Origin: an uncultured delta proteobacterium
GTDB lineage: Bacteria > Desulfobacterota > Binatia > Binatales > Binataceae
DNA length: 64,000 nucleotides
Reading direction: 5' to 3'
NCBI GenBank assembly: GCA_963699705.1
Contig: CAVOUW010000001.1
Span: forward strand, 141,572-205,571
Below, piece by piece: positions 1 through 64,000 of this stretch. Below the pieces are notes generated by a model that was not told the DNA's origin, made no database searches, and saw nothing but the letters and a program-made list of their open reading frames with translations. A program made the position numbers and the translations under genes. Every line of letters begins with the position of its first letter. Position 1 is the stretch's first letter.

Positions 1-880
1 CAAGAGCTGACGCAACATCGCCGGGACTCCTTCGCGCCGCGATCATCGAGGCCGCGATCATCATCCGGCGCATCATCGGGATGATCTCGACTGCGAGAAT
101 CTCGAAGACGTCGCGGCCGAGCGCGAGCGCACGTCCCAACTGCGCCAGCGCCATCGATGCCCGTCCGCGCGAGACACTCTCAGCGAGCTCGAAAGCTTCG
201 GGCATTCGGCGCGCGCCCTCATCCAAATCTCCCGGCTGCACCTGCTTGCCGCGTTCGGCGAAAATCGTCACTTTGCCGAGCGTGTTGGCGACCGCCGCCA
301 GGTCTCCACCGTGGCGCGAAATAACCAGGTCGAGCGCGGCCGGCGACAACTTCAATCCCAGCGAATTTGCGAATGCGTTTACGTATTGCTCGATCTGGTT
401 GTCGAACGGACGCATGCAATTGACGAGCAGCGCCGCCTTTTCCGCGGCACGGCGGACCTTGGCGGGCGCGCTGTCTTTTTCGTAGAGCAGGATGAGATTG
501 CCGGGGCCGCGCGCCGACTCGATTGCGTCTACCAGCGCCGCTTCCGAGCCTCCACTACCCGACGCGCGCGTGTCGCCGCCGTCAGAATCGGTCGCAGTGT
601 CGGCTTTGTCGCGGCGCGACTTCAGGATTCGACACGCGATTGCGCGCCGGGGCGCGAACAAATCGGGAGCACCAAGTTCGTTGAGCACGACGCCGTAATC
701 GTCACCCGAACCGATTTGAAAACTCCGATATTGGTATCCTTCAGCGGCGAGCTTGCGCACGATCGAATCGAGAACGTACTCGCGCAGGAATGCGTGAGGG
801 CCGAAGATCAGCACTACCGGCGGGATGCGTCGATCTGCGCCAGCCCCTCGAATGTAGGCGAGCGCGGTTTCAAGCGGCAT
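1..880 (-). CDS. holA: DNA polymerase III delta subunit (HolA), 3' end truncated by window edge
   Basis: Hand translation of the minus strand from the ATG at ~880 gives MPLETALAYIRGAGADRRIPPVVLIFGPHAFLREYVLDSIV...NLILLYEKDSAPAKVRRAAEKAALLVNCMRPFDNQIEQYV...GDLAAVANTLGKV..., typical of the HolA clamp-loader delta fold. It runs off the window start. It is not in the ORF track because no stop lies inside the window. The position directly downstream of lptE matches the common lptE-holA order. Confidence 0.8.
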   Translation of the reverse strand, partial: MPLETALAYIRGAGADRRIPPVVLIFGPHAFLREYVLDSIVRKLAAEGYQYRSFQIGSGDDYGVVLNELGAPDLFAPRRAIACRILKSRRDKADTATDSDGGDTRASGSGGSEAALVDAIESARGPGNLILLYEKDSAPAKVRRAAEKAALLVNCMRPFDNQIEQYVNAFANSLGLKLSPAALDLVISRHGGDLAAVANTLGKVTIFAERGKQVQPGDLDEGARRMPEAFELAESVSRGRASMALAQLGRALALGRDVFEILAVEIIPMMRRMMIAASMIAARRSPGDVASAL

Positions 881-896
881 GGTGAAAATTGAAAGG

Positions 897-1502
897 CTAG
901 AAGCCTTCGGCCATCTGAGAGTAGAGGTTTTGCGCGAGCCGCTGCATCATCACGTCGCGGTAGGCCGACGTTTCCGCTTGCGCAGTCTGGATGTCGGTCA
1001 AATTTGCGACGTCGTTGGCGCGCAGGTTCTGCTGCAGGAAGGTTGGGGTCGTAGCCACGGTGGTCTGCGGCACGACTGGAGTGTGTTCGCCGGCGCTGAC
1101 GCTATGCGTCGTCCAGATTGTTTTCTTGGCGTGGAGATCTTTGAGTGACGCCGAAACCACGATGTTCTGGTTGTATTGGGTCGGCTCGAGCGCCGAGTTG
1201 AAGTTCGAAGGAACCGCGCTGACGAACCGAACGTCGCCCGACAGCTCGAGATCGGCGGCCGCCGCACTATCGACGACCTTGAGCCGGCGATGCAACGCGA
1301 TCTCATCCTTGATGTAGCGCATCACCTCATCGTTGACGCCGGTCACACGTGTGCTGTTGGTGAAGCGCGAAACGTAAATCGTGTCGGCACCACTCGGCAA
1401 CGCGTCGCCCGACGCGGCGAAGTGATAGCCGCACCCTGAAAGAAAAAGGCCCGCGACGATTACTAAGCCGAGCAGCCTACTCGGCCTTGGATAACGTGAC
1501 AT
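897..1502 (-). CDS. lptE: LPS-assembly lipoprotein LptE
   Basis: Track ORF 897..1544. The likely start is the internal Met (MSRYPRPSRLLGLVIVAGLFLSGCGYHF), which is preceded by GAAGGGTGAGG. There is a lipobox LSGC, and the LptE-like body sits between nusB and holA. Confidence 0.75.
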   Translation of the reverse strand: MSRYPRPSRLLGLVIVAGLFLSGCGYHFAASGDALPSGADTIYVSRFTNSTRVTGVNDEVMRYIKDEIALHRRLKVVDSAAAADLELSGDVRFVSAVPSNFNSALEPTQYNQNIVVSASLKDLHAKKTIWTTHSVSAGEHTPVVPQTTVATTPTFLQQNLRANDVANLTDIQTAQAETSAYRDVMMQRLAQNLYSQMAEGF

Positions 1503-1923
1503 CCTCACCCTTCTGCTTGAGCCCCAGCCGTCCCGCGATTTCATCCAGCACCCCGTTGACGAAGCGTCCCGACTCGATGTCGCCGTAACATTTCGCGAGC
1601 TCGATAGCTTCGTCGATGGTAACGCGGGTTGGAATGTCCTCCATCCTGAGCAATTCGTAAAGCGCGATGCGCATGATGTTGTGATCGACCCGCGACAGGC
1701 GCTTGACCGACCAATGCTCGAGCGCGTCCGCCAGATGCTTGTCGAGCGCGGGCTGCTCGCGGCGTACCCCTTCCATCAACTGGACGGCGAACTTGCGCGC
1801 GTCATCCTCGACCGGAAAACTTTCGAACAGCGCGGCCAGGTCGTCACTGCTGGCGCCGCCGCAGATATCAATCCGATATAACGCTTTGAGCGCGAGCTCG
1901 CGCCCCTGATGTCTAAGTCCCAT
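1477..1923 (-). CDS. nusB: transcription antitermination factor NusB
   Basis: 148 aa. GRELALKALYRIDI...VDHNIMRIALYELL... is the characteristic NusB signature. Confidence 0.9.
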   Translation of the reverse strand: MGLRHQGRELALKALYRIDICGGASSDDLAALFESFPVEDDARKFAVQLMEGVRREQPALDKHLADALEHWSVKRLSRVDHNIMRIALYELLRMEDIPTRVTIDEAIELAKCYGDIESGRFVNGVLDEIAGRLGLKQKGEDVTLSKAE

Positions 1924-1978
1924 AAAATATCCACAGTCGCGGGCGGCGCGGCAGGCGTCGGCGCAGCGGCTTACGTTT

Positions 1979-3190
1979 TCAAGTGATCAGCTTCAGTTCC
2001 GAGAACAGATGGCCGAGTTTTTCCTTTTTGGTTTTCAAGTACCCGATATTTCCGGCGTGCGGCGTGACTTCGATCGGCACGCGCGAGACGTTCACCCCGT
2101 AACGGCGCAGGCTTTCGATCTTGTGCGGATTGTTGGTAAGCAACTGCACTTCGCCGACCCCGAGGTCGCGCAAAATCTGCGCGCCGATCCCGTAGTCGCG
2201 CAGGTCTTCCTCGAAGCCGAGATGCAAATTCGCTTCGACGGTGTCCATCCCATTGTCCTGCAGCGCGTAGGCGCGAATCTTGTTGCCGAGCCCGATTCCG
2301 CGGCCTTCCTGATGGAGATAGATCACAACGCCGCGATCCGCCGCCATGATTCGGTCGAGCGCTTCCTGCAACTGCTCGCCGCAATCGCATCGCGCGGACG
2401 CAAACACATCGCCAGTAAGACACTCCGAATGGAGCCGCACCAGCGCGGTACGCCCACCGCCGACCTGACCTTTGATCAACGCCAGATGCTCGCGCCCATC
2501 GACGACGTTGCGGAAGACGACCGCATTGAGCATGCCGCCGTCGATCGGAAACGGTTGCTCGGATACGCGCTGGACCAGAACTTCATTGGTCAGGCGATGC
2601 GAAACCAGTTCCTTGACGTAAACTATCGGCAGAGAATGCTGCGCGGCGAATTCGCGGAGTTCCTTGAGACGCGCGGCCTCACCGTCCTCGCGCAGAATCG
2701 TGCACAGCGCCGCGACCGGACCCATCCCGGCCGAGCGCACGAGATCCACCGCTCCCTCGGCGCGTCCTATTCGCACCATCACGCCGCCGCTCAGCGCCAT
2801 CAACGGCAGGATGTGACCAGGCATGACGATATCGTCGTGTCGCGATTCTTCGAAGGCGACCACCGAAATCACGCGCGCGCGATCGCCGGCCGAGATGCCG
2901 GTGGTGGCGCCTTCGCGCGCGTCGATCAGCACGCCGGCCTGCTCGTTGGAATCGCCGTTGTCGGTCGAAGGTTGCAGCGGAATGCCAAGTGCGCGAAAAC
3001 GCTTTTCGGGAATCGCGACCGAGATGACGCCGCGAGCCTCGCGCGCCATGAAATTGATGTCGTCGGGGGTGATTTTCTCGGCCGCCATCACGAGGTCGCC
3101 CTCGGCGTCGTCGCGCTCCTCCGCGATCATCACGACCATCTTTCCGTCGCGTAAGGTGGAGAAAATTTCGTCTAGGGAAGCTGATTTCAT
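1979..3190 (-). CDS. ribBA: bifunctional 3,4-dihydroxy-2-butanone-4-phosphate synthase / GTP cyclohydrolase II (RibBA)
   Basis: 403 aa. The DHBP synthase N-domain ([19 protein letters not shown]) is followed by the GTP cyclohydrolase II zinc motif ([30 protein letters not shown]). Confidence 0.92.
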
Positions 3191-3254
3191 CTGATGCAGT
3201 TCAACGATGGCGATATTATCACCGGTTTGAGAGGCTAACCAGTCTGCGGTTGGC

Positions 3255-3312
3255 GCGGGATGCCAGCAACCTAACCCCTAACCCCTTCCCGAGCGGAAGG
3301 GGAACAAGAAAG
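3255..3312. repeat. module-A palindromic repeat (CCTAACCCCTAACCCCTTCCC-gagc-GGAAGGGG), reverse orientation
   Basis: A stem CCCCTTCC/GGAAGGGG of 8-9 bp is followed by TTAGGGGTTAGG on the opposite strand. The same unit recurs at 9975, 13025, 26395, 31478, 41850, 44828 and 53860. Confidence 0.8.
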
Positions 3313-3339
3313 AAAGGGCTCTTGAGGGACTCCGGACTC

Positions 3340-4462
3340 TTATCGGCGGACGCGGGCCTCTAACAGCGAGTCTTCGCCGACTGGGCGCGCGGACAAATCC
3401 GTGAGCGCGAGTGCGTCTCGCACGCTGCGGGATTTCATCCCTTCGATCGCTTGCAGGCCGGCGCCGAGGATTTTCGGGGCTACAAAGAACGCGATGCGAT
3501 CCACGATACCCGCGCTCAGAGCCGAGCCGGCGAGATTTGCGCCGCCTTCGATCAAGACGCGGCACCATCCGCGATGCCCAAACTCGAGCATCAGGCGATC
3601 CAGCTCGATGATGCCGCTGTGGGTCGCGACGGCGATGACCTCGACGCCGCGTCGCTCAAATCTCTCGCGGGCACGCGAGAGATTTGCCGGCGTGGTCACC
3701 AGGATGGTGACCGCGCGCGAGCGCTGCCGATACACCCGCGCGGTCGGCGCGGTGCGGAGTTGCGCGTCGATGACGACGCGCACCGGATCGCGGCCGCCGG
3801 CGACCCGCGCCGTCAGGCGCGGGTCGTCGGCGATCACGGTGCCGGCGCCGACCATAACGGCGTCGCATTCGCGACGCCATCGATGGACCAGTTCGCGCGA
3901 TTCGCGCGAACTGATCCATCGCGAATCGCCGCTGGCCGCGGCAATTCGCCCGTCTATCGACATCGCCAGCTTGAGGATGCCCAGTGGGCGTCCGAGTCGT
4001 AGCCGCGTGATGAATCCTTCGTTCAGACGGAGCGCTTCGCCTTCAAGCACTCCAACTCGTTACCGCGATTTTCGCGCCCTTGAGGATTGCGATTCCGCTT
4101 CCGCTGACGCGGGGGTCCGGATCAACGCATCCCACGACGACGCGCTTGACCTTCGCCGCGACCAGAGCGTTCGCGCACGGCGGCGTCTGTCCGAAATGCG
4201 CGCAAGGCTCGAACGACACGTACGCGGTCGCGCCGCGCGCGAACGCGCCCGCCTGCGCGAGCGCAACCGTCTCGCCGTGCGGACGCCCGCCGACGCCGGT
4301 GACACCGCGCCCAACGACTTTGTCGCCGCGCACAATCACGCATCCTACCGACGGATTTGGAGTGGTCAGCCCGAGTTGTTCCTGCGCCAGCGCGAGCGCC
4401 TCGCGCATGTAGCGCTGGTCCCGAATCGCGGCCGAATCAGGCGCCGTTGCCTTTCTTTTCAC
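3340..4462 (-). pseudogene. ribD: riboflavin biosynthesis RibD (deaminase plus reductase) interrupted by a +1 frameshift near 4043-4050, or an assembly indel
   Basis: Deaminase ORF 4043..4462 (HGETVALAQAG...VSFEPCAHFGQTPPC, a CDA zinc motif) ends ...AKIAVTSWSA at TGA. Reductase ORF 3340..4050 (GTG start; ...LKLAMSIDGRIAA...) is in the next frame and overlaps by 8 nt. Removing one nucleotide near 4048 restores a continuous linker IAVTVGVLEGEALRLNEGF. This matches the canonical fused RibD linker (E. coli-type ...IEVVSGVLEEEARALNRGF..., recalled from memory). Confidence 0.8.
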
Positions 4463-4940
4463 CGGCGCGGGAGGTAGGCGCTTGCTTGCGTTGATTGATG
4501 AGGTCTTCGAGTTCGTGCATGAACTCGTCGATATCTTTGAACTGGCGATAGACCGACGCGAAGCGCACGTACGCGACCTGATCGATCTTGTGCAACTCGT
4601 TCATCACCGCCGCACCAACCGCGCTGCTGGGGACCTCGCGTTCGCTCTGTTCGGTCATCGCGGTCTCGATGTTGTTGGCGATCTGCTCGATCGTTTCCAT
4701 CGAGACCGGCCGTTTCTCGCATGCGCGTTTGAGCCCGGCGATTATCTTGGCGCGGTCGAACGGTTCGCGGCGATCGTCTTTCTTGACGACCATCGGCGCC
4801 GCTTCCTCGACCCGCTCGTACGTAGTGAAGCGACGCTTGCACGACCCGCACGCGCGCCGACGCCGAATCAGCATGCCATCGTTCGCGAGCCGCGAATCGA
4901 TGACGCGATTTCCACGATGGCGGCAGAAGGGGCACCGCAT
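4437..4940 (-). CDS. nrdR: transcriptional repressor NrdR
   Basis: 167 aa. [17 protein letters not shown]...[16 protein letters not shown] is the NrdR zinc ribbon, and it is followed by an ATP-cone. Confidence 0.92.
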
Positions 4941-5017
4941 GGTCTAGCTTCGGGTCCGCGCGGCAAGTCGCCGCATTCCCGCCGATTTGCGACGAGCGAA
5001 TTTTGAGTCGCGGGGCT

Positions 5018-5257
5018 TCAGCTCTTGTGAGCCTCGATATAGGTGACGACGTCTTTAACGGTGCGGATCTTCTCGGCGTCTTCGTCGGAGATTTCGATGT
5101 TGAACTCCTCTTCGAGCGCCATCACCAGCTCGACGATATCGAGCGAATCGGCGCCGAGGTCCTCGATGAAGGAGGCCTCCGGAGTTACTTCGTCAGCGGC
5201 CACACCCAGCTGTTCGCTTATCTTCTCGCGAACTTTGGTTTCGATGTCTTGAGCCAT
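5018..5257 (-). CDS. acpP: acyl carrier protein
   Basis: 79 aa. [19 protein letters not shown] is the phosphopantetheine attachment motif (DSL). Confidence 0.93.
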
Positions 5258-5414
5258 CGTGCTCTAGTTCCTCCTGGCAGCGAGCCGTAGTTGGGCCGCC
5301 ATTCAATATTCTAACATTATCCCACTGCCACGCAGACCAGAGGTAACGGGCCGAGGGTCGGGATTAAATTATCAGGGGAGCATAAGGACTGAAAGGAGTG
5401 GACGCAAGGCGGAC

Positions 5415-6362
5415 TCAGGTTTTGGCAACGCGTCCCGGTTCCGATACCGCCTTCAACGACGCGAGGTCTTCAAGCGGACGGACGCGGATCGTCCGGTACA
5501 TCCGGCGCATCAGGCCCATCAGGACGCGGCCACATCCGAATTCGATCGCGTCGGTAACGCCACTGCGCGCGACCACTCCCATCGATTCTTCCCATCGCAC
5601 CGGCGAGGTTATCTGTTCGAGCAATAGCGGCACGACGCGGGAGCGATCGTGATTTATCTCCGCGGTAACGTTCGCGATCACTCCAAACTTGAACTCGCCG
5701 ACATTGAGCGCGCGCAGCATCGGTTCCATTCCGTCTCGCGCCGGCTGCATCAGCGGACAATGAAACGGTGCGCTGACTTTCAACTCGACCGACATCGACG
5801 CGCCCCTCTCTTTTGCTATTTCGAGCGCGCGGCGGACGGGAGCAGCGTGTCCAGCGATGACGACTTGGCCGGGCGCGTTGAGATTGGCGGGCAAGGCGAG
5901 CTGACCGTCTTTGGTGACCTCTGCGCAAATCTCACGTACTTGTTGAAGTTCGAGTCCGATCAGCGCCGCCATCGCGCCCTGCCCAGCCGGGACGGCTTCC
6001 TGCATCAGGCGTCCACGCTCGCGGACCGCGCGGACGGCGTCAGGAAATTCGATCGCACCGGCGGCGACCAGCGCGCTGTATTCGCCGAGACTATGGCCCG
6101 CCGCGATTTCCGGCTCGCCGCCGATTTCCTGGCGATAGACCCGCAGCGCCGCGATCGAAGCGGTGACAATCGCGGGTTGCGTGTTCGCGGTCAGACGAAG
6201 TTCGTCTTCGGGACCTTCGAAACAAAGTCTGGATAGCGGAAACCCGAGCGCGTCATCGGCCTCCATGAACGTATCGCGCGCGGCCGGGAAGTTGTCCACG
6301 AACTCCTTGCCCATCCCGACGCGCTGCGATCCTTGCCCAGGAAAAAGAAACGCCAGCTTCAT
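5415..6362 (-). CDS. fabD: malonyl-CoA:ACP transacylase FabD
   Basis: 315 aa. The N-terminus is FLFPGQGSQ and the active site is GHSLGEYSAL. Confidence 0.92.
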   Translation of the reverse strand: MKLAFLFPGQGSQRVGMGKEFVDNFPAARDTFMEADDALGFPLSRLCFEGPEDELRLTANTQPAIVTASIAALRVYRQEIGGEPEIAAGHSLGEYSALVAAGAIEFPDAVRAVRERGRLMQEAVPAGQGAMAALIGLELQQVREICAEVTKDGQLALPANLNAPGQVVIAGHAAPVRRALEIAKERGASMSVELKVSAPFHCPLMQPARDGMEPMLRALNVGEFKFGVIANVTAEINHDRSRVVPLLLEQITSPVRWEESMGVVARSGVTDAIEFGCGRVLMGLMRRMYRTIRVRPLEDLASLKAVSEPGRVAKT

Positions 6363-6376
6363 CTATCGCCGGCGCC

Positions 6377-7795
6377 TCACGAATCGCTCTTCGGCCGGTC
6401 CGGCGAATGCGCGTCCTCACCCTGCGAATGCAACTCGCCCGACTTGTGCGATTTGTCCGCGCCTGGCGCCGTACCGTTGGTTGTCACTGGCGTAGCAGCG
6501 GCGTCGCTGGTCTCGGCCCGCGCTTCATTCTTCAGCGGACCGCTGCCGCGCGGCCGCGAGTGCGTCGATTCGTAATTAGCGCGTTCAATTTTTGGATCAA
6601 CATGATGGTCCGCATGATTGTCCGCGCCGTGCTCCGGCGGCGGTTCGGCCAGCGAGCCCGTGCCGCTCGCCACGGGATGCGACTCGTCGTGCTTGACCGC
6701 CTCGCCTTCTTTCTCGCGACGATGCAACCGTCCCCGCATCTTGCCGAATAACGCGCGGATCCCTTTGCCCGGCGGGGGCTTGATCGGACCGACCGGCTGA
6801 ATCTTCCCGAGAATTTCCAGTATCTCGGCGTTCACGTGATGCACGAGTTGTTCGTTTGCCGCTGCACGAATCGCACTGCGAATCGCCTTCGGATTCGACG
6901 AACCGTGCGCGATGATCGAGACGCCGCTGACACCGAGCAGCGGCGCACCGCCGTATTCCGAAGGATCGAGCCGCTCGCGCATCGCGGTGAGATTTTTTCG
7001 CACCAGCAGATACGCCAGCCGCGTGCGCCAATTGCCGCCGAATACTCCACGCAAACTGCCGAGCAAAAATGACGAGAACCCTTCCATTGTCTTGAGCGCG
7101 ACGTTGCCGGTAAATCCGTCAGTGACGACCACGTCGGCTTTCGCGCGGTTGATGTCGCGGCCCTCGACGTACCCGATGTAGTGCACGTAGGTCGGCATCT
7201 GCTCGAGCATCGCGGCCGCGGCGCGCGTGTTGTCGTTGCCTTTCGAACTTTCCTCGCCGTTGGAAAGAATGCCGACGCGCGGGCGCGAAACGTTGCGCAC
7301 ATGGCGCCAGTACACGCTTCCCATCACAGCGAATTGCACCAGGTTGAGCGGCTTCACATCGACGTTGGCGCCTGCGTCGATCAGTAAGCTGAAGCCTTCA
7401 CTGGTCGGGACCAGCGACGCGATCGCCGGCCGATCGACGTAATTGAGATTGCCCAGGATCATCATCGACGCCGTCATCACGGCGCCCGAATTTCCGGCGC
7501 TGACAAAAGCGCTCGCGTCGCCGCGCTTGACCAGATCGAGTCCAACGTGAATCGAAGATCGCGGCTTAGACAGCACCGACTCGAGCGGCGAGTCGTCCAT
7601 CAGAACGACTTCGGGCGCGTGTTCGATTCGAATCGGCAGATTGGCGGCGTCATGATCGGCGAGTTCGTGCGCGAGTATCTCGCCGTCGCCGACCATCACG
7701 ACCTCAATACCGAAGTCGCGAGCGGCCAGGACGGCGCCCTCAACGGTCGCCTTGGGGGCCAGATCACCCCCCATCGCGTCGAGCGCGATTTTCAC
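6377..7795 (-). CDS. plsX: phosphate acyltransferase PlsX with a ~140 aa low-complexity C-terminal extension
   Basis: Track ORF 6377..7858. The likely start is GTG (VKIALDAMGGDLAP) at ~7795, immediately after the rpmF stop. The PlsX core runs to ~...VNAEILEILGK. A Pro/Gly/His/Glu/Ser-rich tail follows (PPPGKG...EPPPEHGADNHADHHV...SHKSGELHSQGEDAHSPDRPKSDS). Confidence 0.85.
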   Translation of the reverse strand: MKIALDAMGGDLAPKATVEGAVLAARDFGIEVVMVGDGEILAHELADHDAANLPIRIEHAPEVVLMDDSPLESVLSKPRSSIHVGLDLVKRGDASAFVSAGNSGAVMTASMMILGNLNYVDRPAIASLVPTSEGFSLLIDAGANVDVKPLNLVQFAVMGSVYWRHVRNVSRPRVGILSNGEESSKGNDNTRAAAAMLEQMPTYVHYIGYVEGRDINRAKADVVVTDGFTGNVALKTMEGFSSFLLGSLRGVFGGNWRTRLAYLLVRKNLTAMRERLDPSEYGGAPLLGVSGVSIIAHGSSNPKAIRSAIRAAANEQLVHHVNAEILEILGKIQPVGPIKPPPGKGIRALFGKMRGRLHRREKEGEAVKHDESHPVASGTGSLAEPPPEHGADNHADHHVDPKIERANYESTHSRPRGSGPLKNEARAETSDAAATPVTTNGTAPGADKSHKSGELHSQGEDAHSPDRPKSDS

Positions 7796-7812
7796 AGCCG
7801 TACTACCGGTGC

Positions 7813-7992
7813 CTATTCCTTGATCTCGGCCAGCTGGCGGCCGCGGTAGGCGCCACAATGACGACAGATGCGATGCGGCATCACGGGCTCACCGCACGAC
7901 GAGCAGGTGCCGGGATTGACGGCGCGGAGCGCATCATGCGCGCGGCGCATATTTTTTTTCGAATGCGAACTTCGGCGTTTGGGTGCTTGCAT
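7813..7992 (-). CDS. rpmF: 50S ribosomal protein L32
   Basis: Hand translation gives MQAPKRRSSHSKKNMRRAHDALRAVNPGTCSSCGEPVMPHRICRHCGAYRGRQLAEIKE. It has the L32 KRR..S..K motif and a CxxC...CxxC zinc ribbon. It is absent from the ORF track (59 aa) but lies in the expected yceD-rpmF-plsX position. Confidence 0.85.
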   Translation of the reverse strand: MQAPKRRSSHSKKNMRRAHDALRAVNPGTCSSCGEPVMPHRICRHCGAYRGRQLAEIKE

Positions 7993-8026
7993 GACGAATT
8001 ACTTCCTAATGTTAAAGTTGAGCTTA

Positions 8027-8560
8027 TCAGGAGCGCGGCAGTTTAAGCGACCGAATCGCGTCGAGGCGCGGATCGACGATTTCCACGCGGCAGTCGCAGG
8101 TGTTGCGATTCAGATTCAGCCCGCAATGCGGGCACAGGCCGCGGCAATCCTCCTGGCACAGCGGACGCGTCGGCAACGCGAGCAGGACTTGCTCGCGAAT
8201 CAGCGGGCTCAGGTCCACCTCGTCGCCCTCATACAATGAAAATTCCAAATCTTCAGCGCGCAGAGTGTCGTCGTCATATCCGATCGACTTGGGCGACAGC
8301 ACGAAGCGAAACGGACGGTCGCCCGCCGCGTCGAAATCCTCGGCGCATCGAGCACACACCGCGCCGGTCCGCGTCCTCAGTTGGCCTTCGAAGAACAGCT
8401 CGGTGCCGGCGCGATAAAACGATACCGACACTTCGACCGGGCCTTCGAGGTGATATTCGCGGATCGGTCCCTCGCCCAGGATACGGTTAATTTCCTGCTC
8501 CGGTTCGGCAAACGCCAGGAGTTTGGCATCCGCCGTTATGTCCTCGATTCGGATTTTCAC
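8027..8560 (-). CDS. yceD: YceD/DUF177 family protein (23S rRNA accumulation protein)
   Basis: 177 aa. The Cys-rich C-terminus is CQEDCRGLCPHCGLNLN..CDC. Its position upstream of rpmF is canonical. Confidence 0.8.
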   Translation of the reverse strand: MKIRIEDITADAKLLAFAEPEQEINRILGEGPIREYHLEGPVEVSVSFYRAGTELFFEGQLRTRTGAVCARCAEDFDAAGDRPFRFVLSPKSIGYDDDTLRAEDLEFSLYEGDEVDLSPLIREQVLLALPTRPLCQEDCRGLCPHCGLNLNRNTCDCRVEIVDPRLDAIRSLKLPRS

Positions 8561-8705
8561 TTTTCACGCCCACATGACGCCTTGGACGGGGATCGGGGAA
8601 CGGAAATTATTACATTTCGGTGGCGATCTTCAAATACACCGGTTGGCGCAATCGCAGATTTACCTGTAGCGTCGGAAAGATTTCATCACCGAAGGAAAAT
8701 TTCAG

Positions 8706-9962
8706 ATGGCAACCGAGCGTTTCACTTTTCCCGCGAATTTTCTTTGGGGCACCGCGACCGCCGCTCATCAAGTCGAGGGCAACAACGTCAACAGCGACTA
8801 CTGGCTTCTCGAGCATACGCCGGGGTCGCCGTTCTTCGAACCGTCGGGCGACGCGTGCGATCAGTATCATCTATACGCCGACGACATCGCGATGCTCGCG
8901 CGGCTCGGCTTCAACTCCTATCGCTTCTCGATCGAATGGGCCCGCGTCGAGCCGGAGCGTGGCGAGTTCTCACGCGCAGCGCTCGACCATTACCGGCGCG
9001 TGCTCGCATGCTGCCACGAGCACAAGATAACACCGGTCGTAACGTTTCATCATTTCACCTCGCCGCGATGGGTTACCGGCGACGGCGGATGGGAAGACAA
9101 AAGAACCGCCGAACTGTTCGCGAGATACTGCGAGCGCGCGGCGGCGCATCTCGGCGATCTGATCGGCGTCGCATGCACGATCAACGAGGCCAACCTCGGC
9201 GCCTACCAGTATCTGGTCGGCACGCTGCCGTTGAAGCTCGACCCGGAGCGCTTGCCATGGCTCTCAGACGCGGCCCGTCGTATCGGCGCCGATCCAAATC
9301 GTTTCGCGCCATTCCTGATGTGCGATCAGATGAACGCGCGCGACGTGATGCTCGAAGCGCATCGCCTTAGCACCGCGGCGCTGAAATCGTCGCGCGGCAA
9401 ATATCCAGTCGGAATTTGCCTCGCACTCGGAGATCTCCAGGCCATGCCCGGCGGCGAACAGCGTCGCGATCGGATCAAGGCCGAATGCCAGGATATTTTC
9501 TACGAAGCAGCGCGCGGCGACGATTTTGTTGGCGTCCAGACCTACACGCGCAACCGCATCAGCGCCGACGGCACGCTGCGCCCGGAACCCGGCGTCGAGA
9601 CCACGTTGATGGGTTACGAATTCTGGCCTGAAGCGCTCGAAGCGAACATCCGCCAGGCCAGCGCAGTCGCAAAAGTGCCGATCATTGTCACCGAGAACGG
9701 AATTGGCACCGACAAGGACGATCGCCGAATCGAGTACGTGCGCCGCGCCCTTAACGGTGTCGCGCGATGCGTCCGCGACGGCATCGACGTGCGCGGCTAC
9801 TTCTACTGGTCGCTGCTGGACAACTATGAATGGAACTCCGGCTACCGCCCAACCTTCGGACTGGTCGCGGTGGATCGTACGACTCAAGCGCGATCGATCA
9901 AGCCGAGTGCAGAATGGCTAGGCAACATCGCCCGCGCCAACGCGATGGATATCACCGACTGA
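8706..9962 (+). CDS. glycoside hydrolase family 1 beta-glucosidase
   Basis: 418 aa. It has the GH1 N-terminus FPANFLWGTATAAHQVEG, the acid/base TINEAN and the nucleophile IVTENGIG. Confidence 0.9.
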   Translation: MATERFTFPANFLWGTATAAHQVEGNNVNSDYWLLEHTPGSPFFEPSGDACDQYHLYADDIAMLARLGFNSYRFSIEWARVEPERGEFSRAALDHYRRVLACCHEHKITPVVTFHHFTSPRWVTGDGGWEDKRTAELFARYCERAAAHLGDLIGVACTINEANLGAYQYLVGTLPLKLDPERLPWLSDAARRIGADPNRFAPFLMCDQMNARDVMLEAHRLSTAALKSSRGKYPVGICLALGDLQAMPGGEQRRDRIKAECQDIFYEAARGDDFVGVQTYTRNRISADGTLRPEPGVETTLMGYEFWPEALEANIRQASAVAKVPIIVTENGIGTDKDDRRIEYVRRALNGVARCVRDGIDVRGYFYWSLLDNYEWNSGYRPTFGLVAVDRTTQARSIKPSAEWLGNIARANAMDITD

Positions 9963-9969
9963 CCAACTC

Positions 9970-10020
9970 TTAAATCCGGTTCCCCTTCCCGCGCGGGAAG
10001 GGGTTAGGGGTTAGGTTCTT
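9970..10020. repeat. module-A palindromic repeat (GGTTCCCCTTCCC-gcgc-GGGAAGGGGTTAGGGGTTAGGTTC)
   Basis: A 9-bp perfect stem with a 4-nt loop sits between the convergent GH1 and nth genes. On the opposite strand it supplies the last codons (EPNP) and the TAA stop of the nth ORF. Confidence 0.85.
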
Positions 10021-10684
10021 TGCGCCGCACCTTCCCCACGCCAATCCGCGGGCAATCGTTCGCGAATGCGCACACCTCGCACTGCGGCTTGCGCGCGATG
10101 CAAATCTGCCGGCCGTGCAGGATCAGCCGCATCGAGAATGGCGTCCAATCTTTCGGCGGCAGGATTTTCTGCATGTCGATCTCGATCTTCGCGGGATCAG
10201 TGTCCTTCGTGAATCCCAGCCGATACGTCAGCCGGCGCACGTGCGTATCGACCACGAACCCCGGCCGGCCGAAAACATGCCCGAGGATCACGTTCGCGGT
10301 CTTGCGCCCCACGCCCGGAATTTTCACCAGCGCGTCCATCTCGGACGGAACCTCGCCGCCGTAATCCTCGACAATCTTCTTCGCCGCGCCCATCAGCGAG
10401 CGCGTCTTCTGCCGAAAGAATCCGGTCCTGACGATTAACTCTTCGACGTGTCGCGGATCGGCCGCCGCCATCGCGCGCGCGTCTGGATACTCTTTGAATA
10501 GTCGCGGCGTTACCAGATTGACGCCGACGTCGGTGGACTGTGCGGAAAGAATCGTCGCCGCCAGGCATTGCCACGGCGTTTCGAAATCAAGGCTGATGCG
10601 CGCCTCGGGATAGAGCTTCGCCAGCCCGCGCGAGACGCGGCCTGCGCGCTTCTTCAAATCCGCGATCGATTCGCGCGCCGCCAT
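10004..10684 (-). CDS. nth: endonuclease III (Nth)
   Basis: 226 aa. It has the HhH-GPD motif (VKIPGVGRKTANVIL) and the 4Fe-4S cluster CxxxxxxCxxCxxxxxC (CIARKPQCEVCAFANDC). Confidence 0.92.
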   Translation of the reverse strand: MAARESIADLKKRAGRVSRGLAKLYPEARISLDFETPWQCLAATILSAQSTDVGVNLVTPRLFKEYPDARAMAAADPRHVEELIVRTGFFRQKTRSLMGAAKKIVEDYGGEVPSEMDALVKIPGVGRKTANVILGHVFGRPGFVVDTHVRRLTYRLGFTKDTDPAKIEIDMQKILPPKDWTPFSMRLILHGRQICIARKPQCEVCAFANDCPRIGVGKVRRKEPNP

Positions 10685-10697
10685 GGTTGTTCAATGC

Positions 10698-12329
10698 TTA
10701 CGCGACGACGCGCCGGCTCTGCTGCTCATGCGTGAAGCTCGCGACTTCGGCAGTCTCGCGCGCGCGATCCCATCCGAGCTCGGCCGCCATTATGCGCGCG
10801 ACTGCCGATGCCGCCGCTTCCGCTTCGACTGGCGATCGCCACGACAGCGACGTGCGCCGAATCAGAAAGTCGCCGACCGAATGCGCCATCTCATTGCCGA
10901 CCGCGTTGACGACCTCTGCTCCAATCGCCGGACAGTTGCGCGACAGCGGCTCGGCCAGCTCCGGCCGACGGGCCGCAATTCTTGCAATGATCGGCGCGCG
11001 GGTTCCATAACGCGCTTTCAGAATTTCCGCTGACGCGGCCGAAATACTTCGCATTGAGATCGTCGCGCCGCCACCAGAGTTGTCGCCGTCTGCGAGCGGA
11101 CGCGCGCCGGGAAATGGAGTCGTGAGCGTCGGGCAAACTCCCACTCGACGTCCCAATCCTTTCATCACTCGATCGACAATCTTCTGCGCAATCGCGCGAT
11201 GCGTGGTGAACTTTCCGCCGGCGACTGTGATTAGTCCCGACGTGCTTTCTAAAATAACTTCCTCGCGCGGCACCGACGACGGCGCTTCCTTGTCTTCCCT
11301 GACAAGAGCGCGCAGCCCCGCGAAACTAGTCGCCACGTCGGCGTTGGTTAGTTTGATTCCCGGCAGGCTCTCGGCCAGCACCGCGATCAGATATTCGACG
11401 TCGCCAATTTCCGTCCTGACGTTCGCGGGATCGGCGGCAAAATCCGTGTCGGTCGTACCCACCAGCACGTAGCGGTCATGCGGCATGACGAACACGATTC
11501 GCCCGCGCTCGTCGGCCAGCACGATCGATTCGCGCACCGGCAGAATCGTCCGTGCAAACACCAGGTGCACGCCCTTGGTCAATCGCACGCACGGCTTTGA
11601 GGCGGGATCGTCCATCCGGCGTATGTCGTCCACCCACGGGCCGGTCGCGTTCAGGAATTTTTTCGCACGAATTTCGCCGACGGCGCCGCCGATCAGATCG
11701 CGCACGCTCGCCGACGCGATCTTTCCGTCGATGAGGCCGAAACTTTCGACCGCCGTGTAGTTCGCGACCGCCGCGCCGTGCAAATCCGCGTCGAGCACGT
11801 TCTCGAAGGTCACGCGCGCATCGTCGGCCCACGCGTCGAAGTACATCGCGCCTCCGGTCAACCCTTCGCGGCTGAGCGCGGGCTCGGTCTCGCGCACCTC
11901 GGACGCATTCAGACTCGAATGCCACTCCTTGAACGGCATCCGTGCGAACAGGTCGTACAGCGTCAGTCCCATCGACATCGTGAACCGATTGAACCCGCGC
12001 CGGCGGTAAACCGGAAACAGAAATTGAATCGAATGCACCAAATGCGGCGCGGTCCGATGCCGCAATCGCTCCCGCTCGCGCAGCGCTTCATACACGAGTT
12101 TGAACTGCCCCTGCGGGAGGTAACGGAAGCCGCCGTGGATCAACTTCGACGATCGCGACGAGGTGGCGCCGGCAAAATCGCCGCGGTCAATCAACGCGAC
12201 CTTCAAGCCGCGCATCGACGCGTCACGCGCGACCGCAGCGCCATTGATCCCCGCGCCGAATACCGCGAGATCGAATTCCTCGTCGCGGAATCGCGCCAGG
12301 CTCTTTTCACGATTGAGAGTAGCCGCCAA
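10698..12329 (-). CDS. glpD: FAD-dependent glycerol-3-phosphate dehydrogenase (GlpD)
   Basis: The track ORF extends to 12398 and overlaps the upstream gene. The FAD fold FDLAVFGAGINGAAVARDAS.RGLKVALI...SSRSSKLIHGGFRYL aligns with the GlpD N-terminus. The true start is probably an internal TTG/GTG near 12329. The start is uncertain. Confidence 0.8.
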   Translation of the reverse strand: MAATLNREKSLARFRDEEFDLAVFGAGINGAAVARDASMRGLKVALIDRGDFAGATSSRSSKLIHGGFRYLPQGQFKLVYEALRERERLRHRTAPHLVHSIQFLFPVYRRRGFNRFTMSMGLTLYDLFARMPFKEWHSSLNASEVRETEPALSREGLTGGAMYFDAWADDARVTFENVLDADLHGAAVANYTAVESFGLIDGKIASASVRDLIGGAVGEIRAKKFLNATGPWVDDIRRMDDPASKPCVRLTKGVHLVFARTILPVRESIVLADERGRIVFVMPHDRYVLVGTTDTDFAADPANVRTEIGDVEYLIAVLAESLPGIKLTNADVATSFAGLRALVREDKEAPSSVPREEVILESTSGLITVAGGKFTTHRAIAQKIVDRVMKGLGRRVGVCPTLTTPFPGARPLADGDNSGGGATISMRSISAASAEILKARYGTRAPIIARIAARRPELAEPLSRNCPAIGAEVVNAVGNEMAHSVGDFLIRRTSLSWRSPVEAEAAASAVARIMAAELGWDRARETAEVASFTHEQQSRRVVA

Positions 12330-12342
12330 CGAATCCGACCGA

Positions 12343-12948
12343 TCAGTCTTCCGGATCTTCCTGGAACGAATAGCGCTCTTCGGTCCAGGGATCGGCATGG
12401 TTGTGATAGCCGCGCACTTCCCAGAATCCGCGCCGATCGATATCTGTAAATTCGATCGCGCGCACCCATTTTGCGCTCTTCCATCCGTAGAGCTTCGGCA
12501 CGATCAGCCGCAGCGGAAATCCGTGGTCAAGCTCGAGATCGCGCCCATCATGCCGATGCGCGAGCATCACATCGTCGGCGAGAAATTCATTTAACGGCAG
12601 GTTGGTCGTGTAATCACCGTCGCAATGGATAATCACGTGACGCGCTTCAGGACTCAGCTTCACCAGCTTCATCAGATCGACAATCCGGACGCCTTCCCAC
12701 GCATTGTCGAGCCGCGACCAGGTCGTCACACAATGAAAATCGGCGACCTCGCGCGACTGGGGCAGTGCGCGAAATTCTTCGTACGAAAATCGCAGCGGCT
12801 TCTCGAGCAGTCCAACTACTTTGAAATCCCAGGTTTTGGGATCGAAATGCGGAGTGGGACCGTAGGTCAGCACGGGAAATTTGTCGGTGAGGATTTGTCC
12901 TGGCGGGACCCGCGCGGCAAGGTCCTGCGAGGTGAGCGGCTTTGCCAT
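12343..12948 (-). CDS. molybdopterin-dependent oxidoreductase, sulfite-oxidase / MsrP(YedY)-like catalytic domain
   Basis: 201 aa. Motifs ...FHCVTTWSRLDNAWEGV... and ...LRLIVPKLYGWKSAKWV... are characteristic of the SO/YedY Moco-binding fold. No signal peptide is seen. Confidence 0.7.
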   Translation of the reverse strand: MAKPLTSQDLAARVPPGQILTDKFPVLTYGPTPHFDPKTWDFKVVGLLEKPLRFSYEEFRALPQSREVADFHCVTTWSRLDNAWEGVRIVDLMKLVKLSPEARHVIIHCDGDYTTNLPLNEFLADDVMLAHRHDGRDLELDHGFPLRLIVPKLYGWKSAKWVRAIEFTDIDRRGFWEVRGYHNHADPWTEERYSFQEDPED

Positions 12949-13014
12949 GATGGGTGACTATTATCTGACGGATAGATCTGGCGAAAGGGTCCATGTCGCG
13001 AAGTGAATCGCGCT

Positions 13015-13235
13015 CACGCGCGAAGAACCTAACCCCTAATCCCCTTCCGCGCGGGAAGGGGAACCAGAGAGTTTCATTTGGAGCGCGCCGCCTATCCCCC
13101 ACGCCCCCCTTTCATGAAAAGGGGAACAGAAAAGAGGCGGCGCGTTCTATCTTTCAACTTTTAACACTGGGTGCAGGGGTCACCCCTGCCGAAGGAAGCG
13201 TGAAACCCACCGCGGGTTTCACATTCAATTAGTGA
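13015..13235. repeat. composite mosaic repeat (modules A-B-C, reverse orientation)
   Basis: 13025-13065 is an A unit (CCTAACCCCTAATCCCCTTCC-gcgc-GGGAAGGGGAACC). 13085-13130 is a B-like unit (CCTATCCCCCACGCCCCCCTTTC-atga-AAAGGGGAAC). 13181-13232 is a C unit (GGTGCAGGGGTCACCCCTGCCGAAGGAAG-cg-TGAAACCCACCGCGGGTTTCA). The same three modules occur in the opposite order at 26268-26445 and 53655-53900. Confidence 0.85.
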
Positions 13236-14294
13236 TAACCCTTCCCTCACCCGCGCGACATCGCCTTGACGATTGCCGCTCGTTACCTCGCTCGTTGATG
13301 CTTTCCCGCCTACGTCGCGGGTCAGGACTTTGCCCGCGCGCAGCACCGACGCTGTTGCCGCGCGGATTTTGTCGCCGGCACTGCGATGTCCCAAATAGTC
13401 GAGCATCATCGCACTCGACAGGATCATCGCGATCGGATTCGCGACGCCTTTGCCCGCGATATCCGGCGCCGTCCCGTGCACCGCTTCGAAAATCGCGCCC
13501 TTGTCGCCGTAGTTCGCGCCCGGCACGAGTCCCAATCCTCCCACCAGCCCCGCGCACAAATCCGAAACGATATCGCCGTAGAGATTTTCCAGCAGCAGCA
13601 CGTCGAAAGATTCCGGATGCGTCACCAACCGCATGCAGGCCGCGTCAACGATTTGCTCCTGGTAGCGAATTTCCTTGTAGCCGGTTGATACCGCGCGCGC
13701 GCATTTCAAGAACAGGCCGTCCGATAGCTTCATTATGTTGGCTTTATGAATGGCGGTGACCGATTTGCGCCGATGCGTCCGCGCGTAGTCGAACGCGAAT
13801 TTCGCGATTCGCCGAGACGCGCGCGCCGTGATTACCTTGATACTCTCGACCACGCCGGGCGCGATCTCGTGCTCGATTCCCGAATACAGGTCCTCGGTAT
13901 TCTCGCGCACGACGATCAGATCGACGTTGCTGAACGGCGTATGCACTCCCGCAAAATTCATCGTCGGGCGCACGTTGGCGTAGAGGTCGAAGGTGCGCCG
14001 CAGATACACGTTGATCGAGCGCCATCCCTCGGCCACGCGCGTCTCGAGCGGCCCCTTGAGCGCGACTCCGGTACGTTTGAGCGATTTGATAAGCGCATCG
14101 GGCACTGGAGTTCCGAAGCGTCGAAACGCGTTCATCCCCGCCGCTTGGCGATCCCAAGCGATCGCGACGCCGGTCGCCTCGATCACCGCCAGCGCCGCGT
14201 TCACCACTTCCGGCCCGACCCCATCACCGGGAATCAACGTCACCGCGCGAGGGTGATTTTTCTGCGAGGCCGTAGTCTGGCTCTTCTTCTTCAA
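13161..14294 (-). CDS. isocitrate/isopropylmalate dehydrogenase family enzyme (NAD-IDH-like; could be tartrate/D-malate dehydrogenase)
   Basis: 377 aa. [12 protein letters not shown]...[20 protein letters not shown] is the ICDH/IPMDH fold. The last ~25 residues ([21 protein letters not shown]) are a read-through of the module-C repeat. The true C-terminus is probably earlier, or the repeat provides the stop. Confidence 0.8.
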
Positions 14295-15620
14295 CTAGTA
14301 GTTCACCAGCCCGACGAAAATGTCGCTAACGTTTGTCCCGCTCGGTCCTGTAACGAACAGTCCGCCCGACGCCTTGAAAAAGTTGTATGCGTCGTTGCGC
14401 GTCAATGCGGTCGCGGCGCTGACTCCAGCGCGCTCGCCTTCGACGATCGCCTCTGGCGACCCGAATGCGCCGGCGGCGTCGGTCGGCCCATCGATTCCGT
14501 CGGTGCCCGCGACCAGCGCCTCTACTCGACGCCCACCCCCGATTCGCGACAGTTCGATGCTCATCGCGAGTGCGCATTGCTGCGCGCGTCCGCCCTTCCC
14601 TGCTCCGCTCACCGTCACGACCGGCTCGCCGCCCGCCACCACGCACACCCGCTCCTGTGTGATCCCGCACATGTACTCCGCGAGGGCGCGACCCGCATCG
14701 TTCGCCTCGCCATGCAGCGGCTTCCCTCGATGAGGGTGATAGCCCAATGCGGCCGCGGCGCGCTCAGCCCCCTCCAGAGCCAGGTTGTTGTCGCCAATGA
14801 TTACGTTGGTCACGCGCTCGAGGATCGGATCTCCGACCTTCACCGTCGCGCCGACTTCGCCCGCCACCGCCCTCTCGAGATACGCACGCACTGGCTCCGG
14901 CGCGCGTCCCCACACGCTGCGTCGCTTGAGTACCGCGACCGCATCGCCGACGCTGCTCCAGTCGCCCGCAGTCAGCCCCGATCCGATGGTCGCCAAATCG
15001 TTGCCCGGCACATCTGACAGAATCAGGCCGAGCACGCGCGCGCCGCCGCAATGGCGCAGCAGTCGCCCGCCTTTCACCGCCGACAGATGGCGCCGCACTA
15101 TATTGAGTTCGCGAATCGACGCGCCTCCCTTGAGCAGCGCCTGGTTGATCGCAATCTTGTCCGCAAGCGTGAGCCCTTCAGCCGGCATCGTGAACATCGC
15201 CGACGCGCCGCCGCTGATTGCAACGATCACCAAGTCGTCCGTAGTCGCGCCATGGAGCATCTCGCACCCGAGCCGCGCAGCCTCCTCCGACGACTCGTCC
15301 GGCACCGGATGACCCGCTCCTCTTTTTAGTATTAGGGCCGGCTCCGTTGTCGCCGCGGATCCTTGCGGGATTATTGCGAGACCATTGACCAGCTTGCCGC
15401 CGATTCGTCGCTCGATCTCGTGTGCCATCGCAAGCGCCGCCTTGCCCACCGCAAGCAGCAGGATTCGCGACGCACCTGCAATCAATTCCGGAACCTGCTC
15501 TGCGCCTGGACAGCCACCGTCCATCGCGCGGCCGACCAGCCGCGCCGGATCAACCGCCGCAACCGCAGCGCGATAAATCTTTTCAAGGTCCGCCCGCGCC
15601 TGTAGCAGAGTGACGGGCAT
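14295..15620 (-). CDS. glycerate kinase (MOFRL family, glycerate 2-kinase / TtuD-like)
   Basis: 441 aa. The DUF4147 N-domain and the MOFRL C-domain (AGTDGIDGPTDAAGAF) are present. The stop directly abuts the start of the downstream dehydrogenase (14295/14294). Confidence 0.8.
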   Translation of the reverse strand: MPVTLLQARADLEKIYRAAVAAVDPARLVGRAMDGGCPGAEQVPELIAGASRILLLAVGKAALAMAHEIERRIGGKLVNGLAIIPQGSAATTEPALILKRGAGHPVPDESSEEAARLGCEMLHGATTDDLVIVAISGGASAMFTMPAEGLTLADKIAINQALLKGGASIRELNIVRRHLSAVKGGRLLRHCGGARVLGLILSDVPGNDLATIGSGLTAGDWSSVGDAVAVLKRRSVWGRAPEPVRAYLERAVAGEVGATVKVGDPILERVTNVIIGDNNLALEGAERAAAALGYHPHRGKPLHGEANDAGRALAEYMCGITQERVCVVAGGEPVVTVSGAGKGGRAQQCALAMSIELSRIGGGRRVEALVAGTDGIDGPTDAAGAFGSPEAIVEGERAGVSAATALTRNDAYNFFKASGGLFVTGPSGTNVSDIFVGLVNY

Positions 15621-15622
15621 GG

Positions 15623-16297
15623 CTAATTCTTGAGCGTGCGAATCTTCTCCGACGCATCCGCCACCAGCACCACATCAGCCATCGCGACGAACAATCCGGT
15701 GCCGACCACTCCCGGAATTGCGAGCAACTCGCGATCAACCCTCGCCGGACTCGCGATTGTCTTCACCGCGCAGTCGAGAATCAGGTTGCCGTTGTCGGTG
15801 ATGAACTCCTTGCCTTCGCTTTCGCGAACCCGCGGCTTCATCCCCATCGCTTTGATCTTCGCACTCACCAGCGGCACTCCGAACGGCACCACTTCGATCG
15901 GGATACTCCCGCGATCGCCCAGCCGCTTCACAATCTTCTCGTAACCGACCAGCACCACGAACCGCCGCGACGATGCCGCCACGATTTTTTCGCGCACCAG
16001 CGCGCCGCCGTATCCCTTGATCAGATTGAGCCGCGAATCGACCTCGTCAGCCCCGTCGAAATCAGTGTCGATCTTCCCAGCCTCAGCCAGCGTGACAATC
16101 GGGATCCCCACCGAGCGCGCCAACTCCTCAGCCGGGGTCGAAGTAGGCACGCCTCGCACATCGATTCCGCTAGCTCCCAGAGCCCGAATGAACGCACTAG
16201 CCGCACGCCCAGTCCCCAGACCAATCGTATGCCCCGGCTTAACAAACCGAAGCGCATACTGCCCAAGCGCCTCCAGCGATGCGTCGTCAGCAGGCAT
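15623..16297 (-). CDS. rpiA: ribose-5-phosphate isomerase A
   Basis: 224 aa. GLGTGRAASAFI...DGADEVD...KGYGGALVREKIV is the RpiA signature. Confidence 0.9.
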   Translation of the reverse strand: MPADDASLEALGQYALRFVKPGHTIGLGTGRAASAFIRALGASGIDVRGVPTSTPAEELARSVGIPIVTLAEAGKIDTDFDGADEVDSRLNLIKGYGGALVREKIVAASSRRFVVLVGYEKIVKRLGDRGSIPIEVVPFGVPLVSAKIKAMGMKPRVRESEGKEFITDNGNLILDCAVKTIASPARVDRELLAIPGVVGTGLFVAMADVVLVADASEKIRTLKN

Positions 16298-16520
16298 CAG
16301 CTAATCCTAAGTGCGCGCGTGGCCAACGCCGGACGCCAGAGCGTCCGTCGAGATTCTTCGCTCCAGCAGCCTCCGCTCGGAATGACGCGGGTGGTTGCGC
16401 GCTGCTTTTGTGGTCCTTTTTTTGTGTCATCCTGAGCGCAGCGAAGGATCTCGCGCACCCCGGCGCGTTTTGCCGCAACGTGATCGCAAGATAAGTTGTT
16501 CGCAGAGGAATCGAACGGCA

Positions 16521-16733
16521 TCATCGGCTCGGTCTGCGAGCGCGGCGCATCGCAGCGAGGTCACCCTCCCAGCGGAGTTGGCCACGCGCCGAGCGTATCA
16601 GCTTCTCTCGCTCCGCTGTCAGACGCACCATGATTTCGAGCGCGCGCTGGACAGTCGCGCTCTTCGTGCGCGCACCCGATACGCGCATAGCCTGCTTCAT
16701 CAGGCTCTCGTCAATATCGATAGTCGTCCGCAC
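16521..16733 (-). CDS. type II toxin-antitoxin system VapB-family antitoxin (DUF2191-like); the partner toxin is not intact
   Basis: The last 70 aa of track ORF 16521..17024 (VRTTIDIDESLMKQAMRVSGARTKSATVQRALEIMVRLTAEREKLIRSARGQLRWEGDLAAMRRARR) match the RTTIDIDD...G.K.....AL.EL......L...RG....GDL..MR pattern of this antitoxin family. A GTG start is proposed at ~16733. The upstream 100 aa of the ORF look like non-coding read-through. Confidence 0.65.
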   Translation of the reverse strand: MRTTIDIDESLMKQAMRVSGARTKSATVQRALEIMVRLTAEREKLIRSARGQLRWEGDLAAMRRARRPSR

Positions 16734-16863
16734 ACTCACTCTGATTACTCGATTCGCGTTTCGTTCTCCTGAACTAAAGTACGTTTCACGTGAAACCCTT
16801 TCGCCTAAAAAGGCGAGCAAATCGGGGCTATCTCCTCCGAAAAAAGCGAAAACTGCGACGCCT

Positions 16864-17493
16864 TTACGGCTTGCCGTTGCGGAGCAATTGCATAAATTCC
16901 TGGCGCGTCTCCGTGTTGGTGCGGAATACGCCCAGCATCGCCGACGTCGTGACGAAGGAATTCTGCTTCTCGACTCCGCGCATCCGCATGCACAGATGCT
17001 CGGCCTCGAGCACCACCGCGACACCGAGCGGATCGATCTCCGACATCAGCGTCTGCGCGATTTGCGTGGTCAGTCGCTCCTGTACCTGCAGTCGTCGCGC
17101 ATAGATCTCGACCATCCGCGCCAGTTTCGAAATGCCAACGATTTTCCGATTCGGCAGATACGCGACATGCGCCTTGCCCATGAACGGCAACAGGTGATGC
17201 TCGCACAGCGAATAAAAATCCAGATCCCTGCACAGGATCATTTCCTGGTAGTCCTGCTCGGAGAACAGCGCGCCGTTGATTTCTTTCTTCGGGTCCTTGG
17301 CGTAGCCACTGGTCAGGAACTCATAAGCCTTGACGACGCGCGCCGGCGTGCGCTCGAGGCCCTCGCGATCCGGATCTTCACCGATATGCCGCAGGATGAC
17401 GCGGACCGCGTCTTCGACCTTTGCGCTGCCCGACGCGCCATTCTTGTCGGCGCCGGCTTTCGCTCGCGAACCATTTGCCTGGGTGCGGTTCAT
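16864..17493 (-). CDS. folE: GTP cyclohydrolase I (FolE)
   Basis: The core is ...[50 protein letters not shown]... (the FolE catalytic Cys/His region). The start is proposed at MNRTQ. Confidence 0.9.
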
Positions 17494-18392
17494 TTTGCGA
17501 TCTCCTTGCGCCACCGGCTGAACTCAAGCGCCAGCTCGATTGCGAGTGACGGGCCGCCGCCGCTCATGATGATGAACCCACTGGCGTCGCGAGCCAACGA
17601 CTTCATCAGCGCCAGGTTCTCGCGGATCGACATCGCGCGCACTTCTTCTTCGCTCATCCCGGCGAATCTGTCCAGATGGCTACGCGCGCCGCTCAGGTCC
17701 TTCACGCGGTCGATCAGGTAATTGGCCATCGCCTCGCGCTTAACCGGCAGGATTCCAAGCATCGTCATGACTCCGAGGCTGTTGGCTTTCGAGACGAAGC
17801 GACGCGCGGTCTCCGCGTCGAAGATCGGCTGCGTGATCACGAAGCGCGCGCCCGCCGCGGCCTTGCGCTCGAGCAGTTCGAACTCGCGGTCAATATTCTT
17901 GCGATTTGGATTCGCGACCGACCCCGCGACGATCGACGGAATCGTCTTGAGGAACTGCTTGCCCTCGCCGGTGTCGCCGCGATTCAGCGCGCCGACGATC
18001 GCGAGTAGTCCGTCTGCGTCGATATCGTGCGATACGATTACGTTGCCGTCGGCGCCGGGTGGAATCTTGTCGCCGTTCAGCGCGACCACTGCGTCGATCC
18101 CAATCGCCGCCGCGCCCAGCAAATCGGATTTCAGTGCGAAGCGATTGCGGTCGCGACACGATACGTTCAGCACCACCGGGATTTTCAAGCGCTCTTTGAT
18201 AGCAGCGCCAAAAACCAGCGACGACATTTTAACTTTGCCCAGCGCATTGTCGGTGAGGTTGATCGCATCGACGTGGCCGGCCAGTTCGGCCAGTCGCTTG
18301 AGCAGTGGAGTCGGATTGATTCCGCGCGGCGGCGACACTTCGAGCCACAACGCAGGCGCGGCGGCATTCAGGCTGTCGAGGATTGAGGGCAA
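17490..18392 (-). CDS. methylenetetrahydrofolate reductase family protein (MetF-like)
   Basis: 300 aa. It shows the MTHFR TIM-barrel pattern (...EVSPPRG...[12 protein letters not shown]..., IIMSGGGP). It is adjacent to folE. Confidence 0.7.
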
Positions 18393-18431
18393 CGGATTTC
18401 TCCGCGGATTGCGCGAATCAGTCTGCGATCA

Positions 18432-19466
18432 TCACGCCTGGCGGCGCTCGGTCGCTTTGACCTTCTGATATTTGCGGTAGTCGTATCCGGTCGCCATCGC
18501 CATCAGCAGCGGCTCCATCCCGCCCTCGCGCTCGCGGCGCAGCACTCGCAGGCGATCGAAAAACTCGCGGAAGTCCTTGTCCACGCGATGCTTGCCGTCG
18601 ATCGGCGCCAGGAAAAAATCATGCAGACGCGTCACGGTGAAGCGCAGCGACGAAAATCGCAGCTCGTTGGGAAACGCGTCCCATTCCGCGAGCGACAGCG
18701 TCCGCACCGACTCGTAACCCGACAGCAGGTAGCGGAAACGGTCGAGCGAGTACGCCCCATCTACGAAGCATAGCGCGTTGACCGCGGTCGCGATGTCGAA
18801 AATAAATTTGCCGCGGCAGGCCGCGTCGAAGTCGAGCATCGCGGTCATCTTCTCGCCGCGAAACAGCAGGTTGTCCGAAAAAATGTCGCCGTGGATCACG
18901 CCCTTGGGCAGCTTGCCCTCGAGGTATCGCGTCAGGTACTCGACCTCGTCGTCGAGCGTGCGGCAGATTTTGCGGAAATAGTTCGGCAGCCGGTTGCGCA
19001 CGGTCAGGTACAGGTCGGCGATTCGCTCGAAACTGAAGCGGTTGTCGATTCCTTTTTTGTAAGCCTTGCCGATCACGTGCAGGTCGCCGAGTGCGTGGCC
19101 GATAGTCTCGAGCTGGCTCGGCTTCATCCGCGCCGGAGCGATCACCTTGCCTTCCTGGTACTTGAACAGCGACACGCAGCGGTTGTTGAAGTTGCGATAG
19201 TAGCGGCCCATCCGATCTTGCATCGGATGAGGGCACGGGAACGCGTGCTTGCGCAGGAACGACAGCAGATCGATCTCGCGCTTCAGCTCGTTCTCGCCCT
19301 TGACCTCGTCCACCCGCAGCAGGAATTTGCCTTTGGCGGCTTCGAGCACGTAGTTGGTATTGACCGATCCTTCGGGGATTCCGGTGGCACTGGTGATGCG
19401 GCCAAGGCCGTAGTCGTCCGCCAACTCTTTGAGAAACGGTTTGCTTAGCTCGGTATATACGGCCAT
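18432..19466 (-). CDS. thrB: homoserine kinase type II (ThrB2, APH-like phosphotransferase)
   Basis: The aminoglycoside-phosphotransferase-like fold is present (VIHGDIFSDNLLF, ...LDFDAAC...) with the ThrB2 N-terminus MAVYTELSKPFLKELADDYGLG. Confidence 0.8.
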   Translation of the reverse strand: MAVYTELSKPFLKELADDYGLGRITSATGIPEGSVNTNYVLEAAKGKFLLRVDEVKGENELKREIDLLSFLRKHAFPCPHPMQDRMGRYYRNFNNRCVSLFKYQEGKVIAPARMKPSQLETIGHALGDLHVIGKAYKKGIDNRFSFERIADLYLTVRNRLPNYFRKICRTLDDEVEYLTRYLEGKLPKGVIHGDIFSDNLLFRGEKMTAMLDFDAACRGKFIFDIATAVNALCFVDGAYSLDRFRYLLSGYESVRTLSLAEWDAFPNELRFSSLRFTVTRLHDFFLAPIDGKHRVDKDFREFFDRLRVLRREREGGMEPLLMAMATGYDYRKYQKVKATERRQA

Positions 19467-19628
19467 AGGGACGCGGGCGCGATAAATGAGGACTGTCAGC
19501 CCGCCAAGTCTAAGGGGTGACTGGCACCTCGTCAACTAGGGGCCACGAAACCCTTATAAAATGAGGGTTTCGTGAATTCTTCAATTTTCCAAGTTGCTAC
19601 AAACGTTTAGCGCGACTAAATCAATCGC

Positions 19629-20168
19629 ATGCCGACATCCAAAAAAATCGCTGCGAAAATTTCGAAGAAGCCCGCAACCGCGACCCCGAAAAGCGCGAGC
19701 GCCGCGCTCGAAGGAGAGAAGGCGCCCGTCTTCGAGCTGTTCGACGCCGACGGAAAATCCGTCGCGCTCAAAGATCTCATCGGCGCGAATAATCTCGTGC
19801 TCTACTTCTATCCCAAGGACATGACGCCCGGATGCACCACCCAAGCGTGCGGCTTTCGCGACAATATCGGGCCAATCAAAAAGCTCGGCGCGAAAGTCGT
19901 CGGCGTCAGCGGCGACTCGACCGACTCGCACGGAAAGTTCATCGCGAAGCACCATCTCAACTTCCCGCTGCTCGCCGATCCCGGCAACAAGGTCTGCAAG
20001 CTGTACGGCGTATATAAAATGAAATCGCTGTACGGGCGCGAGTTCATGGGAATCGAGCGTACTACTTTCGTGATCGACAAGGCGGGCGTCGTGCGGCGGG
20101 TGTTCCCAAAGGTCAAGGTGAACGGGCACACCGAAGAAGTGCTCGAGGCGCTTAAGGCGCTCGCTTGA
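19629..20168 (+). CDS. bcp: thioredoxin-dependent peroxiredoxin Bcp
   Basis: 179 aa. It has FYPKDMTPGCTTQACGFRD (peroxidatic Cys in the PxxxTxxC motif) and DSTDSHGKF. Confidence 0.9.
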   Translation: MPTSKKIAAKISKKPATATPKSASAALEGEKAPVFELFDADGKSVALKDLIGANNLVLYFYPKDMTPGCTTQACGFRDNIGPIKKLGAKVVGVSGDSTDSHGKFIAKHHLNFPLLADPGNKVCKLYGVYKMKSLYGREFMGIERTTFVIDKAGVVRRVFPKVKVNGHTEEVLEALKALA

Positions 20169-20175
20169 TTTTTAA

Positions 20176-20222
20176 AAAACGACGCGCCAGCTATCTGGCC
20201 GGCGCGTCGTTTACTATCTGGC
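20176..20222. terminator. bidirectional rho-independent terminator between convergent bcp and the phosphoesterase gene
   Basis: AAAAAACGACGCGCC-agctatctggcc-GGCGCGTCGTTTACTAT. The stem is ~11 bp GC-rich, with an A-run on one side and a T-run on the other. Confidence 0.7.
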
Positions 20223-20236
20223 GATCTGAGTACTGA

Positions 20237-21889
20237 CTACGGTCCACCCGTGGGTGGATTCACGAACGGGCAGTTGTGCTCGCCGACCACCGGCGCCGGG
20301 GCTGTCTCGATCACGGCGTTCAGCGATGGCGATTTGTTGAAGTCGAACATATCCTGCAGGCGGCTGGCGTTCGCATCGCGCAGCGTCAAATGCGATCCGT
20401 CGGGCAGAAACCGCTGCTCAATGAATGCCAGCATCGAAGTGTGATCGCCGACCATGTGCGAGACGTAGTGCGGTTTCGCGAACGGCGAGATCACGATGAA
20501 GGGCACTCGGAATCCGAGCTGATTGAAATTCGCGCATGCCGCCGGGTACGGCGCGGTCTCTTCGGCGAATGCCGGGCAGATGCTCGCGGCGTCGCTTTCG
20601 CTGAACTCGCAATTGGCACCGCCGCCGGGCAGCAGGCTGGTCGGCAGATTGGACAGGTCCTCGCACAGGCCTGGATCGATTCCGTCGGGATTGAGCGCTC
20701 CGCCTTGCGAAGCGGCCGGTGGCGCTACGTGATCATAGAATCCACCGTGCTCGTCGTAGGTCAGAAAGATGACCGAGTCTTTCCAGTTGGGTCCATTGCG
20801 GACAGCGTTGATGACTTGCGAGGTGACGAATTCGCCGGCGCGGATATCCCAAGGCGGATGTTCGTCGGTCTCGAACCCACCGCTCGGCCCGATAAATATC
20901 GGTCCAGCCGGGGTGTTCACCTGGCTCGGCAGGAACGAAGGATCGATGAACGATACTTGCGGCAGCGTGCCGTTGGCCGCATCGGTGAAAAAATTGTTGG
21001 CGGTCGGGTTGTAAGACTTGATCAGAACGTTATTGGAAAGTTGGCGGATATGGGCCGAAAGGAACGCAATATGGTCGCCGCGGAAGATCGGTGAGGTCGG
21101 CAGATCCTCGGCGTAGTTCAACCAGGTGATTCCCGACGCATCGAGCAGGTCGAAGATCGATCCTGTCGGCGGCATATAGCCATTGCTGTTGTTGATCAGG
21201 AAGGGGTTGGCCGGATTGACGCCCGGCGGAAAAATTTCGCTGGTCGTGGTATGGCCGAATGAGGTCGCCGCCATTTCGTACGAGCGGTTCGGGAAAGTCG
21301 GGCCGACGACGGAGCAGAAATAGCGATCATCGATCGCGAACGTCTGCGCCAGGCTGTAGTAGAACGGCAGATCATCCTGCGTGTAGTAGCCCATCGTGTC
21401 GTCGTCGGTCGCCGACTCGGTCCCGTCGATCTGCTCGGTAATATCGTTCTCGAGCACGAACCCGTCGTTGAGCGTTGACAGCAGCGCGTTGGCTGGATCC
21501 GAAAAGTTGGCCTCGTGATGGCTGGCGCCCCAGCCATGATCCAGGTCCGGGCCCGGACAGTAGTTCGTGTCGTGGAACGATGTGACGGTGCTGCCGTCAT
21601 CGTCGAGATTTGAGTTGGTGCAGTTCAGGTGGCCCATCGTGTCGAAGGAGCAGGTCAGACCGTCGACGCAACTGTGATCGCTGTTCTTGCAGGCGCCTCC
21701 GTGGTACGGGCTGCCGGGCGCGTACGGCAACGCGCCGAGATAGTTATCGAACGAATGGTTCTCCTGCATGATGATGATCACGTGATTGACCTTGTGAACG
21801 TTCCCCTCCGCGCGCGCGGTCGCCACCGAGAATCCGAGCGCGGCCACCGCGATGAGCAAGCTCAGCGCTGCAATACCTCTGCGTCTCAT
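20237..21889 (-). CDS. secreted phosphoesterase family protein (phospholipase C / acid phosphatase AcpA family)
   Basis: 550 aa. It has a signal peptide (MRRRGIAALSLLIAVAALGFSVATARA), the VIIIMQENHSFDNYLG motif and a C-terminal YDEHGGFYDHV motif. Confidence 0.85.
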   Translation of the reverse strand: MRRRGIAALSLLIAVAALGFSVATARAEGNVHKVNHVIIIMQENHSFDNYLGALPYAPGSPYHGGACKNSDHSCVDGLTCSFDTMGHLNCTNSNLDDDGSTVTSFHDTNYCPGPDLDHGWGASHHEANFSDPANALLSTLNDGFVLENDITEQIDGTESATDDDTMGYYTQDDLPFYYSLAQTFAIDDRYFCSVVGPTFPNRSYEMAATSFGHTTTSEIFPPGVNPANPFLINNSNGYMPPTGSIFDLLDASGITWLNYAEDLPTSPIFRGDHIAFLSAHIRQLSNNVLIKSYNPTANNFFTDAANGTLPQVSFIDPSFLPSQVNTPAGPIFIGPSGGFETDEHPPWDIRAGEFVTSQVINAVRNGPNWKDSVIFLTYDEHGGFYDHVAPPAASQGGALNPDGIDPGLCEDLSNLPTSLLPGGGANCEFSESDAASICPAFAEETAPYPAACANFNQLGFRVPFIVISPFAKPHYVSHMVGDHTSMLAFIEQRFLPDGSHLTLRDANASRLQDMFDFNKSPSLNAVIETAPAPVVGEHNCPFVNPPTGGP

Positions 21890-22109
21890 CGTTCGTATCC
21901 TCCTCGATTCGACGGGGTGATTGATTTGACTGCGCTACCCCCGAAGCAGCGCAGCCGTGCACAAAACAAAGTCGTGCGGAGGTGATGAAACGCCCGCCAG
22001 TGCTGAAACACAAGGCAAAATCGTGCGTGCGCGCAACAACGACGCGTTTAGACAAGTCTAGGCGGTTTAAATCGGATCGAACTTAAGATTTTGCAGAGTG
22101 CGGAGTGCC

Positions 22110-22985
22110 TTACGAAGCGGCAGCGCTAGTCGTTCCGAGCAGATTGTCGCGCAGGAATGCGCGCAGCTCGGGCTCAACACGCTTGCCGAGATCATGCGAG
22201 GCCTGCGGAAAGTAGAAGGTCTCGACCTTCGCGCCGTGCGCCCGCAACGCATCGGCGAGCTTGACTGCCTGCCGCACCGGCATCCGATTGTCCTGCTCGC
22301 CGTGCATGATCAGCACGCTGCATTCGAGCTTCGGCGGCAGATGGGCTATGACACTGCGCTCCTTCAGGATGCGCTTGCTCGGCCATACTTCGCGCAGGAT
22401 CGACAGCTTGGTGCGCAGAGTCGCTTCAGGCCACAGCGCCAGCGGATCGTAGCATCCCGATTCCAGGATCAGCGCGCGCGGACGCGAGTCGTAGTCCATC
22501 AGCAATCCCGCTGCGACTGCGCCATGCCCAAGTCCCCAGACCGCGAGCCGCGACGAATCGACGTCGGTGCGTCCCGCGAGAATGTCCAGCGCCTTGCGCG
22601 ACGCCAACACCGACGGCTGTCCGACGAAGCGGCTAGGTCCCGACGAATTGCCGTAGCCGGGAATACTCACGCACGCGACCTGGATTCCCATCGCGGCGAT
22701 TCCCTGGCTCATCTTGACGCATTGATCGACGTTGCCCTCGCCGCCATTGAGGACCAGCAGCCCGGGCCGCTTGCCCAGCTCGGCGCTGCGCGTCAGGTAT
22801 CCTTCTATATGGTAATTCTTGGGCCCCTCGGCGACGTCGAAGTTGAATTGATCGACATTTTTGTAGTTCGACGCGATTGACTTGCCGGGAATCCGGCAGG
22901 CGGCAATCGACATCGCGAGCACAATCGCCGCGGAAAAGAAGAAGCCCGAGAGTGCGGTTGATCTTCGTGTCGCGAGAGGATGCAT
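22110..22985 (-). CDS. alpha/beta-hydrolase fold protein (dienelactone-hydrolase-like), probable lipoprotein or signal-anchored
   Basis: Track ORF runs to 23030. The likely start is MHPLATRRSTALSGFFFSAAIVLAMSIAAC. The fold is DLH/S9-like, but the nucleophile elbow reads GLGHG with no Ser/Cys. The catalytic status is uncertain. Confidence 0.6.
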   Translation of the reverse strand: MHPLATRRSTALSGFFFSAAIVLAMSIAACRIPGKSIASNYKNVDQFNFDVAEGPKNYHIEGYLTRSAELGKRPGLLVLNGGEGNVDQCVKMSQGIAAMGIQVACVSIPGYGNSSGPSRFVGQPSVLASRKALDILAGRTDVDSSRLAVWGLGHGAVAAGLLMDYDSRPRALILESGCYDPLALWPEATLRTKLSILREVWPSKRILKERSVIAHLPPKLECSVLIMHGEQDNRMPVRQAVKLADALRAHGAKVETFYFPQASHDLGKRVEPELRAFLRDNLLGTTSAAAS

Positions 22986-23163
22986 CGATAACGAGGAATG
23001 AGAAACAGAACTTGGCAGATTGTCAGACATCGCTCCGTACCCTACACCTCCTGTCTATAATTAAAAACCGTCCAAAAATTCAGGGCAAGTCTCAAAACGG
23101 CAGGCGCATTGAATCGAAGTGGGGTTTCGCCGATACTTCTTGATTCCGTAAGCTCTTTTACGC

Positions 23164-23619
23164 GTGATGGCGGCAATGGCGACGCAGGCAGAAAAAACTG
23201 GTTCAGCATCAGCGGCAATTGATTTCGAAAAGAACGGAGGCGTCGTCGCCGCGATTGCTGTCGATCATTTGAGCCATCGCGTGCTGACCGTTGCCTACAT
23301 GAACCGCGAAGCTTTCGACGAGACGGTCGCGACTGGACGCGCGTGCTACTACTCGCGATCGCGCAAAAGGCTGTGGCGCAAGGGCGAGGAGTCGGGAAAT
23401 TTTCAAATCGTGCACGAGATTCGCATCGACTGCGATGCCGACGCGGTCGTAGTCGCCGTCGAGCAGCGCGGCGACGGGGCCGCATGCCACGAGGGCTACG
23501 AGTCATGCTTCTTTCGCAAGCTCGACAATGGATCGTGGAAAATCGTCGATCAGCGCAAAGTGGATCCCGCCAAGTACGGCCCCAACTACGGGCATCAGTC
23601 GAAAAAGTCGGCCGGTTGA
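23164..23619 (+). CDS. hisI: phosphoribosyl-AMP cyclohydrolase (HisI)
   Basis: 151 aa. [41 protein letters not shown]...CDADAV is the HisI signature. Confidence 0.88.
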
Positions 23620-23625
23620 TCTGCG

Positions 23626-24525
23626 ATGGCAGACCAAATTCTAAAATTCGGCATTCCGAAAGGAAGCCTCGAGGATCAGACGCTCGAGCTGATGCGCAAG
23701 TCCGGCTGGCGGATCACGGTCGGCTCGCGCTCGTACATCCCGACCGTCGACGACCCGACGCTGAGCTGCCGAATTCTGCGCCCGCAGGAGATGCCGCGCT
23801 ATATCGCCGACGGCTCGCTCGACGCCGGCATCACCGGCAGCGACTGGATCGTCGAGAACAATGTGACGCTGCACCAGGTCGAGAGCTTCATCTACGCCAA
23901 GGCGACGCTGACCCCCTCGCGGTGGGTGCTATGCGTGCGCGACGACTCCCCGGTCAAGCGGCTCGAGGATTTGCAGGGCAAGCGAATCGCGACCGAGCTG
24001 GTGCAGTTCGTCAAGCGCATCCTGTCCGAGCGCAAGGTCAAAGCAGAAGTCGAATTTTCATGGGGCGCGACCGAAGCCAAGGTCGCCGAGGGAATTATCG
24101 ACGCCGCGATCGACGTGACCGAGACCGGCTCGTCGCTGCGCGCCAACGGCCTGCGCATCGTCGAGGAACTGCTCGTCTCGAATCCGGTGCTGGTCGCTAA
24201 TCCGACTGCATGGGCGAATCCGTGGAAGCAGGCGAAGATTCGCCAGCTCGGCATCCTCATTCGCGGCGCGCTGGACGCGGAGAATCGCGTCGGCATCAAG
24301 ATGAACGTCGCGAAGGAGAATCTCGAAAAAGTGATCGCATTGCTGCCGTCAATCACGGCGCCGACAATCTCCCATCTCTACCCCTCGAAGGCGCTCAAGG
24401 GCGTCGAATGGCTGGCGGTCGAGACGGTGATCGCAGAACAAACAGTGCGCGAACTGTTCCCGAAGCTGCTCGAAGCCGGCGCCGTGGGAATAGTTGAGTT
24501 TCCGCTGAATAAGATCATCGGCTGA
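23626..24525 (+). CDS. hisG: ATP phosphoribosyltransferase, long form (HisG)
   Basis: 299 aa. FGIPKGSLEDQTLELM...DAGITGSDWIVE... plus a C-terminal regulatory domain. Confidence 0.9.
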   Translation: MADQILKFGIPKGSLEDQTLELMRKSGWRITVGSRSYIPTVDDPTLSCRILRPQEMPRYIADGSLDAGITGSDWIVENNVTLHQVESFIYAKATLTPSRWVLCVRDDSPVKRLEDLQGKRIATELVQFVKRILSERKVKAEVEFSWGATEAKVAEGIIDAAIDVTETGSSLRANGLRIVEELLVSNPVLVANPTAWANPWKQAKIRQLGILIRGALDAENRVGIKMNVAKENLEKVIALLPSITAPTISHLYPSKALKGVEWLAVETVIAEQTVRELFPKLLEAGAVGIVEFPLNKIIG

Positions 24526-24669
24526 GAATTGCCTCTCCCCTCGTGGGGAGAGATCGACGTGCTTCCGAGCGCGGCGGGTGAGGGACAACAATTCTTGAAT
24601 TTTCGCCTCGTTTCACTTCCCTCGAATTTGTGGCACAACAGAATCAATCACCACGTGGAGGTCGGCATC

Positions 24670-25365
24670 ATGGGTTTGCCCAACGGAGTCCATCACCTCG
24701 CTATCTGCACCAAAGACATCAAGAAGCAGATCGAATACTTCTCGCAAGTCGTCGGGATGGAGCTGGTCGCGCTCTACTGGATGCATGGCGTCGACAACAC
24801 CTTTCACGGCTTCATGAAGATGAGCGACAGTTCGTCGATCGCTTTCGTGCAGCATCCTGAGATCGCGAGCATTCAGCCGATCAAGGGCGTCTCGCACGCC
24901 GGGCATACCACGCAGAACGTTGCGCCGGGCGCGATGCAGCATCTGGCGCTCAACGTCGATAGCTACGCCGACCTGCTCGCGATTCGCGATCGCGTCCGCT
25001 CGCATGGGCATTGGGTGATGGGCCCGCTCGATCATGGTTTCTGCAAATCGATCTACCTCGCCGCGCCCGAGGGAATCATGCTCGAGTTCTCGACCTCCGA
25101 CGGCGGCTCGATCGACGCCGAAGCGTGGATCGATCCCGAAGTGCAAGCGCTGGCGGGAATCAATGCGGAGGAAGTCGAGAGATATAAACATCCGGCGTCG
25201 TTCGAATCGAAGGGCGGCACGGTTGCGCAGCCGCAGCCCGACCCGTCGAAGCCGCTGATGGACTATCCCGCCGACGATCGCATCTGGACGATGAGCGACG
25301 AGGAAGTGACGCGCCGGATGAGCAACACGACGCCGCCGGTGCAGAAGAAATCCAAAGCCGCGTGA
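24670..25365 (+). CDS. VOC (glyoxalase/extradiol-dioxygenase) family protein
   Basis: The start is proposed at MGLPNGVHHLAICTKDIKKQIEYF. Two VOC modules are present (HHLAI..., QHLALNV...). The upstream 47 codons of the track ORF cover a module-D repeat. Confidence 0.7.
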   Translation: MGLPNGVHHLAICTKDIKKQIEYFSQVVGMELVALYWMHGVDNTFHGFMKMSDSSSIAFVQHPEIASIQPIKGVSHAGHTTQNVAPGAMQHLALNVDSYADLLAIRDRVRSHGHWVMGPLDHGFCKSIYLAAPEGIMLEFSTSDGGSIDAEAWIDPEVQALAGINAEEVERYKHPASFESKGGTVAQPQPDPSKPLMDYPADDRIWTMSDEEVTRRMSNTTPPVQKKSKAA

Positions 25366-25381
25366 GCTGCGAATAGCGTCG

Positions 25382-26263
25382 ATGAAGACGCTCCGCACTG
25401 AGACGCGCAACGGCGTCGGTATCATCACGCTCACGCGCGCCGACGAGTACAACACGATCACGCCCGACCTTCGCGATGAGCTTGGCGACGCGATCGACCT
25501 GGCCGACGCCGATCACGACGTCCACGTAATCCTGCTGTGCGCGGAAGGTCCAGCATTCTGCGCCGGCTACGCACTCGCAGGATCGACGCGCGCGCAAGCC
25601 GGTGAAGGTTCGCGCAAGCGCGCGTGGGACTCGGTCGCCGATTACGGGATGATCTCGCAATACGTCAACGTGTACATGAAACTCTGGTACGCGCGGAAAC
25701 CGACTATCGCCGCCGTACACGGATGGTGTATCGGCGGCGGCACCGACATGGTGTTGTGCGCCGATTTGATAATCGCAGGCGAGTCCGCGTCGTTCGGCTA
25801 TCCACCGTCGCGCGTATGGGGCACGCCGACCACCGCGATGTGGGTCTATCGGATGGGCCTCGAACGCGCCAAGCGCTACCTGCTGACCGGCGACGAGATC
25901 CCCGCGCCGGAAGCCGCGCGCATCGGACTAATCCTGGAAGCGGTGCCCGACGACGAACTCGACGCGCGCGCGACCGCACTTGCCGAGCGAATGGCGCGAG
26001 TTCCCACGAATCAACTCGAGATGCTCAAGCTCCTATGCAATCACACCGCCGAAAATATGGGACTGGCGACGTCGCGGCTGGTCGGCTCGCTCTTCGACGG
26101 AATCGCCCGGCATACGCAGGAAGGCCTCGATTTCGTCGCGCGCGCACAAGCCGCAGGCTTTCGGCAAGCCGTCCGCGAGCGCGATGACCCATTCGGCGAC
26201 TACGGCTCAGGCCCGCGCTCAAAAAATCGCGCGGTCAAGAAAAGCGGCAAGAAAAAAACTTAA
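25382..26263 (+). CDS. enoyl-CoA hydratase/isomerase family protein
   Basis: 293 aa. GVGIITLTRADEYNTI...AAVHGWCIGGGTDMVLCADLIIA is the crotonase fold. Confidence 0.85.
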   Translation: MKTLRTETRNGVGIITLTRADEYNTITPDLRDELGDAIDLADADHDVHVILLCAEGPAFCAGYALAGSTRAQAGEGSRKRAWDSVADYGMISQYVNVYMKLWYARKPTIAAVHGWCIGGGTDMVLCADLIIAGESASFGYPPSRVWGTPTTAMWVYRMGLERAKRYLLTGDEIPAPEAARIGLILEAVPDDELDARATALAERMARVPTNQLEMLKLLCNHTAENMGLATSRLVGSLFDGIARHTQEGLDFVARAQAAGFRQAVRERDDPFGDYGSGPRSKNRAVKKSGKKKT

Positions 26264-26264
26264 T

Positions 26265-26450
26265 CTAATGTGAAACCCGCGGTGGGTTTCACGCTTCCTT
26301 CGGCAGGGGTGACCCCTGCACCAAGTGAGAGAAATTTCTGTTCCCCCTTTCCCTCGGGAAAGGGGGTGAGGGGGATAGGACGGGCGGAATGGTTGCCTCA
26401 ATCCGGTTCCCCTTCCCTCGAGGGAAGGGGTTAGGGGTTAGGTTGCCGGG
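26265..26450. repeat. composite mosaic repeat (modules C-B-A, forward)
   Basis: C is TGAAACCCGCGGTGGGTTTCA-cg-CTTCCTTCGGCAGGGGTGACCCCTGCACC. B is GTTCCCCCTTTCC-ctc-GGGAAAGGGGGTGAGGGGGATAGGAC. A is CCGGTTCCCCTTCCC-tcga-GGGAAGGGGTTAGGGGTTAGGTT. Confidence 0.88.
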
Positions 26451-26463
26451 AATCGACAGCCAT

Positions 26464-27198
26464 ATGATGATGCACTCAATGACCACCACCGACATTACCT
26501 TCCCCTCCCACGACGGGCGCCCGATGCGCGCTGCTTACGCCGCGCCCTCCGATTCGCAGAAACATCCCGGCGTTATCGTTATCCACGAAATCTTCGGGCT
26601 CAATGACGACATCAGGCGAATTACCGGGAGGGTTGCCGATCTTGGCTACGCCGCACTCGCGCCTGACCTCTATGATCGCGACGGCGCGCGCCTCATCTGT
26701 ATCGCGCGCACGATGATGACGCTGAATCGCGGCGATGGCGACGCGTTCAAGGACCTCGACGCGGCGCGCAGGTTTCTGCAGCAGCAGCCGGGCGTCGATT
26801 CGGCGCGTATCGGCGTCATCGGATTTTGCATGGGCGGCGGATTCGCGCTGATGTTCGCGGCGCGCGCTCCAATCGGCGTTGCCGCGACGTTCTACGGCGA
26901 CGTGCCCAAGACCACTGATCAATTGCGCGGCGTATGCCCGGTGCTCGGCGGCTACGGCGGACAGGACCGGCTATTCGTTGCGCAGGGACGCCGTCTCGAG
27001 ACGCTGCTTACTGAGATGGATGTCGATCACGACGTGAAAATCTACGACGATGCCGGCCACAGCTTCATGAGCCGTAACAGCGGTTTCTTGCCATGGATCG
27101 GGAAAATCGGCCCGATGAAGGCCGGCTACAATCCCGAGGCCGCCGAAGACAGTTGGAAGCGAATCGAAGCGTTCTTCGGCCGCCACCTCGGGCATTGA
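26464..27198 (+). CDS. dienelactone hydrolase family protein
   Basis: The start is proposed at MMMHSMTT. It has the Cys nucleophile elbow GFCMGGGFAL and the DLH fold. The first 25 codons of the track ORF are a read-through of repeat module A. Confidence 0.85.
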   Translation: MMMHSMTTTDITFPSHDGRPMRAAYAAPSDSQKHPGVIVIHEIFGLNDDIRRITGRVADLGYAALAPDLYDRDGARLICIARTMMTLNRGDGDAFKDLDAARRFLQQQPGVDSARIGVIGFCMGGGFALMFAARAPIGVAATFYGDVPKTTDQLRGVCPVLGGYGGQDRLFVAQGRRLETLLTEMDVDHDVKIYDDAGHSFMSRNSGFLPWIGKIGPMKAGYNPEAAEDSWKRIEAFFGRHLGH

Positions 27199-27206
27199 GG
27201 GAGGTG

Positions 27207-27455
27207 CTACTTACTCAAACCAACGGCGAGCCGGGATTTCGCGATCCGCTCGCGTGAGGCTACCAGCGCTTCCACGTTCTTGGCGCCGCGATAGCCCATC
27301 TGATCGGCAAGGTATTCGGCCAGCTTGCGTTCCGAGATATTCGGCTTCTGTTTGCGTTTGTCTTCGGCCAGCTCGGCGAGCGTAGTCCGCAGGGTATCTT
27401 CGGAGTCCCGCAGCGTCTCCAAAATCGGGGAAGGAATCACAGAATTTATCGGCAT
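27207..27455 (-). CDS. hypothetical small protein
   Basis: 82 aa from MPINSVIPSPILETLRDSEDTLRTTLAELAEDKRKQK.... It is a charged, helical-looking ORF with no recognisable family. Confidence 0.4.
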   Translation of the reverse strand: MPINSVIPSPILETLRDSEDTLRTTLAELAEDKRKQKPNISERKLAEYLADQMGYRGAKNVEALVASRERIAKSRLAVGLSK

Positions 27456-27644
27456 GCCATCACCTATGCTGCTAATCGTAGCATAATGCGTGAAAACTCG
27501 TGCATGCCGTAAGTCAAATGAATGCCCCAAGAATTCGTGAAACTTTCGGTTCCCTCAGCAACATTTTAGTGCGGATGAGCTTGCGTCAGCCAGCCGAAGG
27601 TGATTTGACGCGCTCACTATTACCAAGCATTGTGCTTTGCGACT

Positions 27645-30287
27645 ATGTCGCGATTCAGCCGCCTCGAATTCCTCGCGTCCCTACCGTTATGCGTACTGAG
27701 TGTTGCGATGATATTTCTCTCCTCGTGCGGTAACGACGGCAGTTCCGCAACGTCTGAGACCGCCGGCGCGTGCGCGCCGCTGCCACCCGCCGCCAATTCA
27801 GATTTCCTGGTTCATCTGACTCCCTTCATGAACCACCTTTGCTACCAGAAACAGAACTGGCAGCATGACGCGCAGGTGCGCACCAGCGACGGAGTTCATC
27901 CATACGTCAGGGTCTGGTACTCGCCGTTGCTGTTCGACTGGATCACCGTCAAGAACCGCACCGGGCCAGTGCCCGACGGCGCGATGGTCGTCAAGGAGCA
28001 GTTTCACAGCCCAACCGATCCGTTGGTCGAATGGACCGTGATGGTCAAAGATTCGAACCTGTCGTGGGACGGATGGTACTGGGCCGACCTGGTCAGTCCG
28101 ACACCGCGGAATCCGAATGCGGTTCCGACTCCGTCGCCGGGCAGTGGATGCGCCGAGCCGCAGGTCTTTTTCAACGGCGTTGGATTGTACTGCCTGAACT
28201 GTCATGCGTCGGCGATCGCCAATTCGGGAACCTATTCGAGTACTGCTTACCTGAATCCACCGAGCGTCGCCGCGCTCGCGGATGCCTCGGCGATGATCGA
28301 TGACATGCACAACGTTTCGTCGCGGCAGTCGGCGGAGATGTCCGCGGCCGAGCAAGCTCCGATGTTCGTCAATCGCGTACCGAATTCGGTTTTCAGCAAT
28401 CTTCGATCTTTGCCGTCCGCCTCGCCGCCGTGCATGGTCTCGCAAGCATTCGATCACGTGGTCCCGGCCGCGAAGTCGGCCGGCGGCCCCGAGGAGTTTC
28501 TCACCTCTGATCAATGCGCGAACTGTCACGATGCGACCGGGACGCTCGCCGGCTTCATCCCCAACATGATCTTCGGCGGGCAGAGTCCGACGCCCGCAAA
28601 CCTCTCGCAGTTCGGCGAATGGCGTTACTCGATGATGGGCCTGGCGGGACGCGACCCGATCTTCTTTGCCCAGCTCGAGACTGAGTCAACAGTGCATGGG
28701 CATTTGGCCGGCCACGCTGACGGCGCAGCTTTCGTTCAGGACTTCTGTCTTCGATGCCACGGCGTGATGGGTCAGCGTCAATTTCATATCGATAATGGCA
28801 ACGGGCCGAACACTTTGCTCACGCGCGCCGTGCTGCAGGATCCCAAATCCAAATACGGCGCACTCGCGCGCGACGGCGTCTCATGCGCGGTCTGCCATCA
28901 TATGACCGACGATAAACTTGCCGACCCGTCCACCGACACCGGCCTGTTCAAGGTTGGCCCCGCGAGCGAAGTTTACGGACCGTTCCCATCGGACACTGAT
29001 TCCACCGGCGCGAAGACCGGCGACAGCGTCATCCCGCTACCGATGCAGAACAGTATGGGCATCACGCCGATGGAAGGTTCCCAGGTCCAGAACGCCAGCC
29101 TGTGCGCGTCGTGCCACACGATCTTGTTGCCGGTGTTCGACGCCGACGGCAATCGGGTGATGGAAAACGGTGAGCCGAAATCCGAGTATGAGCAGACCAC
29201 TTTCTTCGAATGGCTGAATAGCGGCTTCATTACTATTCCGTGCCAGCAATGCCACATGCCCGACAGCTACCAGGGCAATCCGCTGCAATTCAAAATCGCG
29301 AATATCGAGGACGATACATTCCCCGCTGTGCCGGACCATGGACCATCGACGCGCCTGCCCGACGCCGATCTGATTATGGAAGCGCGCACTCCGTATCGGC
29401 GTCATCAACTGCTCGGGATCAACCTGTTCGCACTCGAGATGTTCGATCAGTTCCGCGCCGAGCTCGGGCTTTTCAAATTCGATCCGAACTTGCCCGGTCC
29501 TTTGGCCAAGCAGATCTTCAGCCAGAAGACCGCGGTCGCCGAAGCTGTGACGCAAGCCCAGACCGGCACCGCCAACGTCATGATTCTGTCGGCGACGAAA
29601 ATGAGCGGCGCGCTGCAGGCGGACGTCGAGGTGGATAATCTCGCGGGTCATAACTTTCCCTCTGGAGTGAGTTTTCGACGCGCGTTCTTGAACTTTCAGG
29701 TGCTCGACGCCGGTGGAAACGTGCTGTGGGCATCGGGCAATACCAACTCCGACGGCGTCATCGTCGACAACTCGGGCAATCCGCTAGCTACCGAATTCTT
29801 CAGCCCGGCTCAGCAGACCTATCAACCTCATTTCTGGACGGAGAATCCAATCACCAGCGACAACCAGGTCGCGATCTACGAAGAACTGGCGACCGATCCT
29901 GAAGGCCTGCTGACGACCAGCTTTTTAAGTCTCGACCACAAGGTCAAAGACAACCGCATTCAGCCTGTGGGAAGATCGTTCAACGGCCCCAACGCCGGCA
30001 TCACGGCTCCGGTAGGCACCGGCGCCGACCCCAGCTACAAAAACGGATGCGGCTGCAGCATGGTCCGCTACGAAATCCCGCTACCCACCAACGCCGTCGC
30101 AGTGAATGCGACGCTGTACTATCAAAGCATCCCGCCCTACTACCTACGCCAACGCTCCGAAGACGCCCACGGCCCCGACACCGCGCGCCTGATCACCTTC
30201 ACAAACCAACTAAACACCAGCCAGTACCCAGAAATCGCCAACTGGAAACTGAAAATCGCGACTTCAGGACCGGTGAATATCCGATAG
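27645..30287 (+). CDS. lipoprotein multihaem c-type cytochrome (at least 6 CxxCH)
   Basis: ~880 aa. It has a signal peptide with lipobox (MSRFSRLEFLASLPLCVLSVAMIFLSSCGN). The CxxCH motifs are CLNCH, CANCH, CLRCH, CAVCH, CASCH and CQQCH. Confidence 0.85.
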   Translation: MSRFSRLEFLASLPLCVLSVAMIFLSSCGNDGSSATSETAGACAPLPPAANSDFLVHLTPFMNHLCYQKQNWQHDAQVRTSDGVHPYVRVWYSPLLFDWITVKNRTGPVPDGAMVVKEQFHSPTDPLVEWTVMVKDSNLSWDGWYWADLVSPTPRNPNAVPTPSPGSGCAEPQVFFNGVGLYCLNCHASAIANSGTYSSTAYLNPPSVAALADASAMIDDMHNVSSRQSAEMSAAEQAPMFVNRVPNSVFSNLRSLPSASPPCMVSQAFDHVVPAAKSAGGPEEFLTSDQCANCHDATGTLAGFIPNMIFGGQSPTPANLSQFGEWRYSMMGLAGRDPIFFAQLETESTVHGHLAGHADGAAFVQDFCLRCHGVMGQRQFHIDNGNGPNTLLTRAVLQDPKSKYGALARDGVSCAVCHHMTDDKLADPSTDTGLFKVGPASEVYGPFPSDTDSTGAKTGDSVIPLPMQNSMGITPMEGSQVQNASLCASCHTILLPVFDADGNRVMENGEPKSEYEQTTFFEWLNSGFITIPCQQCHMPDSYQGNPLQFKIANIEDDTFPAVPDHGPSTRLPDADLIMEARTPYRRHQLLGINLFALEMFDQFRAELGLFKFDPNLPGPLAKQIFSQKTAVAEAVTQAQTGTANVMILSATKMSGALQADVEVDNLAGHNFPSGVSFRRAFLNFQVLDAGGNVLWASGNTNSDGVIVDNSGNPLATEFFSPAQQTYQPHFWTENPITSDNQVAIYEELATDPEGLLTTSFLSLDHKVKDNRIQPVGRSFNGPNAGITAPVGTGADPSYKNGCGCSMVRYEIPLPTNAVAVNATLYYQSIPPYYLRQRSEDAHGPDTARLITFTNQLNTSQYPEIANWKLKIATSGPVNIR

Positions 30288-30296
30288 TTTCGTAGT

Positions 30297-30515
30297 CTAG
30301 CTCTGCGGATCCTTCAGATGAGGGCGGGTCGCGTAGAAGTAATCCATGCCGGGGACGCCGCGCGGGGTTTCGTCGTCGAACAGGATTGAGACTACGCCGT
30401 AGAATGCGACGATGGTCCAGAAGGCGCCGGTGCCGATTGGAGGAATCGCTGCGGCCGTTGCGCTGAGTATCAGCGCCACGATCGAGTTTTGCAGTAGCCA
30501 GAGTTCATTCATCGG
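30297..30515 (-). CDS. small membrane protein (two predicted TM helices)
   Basis: MNELWLLQNSIVALILSATAAAIPPIGTGAFWTIVAFYGVVSILFDDETPRG.... A GGAG lies 9 nt upstream of the ATG. Confidence 0.55.
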   Translation of the reverse strand, partial: PMNELWLLQNSIVALILSATAAAIPPIGTGAFWTIVAFYGVVSILFDDETPRGVPGMDYFYATRPHLKDPQS

Positions 30516-30655
30516 TATCGCTCCAGATGAAGAACCGGTACCGGCTTCGCTTCCGCGAAGCTGTCCGGAGCCCAGCAGCCATGTCCTGCCGCTCGCGTTG
30601 CTCGCTTCGTCAGGATGACATGCGGCGCATGCATATCGCGAGGGGTGTCGTCTGA

Positions 30656-31441
30656 CTACTCTCCGGTCCAGTTTGGTTTTCGCTTTTGCGAGAATGCCAG
30701 CGGGCCCTCGACTGCGTCTTTCGATCTGAACAGCTTCGACTGCAAATCGTAATGCTTGGCAAGCGCTTCCTGGATCGGCAGCCCGAGGCCGGTCATCGCT
30801 GCCTCCTTGGAGGCTTGGACCGACAGCGGGGAGCATTCCATGATCTCACCGGCCCATTTTTCAGCCGTTGGGATCAGATCCTTCAACGGCACCACCTCGT
30901 TCGCGATTCCGTAGCGGAGCGCGTCGGCCGCTGTGATGTGTTTGCCCGTGAGCATCATGCCCATCGCGATCTTCAGCGGGATCTGGCGCGGCAGGCGATG
31001 TACGCCGCCCGCTGCGGCCATCAGGCCGACGCGCGGTTCCGGCAATCCGAAGCGCGCGTGCTCGGCAGCTATGATGATGTCGCATGAGAGCGCGATTTCG
31101 AATCCGCCGCCGAGCGCGAACCCGTTCACCGCCGCGATTATCGGCTTGTAGATGTCGTAGCGCGCGGTAATTCCGGCAAAGCCGCCCTTGCCGCGAATCG
31201 ACTTCTCCAGCTCGCCGCGATTCTCCGCGGTCCAGCGCAGATCGTTACCGGCCGAGAAGCCCTTGTCGCCCGCGCCGGTGACGATCGCGACCCAGGCAGA
31301 TTTGTCCGCGACGAAATCGTCCCACACGCTGTCCATCTCGACGTGACATGGCGGATGCAACGCGTTCATCCGCTCAGGCCGGTTGAAAGTGATGTAGGCG
31401 ATATGGTTGCGCTTCTCGTATTTGATGAATTTAAGGTCCAT
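30656..31441 (-). CDS. enoyl-CoA hydratase/isomerase family protein
   Basis: 261 aa. HIAYITFNRPERMNAL...AAVNGFALGGGFEIALSCDIIIA. Confidence 0.88.
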   Translation of the reverse strand: MDLKFIKYEKRNHIAYITFNRPERMNALHPPCHVEMDSVWDDFVADKSAWVAIVTGAGDKGFSAGNDLRWTAENRGELEKSIRGKGGFAGITARYDIYKPIIAAVNGFALGGGFEIALSCDIIIAAEHARFGLPEPRVGLMAAAGGVHRLPRQIPLKIAMGMMLTGKHITAADALRYGIANEVVPLKDLIPTAEKWAGEIMECSPLSVQASKEAAMTGLGLPIQEALAKHYDLQSKLFRSKDAVEGPLAFSQKRKPNWTGE

Positions 31442-31469
31442 GTTTTTCTCCGTGCTCCCTTGCTGTTTC

Positions 31470-31562
31470 TATCTCAGGAACCTAACCCCTAACCCCTTCC
31501 CGCGCGGGAAGGGGGACCGGATTAATGGTTACCCCTTCTCACCCGGGAAGGGGAACCGGATT
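31470..31562. repeat. module-A repeat (reverse) plus a second related hairpin
   Basis: GAACCTAACCCCTAACCCCTTCCC-gcgc-GGGAAGGGGGACCGG is followed by TTACCCCTTC-tcacccg-GGAAGGGGAACCGG. Confidence 0.85.
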
Positions 31563-31572
31563 ATTTAGTATT

Positions 31573-31806
31573 CTACTGCTCATCGAGGAGTTCGAAAAAT
31601 GCGTCGATGCTTTGCATCAACTGTCGCCGGATTTGTACTCGCGTGCCTTCTATCAGATGCATCGTGACGCGGCCGCTGGTGCCGTCGGCCAGGCTCACGC
31701 GCGCATCCTCGACGCCCGCGACGCTGCCCGGCTGGAAAATCCGCATCCCGTAAACCAGTGAGCCGCGCTGCGACCTCCCTTTCACTAGAGTCAGCTTACG
31801 CGCCAT
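31573..31806 (-). CDS. hypothetical small protein
   Basis: 77 aa: MARKLTLVKGRSQRGSLVYGMRIFQPGSVAGVEDARVSLADGTSGRVTMHLIEGTRVQIRRQLMQ.... It is beta-rich and OB-fold-like, and no family is recognised. Confidence 0.4.
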   Translation of the reverse strand: MARKLTLVKGRSQRGSLVYGMRIFQPGSVAGVEDARVSLADGTSGRVTMHLIEGTRVQIRRQLMQSIDAFFELLDEQ

Positions 31807-31893
31807 CGGGGTCTCCCTCGTTCATATTCGTTGGTCTATAGCATAACGTTGACAATCAGGGATGGCGCCCACAGAATCTCGCCGATGGATGGA

Positions 31894-32367
31894 ATGTCGA
31901 CAGTCACCCAGCTCTCGAAAAAACCTCGATTTCCCGGCCTTGTCCTGCTGGCGATAGCCTCGGCATCGCTGATCTTCGCCGGATGCGGCCTCGCTTACCA
32001 GGCTGGGACCCGAATCAAGGCGACGCGGATGTCGGATTCACTGCAGGTGGGGCAAACCTCGCCCCAAGTACACCATTCGTGGGGTGAACCGGATATCCGG
32101 ACCTATTTGCCGGGCGAGACCGAGGTCTGGAGCTACCCCTATAAGCCGAATAGTAACGATGTTACAGCCGCGCTGCTGTATACCTCGTCCAAGGACGGCG
32201 ACAAGGGGACCTTCCTCGATTTGAAGTTTGTGGAGGGTAAACTCGTCTCATGGCAGGAAGCCGAGCATACGCTGCCGCCGAAGGGGCATACCGGCATCGG
32301 TTTGGGGATAAACCAGGGGCCGATTGGGAACGGGACCCAGACGCAGCCTGGAGCGGTTCACTACTAG
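31894..32367 (+). CDS. lipoprotein with BamE/SmpA_OmlA-like domain
   Basis: It has a signal peptide with lipobox LIFAGCG, and a VGQTSPQVHHSWGEPD...EVWSYPY motif resembling SmpA/OmlA. The start is chosen among three in-frame Met codons. Confidence 0.65.
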   Translation: MSTVTQLSKKPRFPGLVLLAIASASLIFAGCGLAYQAGTRIKATRMSDSLQVGQTSPQVHHSWGEPDIRTYLPGETEVWSYPYKPNSNDVTAALLYTSSKDGDKGTFLDLKFVEGKLVSWQEAEHTLPPKGHTGIGLGINQGPIGNGTQTQPGAVHY

Positions 32368-32565
32368 CGCAGCGGGAGCTGCCAAGTGGGGGTGCCATGG
32401 GGAACGCATACTTGCAACGAGCCAGAATCATCGTGTCTAATTGAGCGCGGACATGGGGTATGGTGGTAAGTTCGGTGTGGTGGCATTGTCGTTGAAAATG
32501 ACTGCATATGAGTCGAATCAACGTCGCGTAGCGGCGGCGGCCAAGCTCGTCAGGAGACTTGCCTG

Positions 32566-34281
32566 ATGGCGACCGCGCGCAAGAGTTTCGAGGCAATTCT
32601 GCTCGACCGATCATGGGTCTCGGCCCAGGATCTTGACAAGGCGCGGCAGCGTAAAAAGCCCGGACAGGAATTGGCCGACGTGCTGGTCGAGATGGGTGCG
32701 CTGGAGCCCCAACGCCTCGCACGCGCACTCGCGCAGGAATATCGGCTGCCATTCCAGGCCCATATCGACGAAAACGCGCTCGATCCCAAGCTCGTTTCCA
32801 AGGTTCCGATCAACTACGCGAAGAAGAACCGCCTGCTGCCGCTCTCGAGCATCGACGGCACGGTGACTATTGCGATGGCCGATCCGGCCAACTTCGAGCC
32901 GCTCGACGATTTGCGAATCCTGTTCGGCGCGCAGATAAATGTGCTGATCGCGCCGGCCGAAGTAATCGCCGAGGCGATCAACCGCGCGTACGACCAGGCG
33001 TCGGCCACTTCAGCCGAGGATCTGATGATCGATCTGCAAGAAGAGCGGCTCGACGTGGTCGCCAACGAACTCGCATCGGAGCCGCTGGACTTGCTCGAGT
33101 CCGACGATTCGGCGCCGATCATCAAGCTCGTCAACGGCGTGCTGTCGCAGGCGGTCAAGGATCGCGCGTCGGACATCCACGTCGAAGTTTTCGAAAAAGA
33201 AATGGTGGTGCGCTTCCGCGTGGACGGCATGATGTACGACGTGCTGTCGCCGCCCAAGCGGTTTCAGCCCGCGATCACCTCGCGCGTCAAAGTTATGGCG
33301 GGCCTCAATATCGCCGAGAAGCGGCTGCCGCAGGACGGCAGAATCCGCCTGCGCATCGCCGGCCGCGATATCGACTTGCGCGTCTCGTCGATCCCGACCG
33401 CGTTCGGCGAGCGTATCGTGCTGCGACTGCTCGACCGCGCGCAGGCCGTGGAAGCCATCAACCTCGACCATCTCGGTTTTTCGGGAGACAATCTTCAGCG
33501 GCTCGATCGCTTAATCCGGCAGAGTCACGGGATCATCCTGGCGACCGGGCCGACCGGCTCGGGCAAATCGACGACGCTGTACGCGTGCCTGACCAGAATC
33601 AACTCGCCTGAAAAAAATATCATCACGATCGAAGATCCGATCGAGTACCAGTTGCGCGGCGTCGGCCAGATGCAAGTGAATCCGAAGATCGAGCTGACCT
33701 TCGCCAGCGGCCTTCGCTCGATACTGCGCCAGGATCCCGACGTGATCATGGTCGGCGAAATCCGCGACAGCGAAACCGCCGAAATCGCAATCCAGGCCGC
33801 GCTCACCGGCCATCTGGTATTCTCGACGCTCCACACTAACGACTCGTTCGGCGCGGTGACGCGCCTGGTCGATATGGGAATCGAGCCGTTCCTGGTTTCG
33901 TCGTCGATTCTCGCCGTGCTCGCACAGCGCCTGGTCCGCAAGCTCTGCGTCGATTGCCGCGAGCCTTACAAGGCCAGCGAAACCGAGCTCGCGCGAATCG
34001 GACTCAAGGGCGTCGATGCGGAGAACAAGATCTGCCGTCCCAAGGGATGCCGCAATTGCCGCAACACCGGCTATCGCGGCCGAATGGCGATCCAGGAACT
34101 GATGATCATGGACGACGAAATTCGCTCGCTCGTGATGCAGAACGCCGACGCCGCGACGCTGCGCCGCAAATGCACCAGCGTTGGGATGACGCTGCTGCGC
34201 CAGGACGGTGCGGCGCGCGTGTTGCGCGGCGAGACTTCGATCGAAGAGTTGCTGCGGGTCACGCAGGAAGACATCGACTAG
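32566..34281 (+). CDS. gspE: type II secretion system ATPase GspE
   Basis: 571 aa. It has the N1/N2 domains, Walker A GPTGSGKST, the Asp box and a tetra-Cys zinc motif (CVDC...CRNCRNTGYRGR). Confidence 0.9.
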   Translation: MATARKSFEAILLDRSWVSAQDLDKARQRKKPGQELADVLVEMGALEPQRLARALAQEYRLPFQAHIDENALDPKLVSKVPINYAKKNRLLPLSSIDGTVTIAMADPANFEPLDDLRILFGAQINVLIAPAEVIAEAINRAYDQASATSAEDLMIDLQEERLDVVANELASEPLDLLESDDSAPIIKLVNGVLSQAVKDRASDIHVEVFEKEMVVRFRVDGMMYDVLSPPKRFQPAITSRVKVMAGLNIAEKRLPQDGRIRLRIAGRDIDLRVSSIPTAFGERIVLRLLDRAQAVEAINLDHLGFSGDNLQRLDRLIRQSHGIILATGPTGSGKSTTLYACLTRINSPEKNIITIEDPIEYQLRGVGQMQVNPKIELTFASGLRSILRQDPDVIMVGEIRDSETAEIAIQAALTGHLVFSTLHTNDSFGAVTRLVDMGIEPFLVSSSILAVLAQRLVRKLCVDCREPYKASETELARIGLKGVDAENKICRPKGCRNCRNTGYRGRMAIQELMIMDDEIRSLVMQNADAATLRRKCTSVGMTLLRQDGAARVLRGETSIEELLRVTQEDID

Positions 34282-34305
34282 ATCCGCGTTTAAGTTTTTT
34301 CACCG

Positions 34306-35535
34306 ATGCCAGTATTTGCTTATCGAGGTCTTGGCGCCGACGGTCGCTCCGTCAACGGCGTAGTTGACGCCGACAGCGCGCGCACCGCACGCGGCAAGTT
34401 GCGCGCGTCGGGGATTTTTCCGACCGACCTCAACGAGGAGTCCAACGCCGCGCAACGCTCGGCCGCCAAGCGCGAGTGGCTGCCCTCGCTCTGGCGGCGC
34501 AAGATGCCGGCCTCGGATCTCGCGCTGCTGACGCGGCAGTTGAGCGCGTTGCTCGGCGCGGGCGTGCAGCTGGTCGATGCGCTCAGCGCGCTCGCCGATC
34601 AATCGTCGCGCGCCGCGACCAAGCGGATGCTCTCTCAAGTGCGCGAGCGCGTGCGCGAGGGCTCGTCGCTGGCCGACGCGCTGACCAATCATCGCGACGT
34701 CTTTTCAGACCTCTACATCGGGATGGTGCGTGCCGGCGAGCAGGCTGCCGCGCTCGAGGCCGTTCTTGATCGGCTGGCCGAGTACAGCGAGCGCCAGAAT
34801 GAATTCGTAACCAAGGTTCGCGGCGCGCTGACCTATCCGATCATCATGATGTGCGTCGGCACCGGAATCATGGCGTTCCTGGTGGCGTACGTGGTGCCGC
34901 AGGTCGCGACGATTTTCCAGCAGCAACATGCCGCCTTGCCCTTGGCGACGCGAATCCTGATCACCTTTTCCGGTCTCGTCACCGGCTACTGGATTCCGCT
35001 TGGCCTGCTGCTGGTCGGTATCGTCGCAGGATTCACCGCCGCGATGGCGACGCCGCGCGGCCGCCGCATCTACGACACCGCGATCCTGAAGGTGTATTAC
35101 ATCGGCCCGACCATGATTCGAATTATCTGCGCCCGCTTCGCACGGACGCTCGCAACTCTGCTCGCCAGCGGCGTCCAGTTGCTTCCCTCGCTCGACGCGG
35201 TCAAAGGCGTGGTGACCAACGGTCTGCTCAAGGACGCCGTCGAGCAGAGCCGCGAAAGTATCCGCGAGGGCCACGGCATGGCGCAGACGCTCGCGCGCAG
35301 CGGTCTTTTTCCGCCGCTGCTGATCGAGATGATCCGCGTTGGCGAGCGTTCCGGCGAACTTGAGCGGATGCTCGAGCGGGTCGCCGACAACTACGAGCGC
35401 GAAGTCTCGCACTCGCTCAGCCAGATGACCACCGTGCTCGAACCGGTGATGACGCTGGCGATGGCCGCTGTTATCGTGTTCATGATGCTTGCGGTGCTGA
35501 TGCCAATCTTCCAGCTCAACCAGTTGATGCAATGA
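34306..35535 (+). CDS. gspF: type II secretion system inner-membrane platform protein GspF
   Basis: 409 aa. Duplicated GspF domains are present (LLGAGVQLVDAL..., ...LLASGVQLLPSL...) with 3 TM segments. Confidence 0.9.
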   Translation: MPVFAYRGLGADGRSVNGVVDADSARTARGKLRASGIFPTDLNEESNAAQRSAAKREWLPSLWRRKMPASDLALLTRQLSALLGAGVQLVDALSALADQSSRAATKRMLSQVRERVREGSSLADALTNHRDVFSDLYIGMVRAGEQAAALEAVLDRLAEYSERQNEFVTKVRGALTYPIIMMCVGTGIMAFLVAYVVPQVATIFQQQHAALPLATRILITFSGLVTGYWIPLGLLLVGIVAGFTAAMATPRGRRIYDTAILKVYYIGPTMIRIICARFARTLATLLASGVQLLPSLDAVKGVVTNGLLKDAVEQSRESIREGHGMAQTLARSGLFPPLLIEMIRVGERSGELERMLERVADNYEREVSHSLSQMTTVLEPVMTLAMAAVIVFMMLAVLMPIFQLNQLMQ

Positions 35536-35573
35536 TGAATGAAAAAGTGAAAAATGCGCCGGAGGTAACTGCG

Positions 35574-36003
35574 ATGAAATCACGCCGATACAATCAGGAT
35601 GGTTTCACCCTGATTGAAATCATGGTGGTCATCCTCATCCTCGGCCTGCTCGCGACCATCGTCGTCCAGAGCCTTCGCGGCGCCGCCGACAAGGCCAAGA
35701 CGCACCAAGGCGCAGGCCGACATGGCCGAGCTCAAGACCGCACTCGATCGTTACTACCTCGACAACGGCTTCTACCCGACCACCGACCAGGGCTTGAGTT
35801 CGCTGGTTTCGCCGCCGAGCAGCGGACGCACGCCCGCCAACTACGAGGCTGGCGGTTACATCGAGCGCCTGCCGACGGATCCATGGGGCAATCAGTACTT
35901 CTACCAGAGCGATGGGAACTCCTACGCGCTGAAGTCGTTCGGCAAAGGCGGCACCGAAAGCCAGGACACTTCGGGCGTTATAGACGCCAGCCAATCGAAT
36001 TGA
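35574..36003 (+). pseudogene. gspG: major pseudopilin GspG, split by a +1 frameshift near 35700 (or an assembly indel)
   Basis: Frame 1 gives the prepilin N-terminus MKSRRYNQDGFTLIEIMVVILILGLLATIVVQSLRGAADKAKTHQ... and then becomes Arg-rich nonsense. Frame 2 (track ORF 35614..36003) gives ...KAQADMAELKTALDRYYLDNGFYPTTDQGLSSLV...GGYIERLPTDPWGNQYFYQS.... This matches the GspG body. Deleting one C in CACCAAGG rejoins them as ...ADKAKTHKAQADMAELK.... Confidence 0.8.
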
Positions 36004-36015
36004 CGGCGTTATGAA

Positions 36016-36612
36016 GTGGAGCCCGACTCAGCTTGCCCGTGCTCCATCGCGATCGCGCGCGAGCGGCGAGTCAATTTCGTGACATCCGTATCGCCCGGCT
36101 TCACGCTGCTCGAACTCGCGGTCGTGATTTTTATCATGGGCCTGATGCTGACCTTGGCGCTGCCGTATCTCGGTGGATTCCGCCAGGCGGCGCTGAAAAG
36201 CCAGGCGCGCCGGCTCGCGGGACGCGCGACTTACATGTACGACGAGGCTACCGGCCACAAACTCGTGCTGCGGCTCATCTTCGATATGGACAACAACGGC
36301 TACGCGGTCGCGCAACTCGATCCCTATGCGGTCAAGCCGGTGTTCGCGCCTGACAACAGCATGTCGGGACACCCGGTGATGTTGCCGGCGGCGATTCGGA
36401 TTCGCGACGTCACTGTCGAGGGCATCGGCACCGTCAATCGCGGCACTACCGCGACCACTTTTTATCCCGAGGGTTACGTCGATGCGACCGTGGTCCATCT
36501 CGAGGACGCATCCGGCGACGTGATGACGCTCGAAATTTCTCCGCTGACCGGCCAGGTGGCAATTATCAACGGCGACGTGATGCCCACGGGAATGCAGGTG
36601 ACCCCAAGGTGA
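36016..36612 (+). CDS. gspH: minor pseudopilin GspH
   Basis: It has the prepilin-type N-terminus GFTLLELAVVIFIMGLML. The real start is probably an internal GTG just before it. Confidence 0.75.
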   Translation: MEPDSACPCSIAIARERRVNFVTSVSPGFTLLELAVVIFIMGLMLTLALPYLGGFRQAALKSQARRLAGRATYMYDEATGHKLVLRLIFDMDNNGYAVAQLDPYAVKPVFAPDNSMSGHPVMLPAAIRIRDVTVEGIGTVNRGTTATTFYPEGYVDATVVHLEDASGDVMTLEISPLTGQVAIINGDVMPTGMQVTPR

Positions 36613-37019
36613 ATCTGCTTCGCCGCGCGCCAGGATTTACCCTGCTAGAAGTGATGGTCGCGATTGCGATCCTCGGGATCGCGCTGCTCGGCCTGCTCGG
36701 GCTGCATCATCAGAGCCTGCAATCGGTGATCCGCGCGCAGCAATCGACCCGCGCCTCGATGCTCGCGCAGGCCGTCATGACCGAAGCTGAGCTCGAGCGA
36801 TATCCGGATCTCGGCCGCAGTAGCGGCGATTTCGAATCTTCCTTCCCCCGCGAGTTCCCGGATTTCCGGTGGGAGCGCGAGGTGGCCGCATCTGGGATGT
36901 TTCCCGACGTGCGCAAGGTCAAGGTCGTGATTCGCTACGGTCCGAAGCTTTTGCAGAGCTTCTCGCTGGTCGAGTTCATGCACTCGCCGGTGCCGCCCGA
37001 TCCGAATGAGCTCCAATGA
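36609..37019 (+). CDS. gspI: minor pseudopilin GspI
   Basis: MNLLRRAPGFTLLEVMVAIAILGIALLGL. It is 136 aa and shares a 4-nt overlap with gspH. Confidence 0.8.
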   Translation: MNLLRRAPGFTLLEVMVAIAILGIALLGLLGLHHQSLQSVIRAQQSTRASMLAQAVMTEAELERYPDLGRSSGDFESSFPREFPDFRWEREVAASGMFPDVRKVKVVIRYGPKLLQSFSLVEFMHSPVPPDPNELQ

Positions 37020-37690
37020 CCAACCAACGAAAACGCATCGCCACGCATCGCGCGCCACGCGGCTTCACCCTCATCGAGATGATGCTCGCGATTGGCGTGA
37101 TGGCGCTGATCCTCGCGATGCTGGCCAGCTCGTTCAGCACCATCGCGCATAGCAAGGTGCACGCCGAAGGACGGCTGATGGTCGATCGCGAAGGACGCGC
37201 CCTGCTCTGGCAACTTACCAAGGAACTGCGCAACGCGGTGCAGACTCCGTATACCGCCAGCAACGTCGCGCTGTTCGGCGCCGGACACATGGCCGGCGGC
37301 GCGGCGGTCGATACACTCACGCTGTCCACCTTCAGCGGCGGCCATCGACGCGCACTCACCGGGATGACGCCCGAGACGATAGTTACTTACAATCTGACCG
37401 CGAATCCCGACCAACAGGGTTGGTTCGTGCTGAATCGCTCGCAGCAAAGTGGATTGCTGACCAGCAACGCCACGCCGCAAACAACGGTGCTCGCGGACAA
37501 TATACTCTCGCTTCATTTTCGCTATTTCGACGGCCAGAAGTGGGGCGAGAGTTGGGAGTCGCCCAGTCAGCCGCGCGGACGGCAGTTGCCGGTCGCAGTG
37601 GCGGTCCAGATTCAGATGGCAGCGCCCGGCGGCCGCGTGATGGACTTCGCGACCCAGGTCACCCTGCCAATGGCAATACAGCAATGGTAA
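37016..37690 (+). CDS. gspJ: minor pseudopilin GspJ
   Basis: RGFTLIEMMLAIGVMALILAML. It is 224 aa and shares a 4-nt overlap with gspI. Confidence 0.8.
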   Translation: MTNQRKRIATHRAPRGFTLIEMMLAIGVMALILAMLASSFSTIAHSKVHAEGRLMVDREGRALLWQLTKELRNAVQTPYTASNVALFGAGHMAGGAAVDTLTLSTFSGGHRRALTGMTPETIVTYNLTANPDQQGWFVLNRSQQSGLLTSNATPQTTVLADNILSLHFRYFDGQKWGESWESPSQPRGRQLPVAVAVQIQMAAPGGRVMDFATQVTLPMAIQQW

Positions 37691-38631
37691 AGCAGCTGCG
37701 AAAGAACGAGCGCGGCGTCGCGCTGCTGGCGGTTCTGCTCGGAATCGCGCTGATGACGTTGATCGTCGTGGACTTCGCCCTGACCTCGGGACTCGGATTC
37801 GTGTCGGCGGCGAATCAGGCCAACGAACTGCGCGCCAGCTACCTCTCGCGCTCGGCGGTCAATATCGGTCTCGCCCTGTTGGCGGCGGACGCGCGCGCGG
37901 ACACCAAGACGCCGACTCCGATCGACGCCTTGACCGACGTGTGGGCGGTGCCGTTCCCGCCGATGCCGCTGGAGGGCGGCACTGTCTCGTTGTCGATTGT
38001 GGATGAAGGGCGCAAGATCAATCTCAACGCGATGGTCCAGAACGGTCAGCCCAATCTGCCTGCGATCCAGAAGGTGCAGCGGCTGTTCACCATACTCGAC
38101 GTGAAACCCGAGCTGGTTCAAGGTATCATCGACTGGATCACGCCGAACAATGGCACCGGGCTTGGCGGCGGAATCGGGGATTACTACGCGGGATTAAAGC
38201 CGCCATATCAGCCGCGCTACGGCGCGATGCCGACGATTGGTGATTTGTCGATGGTGCAGGGATTCAACGAGGCAATTTTCAACCGGGTCAGCCCGTTTCT
38301 GACCGTGATGCCCGAGACCGCGGTCAACGCCAACACCGCCGCGCCGCAAGTGCTGGCCGCGCTGGAGCCGGAGTTGACCGAGGATCAGAAAATTGTGCTG
38401 GCGATAATCGACGCGCGCACGATTCGCCCGTTTACCCAGCCGACCGACATCGGAAACCTCCCGGACCTCGGTGAAATCGGACAGCGCCTTCAGAAGGACG
38501 TGATGATGCGCAGCCAATATTTTACGATTACCGGAACCGGCGTCTATGCGGGCGCGCGCAAAATCATTACCGCAACTTTCCATCGCGAGACCACCGGTAT
38601 CGGCACCCTCGCAGCTTGGCACGAAGACTAG
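37684..38631 (+). CDS. gspK: minor pseudopilin GspK
   Basis: ATG at 37684 (MVKQLRKNERGVALLAVLLGIALMTLIVVDF). It is ~315 aa with GspK-like helix-hairpin-helix-like regions. The track ORF begins upstream, inside gspJ. Confidence 0.8.
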   Translation: MVKQLRKNERGVALLAVLLGIALMTLIVVDFALTSGLGFVSAANQANELRASYLSRSAVNIGLALLAADARADTKTPTPIDALTDVWAVPFPPMPLEGGTVSLSIVDEGRKINLNAMVQNGQPNLPAIQKVQRLFTILDVKPELVQGIIDWITPNNGTGLGGGIGDYYAGLKPPYQPRYGAMPTIGDLSMVQGFNEAIFNRVSPFLTVMPETAVNANTAAPQVLAALEPELTEDQKIVLAIIDARTIRPFTQPTDIGNLPDLGEIGQRLQKDVMMRSQYFTITGTGVYAGARKIITATFHRETTGIGTLAAWHED

Positions 38632-38662
38632 GATCGAGGACTAGGGTCAATCAGGTCGCCGA

Positions 38663-40157
38663 ATGGCTCAACGAATACTTGCACTCGAGCTGGGAGCCGA
38701 TCGCGTACGCGCGGCGATGGCCGAGCGCTCGTGGAATTCCTTCACCCTCGCCGGCACCTTCGACAAGGTTCGCGCCGATGACGAGGCCGACCTGAGCGGC
38801 GCGCTCGCGCGCCTCGTGGTCGAAGCCGGGCAGCCCGATATCGTCATCTCGGCCCTGCCCGCCGACCGCGCCGTCAAACGCTTGCTCGAACTGCCGTTCA
38901 AAGACGCGCGCCGCCTGCATCAGGTGGTCCCGTTCGCTCTGGAAGAGCATCTGCCGTTCCCGGTGGATAACGGCACTGTCGCATTCACGCGCGTCGGCCG
39001 CGAGGCCGATCACACGCTGGTGATGGCCGCGATGGTGCGCAAGACCGATCTTCAGCAGCATCTTGATCTGCTGCAAAAGGCGGGACTCGATCCGAAGACC
39101 GTCACGCTCGCGCCACTGGCGCTGGCCGCGATGTTCACGCGCAACAAGAATGGCAACGGCGCCAAGCCGATGGCGCACCTCGTCGTCGAGGGCGACGAGT
39201 CGTCCACGTCGGTCGTGCTGGTCGATCTCGGAGGCACCCCGCGCGTGCTGCGTTCGATGCAAGGCGGCTTGATGATGTCCGACGGATCGGTGGTCTCCAA
39301 TGAAGCCGCCGCGCCGATTCTCAATTCGGTGCGTCAAACCCTGCTCGCCAACGGCGAAGATGCGGACCAGACCGAGGTGATCGTCGCGGGCGCGGCGGCG
39401 GCGTATCCGAAAGTGCGCGGACATGCTGTCGGACTCGCTCGCGATGTCGGTGCGCGACGGCGGCGCGTTCGACTACACCGGCATCTTCGAGGGCAGCGTT
39501 CCCAACACCGGCAAGTATTCATCGTGCCTCGCGATGCTGCTCGGCGAGATGCCGACCAAGCCGATCGATCTGATCAATTTCCGCCAGGGCGAGTTCATGT
39601 TTCGCGGACGCGTCCGCGGCGATCTCAGCCCGTTCTACACCTCGGGCATTCTCGCGGCGGCCGTGCTGGGCGTGGTCATACTTCATTTCGCGCTCGGCGT
39701 GTCCGCCAATCTTCATCGCCTCCACAAAGTCGATGCGGAAATTGCCGCAGTCGCCGGACCGGTCCTCGGCGAAACCGATCCCGCCAACGCCAAGGCGCAG
39801 TTGCAGACCGGAATCGCCAGGATGAACAAGCGGCTCAACCTCATCGGCGGCAACATGACTCATTCGCCGCTCGATACCCTGGTCGCGGTGTCGCGCGCAT
39901 TGCCGCCGCGCTTTCCAGTCCAGATGGCCGACGTAACGATCGACTCGCAAGGACTTCGCGTAACCGGACAGGCGGATTCGTTCTCGACCGTCGATCAAGC
40001 CAAGCGTGCGCTCGACCAAAGCGGCTTCTTCGGCGCGATCGAAGTCGCGCACGCGAAGGCCGGCTCCGGCTCCGATGCGAGCAAAGTTGATTTTCGGATG
40101 GACGCAAATTTCAAGGACGCGGTGCCGTCAGCTGATCGCGGCGACCTCGAAGAATAA
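38663..40157 (+). pseudogene. gspL: GspL, split by a +1 frameshift in the GCGGCGGCGGCG run near 39395-39420 (or an assembly indel)
   Basis: Frame A (38663..~39420) is the cytoplasmic actin-like GspL domain (MAQRILALELGADRVRAA...) and then ~220 codons of Arg-rich nonsense. Frame B (39423..40157) carries the TM helix (ILAAAVLGVVILHFALGV) and the periplasmic GspL C-domain. The two halves together make a normal-length GspL. Confidence 0.78.
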
Positions 40158-40801
40158 TGCTGAGAGAATGGATCGACAATTTGAGCGCGCGACTGAGGGA
40201 TTTGATCCGCCCGTGGCTCAAGCAGGCTTCGACGCGCGTCGATCCACTGATCGCACAGGCGCGCGGCCGCTACCAGAAGCTCGAACCGCGCGAACGCATC
40301 CTGGTGCAGATTGCCGGCGTACTGGTCGCGATTTTTCTCCTCTACAATCTTGTCTACACGCCGATCGTTGACCTGAGTTCCGGGCTCGAAGATAAAATCG
40401 CGCAGCGTCAACAGGATCTCGCCGACGTTCGCCGCCTCGCCGGCACCTACGCGCAGCTCAAAGCCAATCTCGCCAATGCCGAGAAGCACACGGTGCCATT
40501 GGGCAAGGATTTCTCGCTGTTCTCCGTCGTCGAAGCCTCGATGACCAAGAGTGTCGGCCGCGACAAGATTGGCTCGATCACGCCCGGCTCCGATCGTAAA
40601 CTCACCGACGGCTTCACCGAATACAGCGTGCAGTTGAAGCTCGCCAACGTGAATCTCGCGCAGTTGGTCGACGCGCTCTACGGCATCAACACCTTGCCGA
40701 TGCCGATTGGGGTCTCGAATATTCGCATCCAGCGCCGCACTCCGGACACGCATTCCTACGACGTTGACCTGACTTGTGTCGCGCTCACCAAGAACACTTG
40801 A
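40157..40801 (+). CDS. gspM: type II secretion system protein GspM
   Basis: 214 aa. It has an N-terminal TM (ILVQIAGVLVAIFLLYNLVY) followed by a periplasmic domain. It sits in the gspL-gspM-gspN position. Confidence 0.7.
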   Translation: MLREWIDNLSARLRDLIRPWLKQASTRVDPLIAQARGRYQKLEPRERILVQIAGVLVAIFLLYNLVYTPIVDLSSGLEDKIAQRQQDLADVRRLAGTYAQLKANLANAEKHTVPLGKDFSLFSVVEASMTKSVGRDKIGSITPGSDRKLTDGFTEYSVQLKLANVNLAQLVDALYGINTLPMPIGVSNIRIQRRTPDTHSYDVDLTCVALTKNT

Positions 40802-41660
40802 CGTGCGCGCGACTCCGCCGGCGCCGCAATACAATCGACCCCGCTTCCTTCGAACCGCCTACACAATCGTCGGTCTCACCCTGTTCGCCGCGTACCTGGT
40901 TTCCACCTTCCCCTACTCCCAAACTCTGACCAAGGTCCTCGCACCGATGGGCCTCGAGGTCTCCAGTGCCAGCCAGCGAGCTCACTTCCCCTTCGGCGCG
41001 CAGTTGTCGGACGTCCGCTTGATCTCGACCCGTAACGCGGCGATCAACCTGCTGGTCGAAAGCCCGGCGGTCACGATCGCGCCGTCGTATCTCTCGATGC
41101 TCACGATGCATCCTGGCGTTCGCGTGAAAGCCGCGCTCTACGACGGCGTGGTGAACGTCACGATCCGCCCCACCAAACTCGGCACCGCCATCAGCTACGA
41201 CCTCGACTCGGTGGAACTCGCGCGTCAACAGTTATTGACCATAGTGGGCGCCAGCGCCGCCGGCGCGCTCTCCGGAACCGGCAACTTGCTGCTGTCCCCC
41301 GATAACCTCGCGGAAAGCGGCGACGGCCTCCTGAGCGCCGCCGGCCTGACGTTCACCTCGGCGCTGACAAGCGCACCAATCCGCCTCGGCGACGGCCATT
41401 CAAAATTCAAACTGGATCAAGGCACATTGACAATCGAGCAACTAACAACCACCGGTGGCGACTTAACCCTAACAGCCGAAGGCACAATCCAGCTCGCCCC
41501 CGACCCTGCGCAAAGCGACCTGGCAATCCAATTCACGCTCTCAATCGCCCCCGCCGCCGCCTCTCATCTCGCACTACTACTCGCAATCCTGCCCCACCCC
41601 CCCGGCCCCCAGCCCTACCACCTGACCGGCACCCTGGCGCCCCCCGAATCAGCTAACAGC
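40776..41660 (+). CDS. gspN: type II secretion system protein GspN (the 3' end of the ORF reads into the repeat cluster)
   Basis: It has an N-terminal TM (AYTIVGLTLFAAYLV) and a periplasmic GspN-like domain. The track ORF continues to 41885, but its last ~75 codons are repeat read-through (PIPVPVGKGARGIG...PLFPLPCGKG...). The true stop is uncertain. Confidence 0.6.
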
Positions 41661-41900
41661 GAGAAACTCCAAATCACCCTTTTTCCAATTCCGGTCCCCG
41701 TCGGAAAGGGGGCGAGAGGGATAGGACAGCGCGTAGCGATGACTGTTCCCGCTGTTGCCCTTTCCTTGCGCGTTGGGATGACTTTTCCCTTGTTCCCCCT
41801 TCCTTGTGGAAAGGGGGTGAGGGGGATAGGACGACGCGATTCTGACCAAACTCCGGTTCCCCTTCCCACTATGGGAAGGGGTTAGGGGTTAGTTCCTCGA
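41640..41900. repeat. repeat cluster: a degenerate B, then B, then A modules
   Basis: 41690-41730 is CCGGTCCCCGTC-GGAAAGGGGGCGAGAGGGATAGGAC. 41795-41840 is GTTCCCCCTTCCTTGT-GGAAAGGGGGTGAGGGGGATAGGAC. 41850-41898 is CCGGTTCCCCTTCCC-actat-GGGAAGGGGTTAGGGGTTAG. Confidence 0.85.
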
Positions 41901-42141
41901 CTCTTTCGCGACGCCCACACCGTCACTTTTTACTGAACTTTTAAGCCTGATCAACCGACTCTATGTGCTGTAGTGTTGCCAATGAACCTGGCTCAACGCC
42001 CTCCATTCGCCCCACTCGCCCGAAATCGGTGAACATCCCGGTTACGGCAAAAAGCAATTTCTGACGTAACGAAGCTACCCTTGGTAGAGGACCAGTCCCC
42101 ACAACCACTACATATGGTTGAGCTGCGCCGTCGAGGGCATC

Positions 42142-42900
42142 TCAGGCCGGCGCGGATTTGAAAAATTCCAGCACAGCTTTCACGTATTGCGGGTCGCTCG
42201 GCGCGCTCAGATGATCCCGCCCTTCGAGCATCACCAGTTTGCTGCCCGGTATCGCGTTGTGCAGCAGCTTCGGATCGCCGACCAGCAAATCCTTCGTCCC
42301 AATCACGATCATCACCGGAACGCGAATCTTCTTCGCCGCAATTTGCTCGGCCGAGAAATCCTCGCGATTCGACGCCATGATCGCCGCCAATGCCTTCATA
42401 TCGTTGCCTGTGGCCTCGGCAAACTGGCGAAATTCACGCGCGCGCTGCTGCTTCACTTCCGAAATATCCTTCGCGAGGAGCGCATCGACGATTGGTTTGC
42501 GATCGAACGACGGCGCGCTCGCCGATGCTGCGCCGATTCCGCCCAGTACCGCCGCCCGCAGACGGTCCGGATGGAGCATCAGGAGGCCGGTCACGATTCG
42601 ACCGCCCATCGAGTAGCCCATGATCAACGTGCGCTTGATTCCGAGATGATCCATCAGACGAATCACGTCGTCGCCCATCGTCTCGCCGGCGTACGCATCG
42701 GAATCGTGCGGCTTGCCGCTCTTGCCGTGACCGCGGCAATCGAGCGCGACGACGCGGTAGTGCTGCGCGAGCGGTTCGAACCATCCAGCGCCCCAGTTAT
42801 GCTCCGCGCGCGACGCAAAGCCGTGCACCAGCATCACCGGCTCGCCCTTGCCGTGTTCCTCGAAATAAATCTGCACGCCATTGGAATCGAAGTACGCCAT
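42142..42900 (-). CDS. alpha/beta hydrolase
   Basis: 252 aa. PVMLVHGFASRA..., nucleophile GYSMGG. Confidence 0.85.
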   Translation of the reverse strand: MAYFDSNGVQIYFEEHGKGEPVMLVHGFASRAEHNWGAGWFEPLAQHYRVVALDCRGHGKSGKPHDSDAYAGETMGDDVIRLMDHLGIKRTLIMGYSMGGRIVTGLLMLHPDRLRAAVLGGIGAASASAPSFDRKPIVDALLAKDISEVKQQRAREFRQFAEATGNDMKALAAIMASNREDFSAEQIAAKKIRVPVMIVIGTKDLLVGDPKLLHNAIPGSKLVMLEGRDHLSAPSDPQYVKAVLEFFKSAPA

Positions 42901-42963
42901 CGTTCAACACTCCTGCCTGGATTATGCTTGCAGCCATAATCGAATAGCCGCACAATCTGCGCA

Positions 42964-43974
42964 ATGCCATCAAACCAAAAGCTCGGACTTCAGACTAACG
43001 TCGGCGTTGGCGCCGACGCGCTGGCCAGTCGCCTCGCACTCATCCGTGAGGCCGAAGATCTCGGCTACACCTCATTGTGGATCGCGGAAGTCAGCGGTCC
43101 TGACGCGTTCGTCAGCCTCGCCGCGCTCGCGGTCAACACGCGCAAGGCCGAGCTGTCCACTGGCGTCATCCCGATTCAGATTCGCACGCCGGGCGCGATG
43201 GCGATGGGATTCCTCACCATCAACGAACTGTCCGGCGGCCGCGCGATCGCGGGACTCGGAGTGTCGAGTCCGATAATCGTCGAGCGATGGCACGGCGCGT
43301 CGTATCGCAAGCCGGTCACCGCGATGCGCGAATGCGTCACGATCATGCGGCAGTTGTTCACCGAGGGCCGCTCGAAATTCCAGGGCGAAGTGTACAAGTC
43401 CGACTTCAAGCTGAGCATGCGTATCACCGCGCCGCATCCGCCGAAAATTTATCTCGCGGGCCTCAACGCTCCGATGCTCCGACTCGCCGGCGAAGTCGCC
43501 GACGGCGTCCTGATGAACTACTCGCCGCCCGAGGCAATCGCGCCGATGGTGAATCACATTGCCGAAGGCGCCAAAGCCGCAGGCCGCGATCCGTCGGCCG
43601 TCGATGTCGGCATCTACATCCGCATGTGCATCACCGACGACGAAGACAAAGCAGTCGATTCGTTTCGTCGCGAGCTGGCCGGCTACGCATTCGTGGACAG
43701 CTACAATAAGATGTTCGCGCGCTACGGACTCGCGGCGGAGTTCGACGAGGTGCGCCGGCTCTGGAAAGAAGGCAAGCGCGACGAGGCTCCCAGAGCCATC
43801 TCGGAGGCGTCATGCCGCAAAATTGCAGTCTTCGGCAACGCCAAAGCCGGCCGCGACTTCGCCGCGAAATTCCGCGCCGCCGGCGTCACGCATCCTGTAG
43901 TGTTTCCGATCGGTCCGCCCGCCACATCGTCGCGCGATTATCCCAACACGATGCGCGCGCTGGCGGGAGTTTAG
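42964..43974 (+). CDS. LLM-class (luciferase-like) flavin/F420-dependent oxidoreductase
   Basis: 336 aa. LGYTSLWIAEVSG... is the TIM-barrel LLM signature. Confidence 0.8.
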   Translation: MPSNQKLGLQTNVGVGADALASRLALIREAEDLGYTSLWIAEVSGPDAFVSLAALAVNTRKAELSTGVIPIQIRTPGAMAMGFLTINELSGGRAIAGLGVSSPIIVERWHGASYRKPVTAMRECVTIMRQLFTEGRSKFQGEVYKSDFKLSMRITAPHPPKIYLAGLNAPMLRLAGEVADGVLMNYSPPEAIAPMVNHIAEGAKAAGRDPSAVDVGIYIRMCITDDEDKAVDSFRRELAGYAFVDSYNKMFARYGLAAEFDEVRRLWKEGKRDEAPRAISEASCRKIAVFGNAKAGRDFAAKFRAAGVTHPVVFPIGPPATSSRDYPNTMRALAGV

Positions 43975-44047
43975 GCGACGGCTGAGGAGCGGCGAAGAAT
44001 CTTCAATCGCGCGCGAAAAATAATCGCGCGCTGTATTCGGACCCTCG

Positions 44048-44078
44048 CCTTTGATCCTCTCCCTTCGAGGGGAGAGGT
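44048..44078. repeat. module-D palindrome CCTCTCCC-ttcga-GGGGAGAGG
   Basis: The same unit occurs at 24534-24556 (CCTCTCCCCTCGTGGGGAGAG) and 53913-53938 (CCTCTCCCGAAGGGAGAGG). Confidence 0.75.
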
Positions 44079-44095
44079 AGTACAGGAGAAAAATA

Positions 44096-44824
44096 ATGGC
44101 TGAGACTTTTGTTTTGGTGCATGGCGCTTGGCATGGCGCGTGGTGCTGGGCGGCTGTGATTAATCAACTCGAAAAATTGGGAGACCGGGCGTACGCAGTG
44201 GATTTGCCGGGGCATGGGATGAATCGGGCGGACCGCGCGAAGGTTACGCTGCAGAGCTACGTCGATAGCGTCGCGGAGTTTATCGAGCGGCACGACCTGA
44301 AGAACGTCGTGCTCGCGGGGCATAGCTTAGGTGGGCTTACGATTCCCGGGGTCGCGGCGAAAATTCCGTCGCGGATAAAGCGCGTGGTGTGGGTCACGGC
44401 GCTGGTGGCGCTCGACGGGCAGCCGATCGTTGATCCGGCGACGTCGCCGTTGGCGGCGGCCGCAGACACGGTGCCGGAGCGATCGATTCCGATCGAGATG
44501 ATGGGGAAGGAGTTTCTCGACGGGCTCAGCAACGACATGGCGCCGGCGGTAAAAGAATACGTGCTGTCGGCGCTGGGTCCGCAACCGATCGCGCCGATGA
44601 TTACGCCGGTCGCGATGGCGCCCTACTTCGCTACTGGAATTCCCAGCAGCTATATCGTTTGCGATGACGACAAGACGCCGGTCGCTGGCGCACCGAACTG
44701 GCATCCGTATTTCTCGAGCAGGCTGAAGAATCCGACGCTCAAGTTCGTGAAGAGTGGGCATGAGGTGATGTTCACGCATCCGGTGGAATGCGCGCGGGCG
44801 CTGCACGAATTGGCGGTGGAGTGA
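44096..44824 (+). CDS. alpha/beta hydrolase (esterase, methylesterase/SABP2-like)
   Basis: 242 aa. FVLVHGAWHGAWCW, nucleophile GHSLGG. Confidence 0.85.
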   Translation: MAETFVLVHGAWHGAWCWAAVINQLEKLGDRAYAVDLPGHGMNRADRAKVTLQSYVDSVAEFIERHDLKNVVLAGHSLGGLTIPGVAAKIPSRIKRVVWVTALVALDGQPIVDPATSPLAAAADTVPERSIPIEMMGKEFLDGLSNDMAPAVKEYVLSALGPQPIAPMITPVAMAPYFATGIPSSYIVCDDDKTPVAGAPNWHPYFSSRLKNPTLKFVKSGHEVMFTHPVECARALHELAVE

Positions 44825-44825
44825 C

Positions 44826-44920
44826 GCGAGGAACCTAACCCCTAACCCCTTCCCGAGCGGGAAGGGGGACCGGAAATTTTGGAGTAACCTCTTCCCATAG
44901 TGGGAAGGGGACCAGAAAAA
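44826..44920. repeat. module-A repeat (reverse) plus a second related hairpin
   Basis: GAACCTAACCCCTAACCCCTTCCC-gagc-GGGAAGGGGGACCGG is followed by CTCTTCCCA-tagt-GGGAAGGGGACC. This is the same arrangement as at 31470-31562. Confidence 0.85.
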
Positions 44921-44921
44921 A

Positions 44922-46067
44922 TTAGAGCGGGTAACGCGTCAGGAGGCCGCGGGCTATTACCAGGGCTTGGATTTCGTTGGTGCCTTCGCCGATCATCATC
45001 AGCGGGGCGTCGCGGTAAAATCTTTCGACTGGGAAGTCGGCCATGAAGCCGTAGCCGCCCAGCACGCGCATCGCGTCGAGCGAGATTTTCGCGCAGGCTT
45101 CCGAGGCGAAGAGCTTTGCCATCCCGGCTTCGACATCGCATCGTTCGTGGGCGTCTTTTTTTCGGGCGGCATTTGCGACCAGCAGGCGCGCGGCCTCGAC
45201 GCGTGTCGCCATGTCGGCGAGCAGCAGTTGGACTGCTTGATGCTGGCAGATTGGTTTGCCGAATGCGGTGCGTTGTTGCGAGTAGCGGATGGCGGTCTCG
45301 AACGCGGCCTGCCCTACTCCGACTGCGCGCGCGGCGACGTTGATGCGTCCGACTTCGAGCGCGCTCATCACTTGTTTGAAGCCTGCACCTTCGACGCCGC
45401 CGATCAGGTGAGTCGCGGGAACGGTGACGTCGTCGAACAGGACTTCGCAGGTGTCGATTCCTTTGTAGCCCAGCTTGTCGAGGTTGCGGCTGACTGTGGG
45501 ACCGCGATCGCTTTTTTCGACGGCGAACATGCTGATGCCGGCATACGCGGGATCGGCGTGGGGATTGGTCTTGGCAGCGACGGCGAGCATCGTGCCGTGG
45601 CGCGCGTTGGTGATGAACATCTTCGAGCCGGCGAGGAGGTAGTCGTCGCCACGGCGAACTGCGGTCGTGCGAATCGATTGCACATCGCTGCCGGCGTGCG
45701 GCTCGGTGAGCGCGAGGCCGCCGCGCTTTTCGCCGCGCGCCATCGCAGGCAGGAAATATGTTTTCTGGGCGTCGGTGCCGTGATTGGCAATGACGTAGGC
45801 CATGATGAGATGGCTGTTGATCACGCCGGCGAGGGACATCCAGCCGCGAGAGAGCTCTTCCATCACGCGCGCGTAGGTCAGAAAGCTGAGGCCGAGGCCG
45901 CCGAAGTCGGTGGGGATGGTGGCGCCGAAGAGGCCGAGATCGCGCATCGTCGCGACCATCGCGTGCGGATACTCGTCGCGATGTTCGAGAGCGGAGGCGT
46001 TGGGGATGACGTCGCGATCGACGAAGCGGCGTACGGCGGCGACTATTTCGTGATCTACTTCATTCAT
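44922..46067 (-). CDS. acyl-CoA dehydrogenase
   Basis: 381 aa. The ACAD N/M/C domains and the catalytic-base region ...GGYGFMADFPVERFYRDA are present. Confidence 0.9.
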   Translation of the reverse strand: MNEVDHEIVAAVRRFVDRDVIPNASALEHRDEYPHAMVATMRDLGLFGATIPTDFGGLGLSFLTYARVMEELSRGWMSLAGVINSHLIMAYVIANHGTDAQKTYFLPAMARGEKRGGLALTEPHAGSDVQSIRTTAVRRGDDYLLAGSKMFITNARHGTMLAVAAKTNPHADPAYAGISMFAVEKSDRGPTVSRNLDKLGYKGIDTCEVLFDDVTVPATHLIGGVEGAGFKQVMSALEVGRINVAARAVGVGQAAFETAIRYSQQRTAFGKPICQHQAVQLLLADMATRVEAARLLVANAARKKDAHERCDVEAGMAKLFASEACAKISLDAMRVLGGYGFMADFPVERFYRDAPLMMIGEGTNEIQALVIARGLLTRYPL

Positions 46068-46092
46068 TGTTTTGGACTCATGGGGCCGAGAC

Positions 46093-47748
46093 TTAACGTT
46101 TGCGTATCAGGTCGAAGAAAACGTCTCCGCGGACGATTTCGAACTGAGCTCCGAGCGACGCCGCGAGCGTGTTGACGTCGGTCGGTGTCATGTTCCATGC
46201 GTCCACCAGAATCGCCGCGAAGAGGGCGTGATCGCCGTTCCAGGACTCGCGGATCAGCGCAGCAGCATTCTGTCCCTGCATGACTGAGCTGATGATGGCC
46301 TGACTCATCACGGGAAGGCCCGCCAGTCTTTGCAAAGAAGTGGAATTGAACCGCCAGTTACACAGCACGCCAAGCGGGTGCGCGTAACGTGAATAGTCTC
46401 GCGCAACCTTAGTCGTCAAATCGGCGTTCGATCCCCTGGAAGTGAGATTCAGAACATCGATCAGCTTCAATCCGGCGCGCGCCATGTACTGGCCGGTCCG
46501 CCTGGTGAAGGTCGGGAGAGCGGCCGAATGCCAGTCGCCGGGATAGGTGTACCCCGCTCCGGACGGGCCGGCCACAAGAAGGTCGTTCGGGGTCTGCGTA
46601 CTCTGGTAGTAGTGGAGCATGATTGGCGCGGCGTCGAGAAGGAGTGGGCTGATACTCCAATTGAGGGGCACCGTGCCGCGATTCGGATCGTCCCAGATGC
46701 TCCGGAGGCGATGCTGGTCGTACTGCAGATTGTCGCCGTCGCTGAAAGTGAAGGTCAGGTAGATTTTCTTCTCGAGCCTGGGCGTCGTAACGTGCGGCTG
46801 CGATTGACTGATGGATGCGGGCACGCCGCCGAGCACGGTAGCATTGTCGAGGAAGTCGGCAGCGCCTACTACGACGCCGTTTTGCGAGCATAGCGTTACA
46901 CCGGAGGACTCGTGTCCTCCCACGAACCATCCGATGTAAGGGGTATCGGGCGCGACCTTTTGCAGAATCTGAGCGAACAGCGCAGCTTCCTCGGGAACCT
47001 CCGGGTCAAGCCAGAACACCAGCGATTTCGTGGCGACGATGTAATCTCGCAGGTTGGGAGTTGTGGGACTAATCGCTGTCAGCAGGCGCGGCGTTAGCTG
47101 GGTCCAATAATTGTCGATAAGCCAGTTGTAGGCGTCCAGCTTGGTCGTGAATTTACCGCGCAAATCGGCAAGGATTGGCAGCTCGTACTGGCTCGCCAGA
47201 TCGGCAGTCGCAATCACGCCGCCCATCACACCGGCCAGGCTGGTGGCAACGTTGGCGGCATCGGGAAGGATGGGATCGTAGATGACGGCGCCGGCCGCCT
47301 CACCACCGTATTTGCTGATGAGGCTGAGCGGATCGGTAGTTACGCTGTTGGAGATACCTGTGGTCTGCAGCCAGGTGTGGTCGGTGTCGTCGCCGCTCAG
47401 AAACAGGTAAATCCGGGGCTCGGTGCGATTGACGATTCCCTGCAGACTCGTCAGCAGCAGTTGTTGGTCGCTGGTGAGGGACGTGATGTCGGCTGCGTCA
47501 AGTGAAACGGGCGCGGCAAACGATGGCAGTGCTTGATTCGGCGGCCAGCTAATTCCGGAAGCATCGGCGGCCGAACGATGAGCGACGAAGGAGAGCCTCT
47601 TCGCCGTCGCCATCAGCGGCGATAGTACCGCGTACGCACACACTGCCGCCGCTGCCCCGATGAGCGTGCGGCGAGAGATCTTCCTCGAAGCGGAGCGGCT
47701 TGCGCCTTCAGTCTGCACAGGGATCTGGACGGAGCGTAGCGGAGGCAA
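46093..47748 (-). CDS. Tat-exported GxGYxYP-family protein (putative glycoside hydrolase)
   Basis: 551 aa. It has the twin-arginine motif SRRTLIGAAAAVCAYA and the family-defining GPSGAGYTYP motif. Confidence 0.75.
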   Translation of the reverse strand: MPPLRSVQIPVQTEGASRSASRKISRRTLIGAAAAVCAYAVLSPLMATAKRLSFVAHRSAADASGISWPPNQALPSFAAPVSLDAADITSLTSDQQLLLTSLQGIVNRTEPRIYLFLSGDDTDHTWLQTTGISNSVTTDPLSLISKYGGEAAGAVIYDPILPDAANVATSLAGVMGGVIATADLASQYELPILADLRGKFTTKLDAYNWLIDNYWTQLTPRLLTAISPTTPNLRDYIVATKSLVFWLDPEVPEEAALFAQILQKVAPDTPYIGWFVGGHESSGVTLCSQNGVVVGAADFLDNATVLGGVPASISQSQPHVTTPRLEKKIYLTFTFSDGDNLQYDQHRLRSIWDDPNRGTVPLNWSISPLLLDAAPIMLHYYQSTQTPNDLLVAGPSGAGYTYPGDWHSAALPTFTRRTGQYMARAGLKLIDVLNLTSRGSNADLTTKVARDYSRYAHPLGVLCNWRFNSTSLQRLAGLPVMSQAIISSVMQGQNAAALIRESWNGDHALFAAILVDAWNMTPTDVNTLAASLGAQFEIVRGDVFFDLIRKR

Positions 47749-47850
47749 GTCGATGTGGTCAAACTTCCTCGCATAGAGGTTGCGTCGGGGGACATGGTGG
47801 AGTAAGTGTCAGATTGACGCAAAGTATTTGGCTGTTAGAGGATTGAGGTC

Positions 47851-48861
47851 ATGGAAGCTGGAAATATCGCGATTGATAGTACCGCGCTGCGGGAGAAGTT
47901 GGCGGTGCTGGGGAATGAGAGTTATTCGGCGGAGATTTGCGAGCGTTATGCTCGGATGATTGGGGAGATTCGTGAGCTGAAGAAAGAGCGGCGGGCGGTG
48001 ATTCTGGCGCATAACTATCAGCGGCCGGAGATTTTCGAGGTCGCGGATTTTATCGGCGACTCGCTGGAGCTGGCGCGTAATGCTCGCGACGTGCGCGACG
48101 CGGACGTGATCGTGTTTTGCGGCGTGCATTTTATGGCCGAGACGGCGAAGGTGTTCAATCCCGACCGCAAGGTGCTGCTGCCCGATCTGAAGGCCGGGTG
48201 TTCGCTGGCCGATAGCGTTACGGCTGAGGCGTTGGCTGAGCGCAAGGAAGAGTTGCTCAAGATTTATCCGGATTTGAAAGTTGTGTCGTATGTCAATTGC
48301 ACGGCGGATGTGAAGGCGCTGTCGGATGCGTGCTGCACCTCGGCGAATGCCGCCAAGATCGTCGAGAGGATCGATTCGCAGAATGTCTTGTTCGTGCCGG
48401 ATCAGAATCTTGCGAATTACGTGCAGTCGCAGACGAAGAAGCGGGTGATTTCGTGGGACGGCAACTGCTACGTGCATCATCAGATAACTCCTGACGAGGT
48501 GAACAAGGTCAAGCGCGCGATTCCCGGAATCAAGGTGATTGCGCATCCGGAATGCCGGCGCGACGTGCTCGCGCTGGCGGATGCGGTGTTGTCGACCAGC
48601 GCGATGGTCGCATACGCGAAGAGCAGCGACGCGGATAAATTCCTGGTGGTGACGGAGTGCGGGCTGTCGGATCGGTTGCTGATGGAGATTCCTGACAAGC
48701 ATTTTTACAAGGCGTGCAAGCTATGCCGGTTCATGAAGATGATCACGCTCGAGGGGACGCTCGATTCGCTGCGCCATCTGCGGTACGAAATCGAGCTGAC
48801 CGAGGAAGTGCGCGAGGGCGCGAAGCGGGCGCTGGAGCGCATGCTCGAGTTGAGCGTGTGA
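47851..48861 (+). CDS. nadA: quinolinate synthase NadA
   Basis: 336 aa. ...VILAHNYQRPEI...HFMAETAK...NCYVHH... shows the three-repeat NadA fold with cluster cysteines. Confidence 0.9.
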   Translation: MEAGNIAIDSTALREKLAVLGNESYSAEICERYARMIGEIRELKKERRAVILAHNYQRPEIFEVADFIGDSLELARNARDVRDADVIVFCGVHFMAETAKVFNPDRKVLLPDLKAGCSLADSVTAEALAERKEELLKIYPDLKVVSYVNCTADVKALSDACCTSANAAKIVERIDSQNVLFVPDQNLANYVQSQTKKRVISWDGNCYVHHQITPDEVNKVKRAIPGIKVIAHPECRRDVLALADAVLSTSAMVAYAKSSDADKFLVVTECGLSDRLLMEIPDKHFYKACKLCRFMKMITLEGTLDSLRHLRYEIELTEEVREGAKRALERMLELSV

Positions 48862-48965
48862 GCGGGAGAGCGCAGATCGGTGAGTCCAGGGCGGGCACGG
48901 CGGCCCGCCCCACTGCGGAGTCGGGCACACTGGCCCGCCCCACTGGCGAAAAGCTCGCGCGGCCG

Positions 48966-49604
48966 ATGGTCGCGGTCGATACGGTGCTATTCGCGATCAA
49001 TGACGGACGCTTGCAGACCTACCTGGTCGAGTTGGCGCACGGGCCGGGTCGCGGGCGCTGGGCGTTTCCGGGCGGGCTGGTGCGCGTGGGCGAGTTGCTC
49101 GACGACGCGGCGCGGCGCGAGCTTCATGCTTCGACGGGACTGCGCGGGGCGTACCTCGAGCAGTTGTTCACGTTCGGAGATCCGTCGCGCGATCCTCGCG
49201 CGCACGTGGTGTCGGTCGCATACATGGCGCTGATCCCCGACGTGAAGGCGGTCGGTTCGTCGTGCGACAAGTACGCGAACGGCCGGTGGTACGAAGTCAC
49301 GCGCCTGCCCGAGCTGGCGTACGATCATTCGCTGATGGCGGGCTATGCGGTGAAGCGGCTGAAGTCGAAGCTCGAGTACACCAACATCGCGTATGCGTTG
49401 TTGCCGCGCGAGTTCACGTTTGCCGAGTTCGAGGAGCTGTACTCGCTAATTTTGGGGCGTCCGCTCGATCGGCGGAATTTTCGCCGCAGCATTCTCGCGA
49501 TGGGGATGTTGAAACGGCTGCCGCATACGCGCCGCGGACCGCATCGGCCGGCCGCACTGTACAGTTTCGCGAATCAAAGCCTAAGGTTCATCGAGATGCT
49601 ATAA
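48966..49604 (+). CDS. nrtR: Nudix-related transcriptional regulator NrtR (Nudix domain plus C-terminal winged helix)
   Basis: The start is proposed at MVAVDTVLFAI. It has a Nudix fold with a degenerate box (GRWAFPGGLVRVGELLDDAARRELHASTG) and a ~90-aa C-terminal wHTH-like domain. The track ORF extends 84 codons upstream through a repeat-rich leader. Confidence 0.7.
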   Translation: MVAVDTVLFAINDGRLQTYLVELAHGPGRGRWAFPGGLVRVGELLDDAARRELHASTGLRGAYLEQLFTFGDPSRDPRAHVVSVAYMALIPDVKAVGSSCDKYANGRWYEVTRLPELAYDHSLMAGYAVKRLKSKLEYTNIAYALLPREFTFAEFEELYSLILGRPLDRRNFRRSILAMGMLKRLPHTRRGPHRPAALYSFANQSLRFIEML

Positions 49605-49626
49605 TTTCGGGTCTCAGGGGAGAGTC

Positions 49627-50049
49627 ATGTTCAAGGGCATCAACAGAATTGTCGCATTTAGTGTCGCCGCTATTTTGGTGGTGGCGATCGGCGCTGCTGC
49701 TTACATTTCGAACAATTCGCAAACCTCCGACGCGCGGCTGGCCGCATCGGGCGATCCGGCGGCGAAATTGCGCATCACGCTCGACCCGGCGAATTTCCAG
49801 GGCACGGTGCGCGAGGCCTACGAAGTAGCGGAGAAGGATCCCGCGCTGCTGGCGCAACTGCACTGCTACTGCGGATGCGACGTTACTGACGGGCACAAGA
49901 ATCTGCTCGACTGTTTTCGCGACACTCACGGCAGCACGTGCGCGATTTGCTGCGGTGAGGCGCGCGATGCCGAGAAGATGGCGACGGCTGGCATGCCGGT
50001 CGAGCAAATTCGCGACGCACTGCGGGCGCGCTACGCGCACGGGAGCTGA
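49627..50049 (+). CDS. membrane-anchored cysteine-rich protein (putative metal-binding), hypothetical
   Basis: 140 aa. It has an N-terminal TM (IVAFSVAAILVVAIGAAAYI) and the cluster HCYCGCD...C...CAICCGE. Confidence 0.5.
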   Translation: MFKGINRIVAFSVAAILVVAIGAAAYISNNSQTSDARLAASGDPAAKLRITLDPANFQGTVREAYEVAEKDPALLAQLHCYCGCDVTDGHKNLLDCFRDTHGSTCAICCGEARDAEKMATAGMPVEQIRDALRARYAHGS

Positions 50050-50051
50050 GC

Positions 50052-50708
50052 TTGGTTGGACTGATCTCCGCGTACATCGAACATTTCACCTACCTTGGGT
50101 TGTTCGTAGTTCTGATGCTGTGCGGACTTGGATTGCCAATACCTGAGGACGTGGCGCTGCTCGCGGGCGGCTACCTGGTGCATCGCGGGATCACGCGCTA
50201 TCCGATCACGCTGGCGGTGTCGTTGCTGGGGGTGGTCGCGGGCGACAACTCGCTATTTTTCATGGGACGGCGCTTCGGATCGGGACTGGTGCGCTATTTC
50301 TCGATTGGACGACCGGGGCGAAAGCATCAGATAGAGCGGATCGAGGCCTTCATGCAGCGCCACGGGCATCGCGCGATTTTTTACGCGCGCTTCCTGGCCG
50401 GTCTGCGCGCGCTGGTTTATCTGTCGGCGGGATCTTTCGGCGTGCGGCCGAGCGTGTTCCTGTTCTACGATTTGCTGGGAGCGCTGATATCGGTGCCGAT
50501 CGTGGTGACGCTCGGCTATGTTTTCGGCCATCAGCTGGAATGGATCGTCAAATATATCGGCGGCTTCGAGCGGCTGATCGTGGTGGTCGCGGTGCTGAGC
50601 GTTGCGGTTTACGCGACGCGGATGTTTGTGCTGCGCAAGACTGTTGCGCCGGCCGCTACCGAGCCGGCCGCCAACGAGTCTGCAGCCAAGACTGAGTTGC
50701 CCGAATAA
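50052..50708 (+). CDS. DedA/SNARE-associated (VTT domain) membrane protein
   Basis: 218 aa. LGLPIPEDVALLAGGYL... is the DedA signature. Confidence 0.85.
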   Translation: MVGLISAYIEHFTYLGLFVVLMLCGLGLPIPEDVALLAGGYLVHRGITRYPITLAVSLLGVVAGDNSLFFMGRRFGSGLVRYFSIGRPGRKHQIERIEAFMQRHGHRAIFYARFLAGLRALVYLSAGSFGVRPSVFLFYDLLGALISVPIVVTLGYVFGHQLEWIVKYIGGFERLIVVVAVLSVAVYATRMFVLRKTVAPAATEPAANESAAKTELPE

Positions 50709-50739
50709 TTTGGCGCGCCGACACGCGCGCCTGACGAAA

Positions 50740-52245
50740 ATGGAATCGTACTTTCCCGCGCTGAACCTCAAGGCGAAGCTGATCGTGCTGGTGGTCGGAC
50801 TGCTCGCGCTGACGCTTGGCGCGGAGGTGTGGGTCAGCCTTGGGACGCAGGCGGAAATTGTCTCGACGACGCAGGAGCGGGTCAAAGACCTCGCGCGCGT
50901 GATCCAGATCGGCGTGCAGGAATTGACTGCGGTGCGCGACACCGATCGCGATCAGCTCCATCATTATGTGGACAATCTGCACACACAGGGGCTCGAAGTA
51001 TCGATCGCGTCGAGCGAAAATCTGATCCTCAACAGCTCTAATCCACAATTGATCGGTGCGGCGCTGCGGCCCAAGCAGGCCGAGTGGCTGACGCCCGAGC
51101 AACTGAAGCATCCGGATGCGCTGGTGACGGTTCCGGCCAGCAAGCTGGGGCTCGCGCCGGAGACCACAGTCTACCTGATCCCGGTCGAGGTCGAGGACCA
51201 TCTGCTGGGGTATGTGCAGGTGGTGGCGAATTTTGGCGATTTCGCGCAGCCGCTGGCGCAGAGCCGCACGCGTGAGTTGTTGTTTGCGTTTGCGATCTTC
51301 GCAATCGGACTCGTCTTCGCGTATATCCTGGCCGATCGGTACGTGAAGCCGATTCACGCGGTCGCGAATGCGGCGCAGAATTTCGCGGCGCGCGGGTTGG
51401 AGCCGGTGCCGGAGGCGCATCGACGCGACGAGATCGGCTTGTTGACGCGCAGCTTCAACGAAATGGTCGGGCAGTTGAGGCGTGCACGCGAGCGCGAGCA
51501 GGAACTGAACCGGCTCGAGCGATTCACGGCGCTGGGTCAGCTGGCCGGCGGCCTGGCGCATGAAATCAAGAATCCGCTGAATTTTATCAGCCTCGCGCTC
51601 GATCAGTTGCGCGCGCGTTACGCGCCGCAGCAGCCGAACGATCGCGAAGCGTTTCTGCGTCAGCTGGTCATCATGAAGAACGAGATGCGGCGTCTGGCCG
51701 ACCTGGTGCAAAGCTTTCTGCATTACGGGAAGCCGATTGAAATTTTCCCGGCGCCGACCGACGTGCGTCAGCTGGTGGATGAAGTCGTGGCGCTGTCGGA
51801 ATCCAAAATGAAGAGCCAGGGAATCGAGCTGGTCGAGGAATGCAACGAAGCGTCGCCGATTCTCAAGGTGGACGCGGAGAAGCTGCGCGCGTGCTTTATC
51901 AACGTCGTCGCCAACGCGATACAGGCGATGCCCGATGGCGGCACGATGCGAATCACGTTTCGGCGGATTGCCGACGGCTCGATGGTGATTAGCTTTTCGG
52001 ACACTGGCGCGGGGATTGAAGCGGGAGTCGCAGGCCATGTGTTCGAGCCGTTCTTCACCACTAAGCGCGACGGAATCGGACTTGGGCTGTTTCTGTCGAA
52101 AGCGATTGTCGAGACCCATGGCGGTACAATAGATCTCGGGCCGAATCCGGACGGACACGGAACCACTTTGACTTTCACCTTTCCGCCGAGCGCGGTAGTA
52201 AACGGAAAAATCCATCATGACGCAGGCCTCAGTACTGGTCGTTGA
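50740..52245 (+). CDS. sensor histidine kinase (two TM segments, HAMP, HisKA, HATPase)
   Basis: The start is proposed at MESYFPALNLKAKLIVLVVGLLALTL. It has the H-box LAHEIKNPLN, the G1 box DTGAGI and the G2 box GLGLGL. The track ORF starts 46 codons earlier, inside dedA. Confidence 0.85.
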   Translation: MESYFPALNLKAKLIVLVVGLLALTLGAEVWVSLGTQAEIVSTTQERVKDLARVIQIGVQELTAVRDTDRDQLHHYVDNLHTQGLEVSIASSENLILNSSNPQLIGAALRPKQAEWLTPEQLKHPDALVTVPASKLGLAPETTVYLIPVEVEDHLLGYVQVVANFGDFAQPLAQSRTRELLFAFAIFAIGLVFAYILADRYVKPIHAVANAAQNFAARGLEPVPEAHRRDEIGLLTRSFNEMVGQLRRAREREQELNRLERFTALGQLAGGLAHEIKNPLNFISLALDQLRARYAPQQPNDREAFLRQLVIMKNEMRRLADLVQSFLHYGKPIEIFPAPTDVRQLVDEVVALSESKMKSQGIELVEECNEASPILKVDAEKLRACFINVVANAIQAMPDGGTMRITFRRIADGSMVISFSDTGAGIEAGVAGHVFEPFFTTKRDGIGLGLFLSKAIVETHGGTIDLGPNPDGHGTTLTFTFPPSAVVNGKIHHDAGLSTGR

Positions 52246-53638
52246 AGATAACGACCTCGAACGGCAGATAACCGCCGACACGTTGCGCGAAGAAGGATTC
52301 GCGGTCGAAGAGGCGGCGGTCGGCAAGCGCGCGATCGAGTTGCTCGCGCTGTCGCGCTTCGACGTCGTGCTGACGGACCTGATGATGCCGGGGATGTCGG
52401 GCGAAGAGCTGCTCGCGAAAGTGCGCGGCGCGTATCCCGGCAGCCAGGTGGTGGTGCTGACGGCGCATGGATCGACCGATAGCGTCGTGCAAGCGATGAA
52501 GGCGGGCGCGTTCGACTACCTCGAGAAGCCGACGGACCGCGAGAAGCTGGTGACTCGCGTCGCCAAGGCGGCGGAGTTCGCGAACCTGCAGCAGGAAAAT
52601 CAGCTGCTGAAGCGGCGGCTCGAAGGCACATTCGAAATCGAGGGCATCATCGGGCAGGATCCTGCGATCCAGGAAGTGATTCGGCTGGTTCGCCGCGTCG
52701 CGCCGTCGAATTCGACAGTGCTGATCCAGGGTGAGAGCGGAACCGGGAAGGAGATCGTGGCCAAAGCGATCCATCGGCTGTCGCCGCGCGCGGCACGTCA
52801 GTTCGTCGCGATCAACTGCTCGGCGATTCCCGAGAACCTGATCGAAAATGAGCTGTTCGGGCATGAGCGCGGCGCATTTACCGGCGCCACCGAACGTAAA
52901 ATCGGGCTGTTCGAGAGCGCGGACAAATCGACGCTGTTTCTCGACGAGATTGCGGACCTGCCGCAGGGGATGCAGGCGAAGATTCTGCGGGTGCTGCAGG
53001 AGAAGGAGTTGCGGCGGGTCGGCGGCAACGATTCGTTTCGGATCGACGTGCGGCTGGTGGCGGCGAGCAATCGCAATATTGTGGAAGAAGTCGGCGAGGG
53101 CCGCTTCCGTGAAGATTTGTATTATCGAATCAACGTCGTCACGGTGACGCTGCCGCCGCTGCGTGACCGGCGCGGCGACATCCCGCTGCTGGCGAATCAC
53201 GCGCTTGCAAAATTCGGGCATCTGGCGGAAGGACGCGTGAAAGAGATCGGACGCGAGGCGATGGAAGTGCTGCTCGACTACTCGTGGCCGGGCAACGTGC
53301 GTCAGCTGGAGTCGGCGATCGAGCGCGCGATCCTGCTGTGCGAAGGCGACAAGGTGATGCCGCGCGATCTGCCGGAGGAAGTTCTGTCGCGCAAGACGCC
53401 GGGACGCAGCGGCGATCGTCAACGCGGCGACAAATACGAGATTCCGAGCGAGGGCTTCAATTTCGAGACCTTCGAGCGCGACGCGATCCTGCAGGCGCTC
53501 GAGCGCAACGATTGGGTAATCGCGAAGGCAGCGAAGATGCTCGCGATGAGTTATCGGACATTGCAATACAGGATCGACAAGTTCGGATTGAAGCGCGGAG
53601 AACAACCGAAGCCGCCACCACCGGCGGAGATCAAGTAG
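52217..53638 (+). CDS. sigma-54-dependent response regulator (NtrC family)
   Basis: 473 aa. It has a REC domain (DLMMPGMSG), a sigma-54 AAA+ domain (GESGTGKE, GAFTGA, ESADKSTLFLDEI) and a C-terminal Fis-type HTH. Confidence 0.92.
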   Translation: MTQASVLVVEDNDLERQITADTLREEGFAVEEAAVGKRAIELLALSRFDVVLTDLMMPGMSGEELLAKVRGAYPGSQVVVLTAHGSTDSVVQAMKAGAFDYLEKPTDREKLVTRVAKAAEFANLQQENQLLKRRLEGTFEIEGIIGQDPAIQEVIRLVRRVAPSNSTVLIQGESGTGKEIVAKAIHRLSPRAARQFVAINCSAIPENLIENELFGHERGAFTGATERKIGLFESADKSTLFLDEIADLPQGMQAKILRVLQEKELRRVGGNDSFRIDVRLVAASNRNIVEEVGEGRFREDLYYRINVVTVTLPPLRDRRGDIPLLANHALAKFGHLAEGRVKEIGREAMEVLLDYSWPGNVRQLESAIERAILLCEGDKVMPRDLPEEVLSRKTPGRSGDRQRGDKYEIPSEGFNFETFERDAILQALERNDWVIAKAAKMLAMSYRTLQYRIDKFGLKRGEQPKPPPPAEIK

Positions 53639-53649
53639 AAAGGGAAGAA

Positions 53650-53940
53650 GCCACTTTATTTAATTTGAAACCCACGGTGGGTTTCAAACTTCCTTCGGCA
53701 GGGGTGACCCCTGCACCCAGTGAAAAGAAATCGCAAAATGGCGAAGACGCCCTTTTGCTCTGAGGTTCTTCTCCTGTGTCATTCTTTTCTGTTCCCCCTT
53801 TCCTGCTGGAAAGGGGGTGAGGGGATAGGACGGGGGGAATAGTTGTCTCAAATCCGGTTCCCCTTCCCGCTCGGGAAGGGGTTAGGGGTTAGGTTCTTTC
53901 GCGCGCGCCGGAGGCGCGTCCTCTCCCGAAGGGAGAGGTG
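53650..53940. repeat. composite mosaic repeat (modules C-B-A plus D, forward)
   Basis: C is TGAAACCCACGGTGGGTTTCA-aa-CTTCCTTCGGCAGGGGTGACCCCTGCACC. B is GTTCCCCCTTTCC-tgct-GGAAAGGGGGTGAGGGGATAGGAC. A is CCGGTTCCCCTTCCC-gctc-GGGAAGGGGTTAGGGGTTAGGTTC. D is CCTCTCCCGAAGGGAGAGG. Confidence 0.88.
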
Positions 53941-53945
53941 TCGGC

Positions 53946-54320
53946 TCAGTCTGCCGCCCAACCAGTCGGTAGATAAATCCAGCATTCGATTTTACGACCG
54001 TCGGCGGCGACTACCGCTATTCGCTCGCGGGTGTACAGTGTCGGGACTTCTTCGTATCGGTCGAGGATCGCAAGGTCGCGCGCGCTGAGACCTTCGAGAA
54101 TTGCGCCGTCGGTGACGGCCTCCGCTTGCTTTGCGATAAAATAGTAGCGGCGGTGGCCACGCACATAACCAGGAAGGCGCGCGGGGCTCGCTTCGATCGT
54201 GCGCCCTAGCAGGCGTTGGCGTTCGGCGGGATCCATCAGGGAGCCGTACACGAATAGCAGTTGGTCGTCGTTTTCCACCGTCGTCAATTCCGGTTTTTCC
54301 TTGAGTTCAGAATGACACAA
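53946..54320 (-). CDS. gamma-glutamylcyclotransferase-like (AIG2/GGCT) family protein
   Basis: 124 aa with the LLFVYGSLM motif. Confidence 0.75.
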   Translation of the reverse strand: MCHSELKEKPELTTVENDDQLLFVYGSLMDPAERQRLLGRTIEASPARLPGYVRGHRRYYFIAKQAEAVTDGAILEGLSARDLAILDRYEEVPTLYTRERIAVVAADGRKIECWIYLPTGWAAD

Positions 54321-54379
54321 CGCATAGTCGGTTGCCGCACCTGCGTTTGTTATGTTAGCTCCTATGCTGCCTGAGGTAT

Positions 54380-54859
54380 TTGATGATTATGTTGCGGATA
54401 TTTTCTACGCGGGCCGCGATTGGGCTGCTTGCCGTGTTTGTTATCGGATGCTCGACCGTCAAGAGCGGCTCGTTGACTCCCGGGATGACGCCGGATCAAA
54501 CCGTGCAGTCGATGGGTGAGCCCGACCTCAAAGACAGTATCGCGGATCCCAATCACAATGGGGCCAGCGTGTTGCGATATGTCTGGCTCGAACCGGGCAA
54601 GGCGGCAATCTTTGGATCCGACAATCACGTCGCCAGCGTGCAGGATGTCGAGACCAACACCAAGCAGAAGGTCGAGGAGCAGGCTCATGCTGAGGCAGTG
54701 GCGTCCGGCCCGCCGCAGCGGTTCGATCCGATCGAGACGCCGCTCGACTATATATTCTACCCGGTGAAAGCTGGCGCCGTTTATCTTGGCGCCGGTATGA
54801 ATTGCGTGGCAGGCGGAAGCTGTCAGAAGCCGCAGCTTCCCAACCCGTCCTCGGGCTAG
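54380..54859 (+). CDS. lipoprotein, BamE/SmpA_OmlA-like
   Basis: Lipobox VIGCST, then GMTPDQTVQSMGEPD.... Confidence 0.6.
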   Translation: MMIMLRIFSTRAAIGLLAVFVIGCSTVKSGSLTPGMTPDQTVQSMGEPDLKDSIADPNHNGASVLRYVWLEPGKAAIFGSDNHVASVQDVETNTKQKVEEQAHAEAVASGPPQRFDPIETPLDYIFYPVKAGAVYLGAGMNCVAGGSCQKPQLPNPSSG

Positions 54860-54899
54860 CCGGAATTCAGTCTTCAGCACCCACCGTGTAATATTTACC

Positions 54900-55236
54900 G
54901 GTCGGTCGGTAACATCTAGGACAGTTTACGGCGTCAGATTGTTATCGAACGTATAATTTTGCGTTTGTTTTTCTAACTCTAGCCGCCGAAGCAGTCGCCT
55001 CTGTGGACTTTATGTTCATATTTGTGCGACTGTTGGTCTTGGCGCCGAAACCTGAACGCTCGCTCAGACGTACAAATATTTTAATCAGGTTAGGTGATAT
55101 CGAAATTAACGCACGAAAGGAATCTGGAAAGGGGAAGCGCAAGTTGTGAGGAATTGGTTTTTGGCGCGTCACTAATGATCGGACCAAGGTTTCAATACCT
55201 GGCCGGTAACATTTACTTACGCAACCCCCTATTGGC
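54900..55236. promoter_or_regulatory. AT-rich intergenic island upstream of an XRE-family regulator
   Basis: ~330 bp of markedly lower GC than the flanks. It contains a direct repeat of CGGTAACAT (GGTCGGTAACATCTAGG ... GGCCGGTAACATTTACTT) and several A/T tracts. Confidence 0.5.
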
Positions 55237-55257
55237 ATGAGTGGCGGAAGACGAACT

Positions 55258-55692
55258 ATGAAGAAAGAAACTCTCGGTCAGGTGCTCAAACAGCGACGCG
55301 GCGCGTATGCCTACACACAGCGTGAACTCGCCCGCAAACTCGGCGTCAAGGCGAGCCACGTCGCATACCTCGAAAATGGACGGCGGCGCCCTTCCCTTTC
55401 GCTGTTGTCACGGATTGCGGATACGCTCGAACTCGACAAGCGGCGGCTGTTCCTGCTCGCGCATCCGGAGGCGCATTGGATCGTCGGCGAGCGGCGCGAA
55501 GCCTCGCCTGCCAAGCGGCGTGAGGATGCGTGGCGGAAGTTTGCGGGGGATCGCGGAACGCTCGCGCGCCACAAAGTGACAGAACGGGAGCTCAAGGTCC
55601 TGAAGACTGTGAACATGCTCGGTCGCGTATCGTCGCCAGGCCAATTCCTGTTCATTCTCAATTCGATTCGGCAGGCGGTCGAAGAGGAATAG
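55258..55692 (+). CDS. XRE-family helix-turn-helix transcriptional regulator
   Basis: LGQVLKQRRGAYAYTQRELARKLGVKASHVAYLENGRRRPSLSLLSRIADTLELD is the XRE HTH. The start is MKKETLGQ, or 7 codons upstream. Confidence 0.85.
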   Translation: MKKETLGQVLKQRRGAYAYTQRELARKLGVKASHVAYLENGRRRPSLSLLSRIADTLELDKRRLFLLAHPEAHWIVGERREASPAKRREDAWRKFAGDRGTLARHKVTERELKVLKTVNMLGRVSSPGQFLFILNSIRQAVEEE

Positions 55693-55708
55693 TCCTCAGC
55701 GCCCGATT

Positions 55709-56551
55709 TCAATTTCCTTTTGCGGGCGGCACGCCGATTCCCTTGAGGAACTCGCTGCGCGCGACCATCGGGTCGCGCGCAGCTACTTTGTTGTAGGCCG
55801 TCATCAGGGTTCGCGCGTCCTGCGAGCACATCAGCTGCGTCATCTCCATCCGCTCGACGTAAAGTCCGGATTCGAGGTCGCGGTCGGCGCCCAGATAGAC
55901 TGCCCGTTTGATTGCAGCCACGGATCGCGGCGGGCGACTGGCTAGCGTGCGCGCCCATTCCATCGCGAATGGCATCAGCTTCTCTGGTGCGAGCACGCGA
56001 TTTACCATTCCCATGTGTTCGGCTTCGCGAGGATTGTAAACATTGCCGAACAGCAGGACCTCGAGCGCCCTGCCGCGGCCGATTAGTCGTGGCAGGCGTT
56101 GCGTGCCGCCGCCTCCGGGCAAAATTCCGAGCACCGCTTCGGGCAGGCCTATCTGGTAAGGGCCGTCCGCCGCGAGACGAAAGTCGCACGACAGCGCGAG
56201 CTCGTAGCCGCCGCCCATGCAGTCGCCGTTAATCGCCGCGATGACCGCCTTGGGCATCAGCATGATCCGGTCGAGCATGCGATGGAACCCTGCGGACGCG
56301 GCGGGAAAAGTCTGCGCACAAGTCGCGGGATCGTCGGCCATCGCGGCCAGTTCGTCCACGCTGTAGTGCGTGATGAATTTTCCATCGACGCCGCCGGTAA
56401 GAATGATCGCGCGCGTGTTGGCGTCGCTTTCGGCGCGTCCCACAAGCTCCAGCAGCTCCTGCGACATCGGCGCCGTCATATAGTTCATCGGCGGATTGTG
56501 GATGGTCCAGACTTGAACTTGTTCGTGCTGATCGACAGTAAAATGCTTCAT
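55709..56551 (-). CDS. enoyl-CoA hydratase/isomerase family protein
   Basis: The start is proposed at MKHFTVDQ. ...AAINGDCMGGGYELALSCDFRLAA... is the crotonase fold. Confidence 0.85.
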   Translation of the reverse strand: MKHFTVDQHEQVQVWTIHNPPMNYMTAPMSQELLELVGRAESDANTRAIILTGGVDGKFITHYSVDELAAMADDPATCAQTFPAASAGFHRMLDRIMLMPKAVIAAINGDCMGGGYELALSCDFRLAADGPYQIGLPEAVLGILPGGGGTQRLPRLIGRGRALEVLLFGNVYNPREAEHMGMVNRVLAPEKLMPFAMEWARTLASRPPRSVAAIKRAVYLGADRDLESGLYVERMEMTQLMCSQDARTLMTAYNKVAARDPMVARSEFLKGIGVPPAKGN

Positions 56552-56653
56552 GGTTTTTTCTCCGCAAACCGGCGAATAACCCCAGTGGCGTGCTGTTGTC
56601 AATGCAGTTGAGGAGGCGCATGCGATGGTCTAGGCTCAGTAGTGGAAGTTTCG

Positions 56654-56920
56654 ATGAAGATCGATATCGACCTCAAGTCCGGATTTCTGCAAAATCTCAA
56701 GCGTGAAGTGCTCGACTCGCTCAACACCGAAGAGCGCGCGATCATCGAGGTCTCGACCGGCGAGATGGGCAACAAGCCCGACGCAGTGAAGCTCGGATGG
56801 CTTAAGATGCGGACCAAGGAAACCTGGACCAAGCAGCGCTACACCAAGGCTCTCGGCCGCACGATGGAAAAATTGCGCGAAGCGGTCGCGGCGGCTGAGA
56901 AGAACAAGAGCGGCGACTGA
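56654..56920 (+). CDS. hypothetical small protein
   Basis: MKIDIDLKSGFLQNLKREVLDSLNTEERAIIEVSTGEMGNKPDAVKLGWLKMRTKETWTKQRYTKALGRTMEKLREAVAAAEKNKSGD. No family is recognised. Confidence 0.45.
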   Translation: MKIDIDLKSGFLQNLKREVLDSLNTEERAIIEVSTGEMGNKPDAVKLGWLKMRTKETWTKQRYTKALGRTMEKLREAVAAAEKNKSGD

Positions 56921-56928
56921 GAGTCCGG

Positions 56929-58128
56929 TCAAGGCTCGATTCGCGCGACTCGGCGCTTGCCAACTTCGAGCACTTTGTGCTCGCCCGGAACGAAACGAAA
57001 ATTCACGTCGGTTATCGTGTGACCGTCGACGCGCACTGCGCCCTGACTCACCAGGCGCCGCGCCTCGCTGGTGGACGGCGTGAACTGTAGCTGCTTCATC
57101 AGCTCGCAAATCCAGAGGTCCTCGGCGATTCGGTAAACCTGCGCGCTGGCGGGAACTTCACGGCGCTGGTGCTTGCTCTCGAAATATTCCTCGGCGCGAG
57201 TTGCCGCCGGCGCGCCGTGGTATTCGGTGACGATAGTGCGGGCGAGACGTTTCTTCGCTTCCATCGGATGCATCCCGCCCGACTTCACCGCCACGATTTC
57301 TTCAAGCGTCGCGTTTGTCAGCAGCTCGTAGTATCGCACCATCAGCTTGTCGGGCACCGACATCAGCTTGCCGTACATGTCCTCGGGCTTGTCGGTCAGG
57401 CCAACGTAATTGCCGAGCGACTTGGACATTTTGCGGACACCGTCGAGACCCTCGAGCAGCGGCATCGTCATCACCGCTTGCGGCGCCTGTCCGTAATGTC
57501 GTTGCAGCTCGCGGCCGACCAGCATGTTGAACTTCTGATCGGTGCCGCCAATCTCAAGATCCGCTTCCAGCGCGACGGAGTCGTAACCCTGAATCACAGG
57601 ATAGAGCAGCTCGTGCAGGAACAGCGGCTCTTCAGCTGCGAGGCGCTTCTCGAAATCGTCGCGTTCGAGCAGTCGGGCGACACTGACTTTCGCGGCGATC
57701 TCGATCAGCTTGGCCACGCCCAGTTCATTCATCCACTCGCTGTTGAAACGAACTTCAGTACTTTCGCGATCGAGAATCTTGAAGGCTTGTGTGCGATAGG
57801 TTTCCGCGTTGCGCTCGATTTGTTCGCGTGACAGCGGCTTTCGGGTCTCGTTGCGTCCGGTGGGATCGCCGATCATCGCTGTGAAATCACCAACCAGGAA
57901 AATTACGGTGTGGCCCGCATCCTGAAAGTCGCGCAGCTTCTTTAACGTCAGGCTATGACCAAGATGCAGATCGGGCGCCGTCGGATCCATCCCAAGCTTG
58001 ATCCTGAGCGGACGGCCAAGCGCAAGCTTTGCAGCTAGCTCCTGCGGAGAAATGACTTCGGTGGCACCGCGGACAAGCGCCGCAGCCTCTTCATTTGCCT
58101 GATTTTCGTTCACGTTCCGCTTCGTCAA
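56929..58128 (-). CDS. tyrS: tyrosyl-tRNA synthetase
   Basis: 399 aa. It has the HIGH motif (PDLHLGHSL), KMSKS (VRKMSKSLGNYV) and a C-terminal S4 domain. Confidence 0.93.
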   Translation of the reverse strand: MTKRNVNENQANEEAAALVRGATEVISPQELAAKLALGRPLRIKLGMDPTAPDLHLGHSLTLKKLRDFQDAGHTVIFLVGDFTAMIGDPTGRNETRKPLSREQIERNAETYRTQAFKILDRESTEVRFNSEWMNELGVAKLIEIAAKVSVARLLERDDFEKRLAAEEPLFLHELLYPVIQGYDSVALEADLEIGGTDQKFNMLVGRELQRHYGQAPQAVMTMPLLEGLDGVRKMSKSLGNYVGLTDKPEDMYGKLMSVPDKLMVRYYELLTNATLEEIVAVKSGGMHPMEAKKRLARTIVTEYHGAPAATRAEEYFESKHQRREVPASAQVYRIAEDLWICELMKQLQFTPSTSEARRLVSQGAVRVDGHTITDVNFRFVPGEHKVLEVGKRRVARIEP

Positions 58129-58232
58129 GTCCGTTCGCCCAAGAGCCAGTGAGCAGTGGCTCTCAAGCGTACAGGAATCCCGGCGGCGCGGAATAGCCCG
58201 CTAACGCCGCTCTTGCAATCAAATCCGGCTAC

Positions 58233-58721
58233 TTATCCGCGTTCCGCTGCGCGGCTGCCATGCAGACGCCGATGTTTGCCGACGGCGATCATTCCGCGCC
58301 GCATGCGCGCGGTTCTCACATGGCGGCCCGGGATCATTCCGAGCTCGCGCAGACCCTGTTTTACAACGCCGAGTGCGCGTTCGTGGATCATGCGAACCTC
58401 GCGCAGCCGAAACTCACGCTGCGGAAACTCCAGCCGTCCAGCCTTGCAGGTGTGCGCGAGTGTGCGCCGATGCACACCGAAGCAGGTCGGTCCGTATATT
58501 TCGCTGAGCAGCCACAGCGCGATCTCATCGAGACCCCGCATACACCAACCGATGCATTGGTAGTCGTCGATCGCGTTGGCCGCGGTCCTGCATGCATCCG
58601 CCGGCAGCTCGTCCGCCATCAGTCGTCTGGTCCGCCCGCTGTGAAGCAACTCGCGCAAGCGGAAATAAAAGCGTAGAGCCTCTTCCGCTCTCCTGAAGCG
58701 AATCTTGTGTTCCTCAGACAT
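58233..58721 (-). CDS. hypothetical protein
   Basis: 162 aa: MSEEHKIRFRRAEEALRFYFRLRELLHS.... No family is recognised. It lies just downstream of an AT-rich tandem-repeat region. Confidence 0.4.
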   Translation of the reverse strand: MSEEHKIRFRRAEEALRFYFRLRELLHSGRTRRLMADELPADACRTAANAIDDYQCIGWCMRGLDEIALWLLSEIYGPTCFGVHRRTLAHTCKAGRLEFPQREFRLREVRMIHERALGVVKQGLRELGMIPGRHVRTARMRRGMIAVGKHRRLHGSRAAERG

Positions 58722-58978
58722 CGCAGTCCTTTCCCTAAGGTGAAAAATTAGGAGACCCTACGAAGCGCGCGACGATGCCAGTCCCAGACTTCTCTCATCG
58801 GCACGAACAGCGCTGCTATTCGAGCGGGACGCGAAATTATCCGCACTAAACGCGACGAGGGTTCCAATGTTTTGATGCTTATCGCGGCACACGCTGTAAA
58901 GTCAACAGAATGATTACACTTCAAGACATTTTGTTACATTCAAGTCATTTTGTTAGTGTGCTAAGCGTTCAGTGTCAT
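58722..58978. promoter_or_regulatory. AT-rich intergenic region with a tandem direct repeat
   Basis: ACTTCAAGACATTTTGTTACATTCAAGTCATTTTGTTAG contains two ~19-nt tandem copies of TTCAAGNCATTTTGTTA. Confidence 0.5.
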
Positions 58979-59662
58979 TTAGCCACGCTGGTTGTAGCGG
59001 TTCATGGCGGCGGCGAGTCCTTCCGCGGCAATGGCTTCCACTGCGCTCGCCGCGCGATCGAGGATCGGGGCGAGCGCTTGCCGTTCGGCGGCTGTCATCG
59101 GGCGCAGCAGGTAGTCCTTATTTTCTTCGGTTTTCGGCTGTCGGCCGGGTTCCATTTCGACGGTGAAGCCGGGTGGGCGGCCGATTCCAATTCTGACGCG
59201 AATGAAGTCGGTGGTTCCAAGCGACTCGGCGATTGAACGCACGCCGCGGTTGCCCGCGTCGCCGCCGCCCTGCTTCATTCTGAGCCGCCCGGCTTCGAGG
59301 TCCAGCTCGTCATGCACCACGATCAATTGCTGAGGAGCAATTTTGAAATATCCGAGCAAGTCCGAAATGCATTCGCCGGTGAGGTTGTAAAAGGTTTGCG
59401 GCTTGACGAGTATTGCGGGCTTTTCGGCCAGCGTGATTTCAGCCGTGATGCCTTTGAATCTGCGGCGGCTCAGATCGACACCCTTTGCTTTCGCGATTCG
59501 ATCGATCGTCATGAAGCCAGCATTGTGGCGCGAGCGCGAGTATTCTTCGCCGGGATTTCCCAGTCCTGCGACCACCCATTGAATCGATGAACGCGATTCG
59601 GAGTCGGATTTCCTGCCGCGCGATGCACGAAAATTACCGAACAGACGCTTGATCGCCGCCAT
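58979..59662 (-). CDS. pth: peptidyl-tRNA hydrolase
   Basis: VVAGLGNPGEEYSRSRHNAGFM...HDELD... shows the Pth signatures. The start is proposed at MAAIKRL. Confidence 0.9.
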   Translation of the reverse strand: MAAIKRLFGNFRASRGRKSDSESRSSIQWVVAGLGNPGEEYSRSRHNAGFMTIDRIAKAKGVDLSRRRFKGITAEITLAEKPAILVKPQTFYNLTGECISDLLGYFKIAPQQLIVVHDELDLEAGRLRMKQGGGDAGNRGVRSIAESLGTTDFIRVRIGIGRPPGFTVEMEPGRQPKTEENKDYLLRPMTAAERQALAPILDRAASAVEAIAAEGLAAAMNRYNQRG

Positions 59663-59675
59663 CGAATTCAAACGC

Positions 59676-60758
59676 TCATCGGTGAGCGCTGCGTTTCGAT
59701 TTGAAGGGAGCGCGAACCAGCGGCGCGAGCGCCTTGAACAGCGCGTTCATTTCGGCCGGAGTGCCAATCGAGATCCGGAGCGCATCCTGGAGCAGCGGCG
59801 TCGCGAAATGCCGGACCAGGATTCCCGCGCGGCGCAACCCGCGCGTGACCGGCGCCATGTCGCGTCCCGGCATCCGCGCCAACACAAAATTCGCCTGCGA
59901 ATGCGGCACTTCGAAGCCGAGCTTGCGCAGCCGCCCCTCGGTTTGCGCGCGGGTCCGGATTACCTTGGCGACATTGCGGCGCATCCAGGCGGCGTCGCGC
60001 AGCGCTTCGGCTCCAACAGCAAGTGCGACGCGGCTCAAGTTGTACGAATCCTTGACCTTCATCAACGCGTCGATCACGGTCGGATGGGCAAAGCAGAGGC
60101 CGAGGCGCATCCCGGCGAGCGAGTAGGATTTCGACAGCGTGCGCAGAACCACTACGTTACGATGGCGTCGCACGAGACCTAGAGCGTTCGCGCCAGCGAA
60201 ATCGACGTAAGCCTCGTCGATCACGAGCAACCTGCCGTCGAGGCGTTTCGCGAGCGCGCCCAGGCTCCGACTCGGTGTCAAAGTGCCGGACGGGGAATTC
60301 GGACTGCACACGATCGTGAGATTGGCGCGCGCGTCCGCCAGCGAGTCGAGCGGCAGCGCGAAGTCGGGATCGAGCGGGATATGAACGATTCGCGCCTCCT
60401 GCACCAGCGCCAGGGTGTCGTAGAGCGAATAAGTCGGCACCGCGTAGGCGACGGTGTCACCTTCGCCAAGAGTCGCGCGAAACACCATCGCGAGCAATTC
60501 GTCGGAGCCGTTGCCTGCGAGAATCATGTTTTGTGGAATCGAGTAAATTTTCGCTGCGCTCGCCACGAATTCATCGGCGCGCGGCGCCGGATACAGGCGC
60601 AGCGCCGACCCTGCCATCACTTTCGCAACTGCGCGGCGCACTCGCGGCGACGGTGGATATGGGTTTTCGTTGGTGTTCAGCTTGATCAGCCGCTGACCGG
60701 GACGCGGCTGCTCGCCGGGCCGATACGCCGCCATGTTTTTGATCGATTCGCGGAACAT
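59676..60758 (-). CDS. hisC: histidinol-phosphate aminotransferase
   Basis: The start is proposed at MFRESIKNMAAYRPG. It has KLNTNENPYPPSP and the PLP lysine region TLSKSYSLAGMRLG. Confidence 0.88.
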   Translation of the reverse strand: MFRESIKNMAAYRPGEQPRPGQRLIKLNTNENPYPPSPRVRRAVAKVMAGSALRLYPAPRADEFVASAAKIYSIPQNMILAGNGSDELLAMVFRATLGEGDTVAYAVPTYSLYDTLALVQEARIVHIPLDPDFALPLDSLADARANLTIVCSPNSPSGTLTPSRSLGALAKRLDGRLLVIDEAYVDFAGANALGLVRRHRNVVVLRTLSKSYSLAGMRLGLCFAHPTVIDALMKVKDSYNLSRVALAVGAEALRDAAWMRRNVAKVIRTRAQTEGRLRKLGFEVPHSQANFVLARMPGRDMAPVTRGLRRAGILVRHFATPLLQDALRISIGTPAEMNALFKALAPLVRAPFKSKRSAHR

Positions 60759-60765
60759 CAGTGAA

Positions 60766-61809
60766 TTATGTATCGAGCGGCAGCTTGATTCGACTGCCAG
60801 AGCGCGACGAACGATAGCAGGCCTCGACTGCTTCGACTGCGCGCAGCCCGTCATTGCCGTCGGGCGAGGGTTTCGCGCGGCCTTGAATCGCAGCGATAAA
60901 GTTTTCGGCGAGTGCTCGCGAGGGAGCGAGCAAATCGTGCGGGTCGAAACGCGCCATCACGTCTTCGCGCGAAAATCCCGGGACCGGACTGCCGTCAGAT
61001 TTCAGAATCGAGATGTCGTTGCGCGGATAACCGGCCATCACCCTGCCCTCGCTCCCGTAAATCTCGATCGCGGACAGCGGCGGCATACTGCTCCAACTGG
61101 CCTCGACGACGCCGATCGCACCGGACTTGAAATGAAGAATCATCGCTCCCGTATCATCAACTTCGATCTGCTTGGCGAGGGTTCCGACCTGCCCCGAGAC
61201 CGAATCGATTTCGCCCATAAACCAGATCGCGAGGTCGGCGACGTGAACACCAAGATCGAGCATCGCGCCGCCGCCCGCTTCCGAAGCCGTCGTGAACCAT
61301 TTCTGTCCCGGCGCCCACAATTGAGGTCCGCCGTGCGAAAGCCGGTCGCGAATGAAATGAGGTTGGCCGATCGCTCCGCTCGCGAGCGCATCCTTGATAG
61401 CGCGCTCGATTCCACCGAAGCGCCGTTGCATCGCAACCATCAGCACGCGGCCAGCTTTCGCTGCCGCATCGACCATCTTGCGCGCCTCGGCGGCGGTCGG
61501 AGCCATCGGCTTTTCCACCAGCACGTGCGAGCCAGCGTTGAGCGCCTTGACCGTAAATTCGCAATGCAAATTGTTCGGCGTGAAAATTCCGACCGCGTCG
61601 GGACGCTCACGCGCCAGCATATCGTCGAAGTTGGAATAGACTTTGGTCCGGTTGACAGCGTCGGACGAAAGTGAGTGCGCAAGGCGTTCGGCTTTGTCGG
61701 CGGTGCGGCTTTGTATCGCGACGATTCGCACGTCCGCGACGCTCGCGAGCGCAGGAATATGAGCACGTTCGGTAATCGCCCCGGCGCCGGCAATCGCAAT
61801 CCTGATCAT
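60766..61809 (-). CDS. Gfo/Idh/MocA family NAD(P)-dependent oxidoreductase
   Basis: The start is MIRIAIAGAGAITERAHIPAL (Rossmann), overlapping the cutA stop by ATGA. ...VLVEKPMA... is the conserved EKP motif. Confidence 0.85.
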   Translation of the reverse strand: MIRIAIAGAGAITERAHIPALASVADVRIVAIQSRTADKAERLAHSLSSDAVNRTKVYSNFDDMLARERPDAVGIFTPNNLHCEFTVKALNAGSHVLVEKPMAPTAAEARKMVDAAAKAGRVLMVAMQRRFGGIERAIKDALASGAIGQPHFIRDRLSHGGPQLWAPGQKWFTTASEAGGGAMLDLGVHVADLAIWFMGEIDSVSGQVGTLAKQIEVDDTGAMILHFKSGAIGVVEASWSSMPPLSAIEIYGSEGRVMAGYPRNDISILKSDGSPVPGFSREDVMARFDPHDLLAPSRALAENFIAAIQGRAKPSPDGNDGLRAVEAVEACYRSSRSGSRIKLPLDT

Positions 61810-62135
61810 CGGCGGTGGCCGCGGGGAGGACCGGTAGTGTCGAGCATCCACTGGATGTACGGCGGCGAGCCGCGATCTGCATTCAGCGCGAGGACCTCCG
61901 GAACTTCGTAAGTATGCATCTCGCGGACGCGCGTCTCGACCTTCATATAAAGCAGCGCGCGCGTCTTTATGATGAGGAGATACTCGCGATCGTCTTTGAC
62001 GCCGTCGCGCCATCGATAGATCGAGCGCACCGGCCCGACGATATTCACGCATGCAGCGAGCCGTTCAGTGACCAGCGTGCGCGCGATCTGGACGGCCTGC
62101 TCTTCGCTTTCAGTGGTGACGAGAATCACGCGCAT
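61806..62135 (-). CDS. cutA: divalent-cation tolerance protein CutA
   Basis: MRVILVTTESEEQAVQIARTLVTERLAACVNIVGPVRSIYRWRDGVKDDREYLLIIKT. Confidence 0.85.
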   Translation of the reverse strand: MRVILVTTESEEQAVQIARTLVTERLAACVNIVGPVRSIYRWRDGVKDDREYLLIIKTRALLYMKVETRVREMHTYEVPEVLALNADRGSPPYIQWMLDTTGPPRGHRR

Positions 62136-62160
62136 TTTATGAGGGGTTCGTGCCGGCATC

Positions 62161-62409
62161 TCAGGTCTTAACCTCGCGCGCCAGGCGTTGGCGCAACTCC
62201 GCGGGAGTACATCGATACTTGAACGCCTTGCGATCGTTCACGAACAGAACCGGCACTTCGATTCCGAACCGCGCTTCAAGTTCGGGGTCGCCGTCTATCT
62301 CAACGCGCTGGAGGTGTGCGTCGAATTTCGGCAGTTCGGCCGCAATCACCGCTTCCATCTCGTGGCACAACTCGCAGTCGTTCCTAGTGTAGAGGATCAG
62401 CTCGATCAC
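62161..62409 (-). CDS. glutaredoxin-like / thioredoxin-fold protein
   Basis: 82 aa. CELC (CxxC) motif, LILYTRNDCELCHEM. Confidence 0.7.
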   Translation of the reverse strand: MIELILYTRNDCELCHEMEAVIAAELPKFDAHLQRVEIDGDPELEARFGIEVPVLFVNDRKAFKYRCTPAELRQRLAREVKT

Positions 62410-62418
62410 CGGCGTACT

Positions 62419-63128
62419 CTAGCGATCGTGACGGAGGACTCCAAGCCGCACGAGGACAGATTCGGTCGCAGGACATGGCGACGCGTTCGTGCGACGCCGC
62501 GTTCGCGCCAACATTCGCAGATGGGCCGCGAGCAGCAGCACGTCCCCCCATCGATCGACGTCGTACCATGCCGGGCCGAGCGCGTACGGAATGCCGGCGC
62601 GTTTGAGACGCTTGATCGTTGAATCGAATACGCTGCCTGTGCCCCATTGGACGGCGTTGAAAATCGGAGGCATCGGGCCGCGCACACCGACTGCGTAGTA
62701 GCCCCCGTCGAGGCTTGGCGCGATCACGACGTGGCGGCGTCGAAGCGCTTCGAGACTGACTGCGAGCAACTCAGTTGGAAGCGACGGCGTGTCTGTACCG
62801 ATTAACAGCGCGCCGGTGGATAAAAACGGTTCGAGTGCGCGAGCCATGCGATTGCCGAGCGATCCGCTTCCTTGATCGATCAGGTCCGCATCAAAGCGGC
62901 GCGCGAGCCGCTGGAAATATTTGCTGCGCGCACCGTCAGGCGCGCTGGCCGCGATAACGATGGGCGACGGGTGCACCGAAACTGCCTTGGCGAGCGCGTC
63001 GCGGATGAACGCGTCGGACAAAGCTGCCGCTGCGGCCGGCGTGATCGCGCCGATCAGCCGCGTCTTCACCTGATGAGCGATCGGCTCGCGGCAAAATACG
63101 ATCAGCGCCGGCCGCGATTCTAAGCGAC
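62419..63128 (-). CDS. DUF2064/TIGR04282-family glycosyltransferase-like protein
   Basis: The GTG start overlaps the stop of the upstream AsmA-like gene (AAGTGAGT). RPALIVFCREPIAHQVKTRL...AFIRDAL... is the family N-terminus. The first ~270 codons of track ORF 62419..63948 are rejected as an alternate frame of the upstream gene. Confidence 0.65.
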
Positions 63129-64000
63129 TCACTTGATCGTGTTGGGACGGATGATGTTTATCGGCAATCCCAGCGTTTTCTTGAGGAAGTTCGCCACCGA
63201 CGCAATCGGCATCGGATAGATCGACGGATCGCTCACCGGGCCTTTGACGTGAAAGTAGGCGGCGACCATTTTGCCCGTGCCAGCACCAAGGCGGTCGCCA
63301 ATCAGTGGAATGTGGTTCAAGACCCAATCGACGGTGTCGAACGGAAACATGCCGACCTCCATGTCGAGAGTGCCAGCACCGAACTGAACGCTGCCGCTCG
63401 CAGTAATATCCATCACCGGGCCTTTCAGTACAAAATTGTCGGTATAGAAAAGGCCGCCGTGTCCCTTGAAATCGGTGAAGATGGTTTTGAACGGGACACC
63501 GGCGACGCGCGGGTCCGGAATCTGCGCGCTCAGCCAATTCTTGATGTCGATAAAACTGAGCAGTCGCGAAAGCAGCGTAAACTTGTTGAGAGTACCGTCT
63601 CGCACTGTGATCGTCATATCGCCGGCAAGGGTCTCGAAAAAGTTGGTGTCCGTGTTGGCCCACAAATCGGTGGCCAGAAAGAGGTGGCCGAGTAATGGCG
63701 AATGCTTGTTCTTGCCACTCAGCATAAAGAGCGGCGCGGGATCCATGTCGGTGGAGCTGCCCATGATGTGGATCCAGTTGTCTGGGGCTCGGCCGACGAG
63801 CTCGAGCTTCATCTGTCCGCGATAGGCGGTTGCGCTCATGTTGTAAATGCGCCAGTCGCCTTGCGGGCTGCGGGTGAAATCGGTCTTGACGTCGGTCATC
63901 TGAAAGCTGGCAAGGTTTGCGGCGCGCGATTCGATGTGGCCGAAGCATGGGACTGGAAAATTAATCGGCGGCGTGGCCGGCGACCACGGCATCCGCACGA
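63129..64000 (-). CDS. AsmA/TamB-like outer-membrane biogenesis protein, C-terminal part (5' end outside window)
   Basis: The 289-aa C-terminal region (...FKGHGGLFYTDNFVLKGPVMDITASGSVQFGAGTLDMEVGM...) resembles the AsmA_2/DUF3971 C-terminal domain. It is an open frame to the window end. Confidence 0.55.
   Translation of the reverse strand, partial: VRMPWSPATPPINFPVPCFGHIESRAANLASFQMTDVKTDFTRSPQGDWRIYNMSATAYRGQMKLELVGRAPDNWIHIMGSSTDMDPAPLFMLSGKNKHSPLLGHLFLATDLWANTDTNFFETLAGDMTITVRDGTLNKFTLLSRLLSFIDIKNWLSAQIPDPRVAGVPFKTIFTDFKGHGGLFYTDNFVLKGPVMDITASGSVQFGAGTLDMEVGMFPFDTVDWVLNHIPLIGDRLGAGTGKMVAAYFHVKGPVSDPSIYPMPIASVANFLKKTLGLPINIIRPNTIK

Follow-up and report, generated by a model that had tools for sequence, protein, structure and literature searches.

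The gspL gene of the window, i.e. of the whole 64,000-nucleotide stretch of DNA that was analysed, is written in two overlapping reading frames, and this locus therefore raises the question of whether the gene is broken in the living organism, is divided into two functional parts, or is interrupted only in the assembled sequence. Judged from the sequence comparisons set out below, the split is most probably a consensus artefact of the assembly.

Analysis of the reading frames bore out the description given in the earlier note, namely an ORF that begins as GspL and continues into an Arg-rich tail, overlapped in the +1 frame by an ORF with the TM helix and the periplasmic domain; the ORFs themselves, Pfam, TIGR01709 (the NCBIfam GspL model) and hydropathy all agreed with it. 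The split is present in the sequence as ORF 38663..40090 (+ strand, 475 aa) and ORF 39423..40157 (+ strand, 244 aa), the frame of the latter being +1 relative to the former. The 5' part of the gene (38663..39421, + strand, codons 1-253, here called frame A) encodes the cytoplasmic actin-like (T2SSL/PilM-like) domain. Residues 1 to 252-253 of the first ORF carry a match to Pfam T2SSL (PF05134, E=5e-10, 39.5 bits, cut-off 25.5), the N half matched positions 24-145 of the 392 positions of TIGR01709, and the N part shares 95% identity with the corresponding half of contiguous homologues. The 3' part (39423..40157, + strand, codons 254-497 plus the stop, frame B) encodes the linker, the TM helix and the periplasmic GspL/PilN domain, and matched Pfam PilN (PF05137, E=2e-7, 31.3 bits, cut-off 22.8) as well as positions 223-376 of TIGR01709. 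The predicted single TM helix, GILAAAVLGVVILHFALGV, lies in this second ORF at 39645..39701 (+ strand; residues 328-346 of the repaired protein), and its 19 residues have the top Kyte-Doolittle mean of the protein, 2.45, followed by a runner-up of 1.18. Taken singly, the two halves scored 52.6 and 34.5 bits on TIGR01709, each below the cut-off of 65 bits.

The GspL-like portion of the first ORF, estimated beforehand at about 250 aa, comprises 253 codons and is followed by an out-of-frame tail of 222 codons (39425..40090, + strand), since the next stop of frame A after the junction is at 40088-40090. Arg makes up 27% of this tail vs 7% of the N part, and no Pfam or NCBIfam family was matched past residue ~160 of the ORF. 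The tail is what GC-rich DNA yields when it is read out of frame after the shift, and is no true protein. Exact look-ups of the two ORFs found neither on record, and the same result was obtained for the NrdR and HisG proteins of the window.

When the two frames are joined, the repaired GspL of 497 aa matched TIGR01709 in one stretch with 82.7 bits (cut-off 65; residues 35-456, model positions 24-376 of 392), and it shows the features by which GspL is recognised: a T2SSL domain, a single TM helix and then a periplasmic GspL/PilN-type domain. Among the matches listed there were at least 120 contiguous GspL homologues of 481-499 aa, assigned to Candidatus Binatus where named, which span the repaired protein end to end with identities of up to 95.7%. 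The earlier note had proposed that relatives be inspected for a contiguous gspL, and such a gene, of about 495 aa, is indeed found in over 100 relatives from Candidatus Binatus. None of the collections searched yielded an intact allele from this species with at least 99% identity; among members of the closest 90% clusters, which were compared with the repaired protein, the best intact allele is the one with 95.7% identity.

The gene lies in a T2SS operon with the order gspE-F-G-H-I-J-K-L-M-N (32566..41656, + strand), established by NCBIfam and Pfam matches. The scores were 716 bits for GspE, 446 for GspF, 141 for the repaired GspG, 184 for GspK, 82.7 for the repaired GspL and 111 for GspN, and GspM was matched as well. 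gspK (37684-38631, + strand) adjoins gspL on one side and gspM (40157-40801, + strand) follows directly 3' of it. The gspL of the window is thus an ordinary GspL gene in a standard gspE-to-gspN operon. Neither gspC nor gspD, which codes for the secretin, adjoins this operon. Two ORFs upstream of it, one of 885 aa (27630-30287) and one of 178 aa (31831-32367), had no NCBIfam match; the precomputed annotation of a sister assembly, ENA ERZ25039470 contig_201 (111,690 bp; loci L027, L030 and L031), gives only a faint Cytochrome_C7 match for the large one. Close to the C terminus of gspL an in-frame tandem GGCTCC-GGCTCC (40061-40072) encodes GSGS instead of GS. This duplication is common to the window and contig_201, is absent from every other relative, and looks like a genuine lineage-specific two-codon insertion.

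The position of the break was determined from the reading frames and from alignments of proteins and DNA. Frame B is open from 39381, following a TGA at 39378, and the switch between frames must accordingly fall after 39380. The homologous proteins read ...VIVAGAAAAYPKVRG(M/L)LSDSLAMSV..., with the motif AAAAYPKVRG(M/L)LSDSL, and at the junction of the window frame A gives AAAAYPKVRG-H... and frame B gives ...D-MLSDSL. Together, the homologue motif and the two frames show that the surplus base comes after the Gly codon (39419-39421) and before the ATG that starts at 39423. It is therefore located at 39421..39422 (+ strand), where either the A or the C of GG-AC-ATG can be dropped to restore ...KVRG-MLSDSL.... 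Alignment of the DNA gave the same answer, the window reading GGACATG at 39419-39425, L001 and L002 reading GGA-ATG and 22 of 22 related loci reading GGN-(A/C)TG. A metagenome scan with a pattern that tolerated two or three bases at the site recovered a single contig, L029, which reads GGCATG and whose flanks of 30 nt on the 5' side and 60 nt on the 3' side are identical to those of the window. As a reference for the junction L029 is weak, being itself rich in indels (90.6% identical overall, with 43 gaps in 3.5 kb).

This position does not agree with the proposal of the earlier note that the junction lies in a (GCG)n tract. Slippage or a repeat-length error in the GCGGCGGCGGCG run (39392..39403, + strand) would be compatible with position alone, since the run is 19 nt upstream of the surplus base and frame B is already open from 39381. 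The run is intact, however: it encodes the conserved AAAA, for which the homologues read AGAAAAYPKVRG, and neither its length nor its sequence is different in L020, L027 and L029. Moreover, the six codons for YPKVRG between the run and the surplus base are still correct in frame A, and the alignments place the base at 39421/39422. An origin of the break in this run can be practically dismissed.

The break in gspL is not the only one in the window, as four of its approximately 60 genes are broken. The earlier note counted three +1 events, in gspL, gspG and ribD, and a surplus base was found for each of them, while a fourth event, a missing base in gspN, had been overlooked. In gspG (35532..36003, + strand) a surplus A at 35700 (AAG-ACGC-ACC) is absent from contig_201 and from 18 other relatives; the repaired GspG of 156 aa matched TIGR01710 in one stretch with 140.7 bits (cut-off 88.85). 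In ribD (3340..4462, - strand) a surplus base at about 4058 (ACG-A-GTT on the minus strand) separates the deaminase, written as ORF 4043..4462, from the reductase, written as ORF 3340..4050. Once repaired, RibD aligns without gaps with the PDB RibD structures 8dq9 and 2g6v; the protein is bifunctional in at least 120 relatives and is intact, with 355 aa, in contig_201 (P0149). In gspN (40776..41885, + strand) alignment with L020, L027, L026 and L003 revealed that one base is missing near 41633-41635, so that the natural TAA at 41654-41656 is read through. TIGR04411 matches only residues 26-290 of the 369-aa gspN ORF and the repaired GspN has 293 aa; the false tail (41657-41885), of about 76 residues, is translated REP-like repeat DNA and includes GKGxRGIG motifs.

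A codon-usage Viterbi frame track, combined with Pfam searches of suspicious ORF pairs, revealed no further breaks among the approximately 60 genes of the window. The track caught the shifts in gspG and gspL and the long gspN tail, and it is blind to minus-strand shifts that soon meet a stop; ribD was caught by Pfam. Candidate nonsense splits at 17490/18432 and at 23164/23626/24529 were rejected because every ORF is a complete and distinct enzyme, and a candidate double shift at 60.7-63.1 kb was rejected because it consists of separate genes for a GFO oxidoreductase, CutA and DUF2064. Just 5' of gspH, at 36014, the window is without a G that contig_201 and L020 have, with the result that an ATG further upstream is no longer in frame and GTG at 36016 becomes the first start. 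This gap may be a fifth consensus error of little consequence, its effect being uncertain.

Comparison of the window with contig_201, which matches 47.1 kb of it at 98.9-99.4% identity with 347 substitutions and 21 indel events, showed that the two assemblies are broken at different places. contig_201 is free of the window breaks in ribD and at gspG 35700, and has its own, namely surplus bases in gspF at 35361 and in gspG at 35774 and a deletion that splits nth at 10429. The site in gspL is also seven bases long in contig_201, where it reads GGCACTG vs GGACATG in the window, and the trinucleotides concerned, CAC and ACA respectively, each hold both CA and AC, the dinucleotides carried by relatives.

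The differences between the two assemblies also indicate how the DNA beyond the shift has been read. The 10 sites that differ 3' of the gspL shift lie at 39623-39917; nine of them are third-position synonymous changes in frame B, giving 9 synonymous to 1-2 non-synonymous changes for the C half. By the Nei-Gojobori method, dN/dS of the C half was 0.07 vs contig_201 and 0.10-0.15 vs five other relatives; for the N half it was similar, at 0.06-0.11. The half of gspL beyond the shift has remained under purifying selection. The low dN/dS and the mostly synonymous differences imply that, for as long as these strains have been diverging, the C half has been translated in frame B, a finding that contradicts an inherited frameshift as well as relaxed selection on the T2SS. 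The latter had been offered by the earlier note as one of two readings and has to be given up: the operon as a whole carries 46 synonymous vs 10 non-synonymous changes between window and contig_201, the gspL halves have dN/dS values of 0.06-0.15 with six relatives, and ribD and nth, outside the T2SS, are broken too.

The same data bear on the possibility that gspL has lost its function through a genuine, recent insertion of one base, in which case the lesions in gspG and gspN would also be real and the T2SS would be decaying or loss-of-function alleles would be segregating. Such an insertion could explain why two assemblies with differences at ~0.6-1% of sites have their surplus base at one and the same codon boundary, since a shared real mutation could do so, and this is a point against an artefact. 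The operon of ten genes also holds three of the four breaks of the window, a mild excess that an artefact explains incompletely, and three of the four breaks of contig_201, and the failure to find an intact allele of at least 99% identity in the collections searched is likewise in keeping with a real mutation. On the contrary, the substitution pattern in frame B requires that selection persisted after the strains diverged, and the pattern across the whole operon points the same way. ACA and CAC would need three adjacent substitutions if the insertion had been inherited, and ribD and nth are housekeeping genes, each of them broken in one assembly only. The insertion is also opposed by the nature of the added bases, which match alternative alleles and are not slippage duplications, and by the occurrence of sporadic breaks of the same kind in 18 loci with Flye-style names and hardly ever in short-read assemblies (both described below). 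On this evidence a real insertion is unlikely. In a more specific form of it, the frameshifts in gspF, gspG, gspL and gspN would be real loss-of-function alleles segregating among wild populations of Candidatus Binatus, and their carriers would be 'cheater' sub-lineages that spare themselves the cost of public-goods secretion; the assemblies would have caught different mixes of short-lived alleles and dN/dS would stay low too. We regard this as very unlikely.

A functional split has also to be weighed, in which gspL would be expressed either as two proteins, one PilM-like and one PilN-like, or as one protein by programmed +1 ribosomal frameshifting. GspL has the architecture of a PilM-PilN fusion, and PilM and PilN of type IV pili are its naturally split counterpart; furthermore, in the window an ATG (39423) stands exactly at the start of frame B, and the C half is under purifying selection. 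This ATG is CTG in contig_201, however, and the first ORF has no stop near the junction but runs on through the 222 out-of-frame codons to 40090. A slippery or stop-codon shift motif of the prfB type common to both assemblies is absent, and in the 22 related loci and in more than 100 homologous proteins the two halves are fused in frame. A functional split of either kind is accordingly highly improbable.

The local sequence at the breaks is informative as to their origin. Replication slippage gives rise to duplications inside homopolymers of three or more bases, and neither a homopolymer of this length nor a GC-rich repeat was found at any of the four events of the window. The surplus bases, on the contrary, all fall at sites that are variable among the relatives, and every one of them equals another allele. 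At gspG 35700 of the window the relatives carry the alleles ACG and CGC and the sequence with the surplus base is AAG-ACGC-ACC; at gspF 35361 of contig_201 the alleles CTT and CTG correspond to CTTG; at gspG 35774 of contig_201 TAT and TAC correspond to TATC; in the gspL of L020 CCC and CCG correspond to CCCG; and at gspL 39421/39422 CA and AC correspond to ACA in the window and CAC in contig_201. Indels between the window and contig_201 are associated with SNPs, 7 of the 21 lying within 5 nt of one where 1.3 were expected (P ~2e-4). The idea of systematic assembly indels in GC-rich tracts, the other reading offered in the earlier note, is strongly supported as to the indels and wrong as to the GC-rich context, the sites being strain-variable.

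Frameshifts of this type are common in a particular class of loci. Relatives of the window in the genome collection are mostly 'MFD...bin' MAGs with Flye-style contig names, and the 18 loci with names of this style (contig_N; 17 MFD MAGs and contig_201) have at least 19 frameshifted genes in this region, each at its own position and including ECH, gspE, gspF, gspG, gspI, gspK and gspL; shifts in gspL itself also occur in L016, L020 and L025. Loci of short-read type (k141/k127, JGI, Logan) have 0-1 frameshifts, the long-read and short-read classes being inferred from the names of records and contigs. For the Microflora Danica long-read MAGs only Nanopore data were used, with Flye and a single round of Medaka (PMC12313526), and Nanopore consensus indels that result in frameshifted gene calls are well documented (PMC9262707; proovframe preprint). 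We infer that the window derives from an assembly of the Nanopore-only Flye/Medaka type. A contig of 0.2-1 Mb encodes GspM and CutA proteins identical to those of the window, and its length suggests long reads as its source. Assembly indels are favoured by the differing breaks in contig_201, the purifying selection downstream of the shift and the sporadic shifts in loci of long-read type.

Under the artefact that we prefer, gspL is most likely a single intact gene of 497 codons in the organism, a soil Candidatus Binatus (Binataceae), and the surplus nucleotide at 39421/39422 was probably added at the consensus step of a long-read metagenome assembly. The site would be one where strains present together carry two haplotypes, GGC-ATG and GGA-CTG or similar, that are distinguished by adjacent bases. 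In an alignment such a haplotype difference may be written as an insertion plus a deletion, and a consensus that keeps both alleles would then read GGACATG, as in the window, or GGCACTG, as in contig_201. The same process would account for gspG 35700, ribD 4058 and gspN 41633 in the window and for the breaks in gspF, gspG and nth of contig_201.

Several other observations concern the relation of the window to other assemblies. Three short Logan contigs, L028 (ERR10755948), L032 (SRR28042096) and L033 (SRR28023372), are 99.9-100% identical to the window, and as they come from three other public runs the strain of the window recurs across samples; none of the three spans a break. L028 starts at window position 39783, directly after SNP 39782, which separates the window from contig_201, as might be expected if strain variation interrupts the short-read graph. 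The nrdR gene of contig_201 (L030 9616-9972) encodes 118 aa with the ATP-cone only, while that of the window (4437-4940) encodes 167 aa and has the Zn ribbon too. There is no indel between the assemblies at nrdR, so a substitution or the choice of another start must account for the difference in length. The spacer between gspN and the following hydrolase gene (window 41657-42045) consists of about 390 nt of REP-like units, the start of which is also present in L020. The same spacer in the 99.4% identical contig_201 (L027 11502-11637) and in L026 is about 137 nt long and of unrelated sequence. From this comparison the spacer appears to be a strain-variable intergenic insertion.

The REP-like units belong to a palindromic intergenic family with the core CCGGTTCCCCTTCCC-N4-GGGAAGGGGTTAGGGGTTAGG, of which at least eight copies were identified in both orientations and mostly at gene ends (3261-3316, 9968-10021, 13019-13074, 26395-26448, 31472-31527, 41845-41898, 44825-44880 and 53846-53899, on both strands). 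Often a second hairpin unit, CCCCTTTCC-N4-GGAAAGGGGGTGAGGGGGATAGGAC, accompanies the core, as at 26344, 41795 and 53795. An Rfam scan of the window gave zero matches, the REP-like family included. Two further sequences of 71 nt (26258-26328 and 53653-53723) are 90% identical to each other, each with two hairpins (GAAACCCGCGGTGGGTTTC and GGCAGGGGTGACCCCTGC), and both are found just upstream of a REP cluster. They may represent a small structured element or a terminator module.

Taken at face value, the window would give a false pseudogene call for gspL, a false 'T2SS decay', and spurious 'proteins' that are Arg-rich or derived from REP sequences. The biological weight of the case is small and its importance lies in annotation, as frameshifts in such assemblies need not be located in homopolymers or simple repeats. 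Where errors occur at strain-variable sites and contain both alleles, heuristics that locate them by repeats fail and reference-guided or read-based correction is needed.

Compared with known systems, the gene shares with the GspL family described by TIGR01709 the order of its domains and the place between gspK and gspM, and it differs in being written in two frames and in carrying GSGS. Its halves correspond to the PilM-like and PilN-like modules of type IV pili, but unlike the PilM/PilN pair the gspL junction has neither a stop nor a conserved start and the relatives are fused, so that it is no natural split. A further likeness is to the indel errors of long-read MAGs, in which, as here, single-base indels split conserved genes, several per contig and housekeeping genes included, and the breaks differ between near-identical assemblies and are almost absent from short-read ones. 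Frameshifts due to long-read indels are of the kind handled by IDEEL, proovframe and short-read polishing. The classic account of such errors stresses homopolymers, whereas the events of the window occur without a homopolymer of three or more bases, at sites polymorphic among strains, with both alleles apparently kept in tandem.
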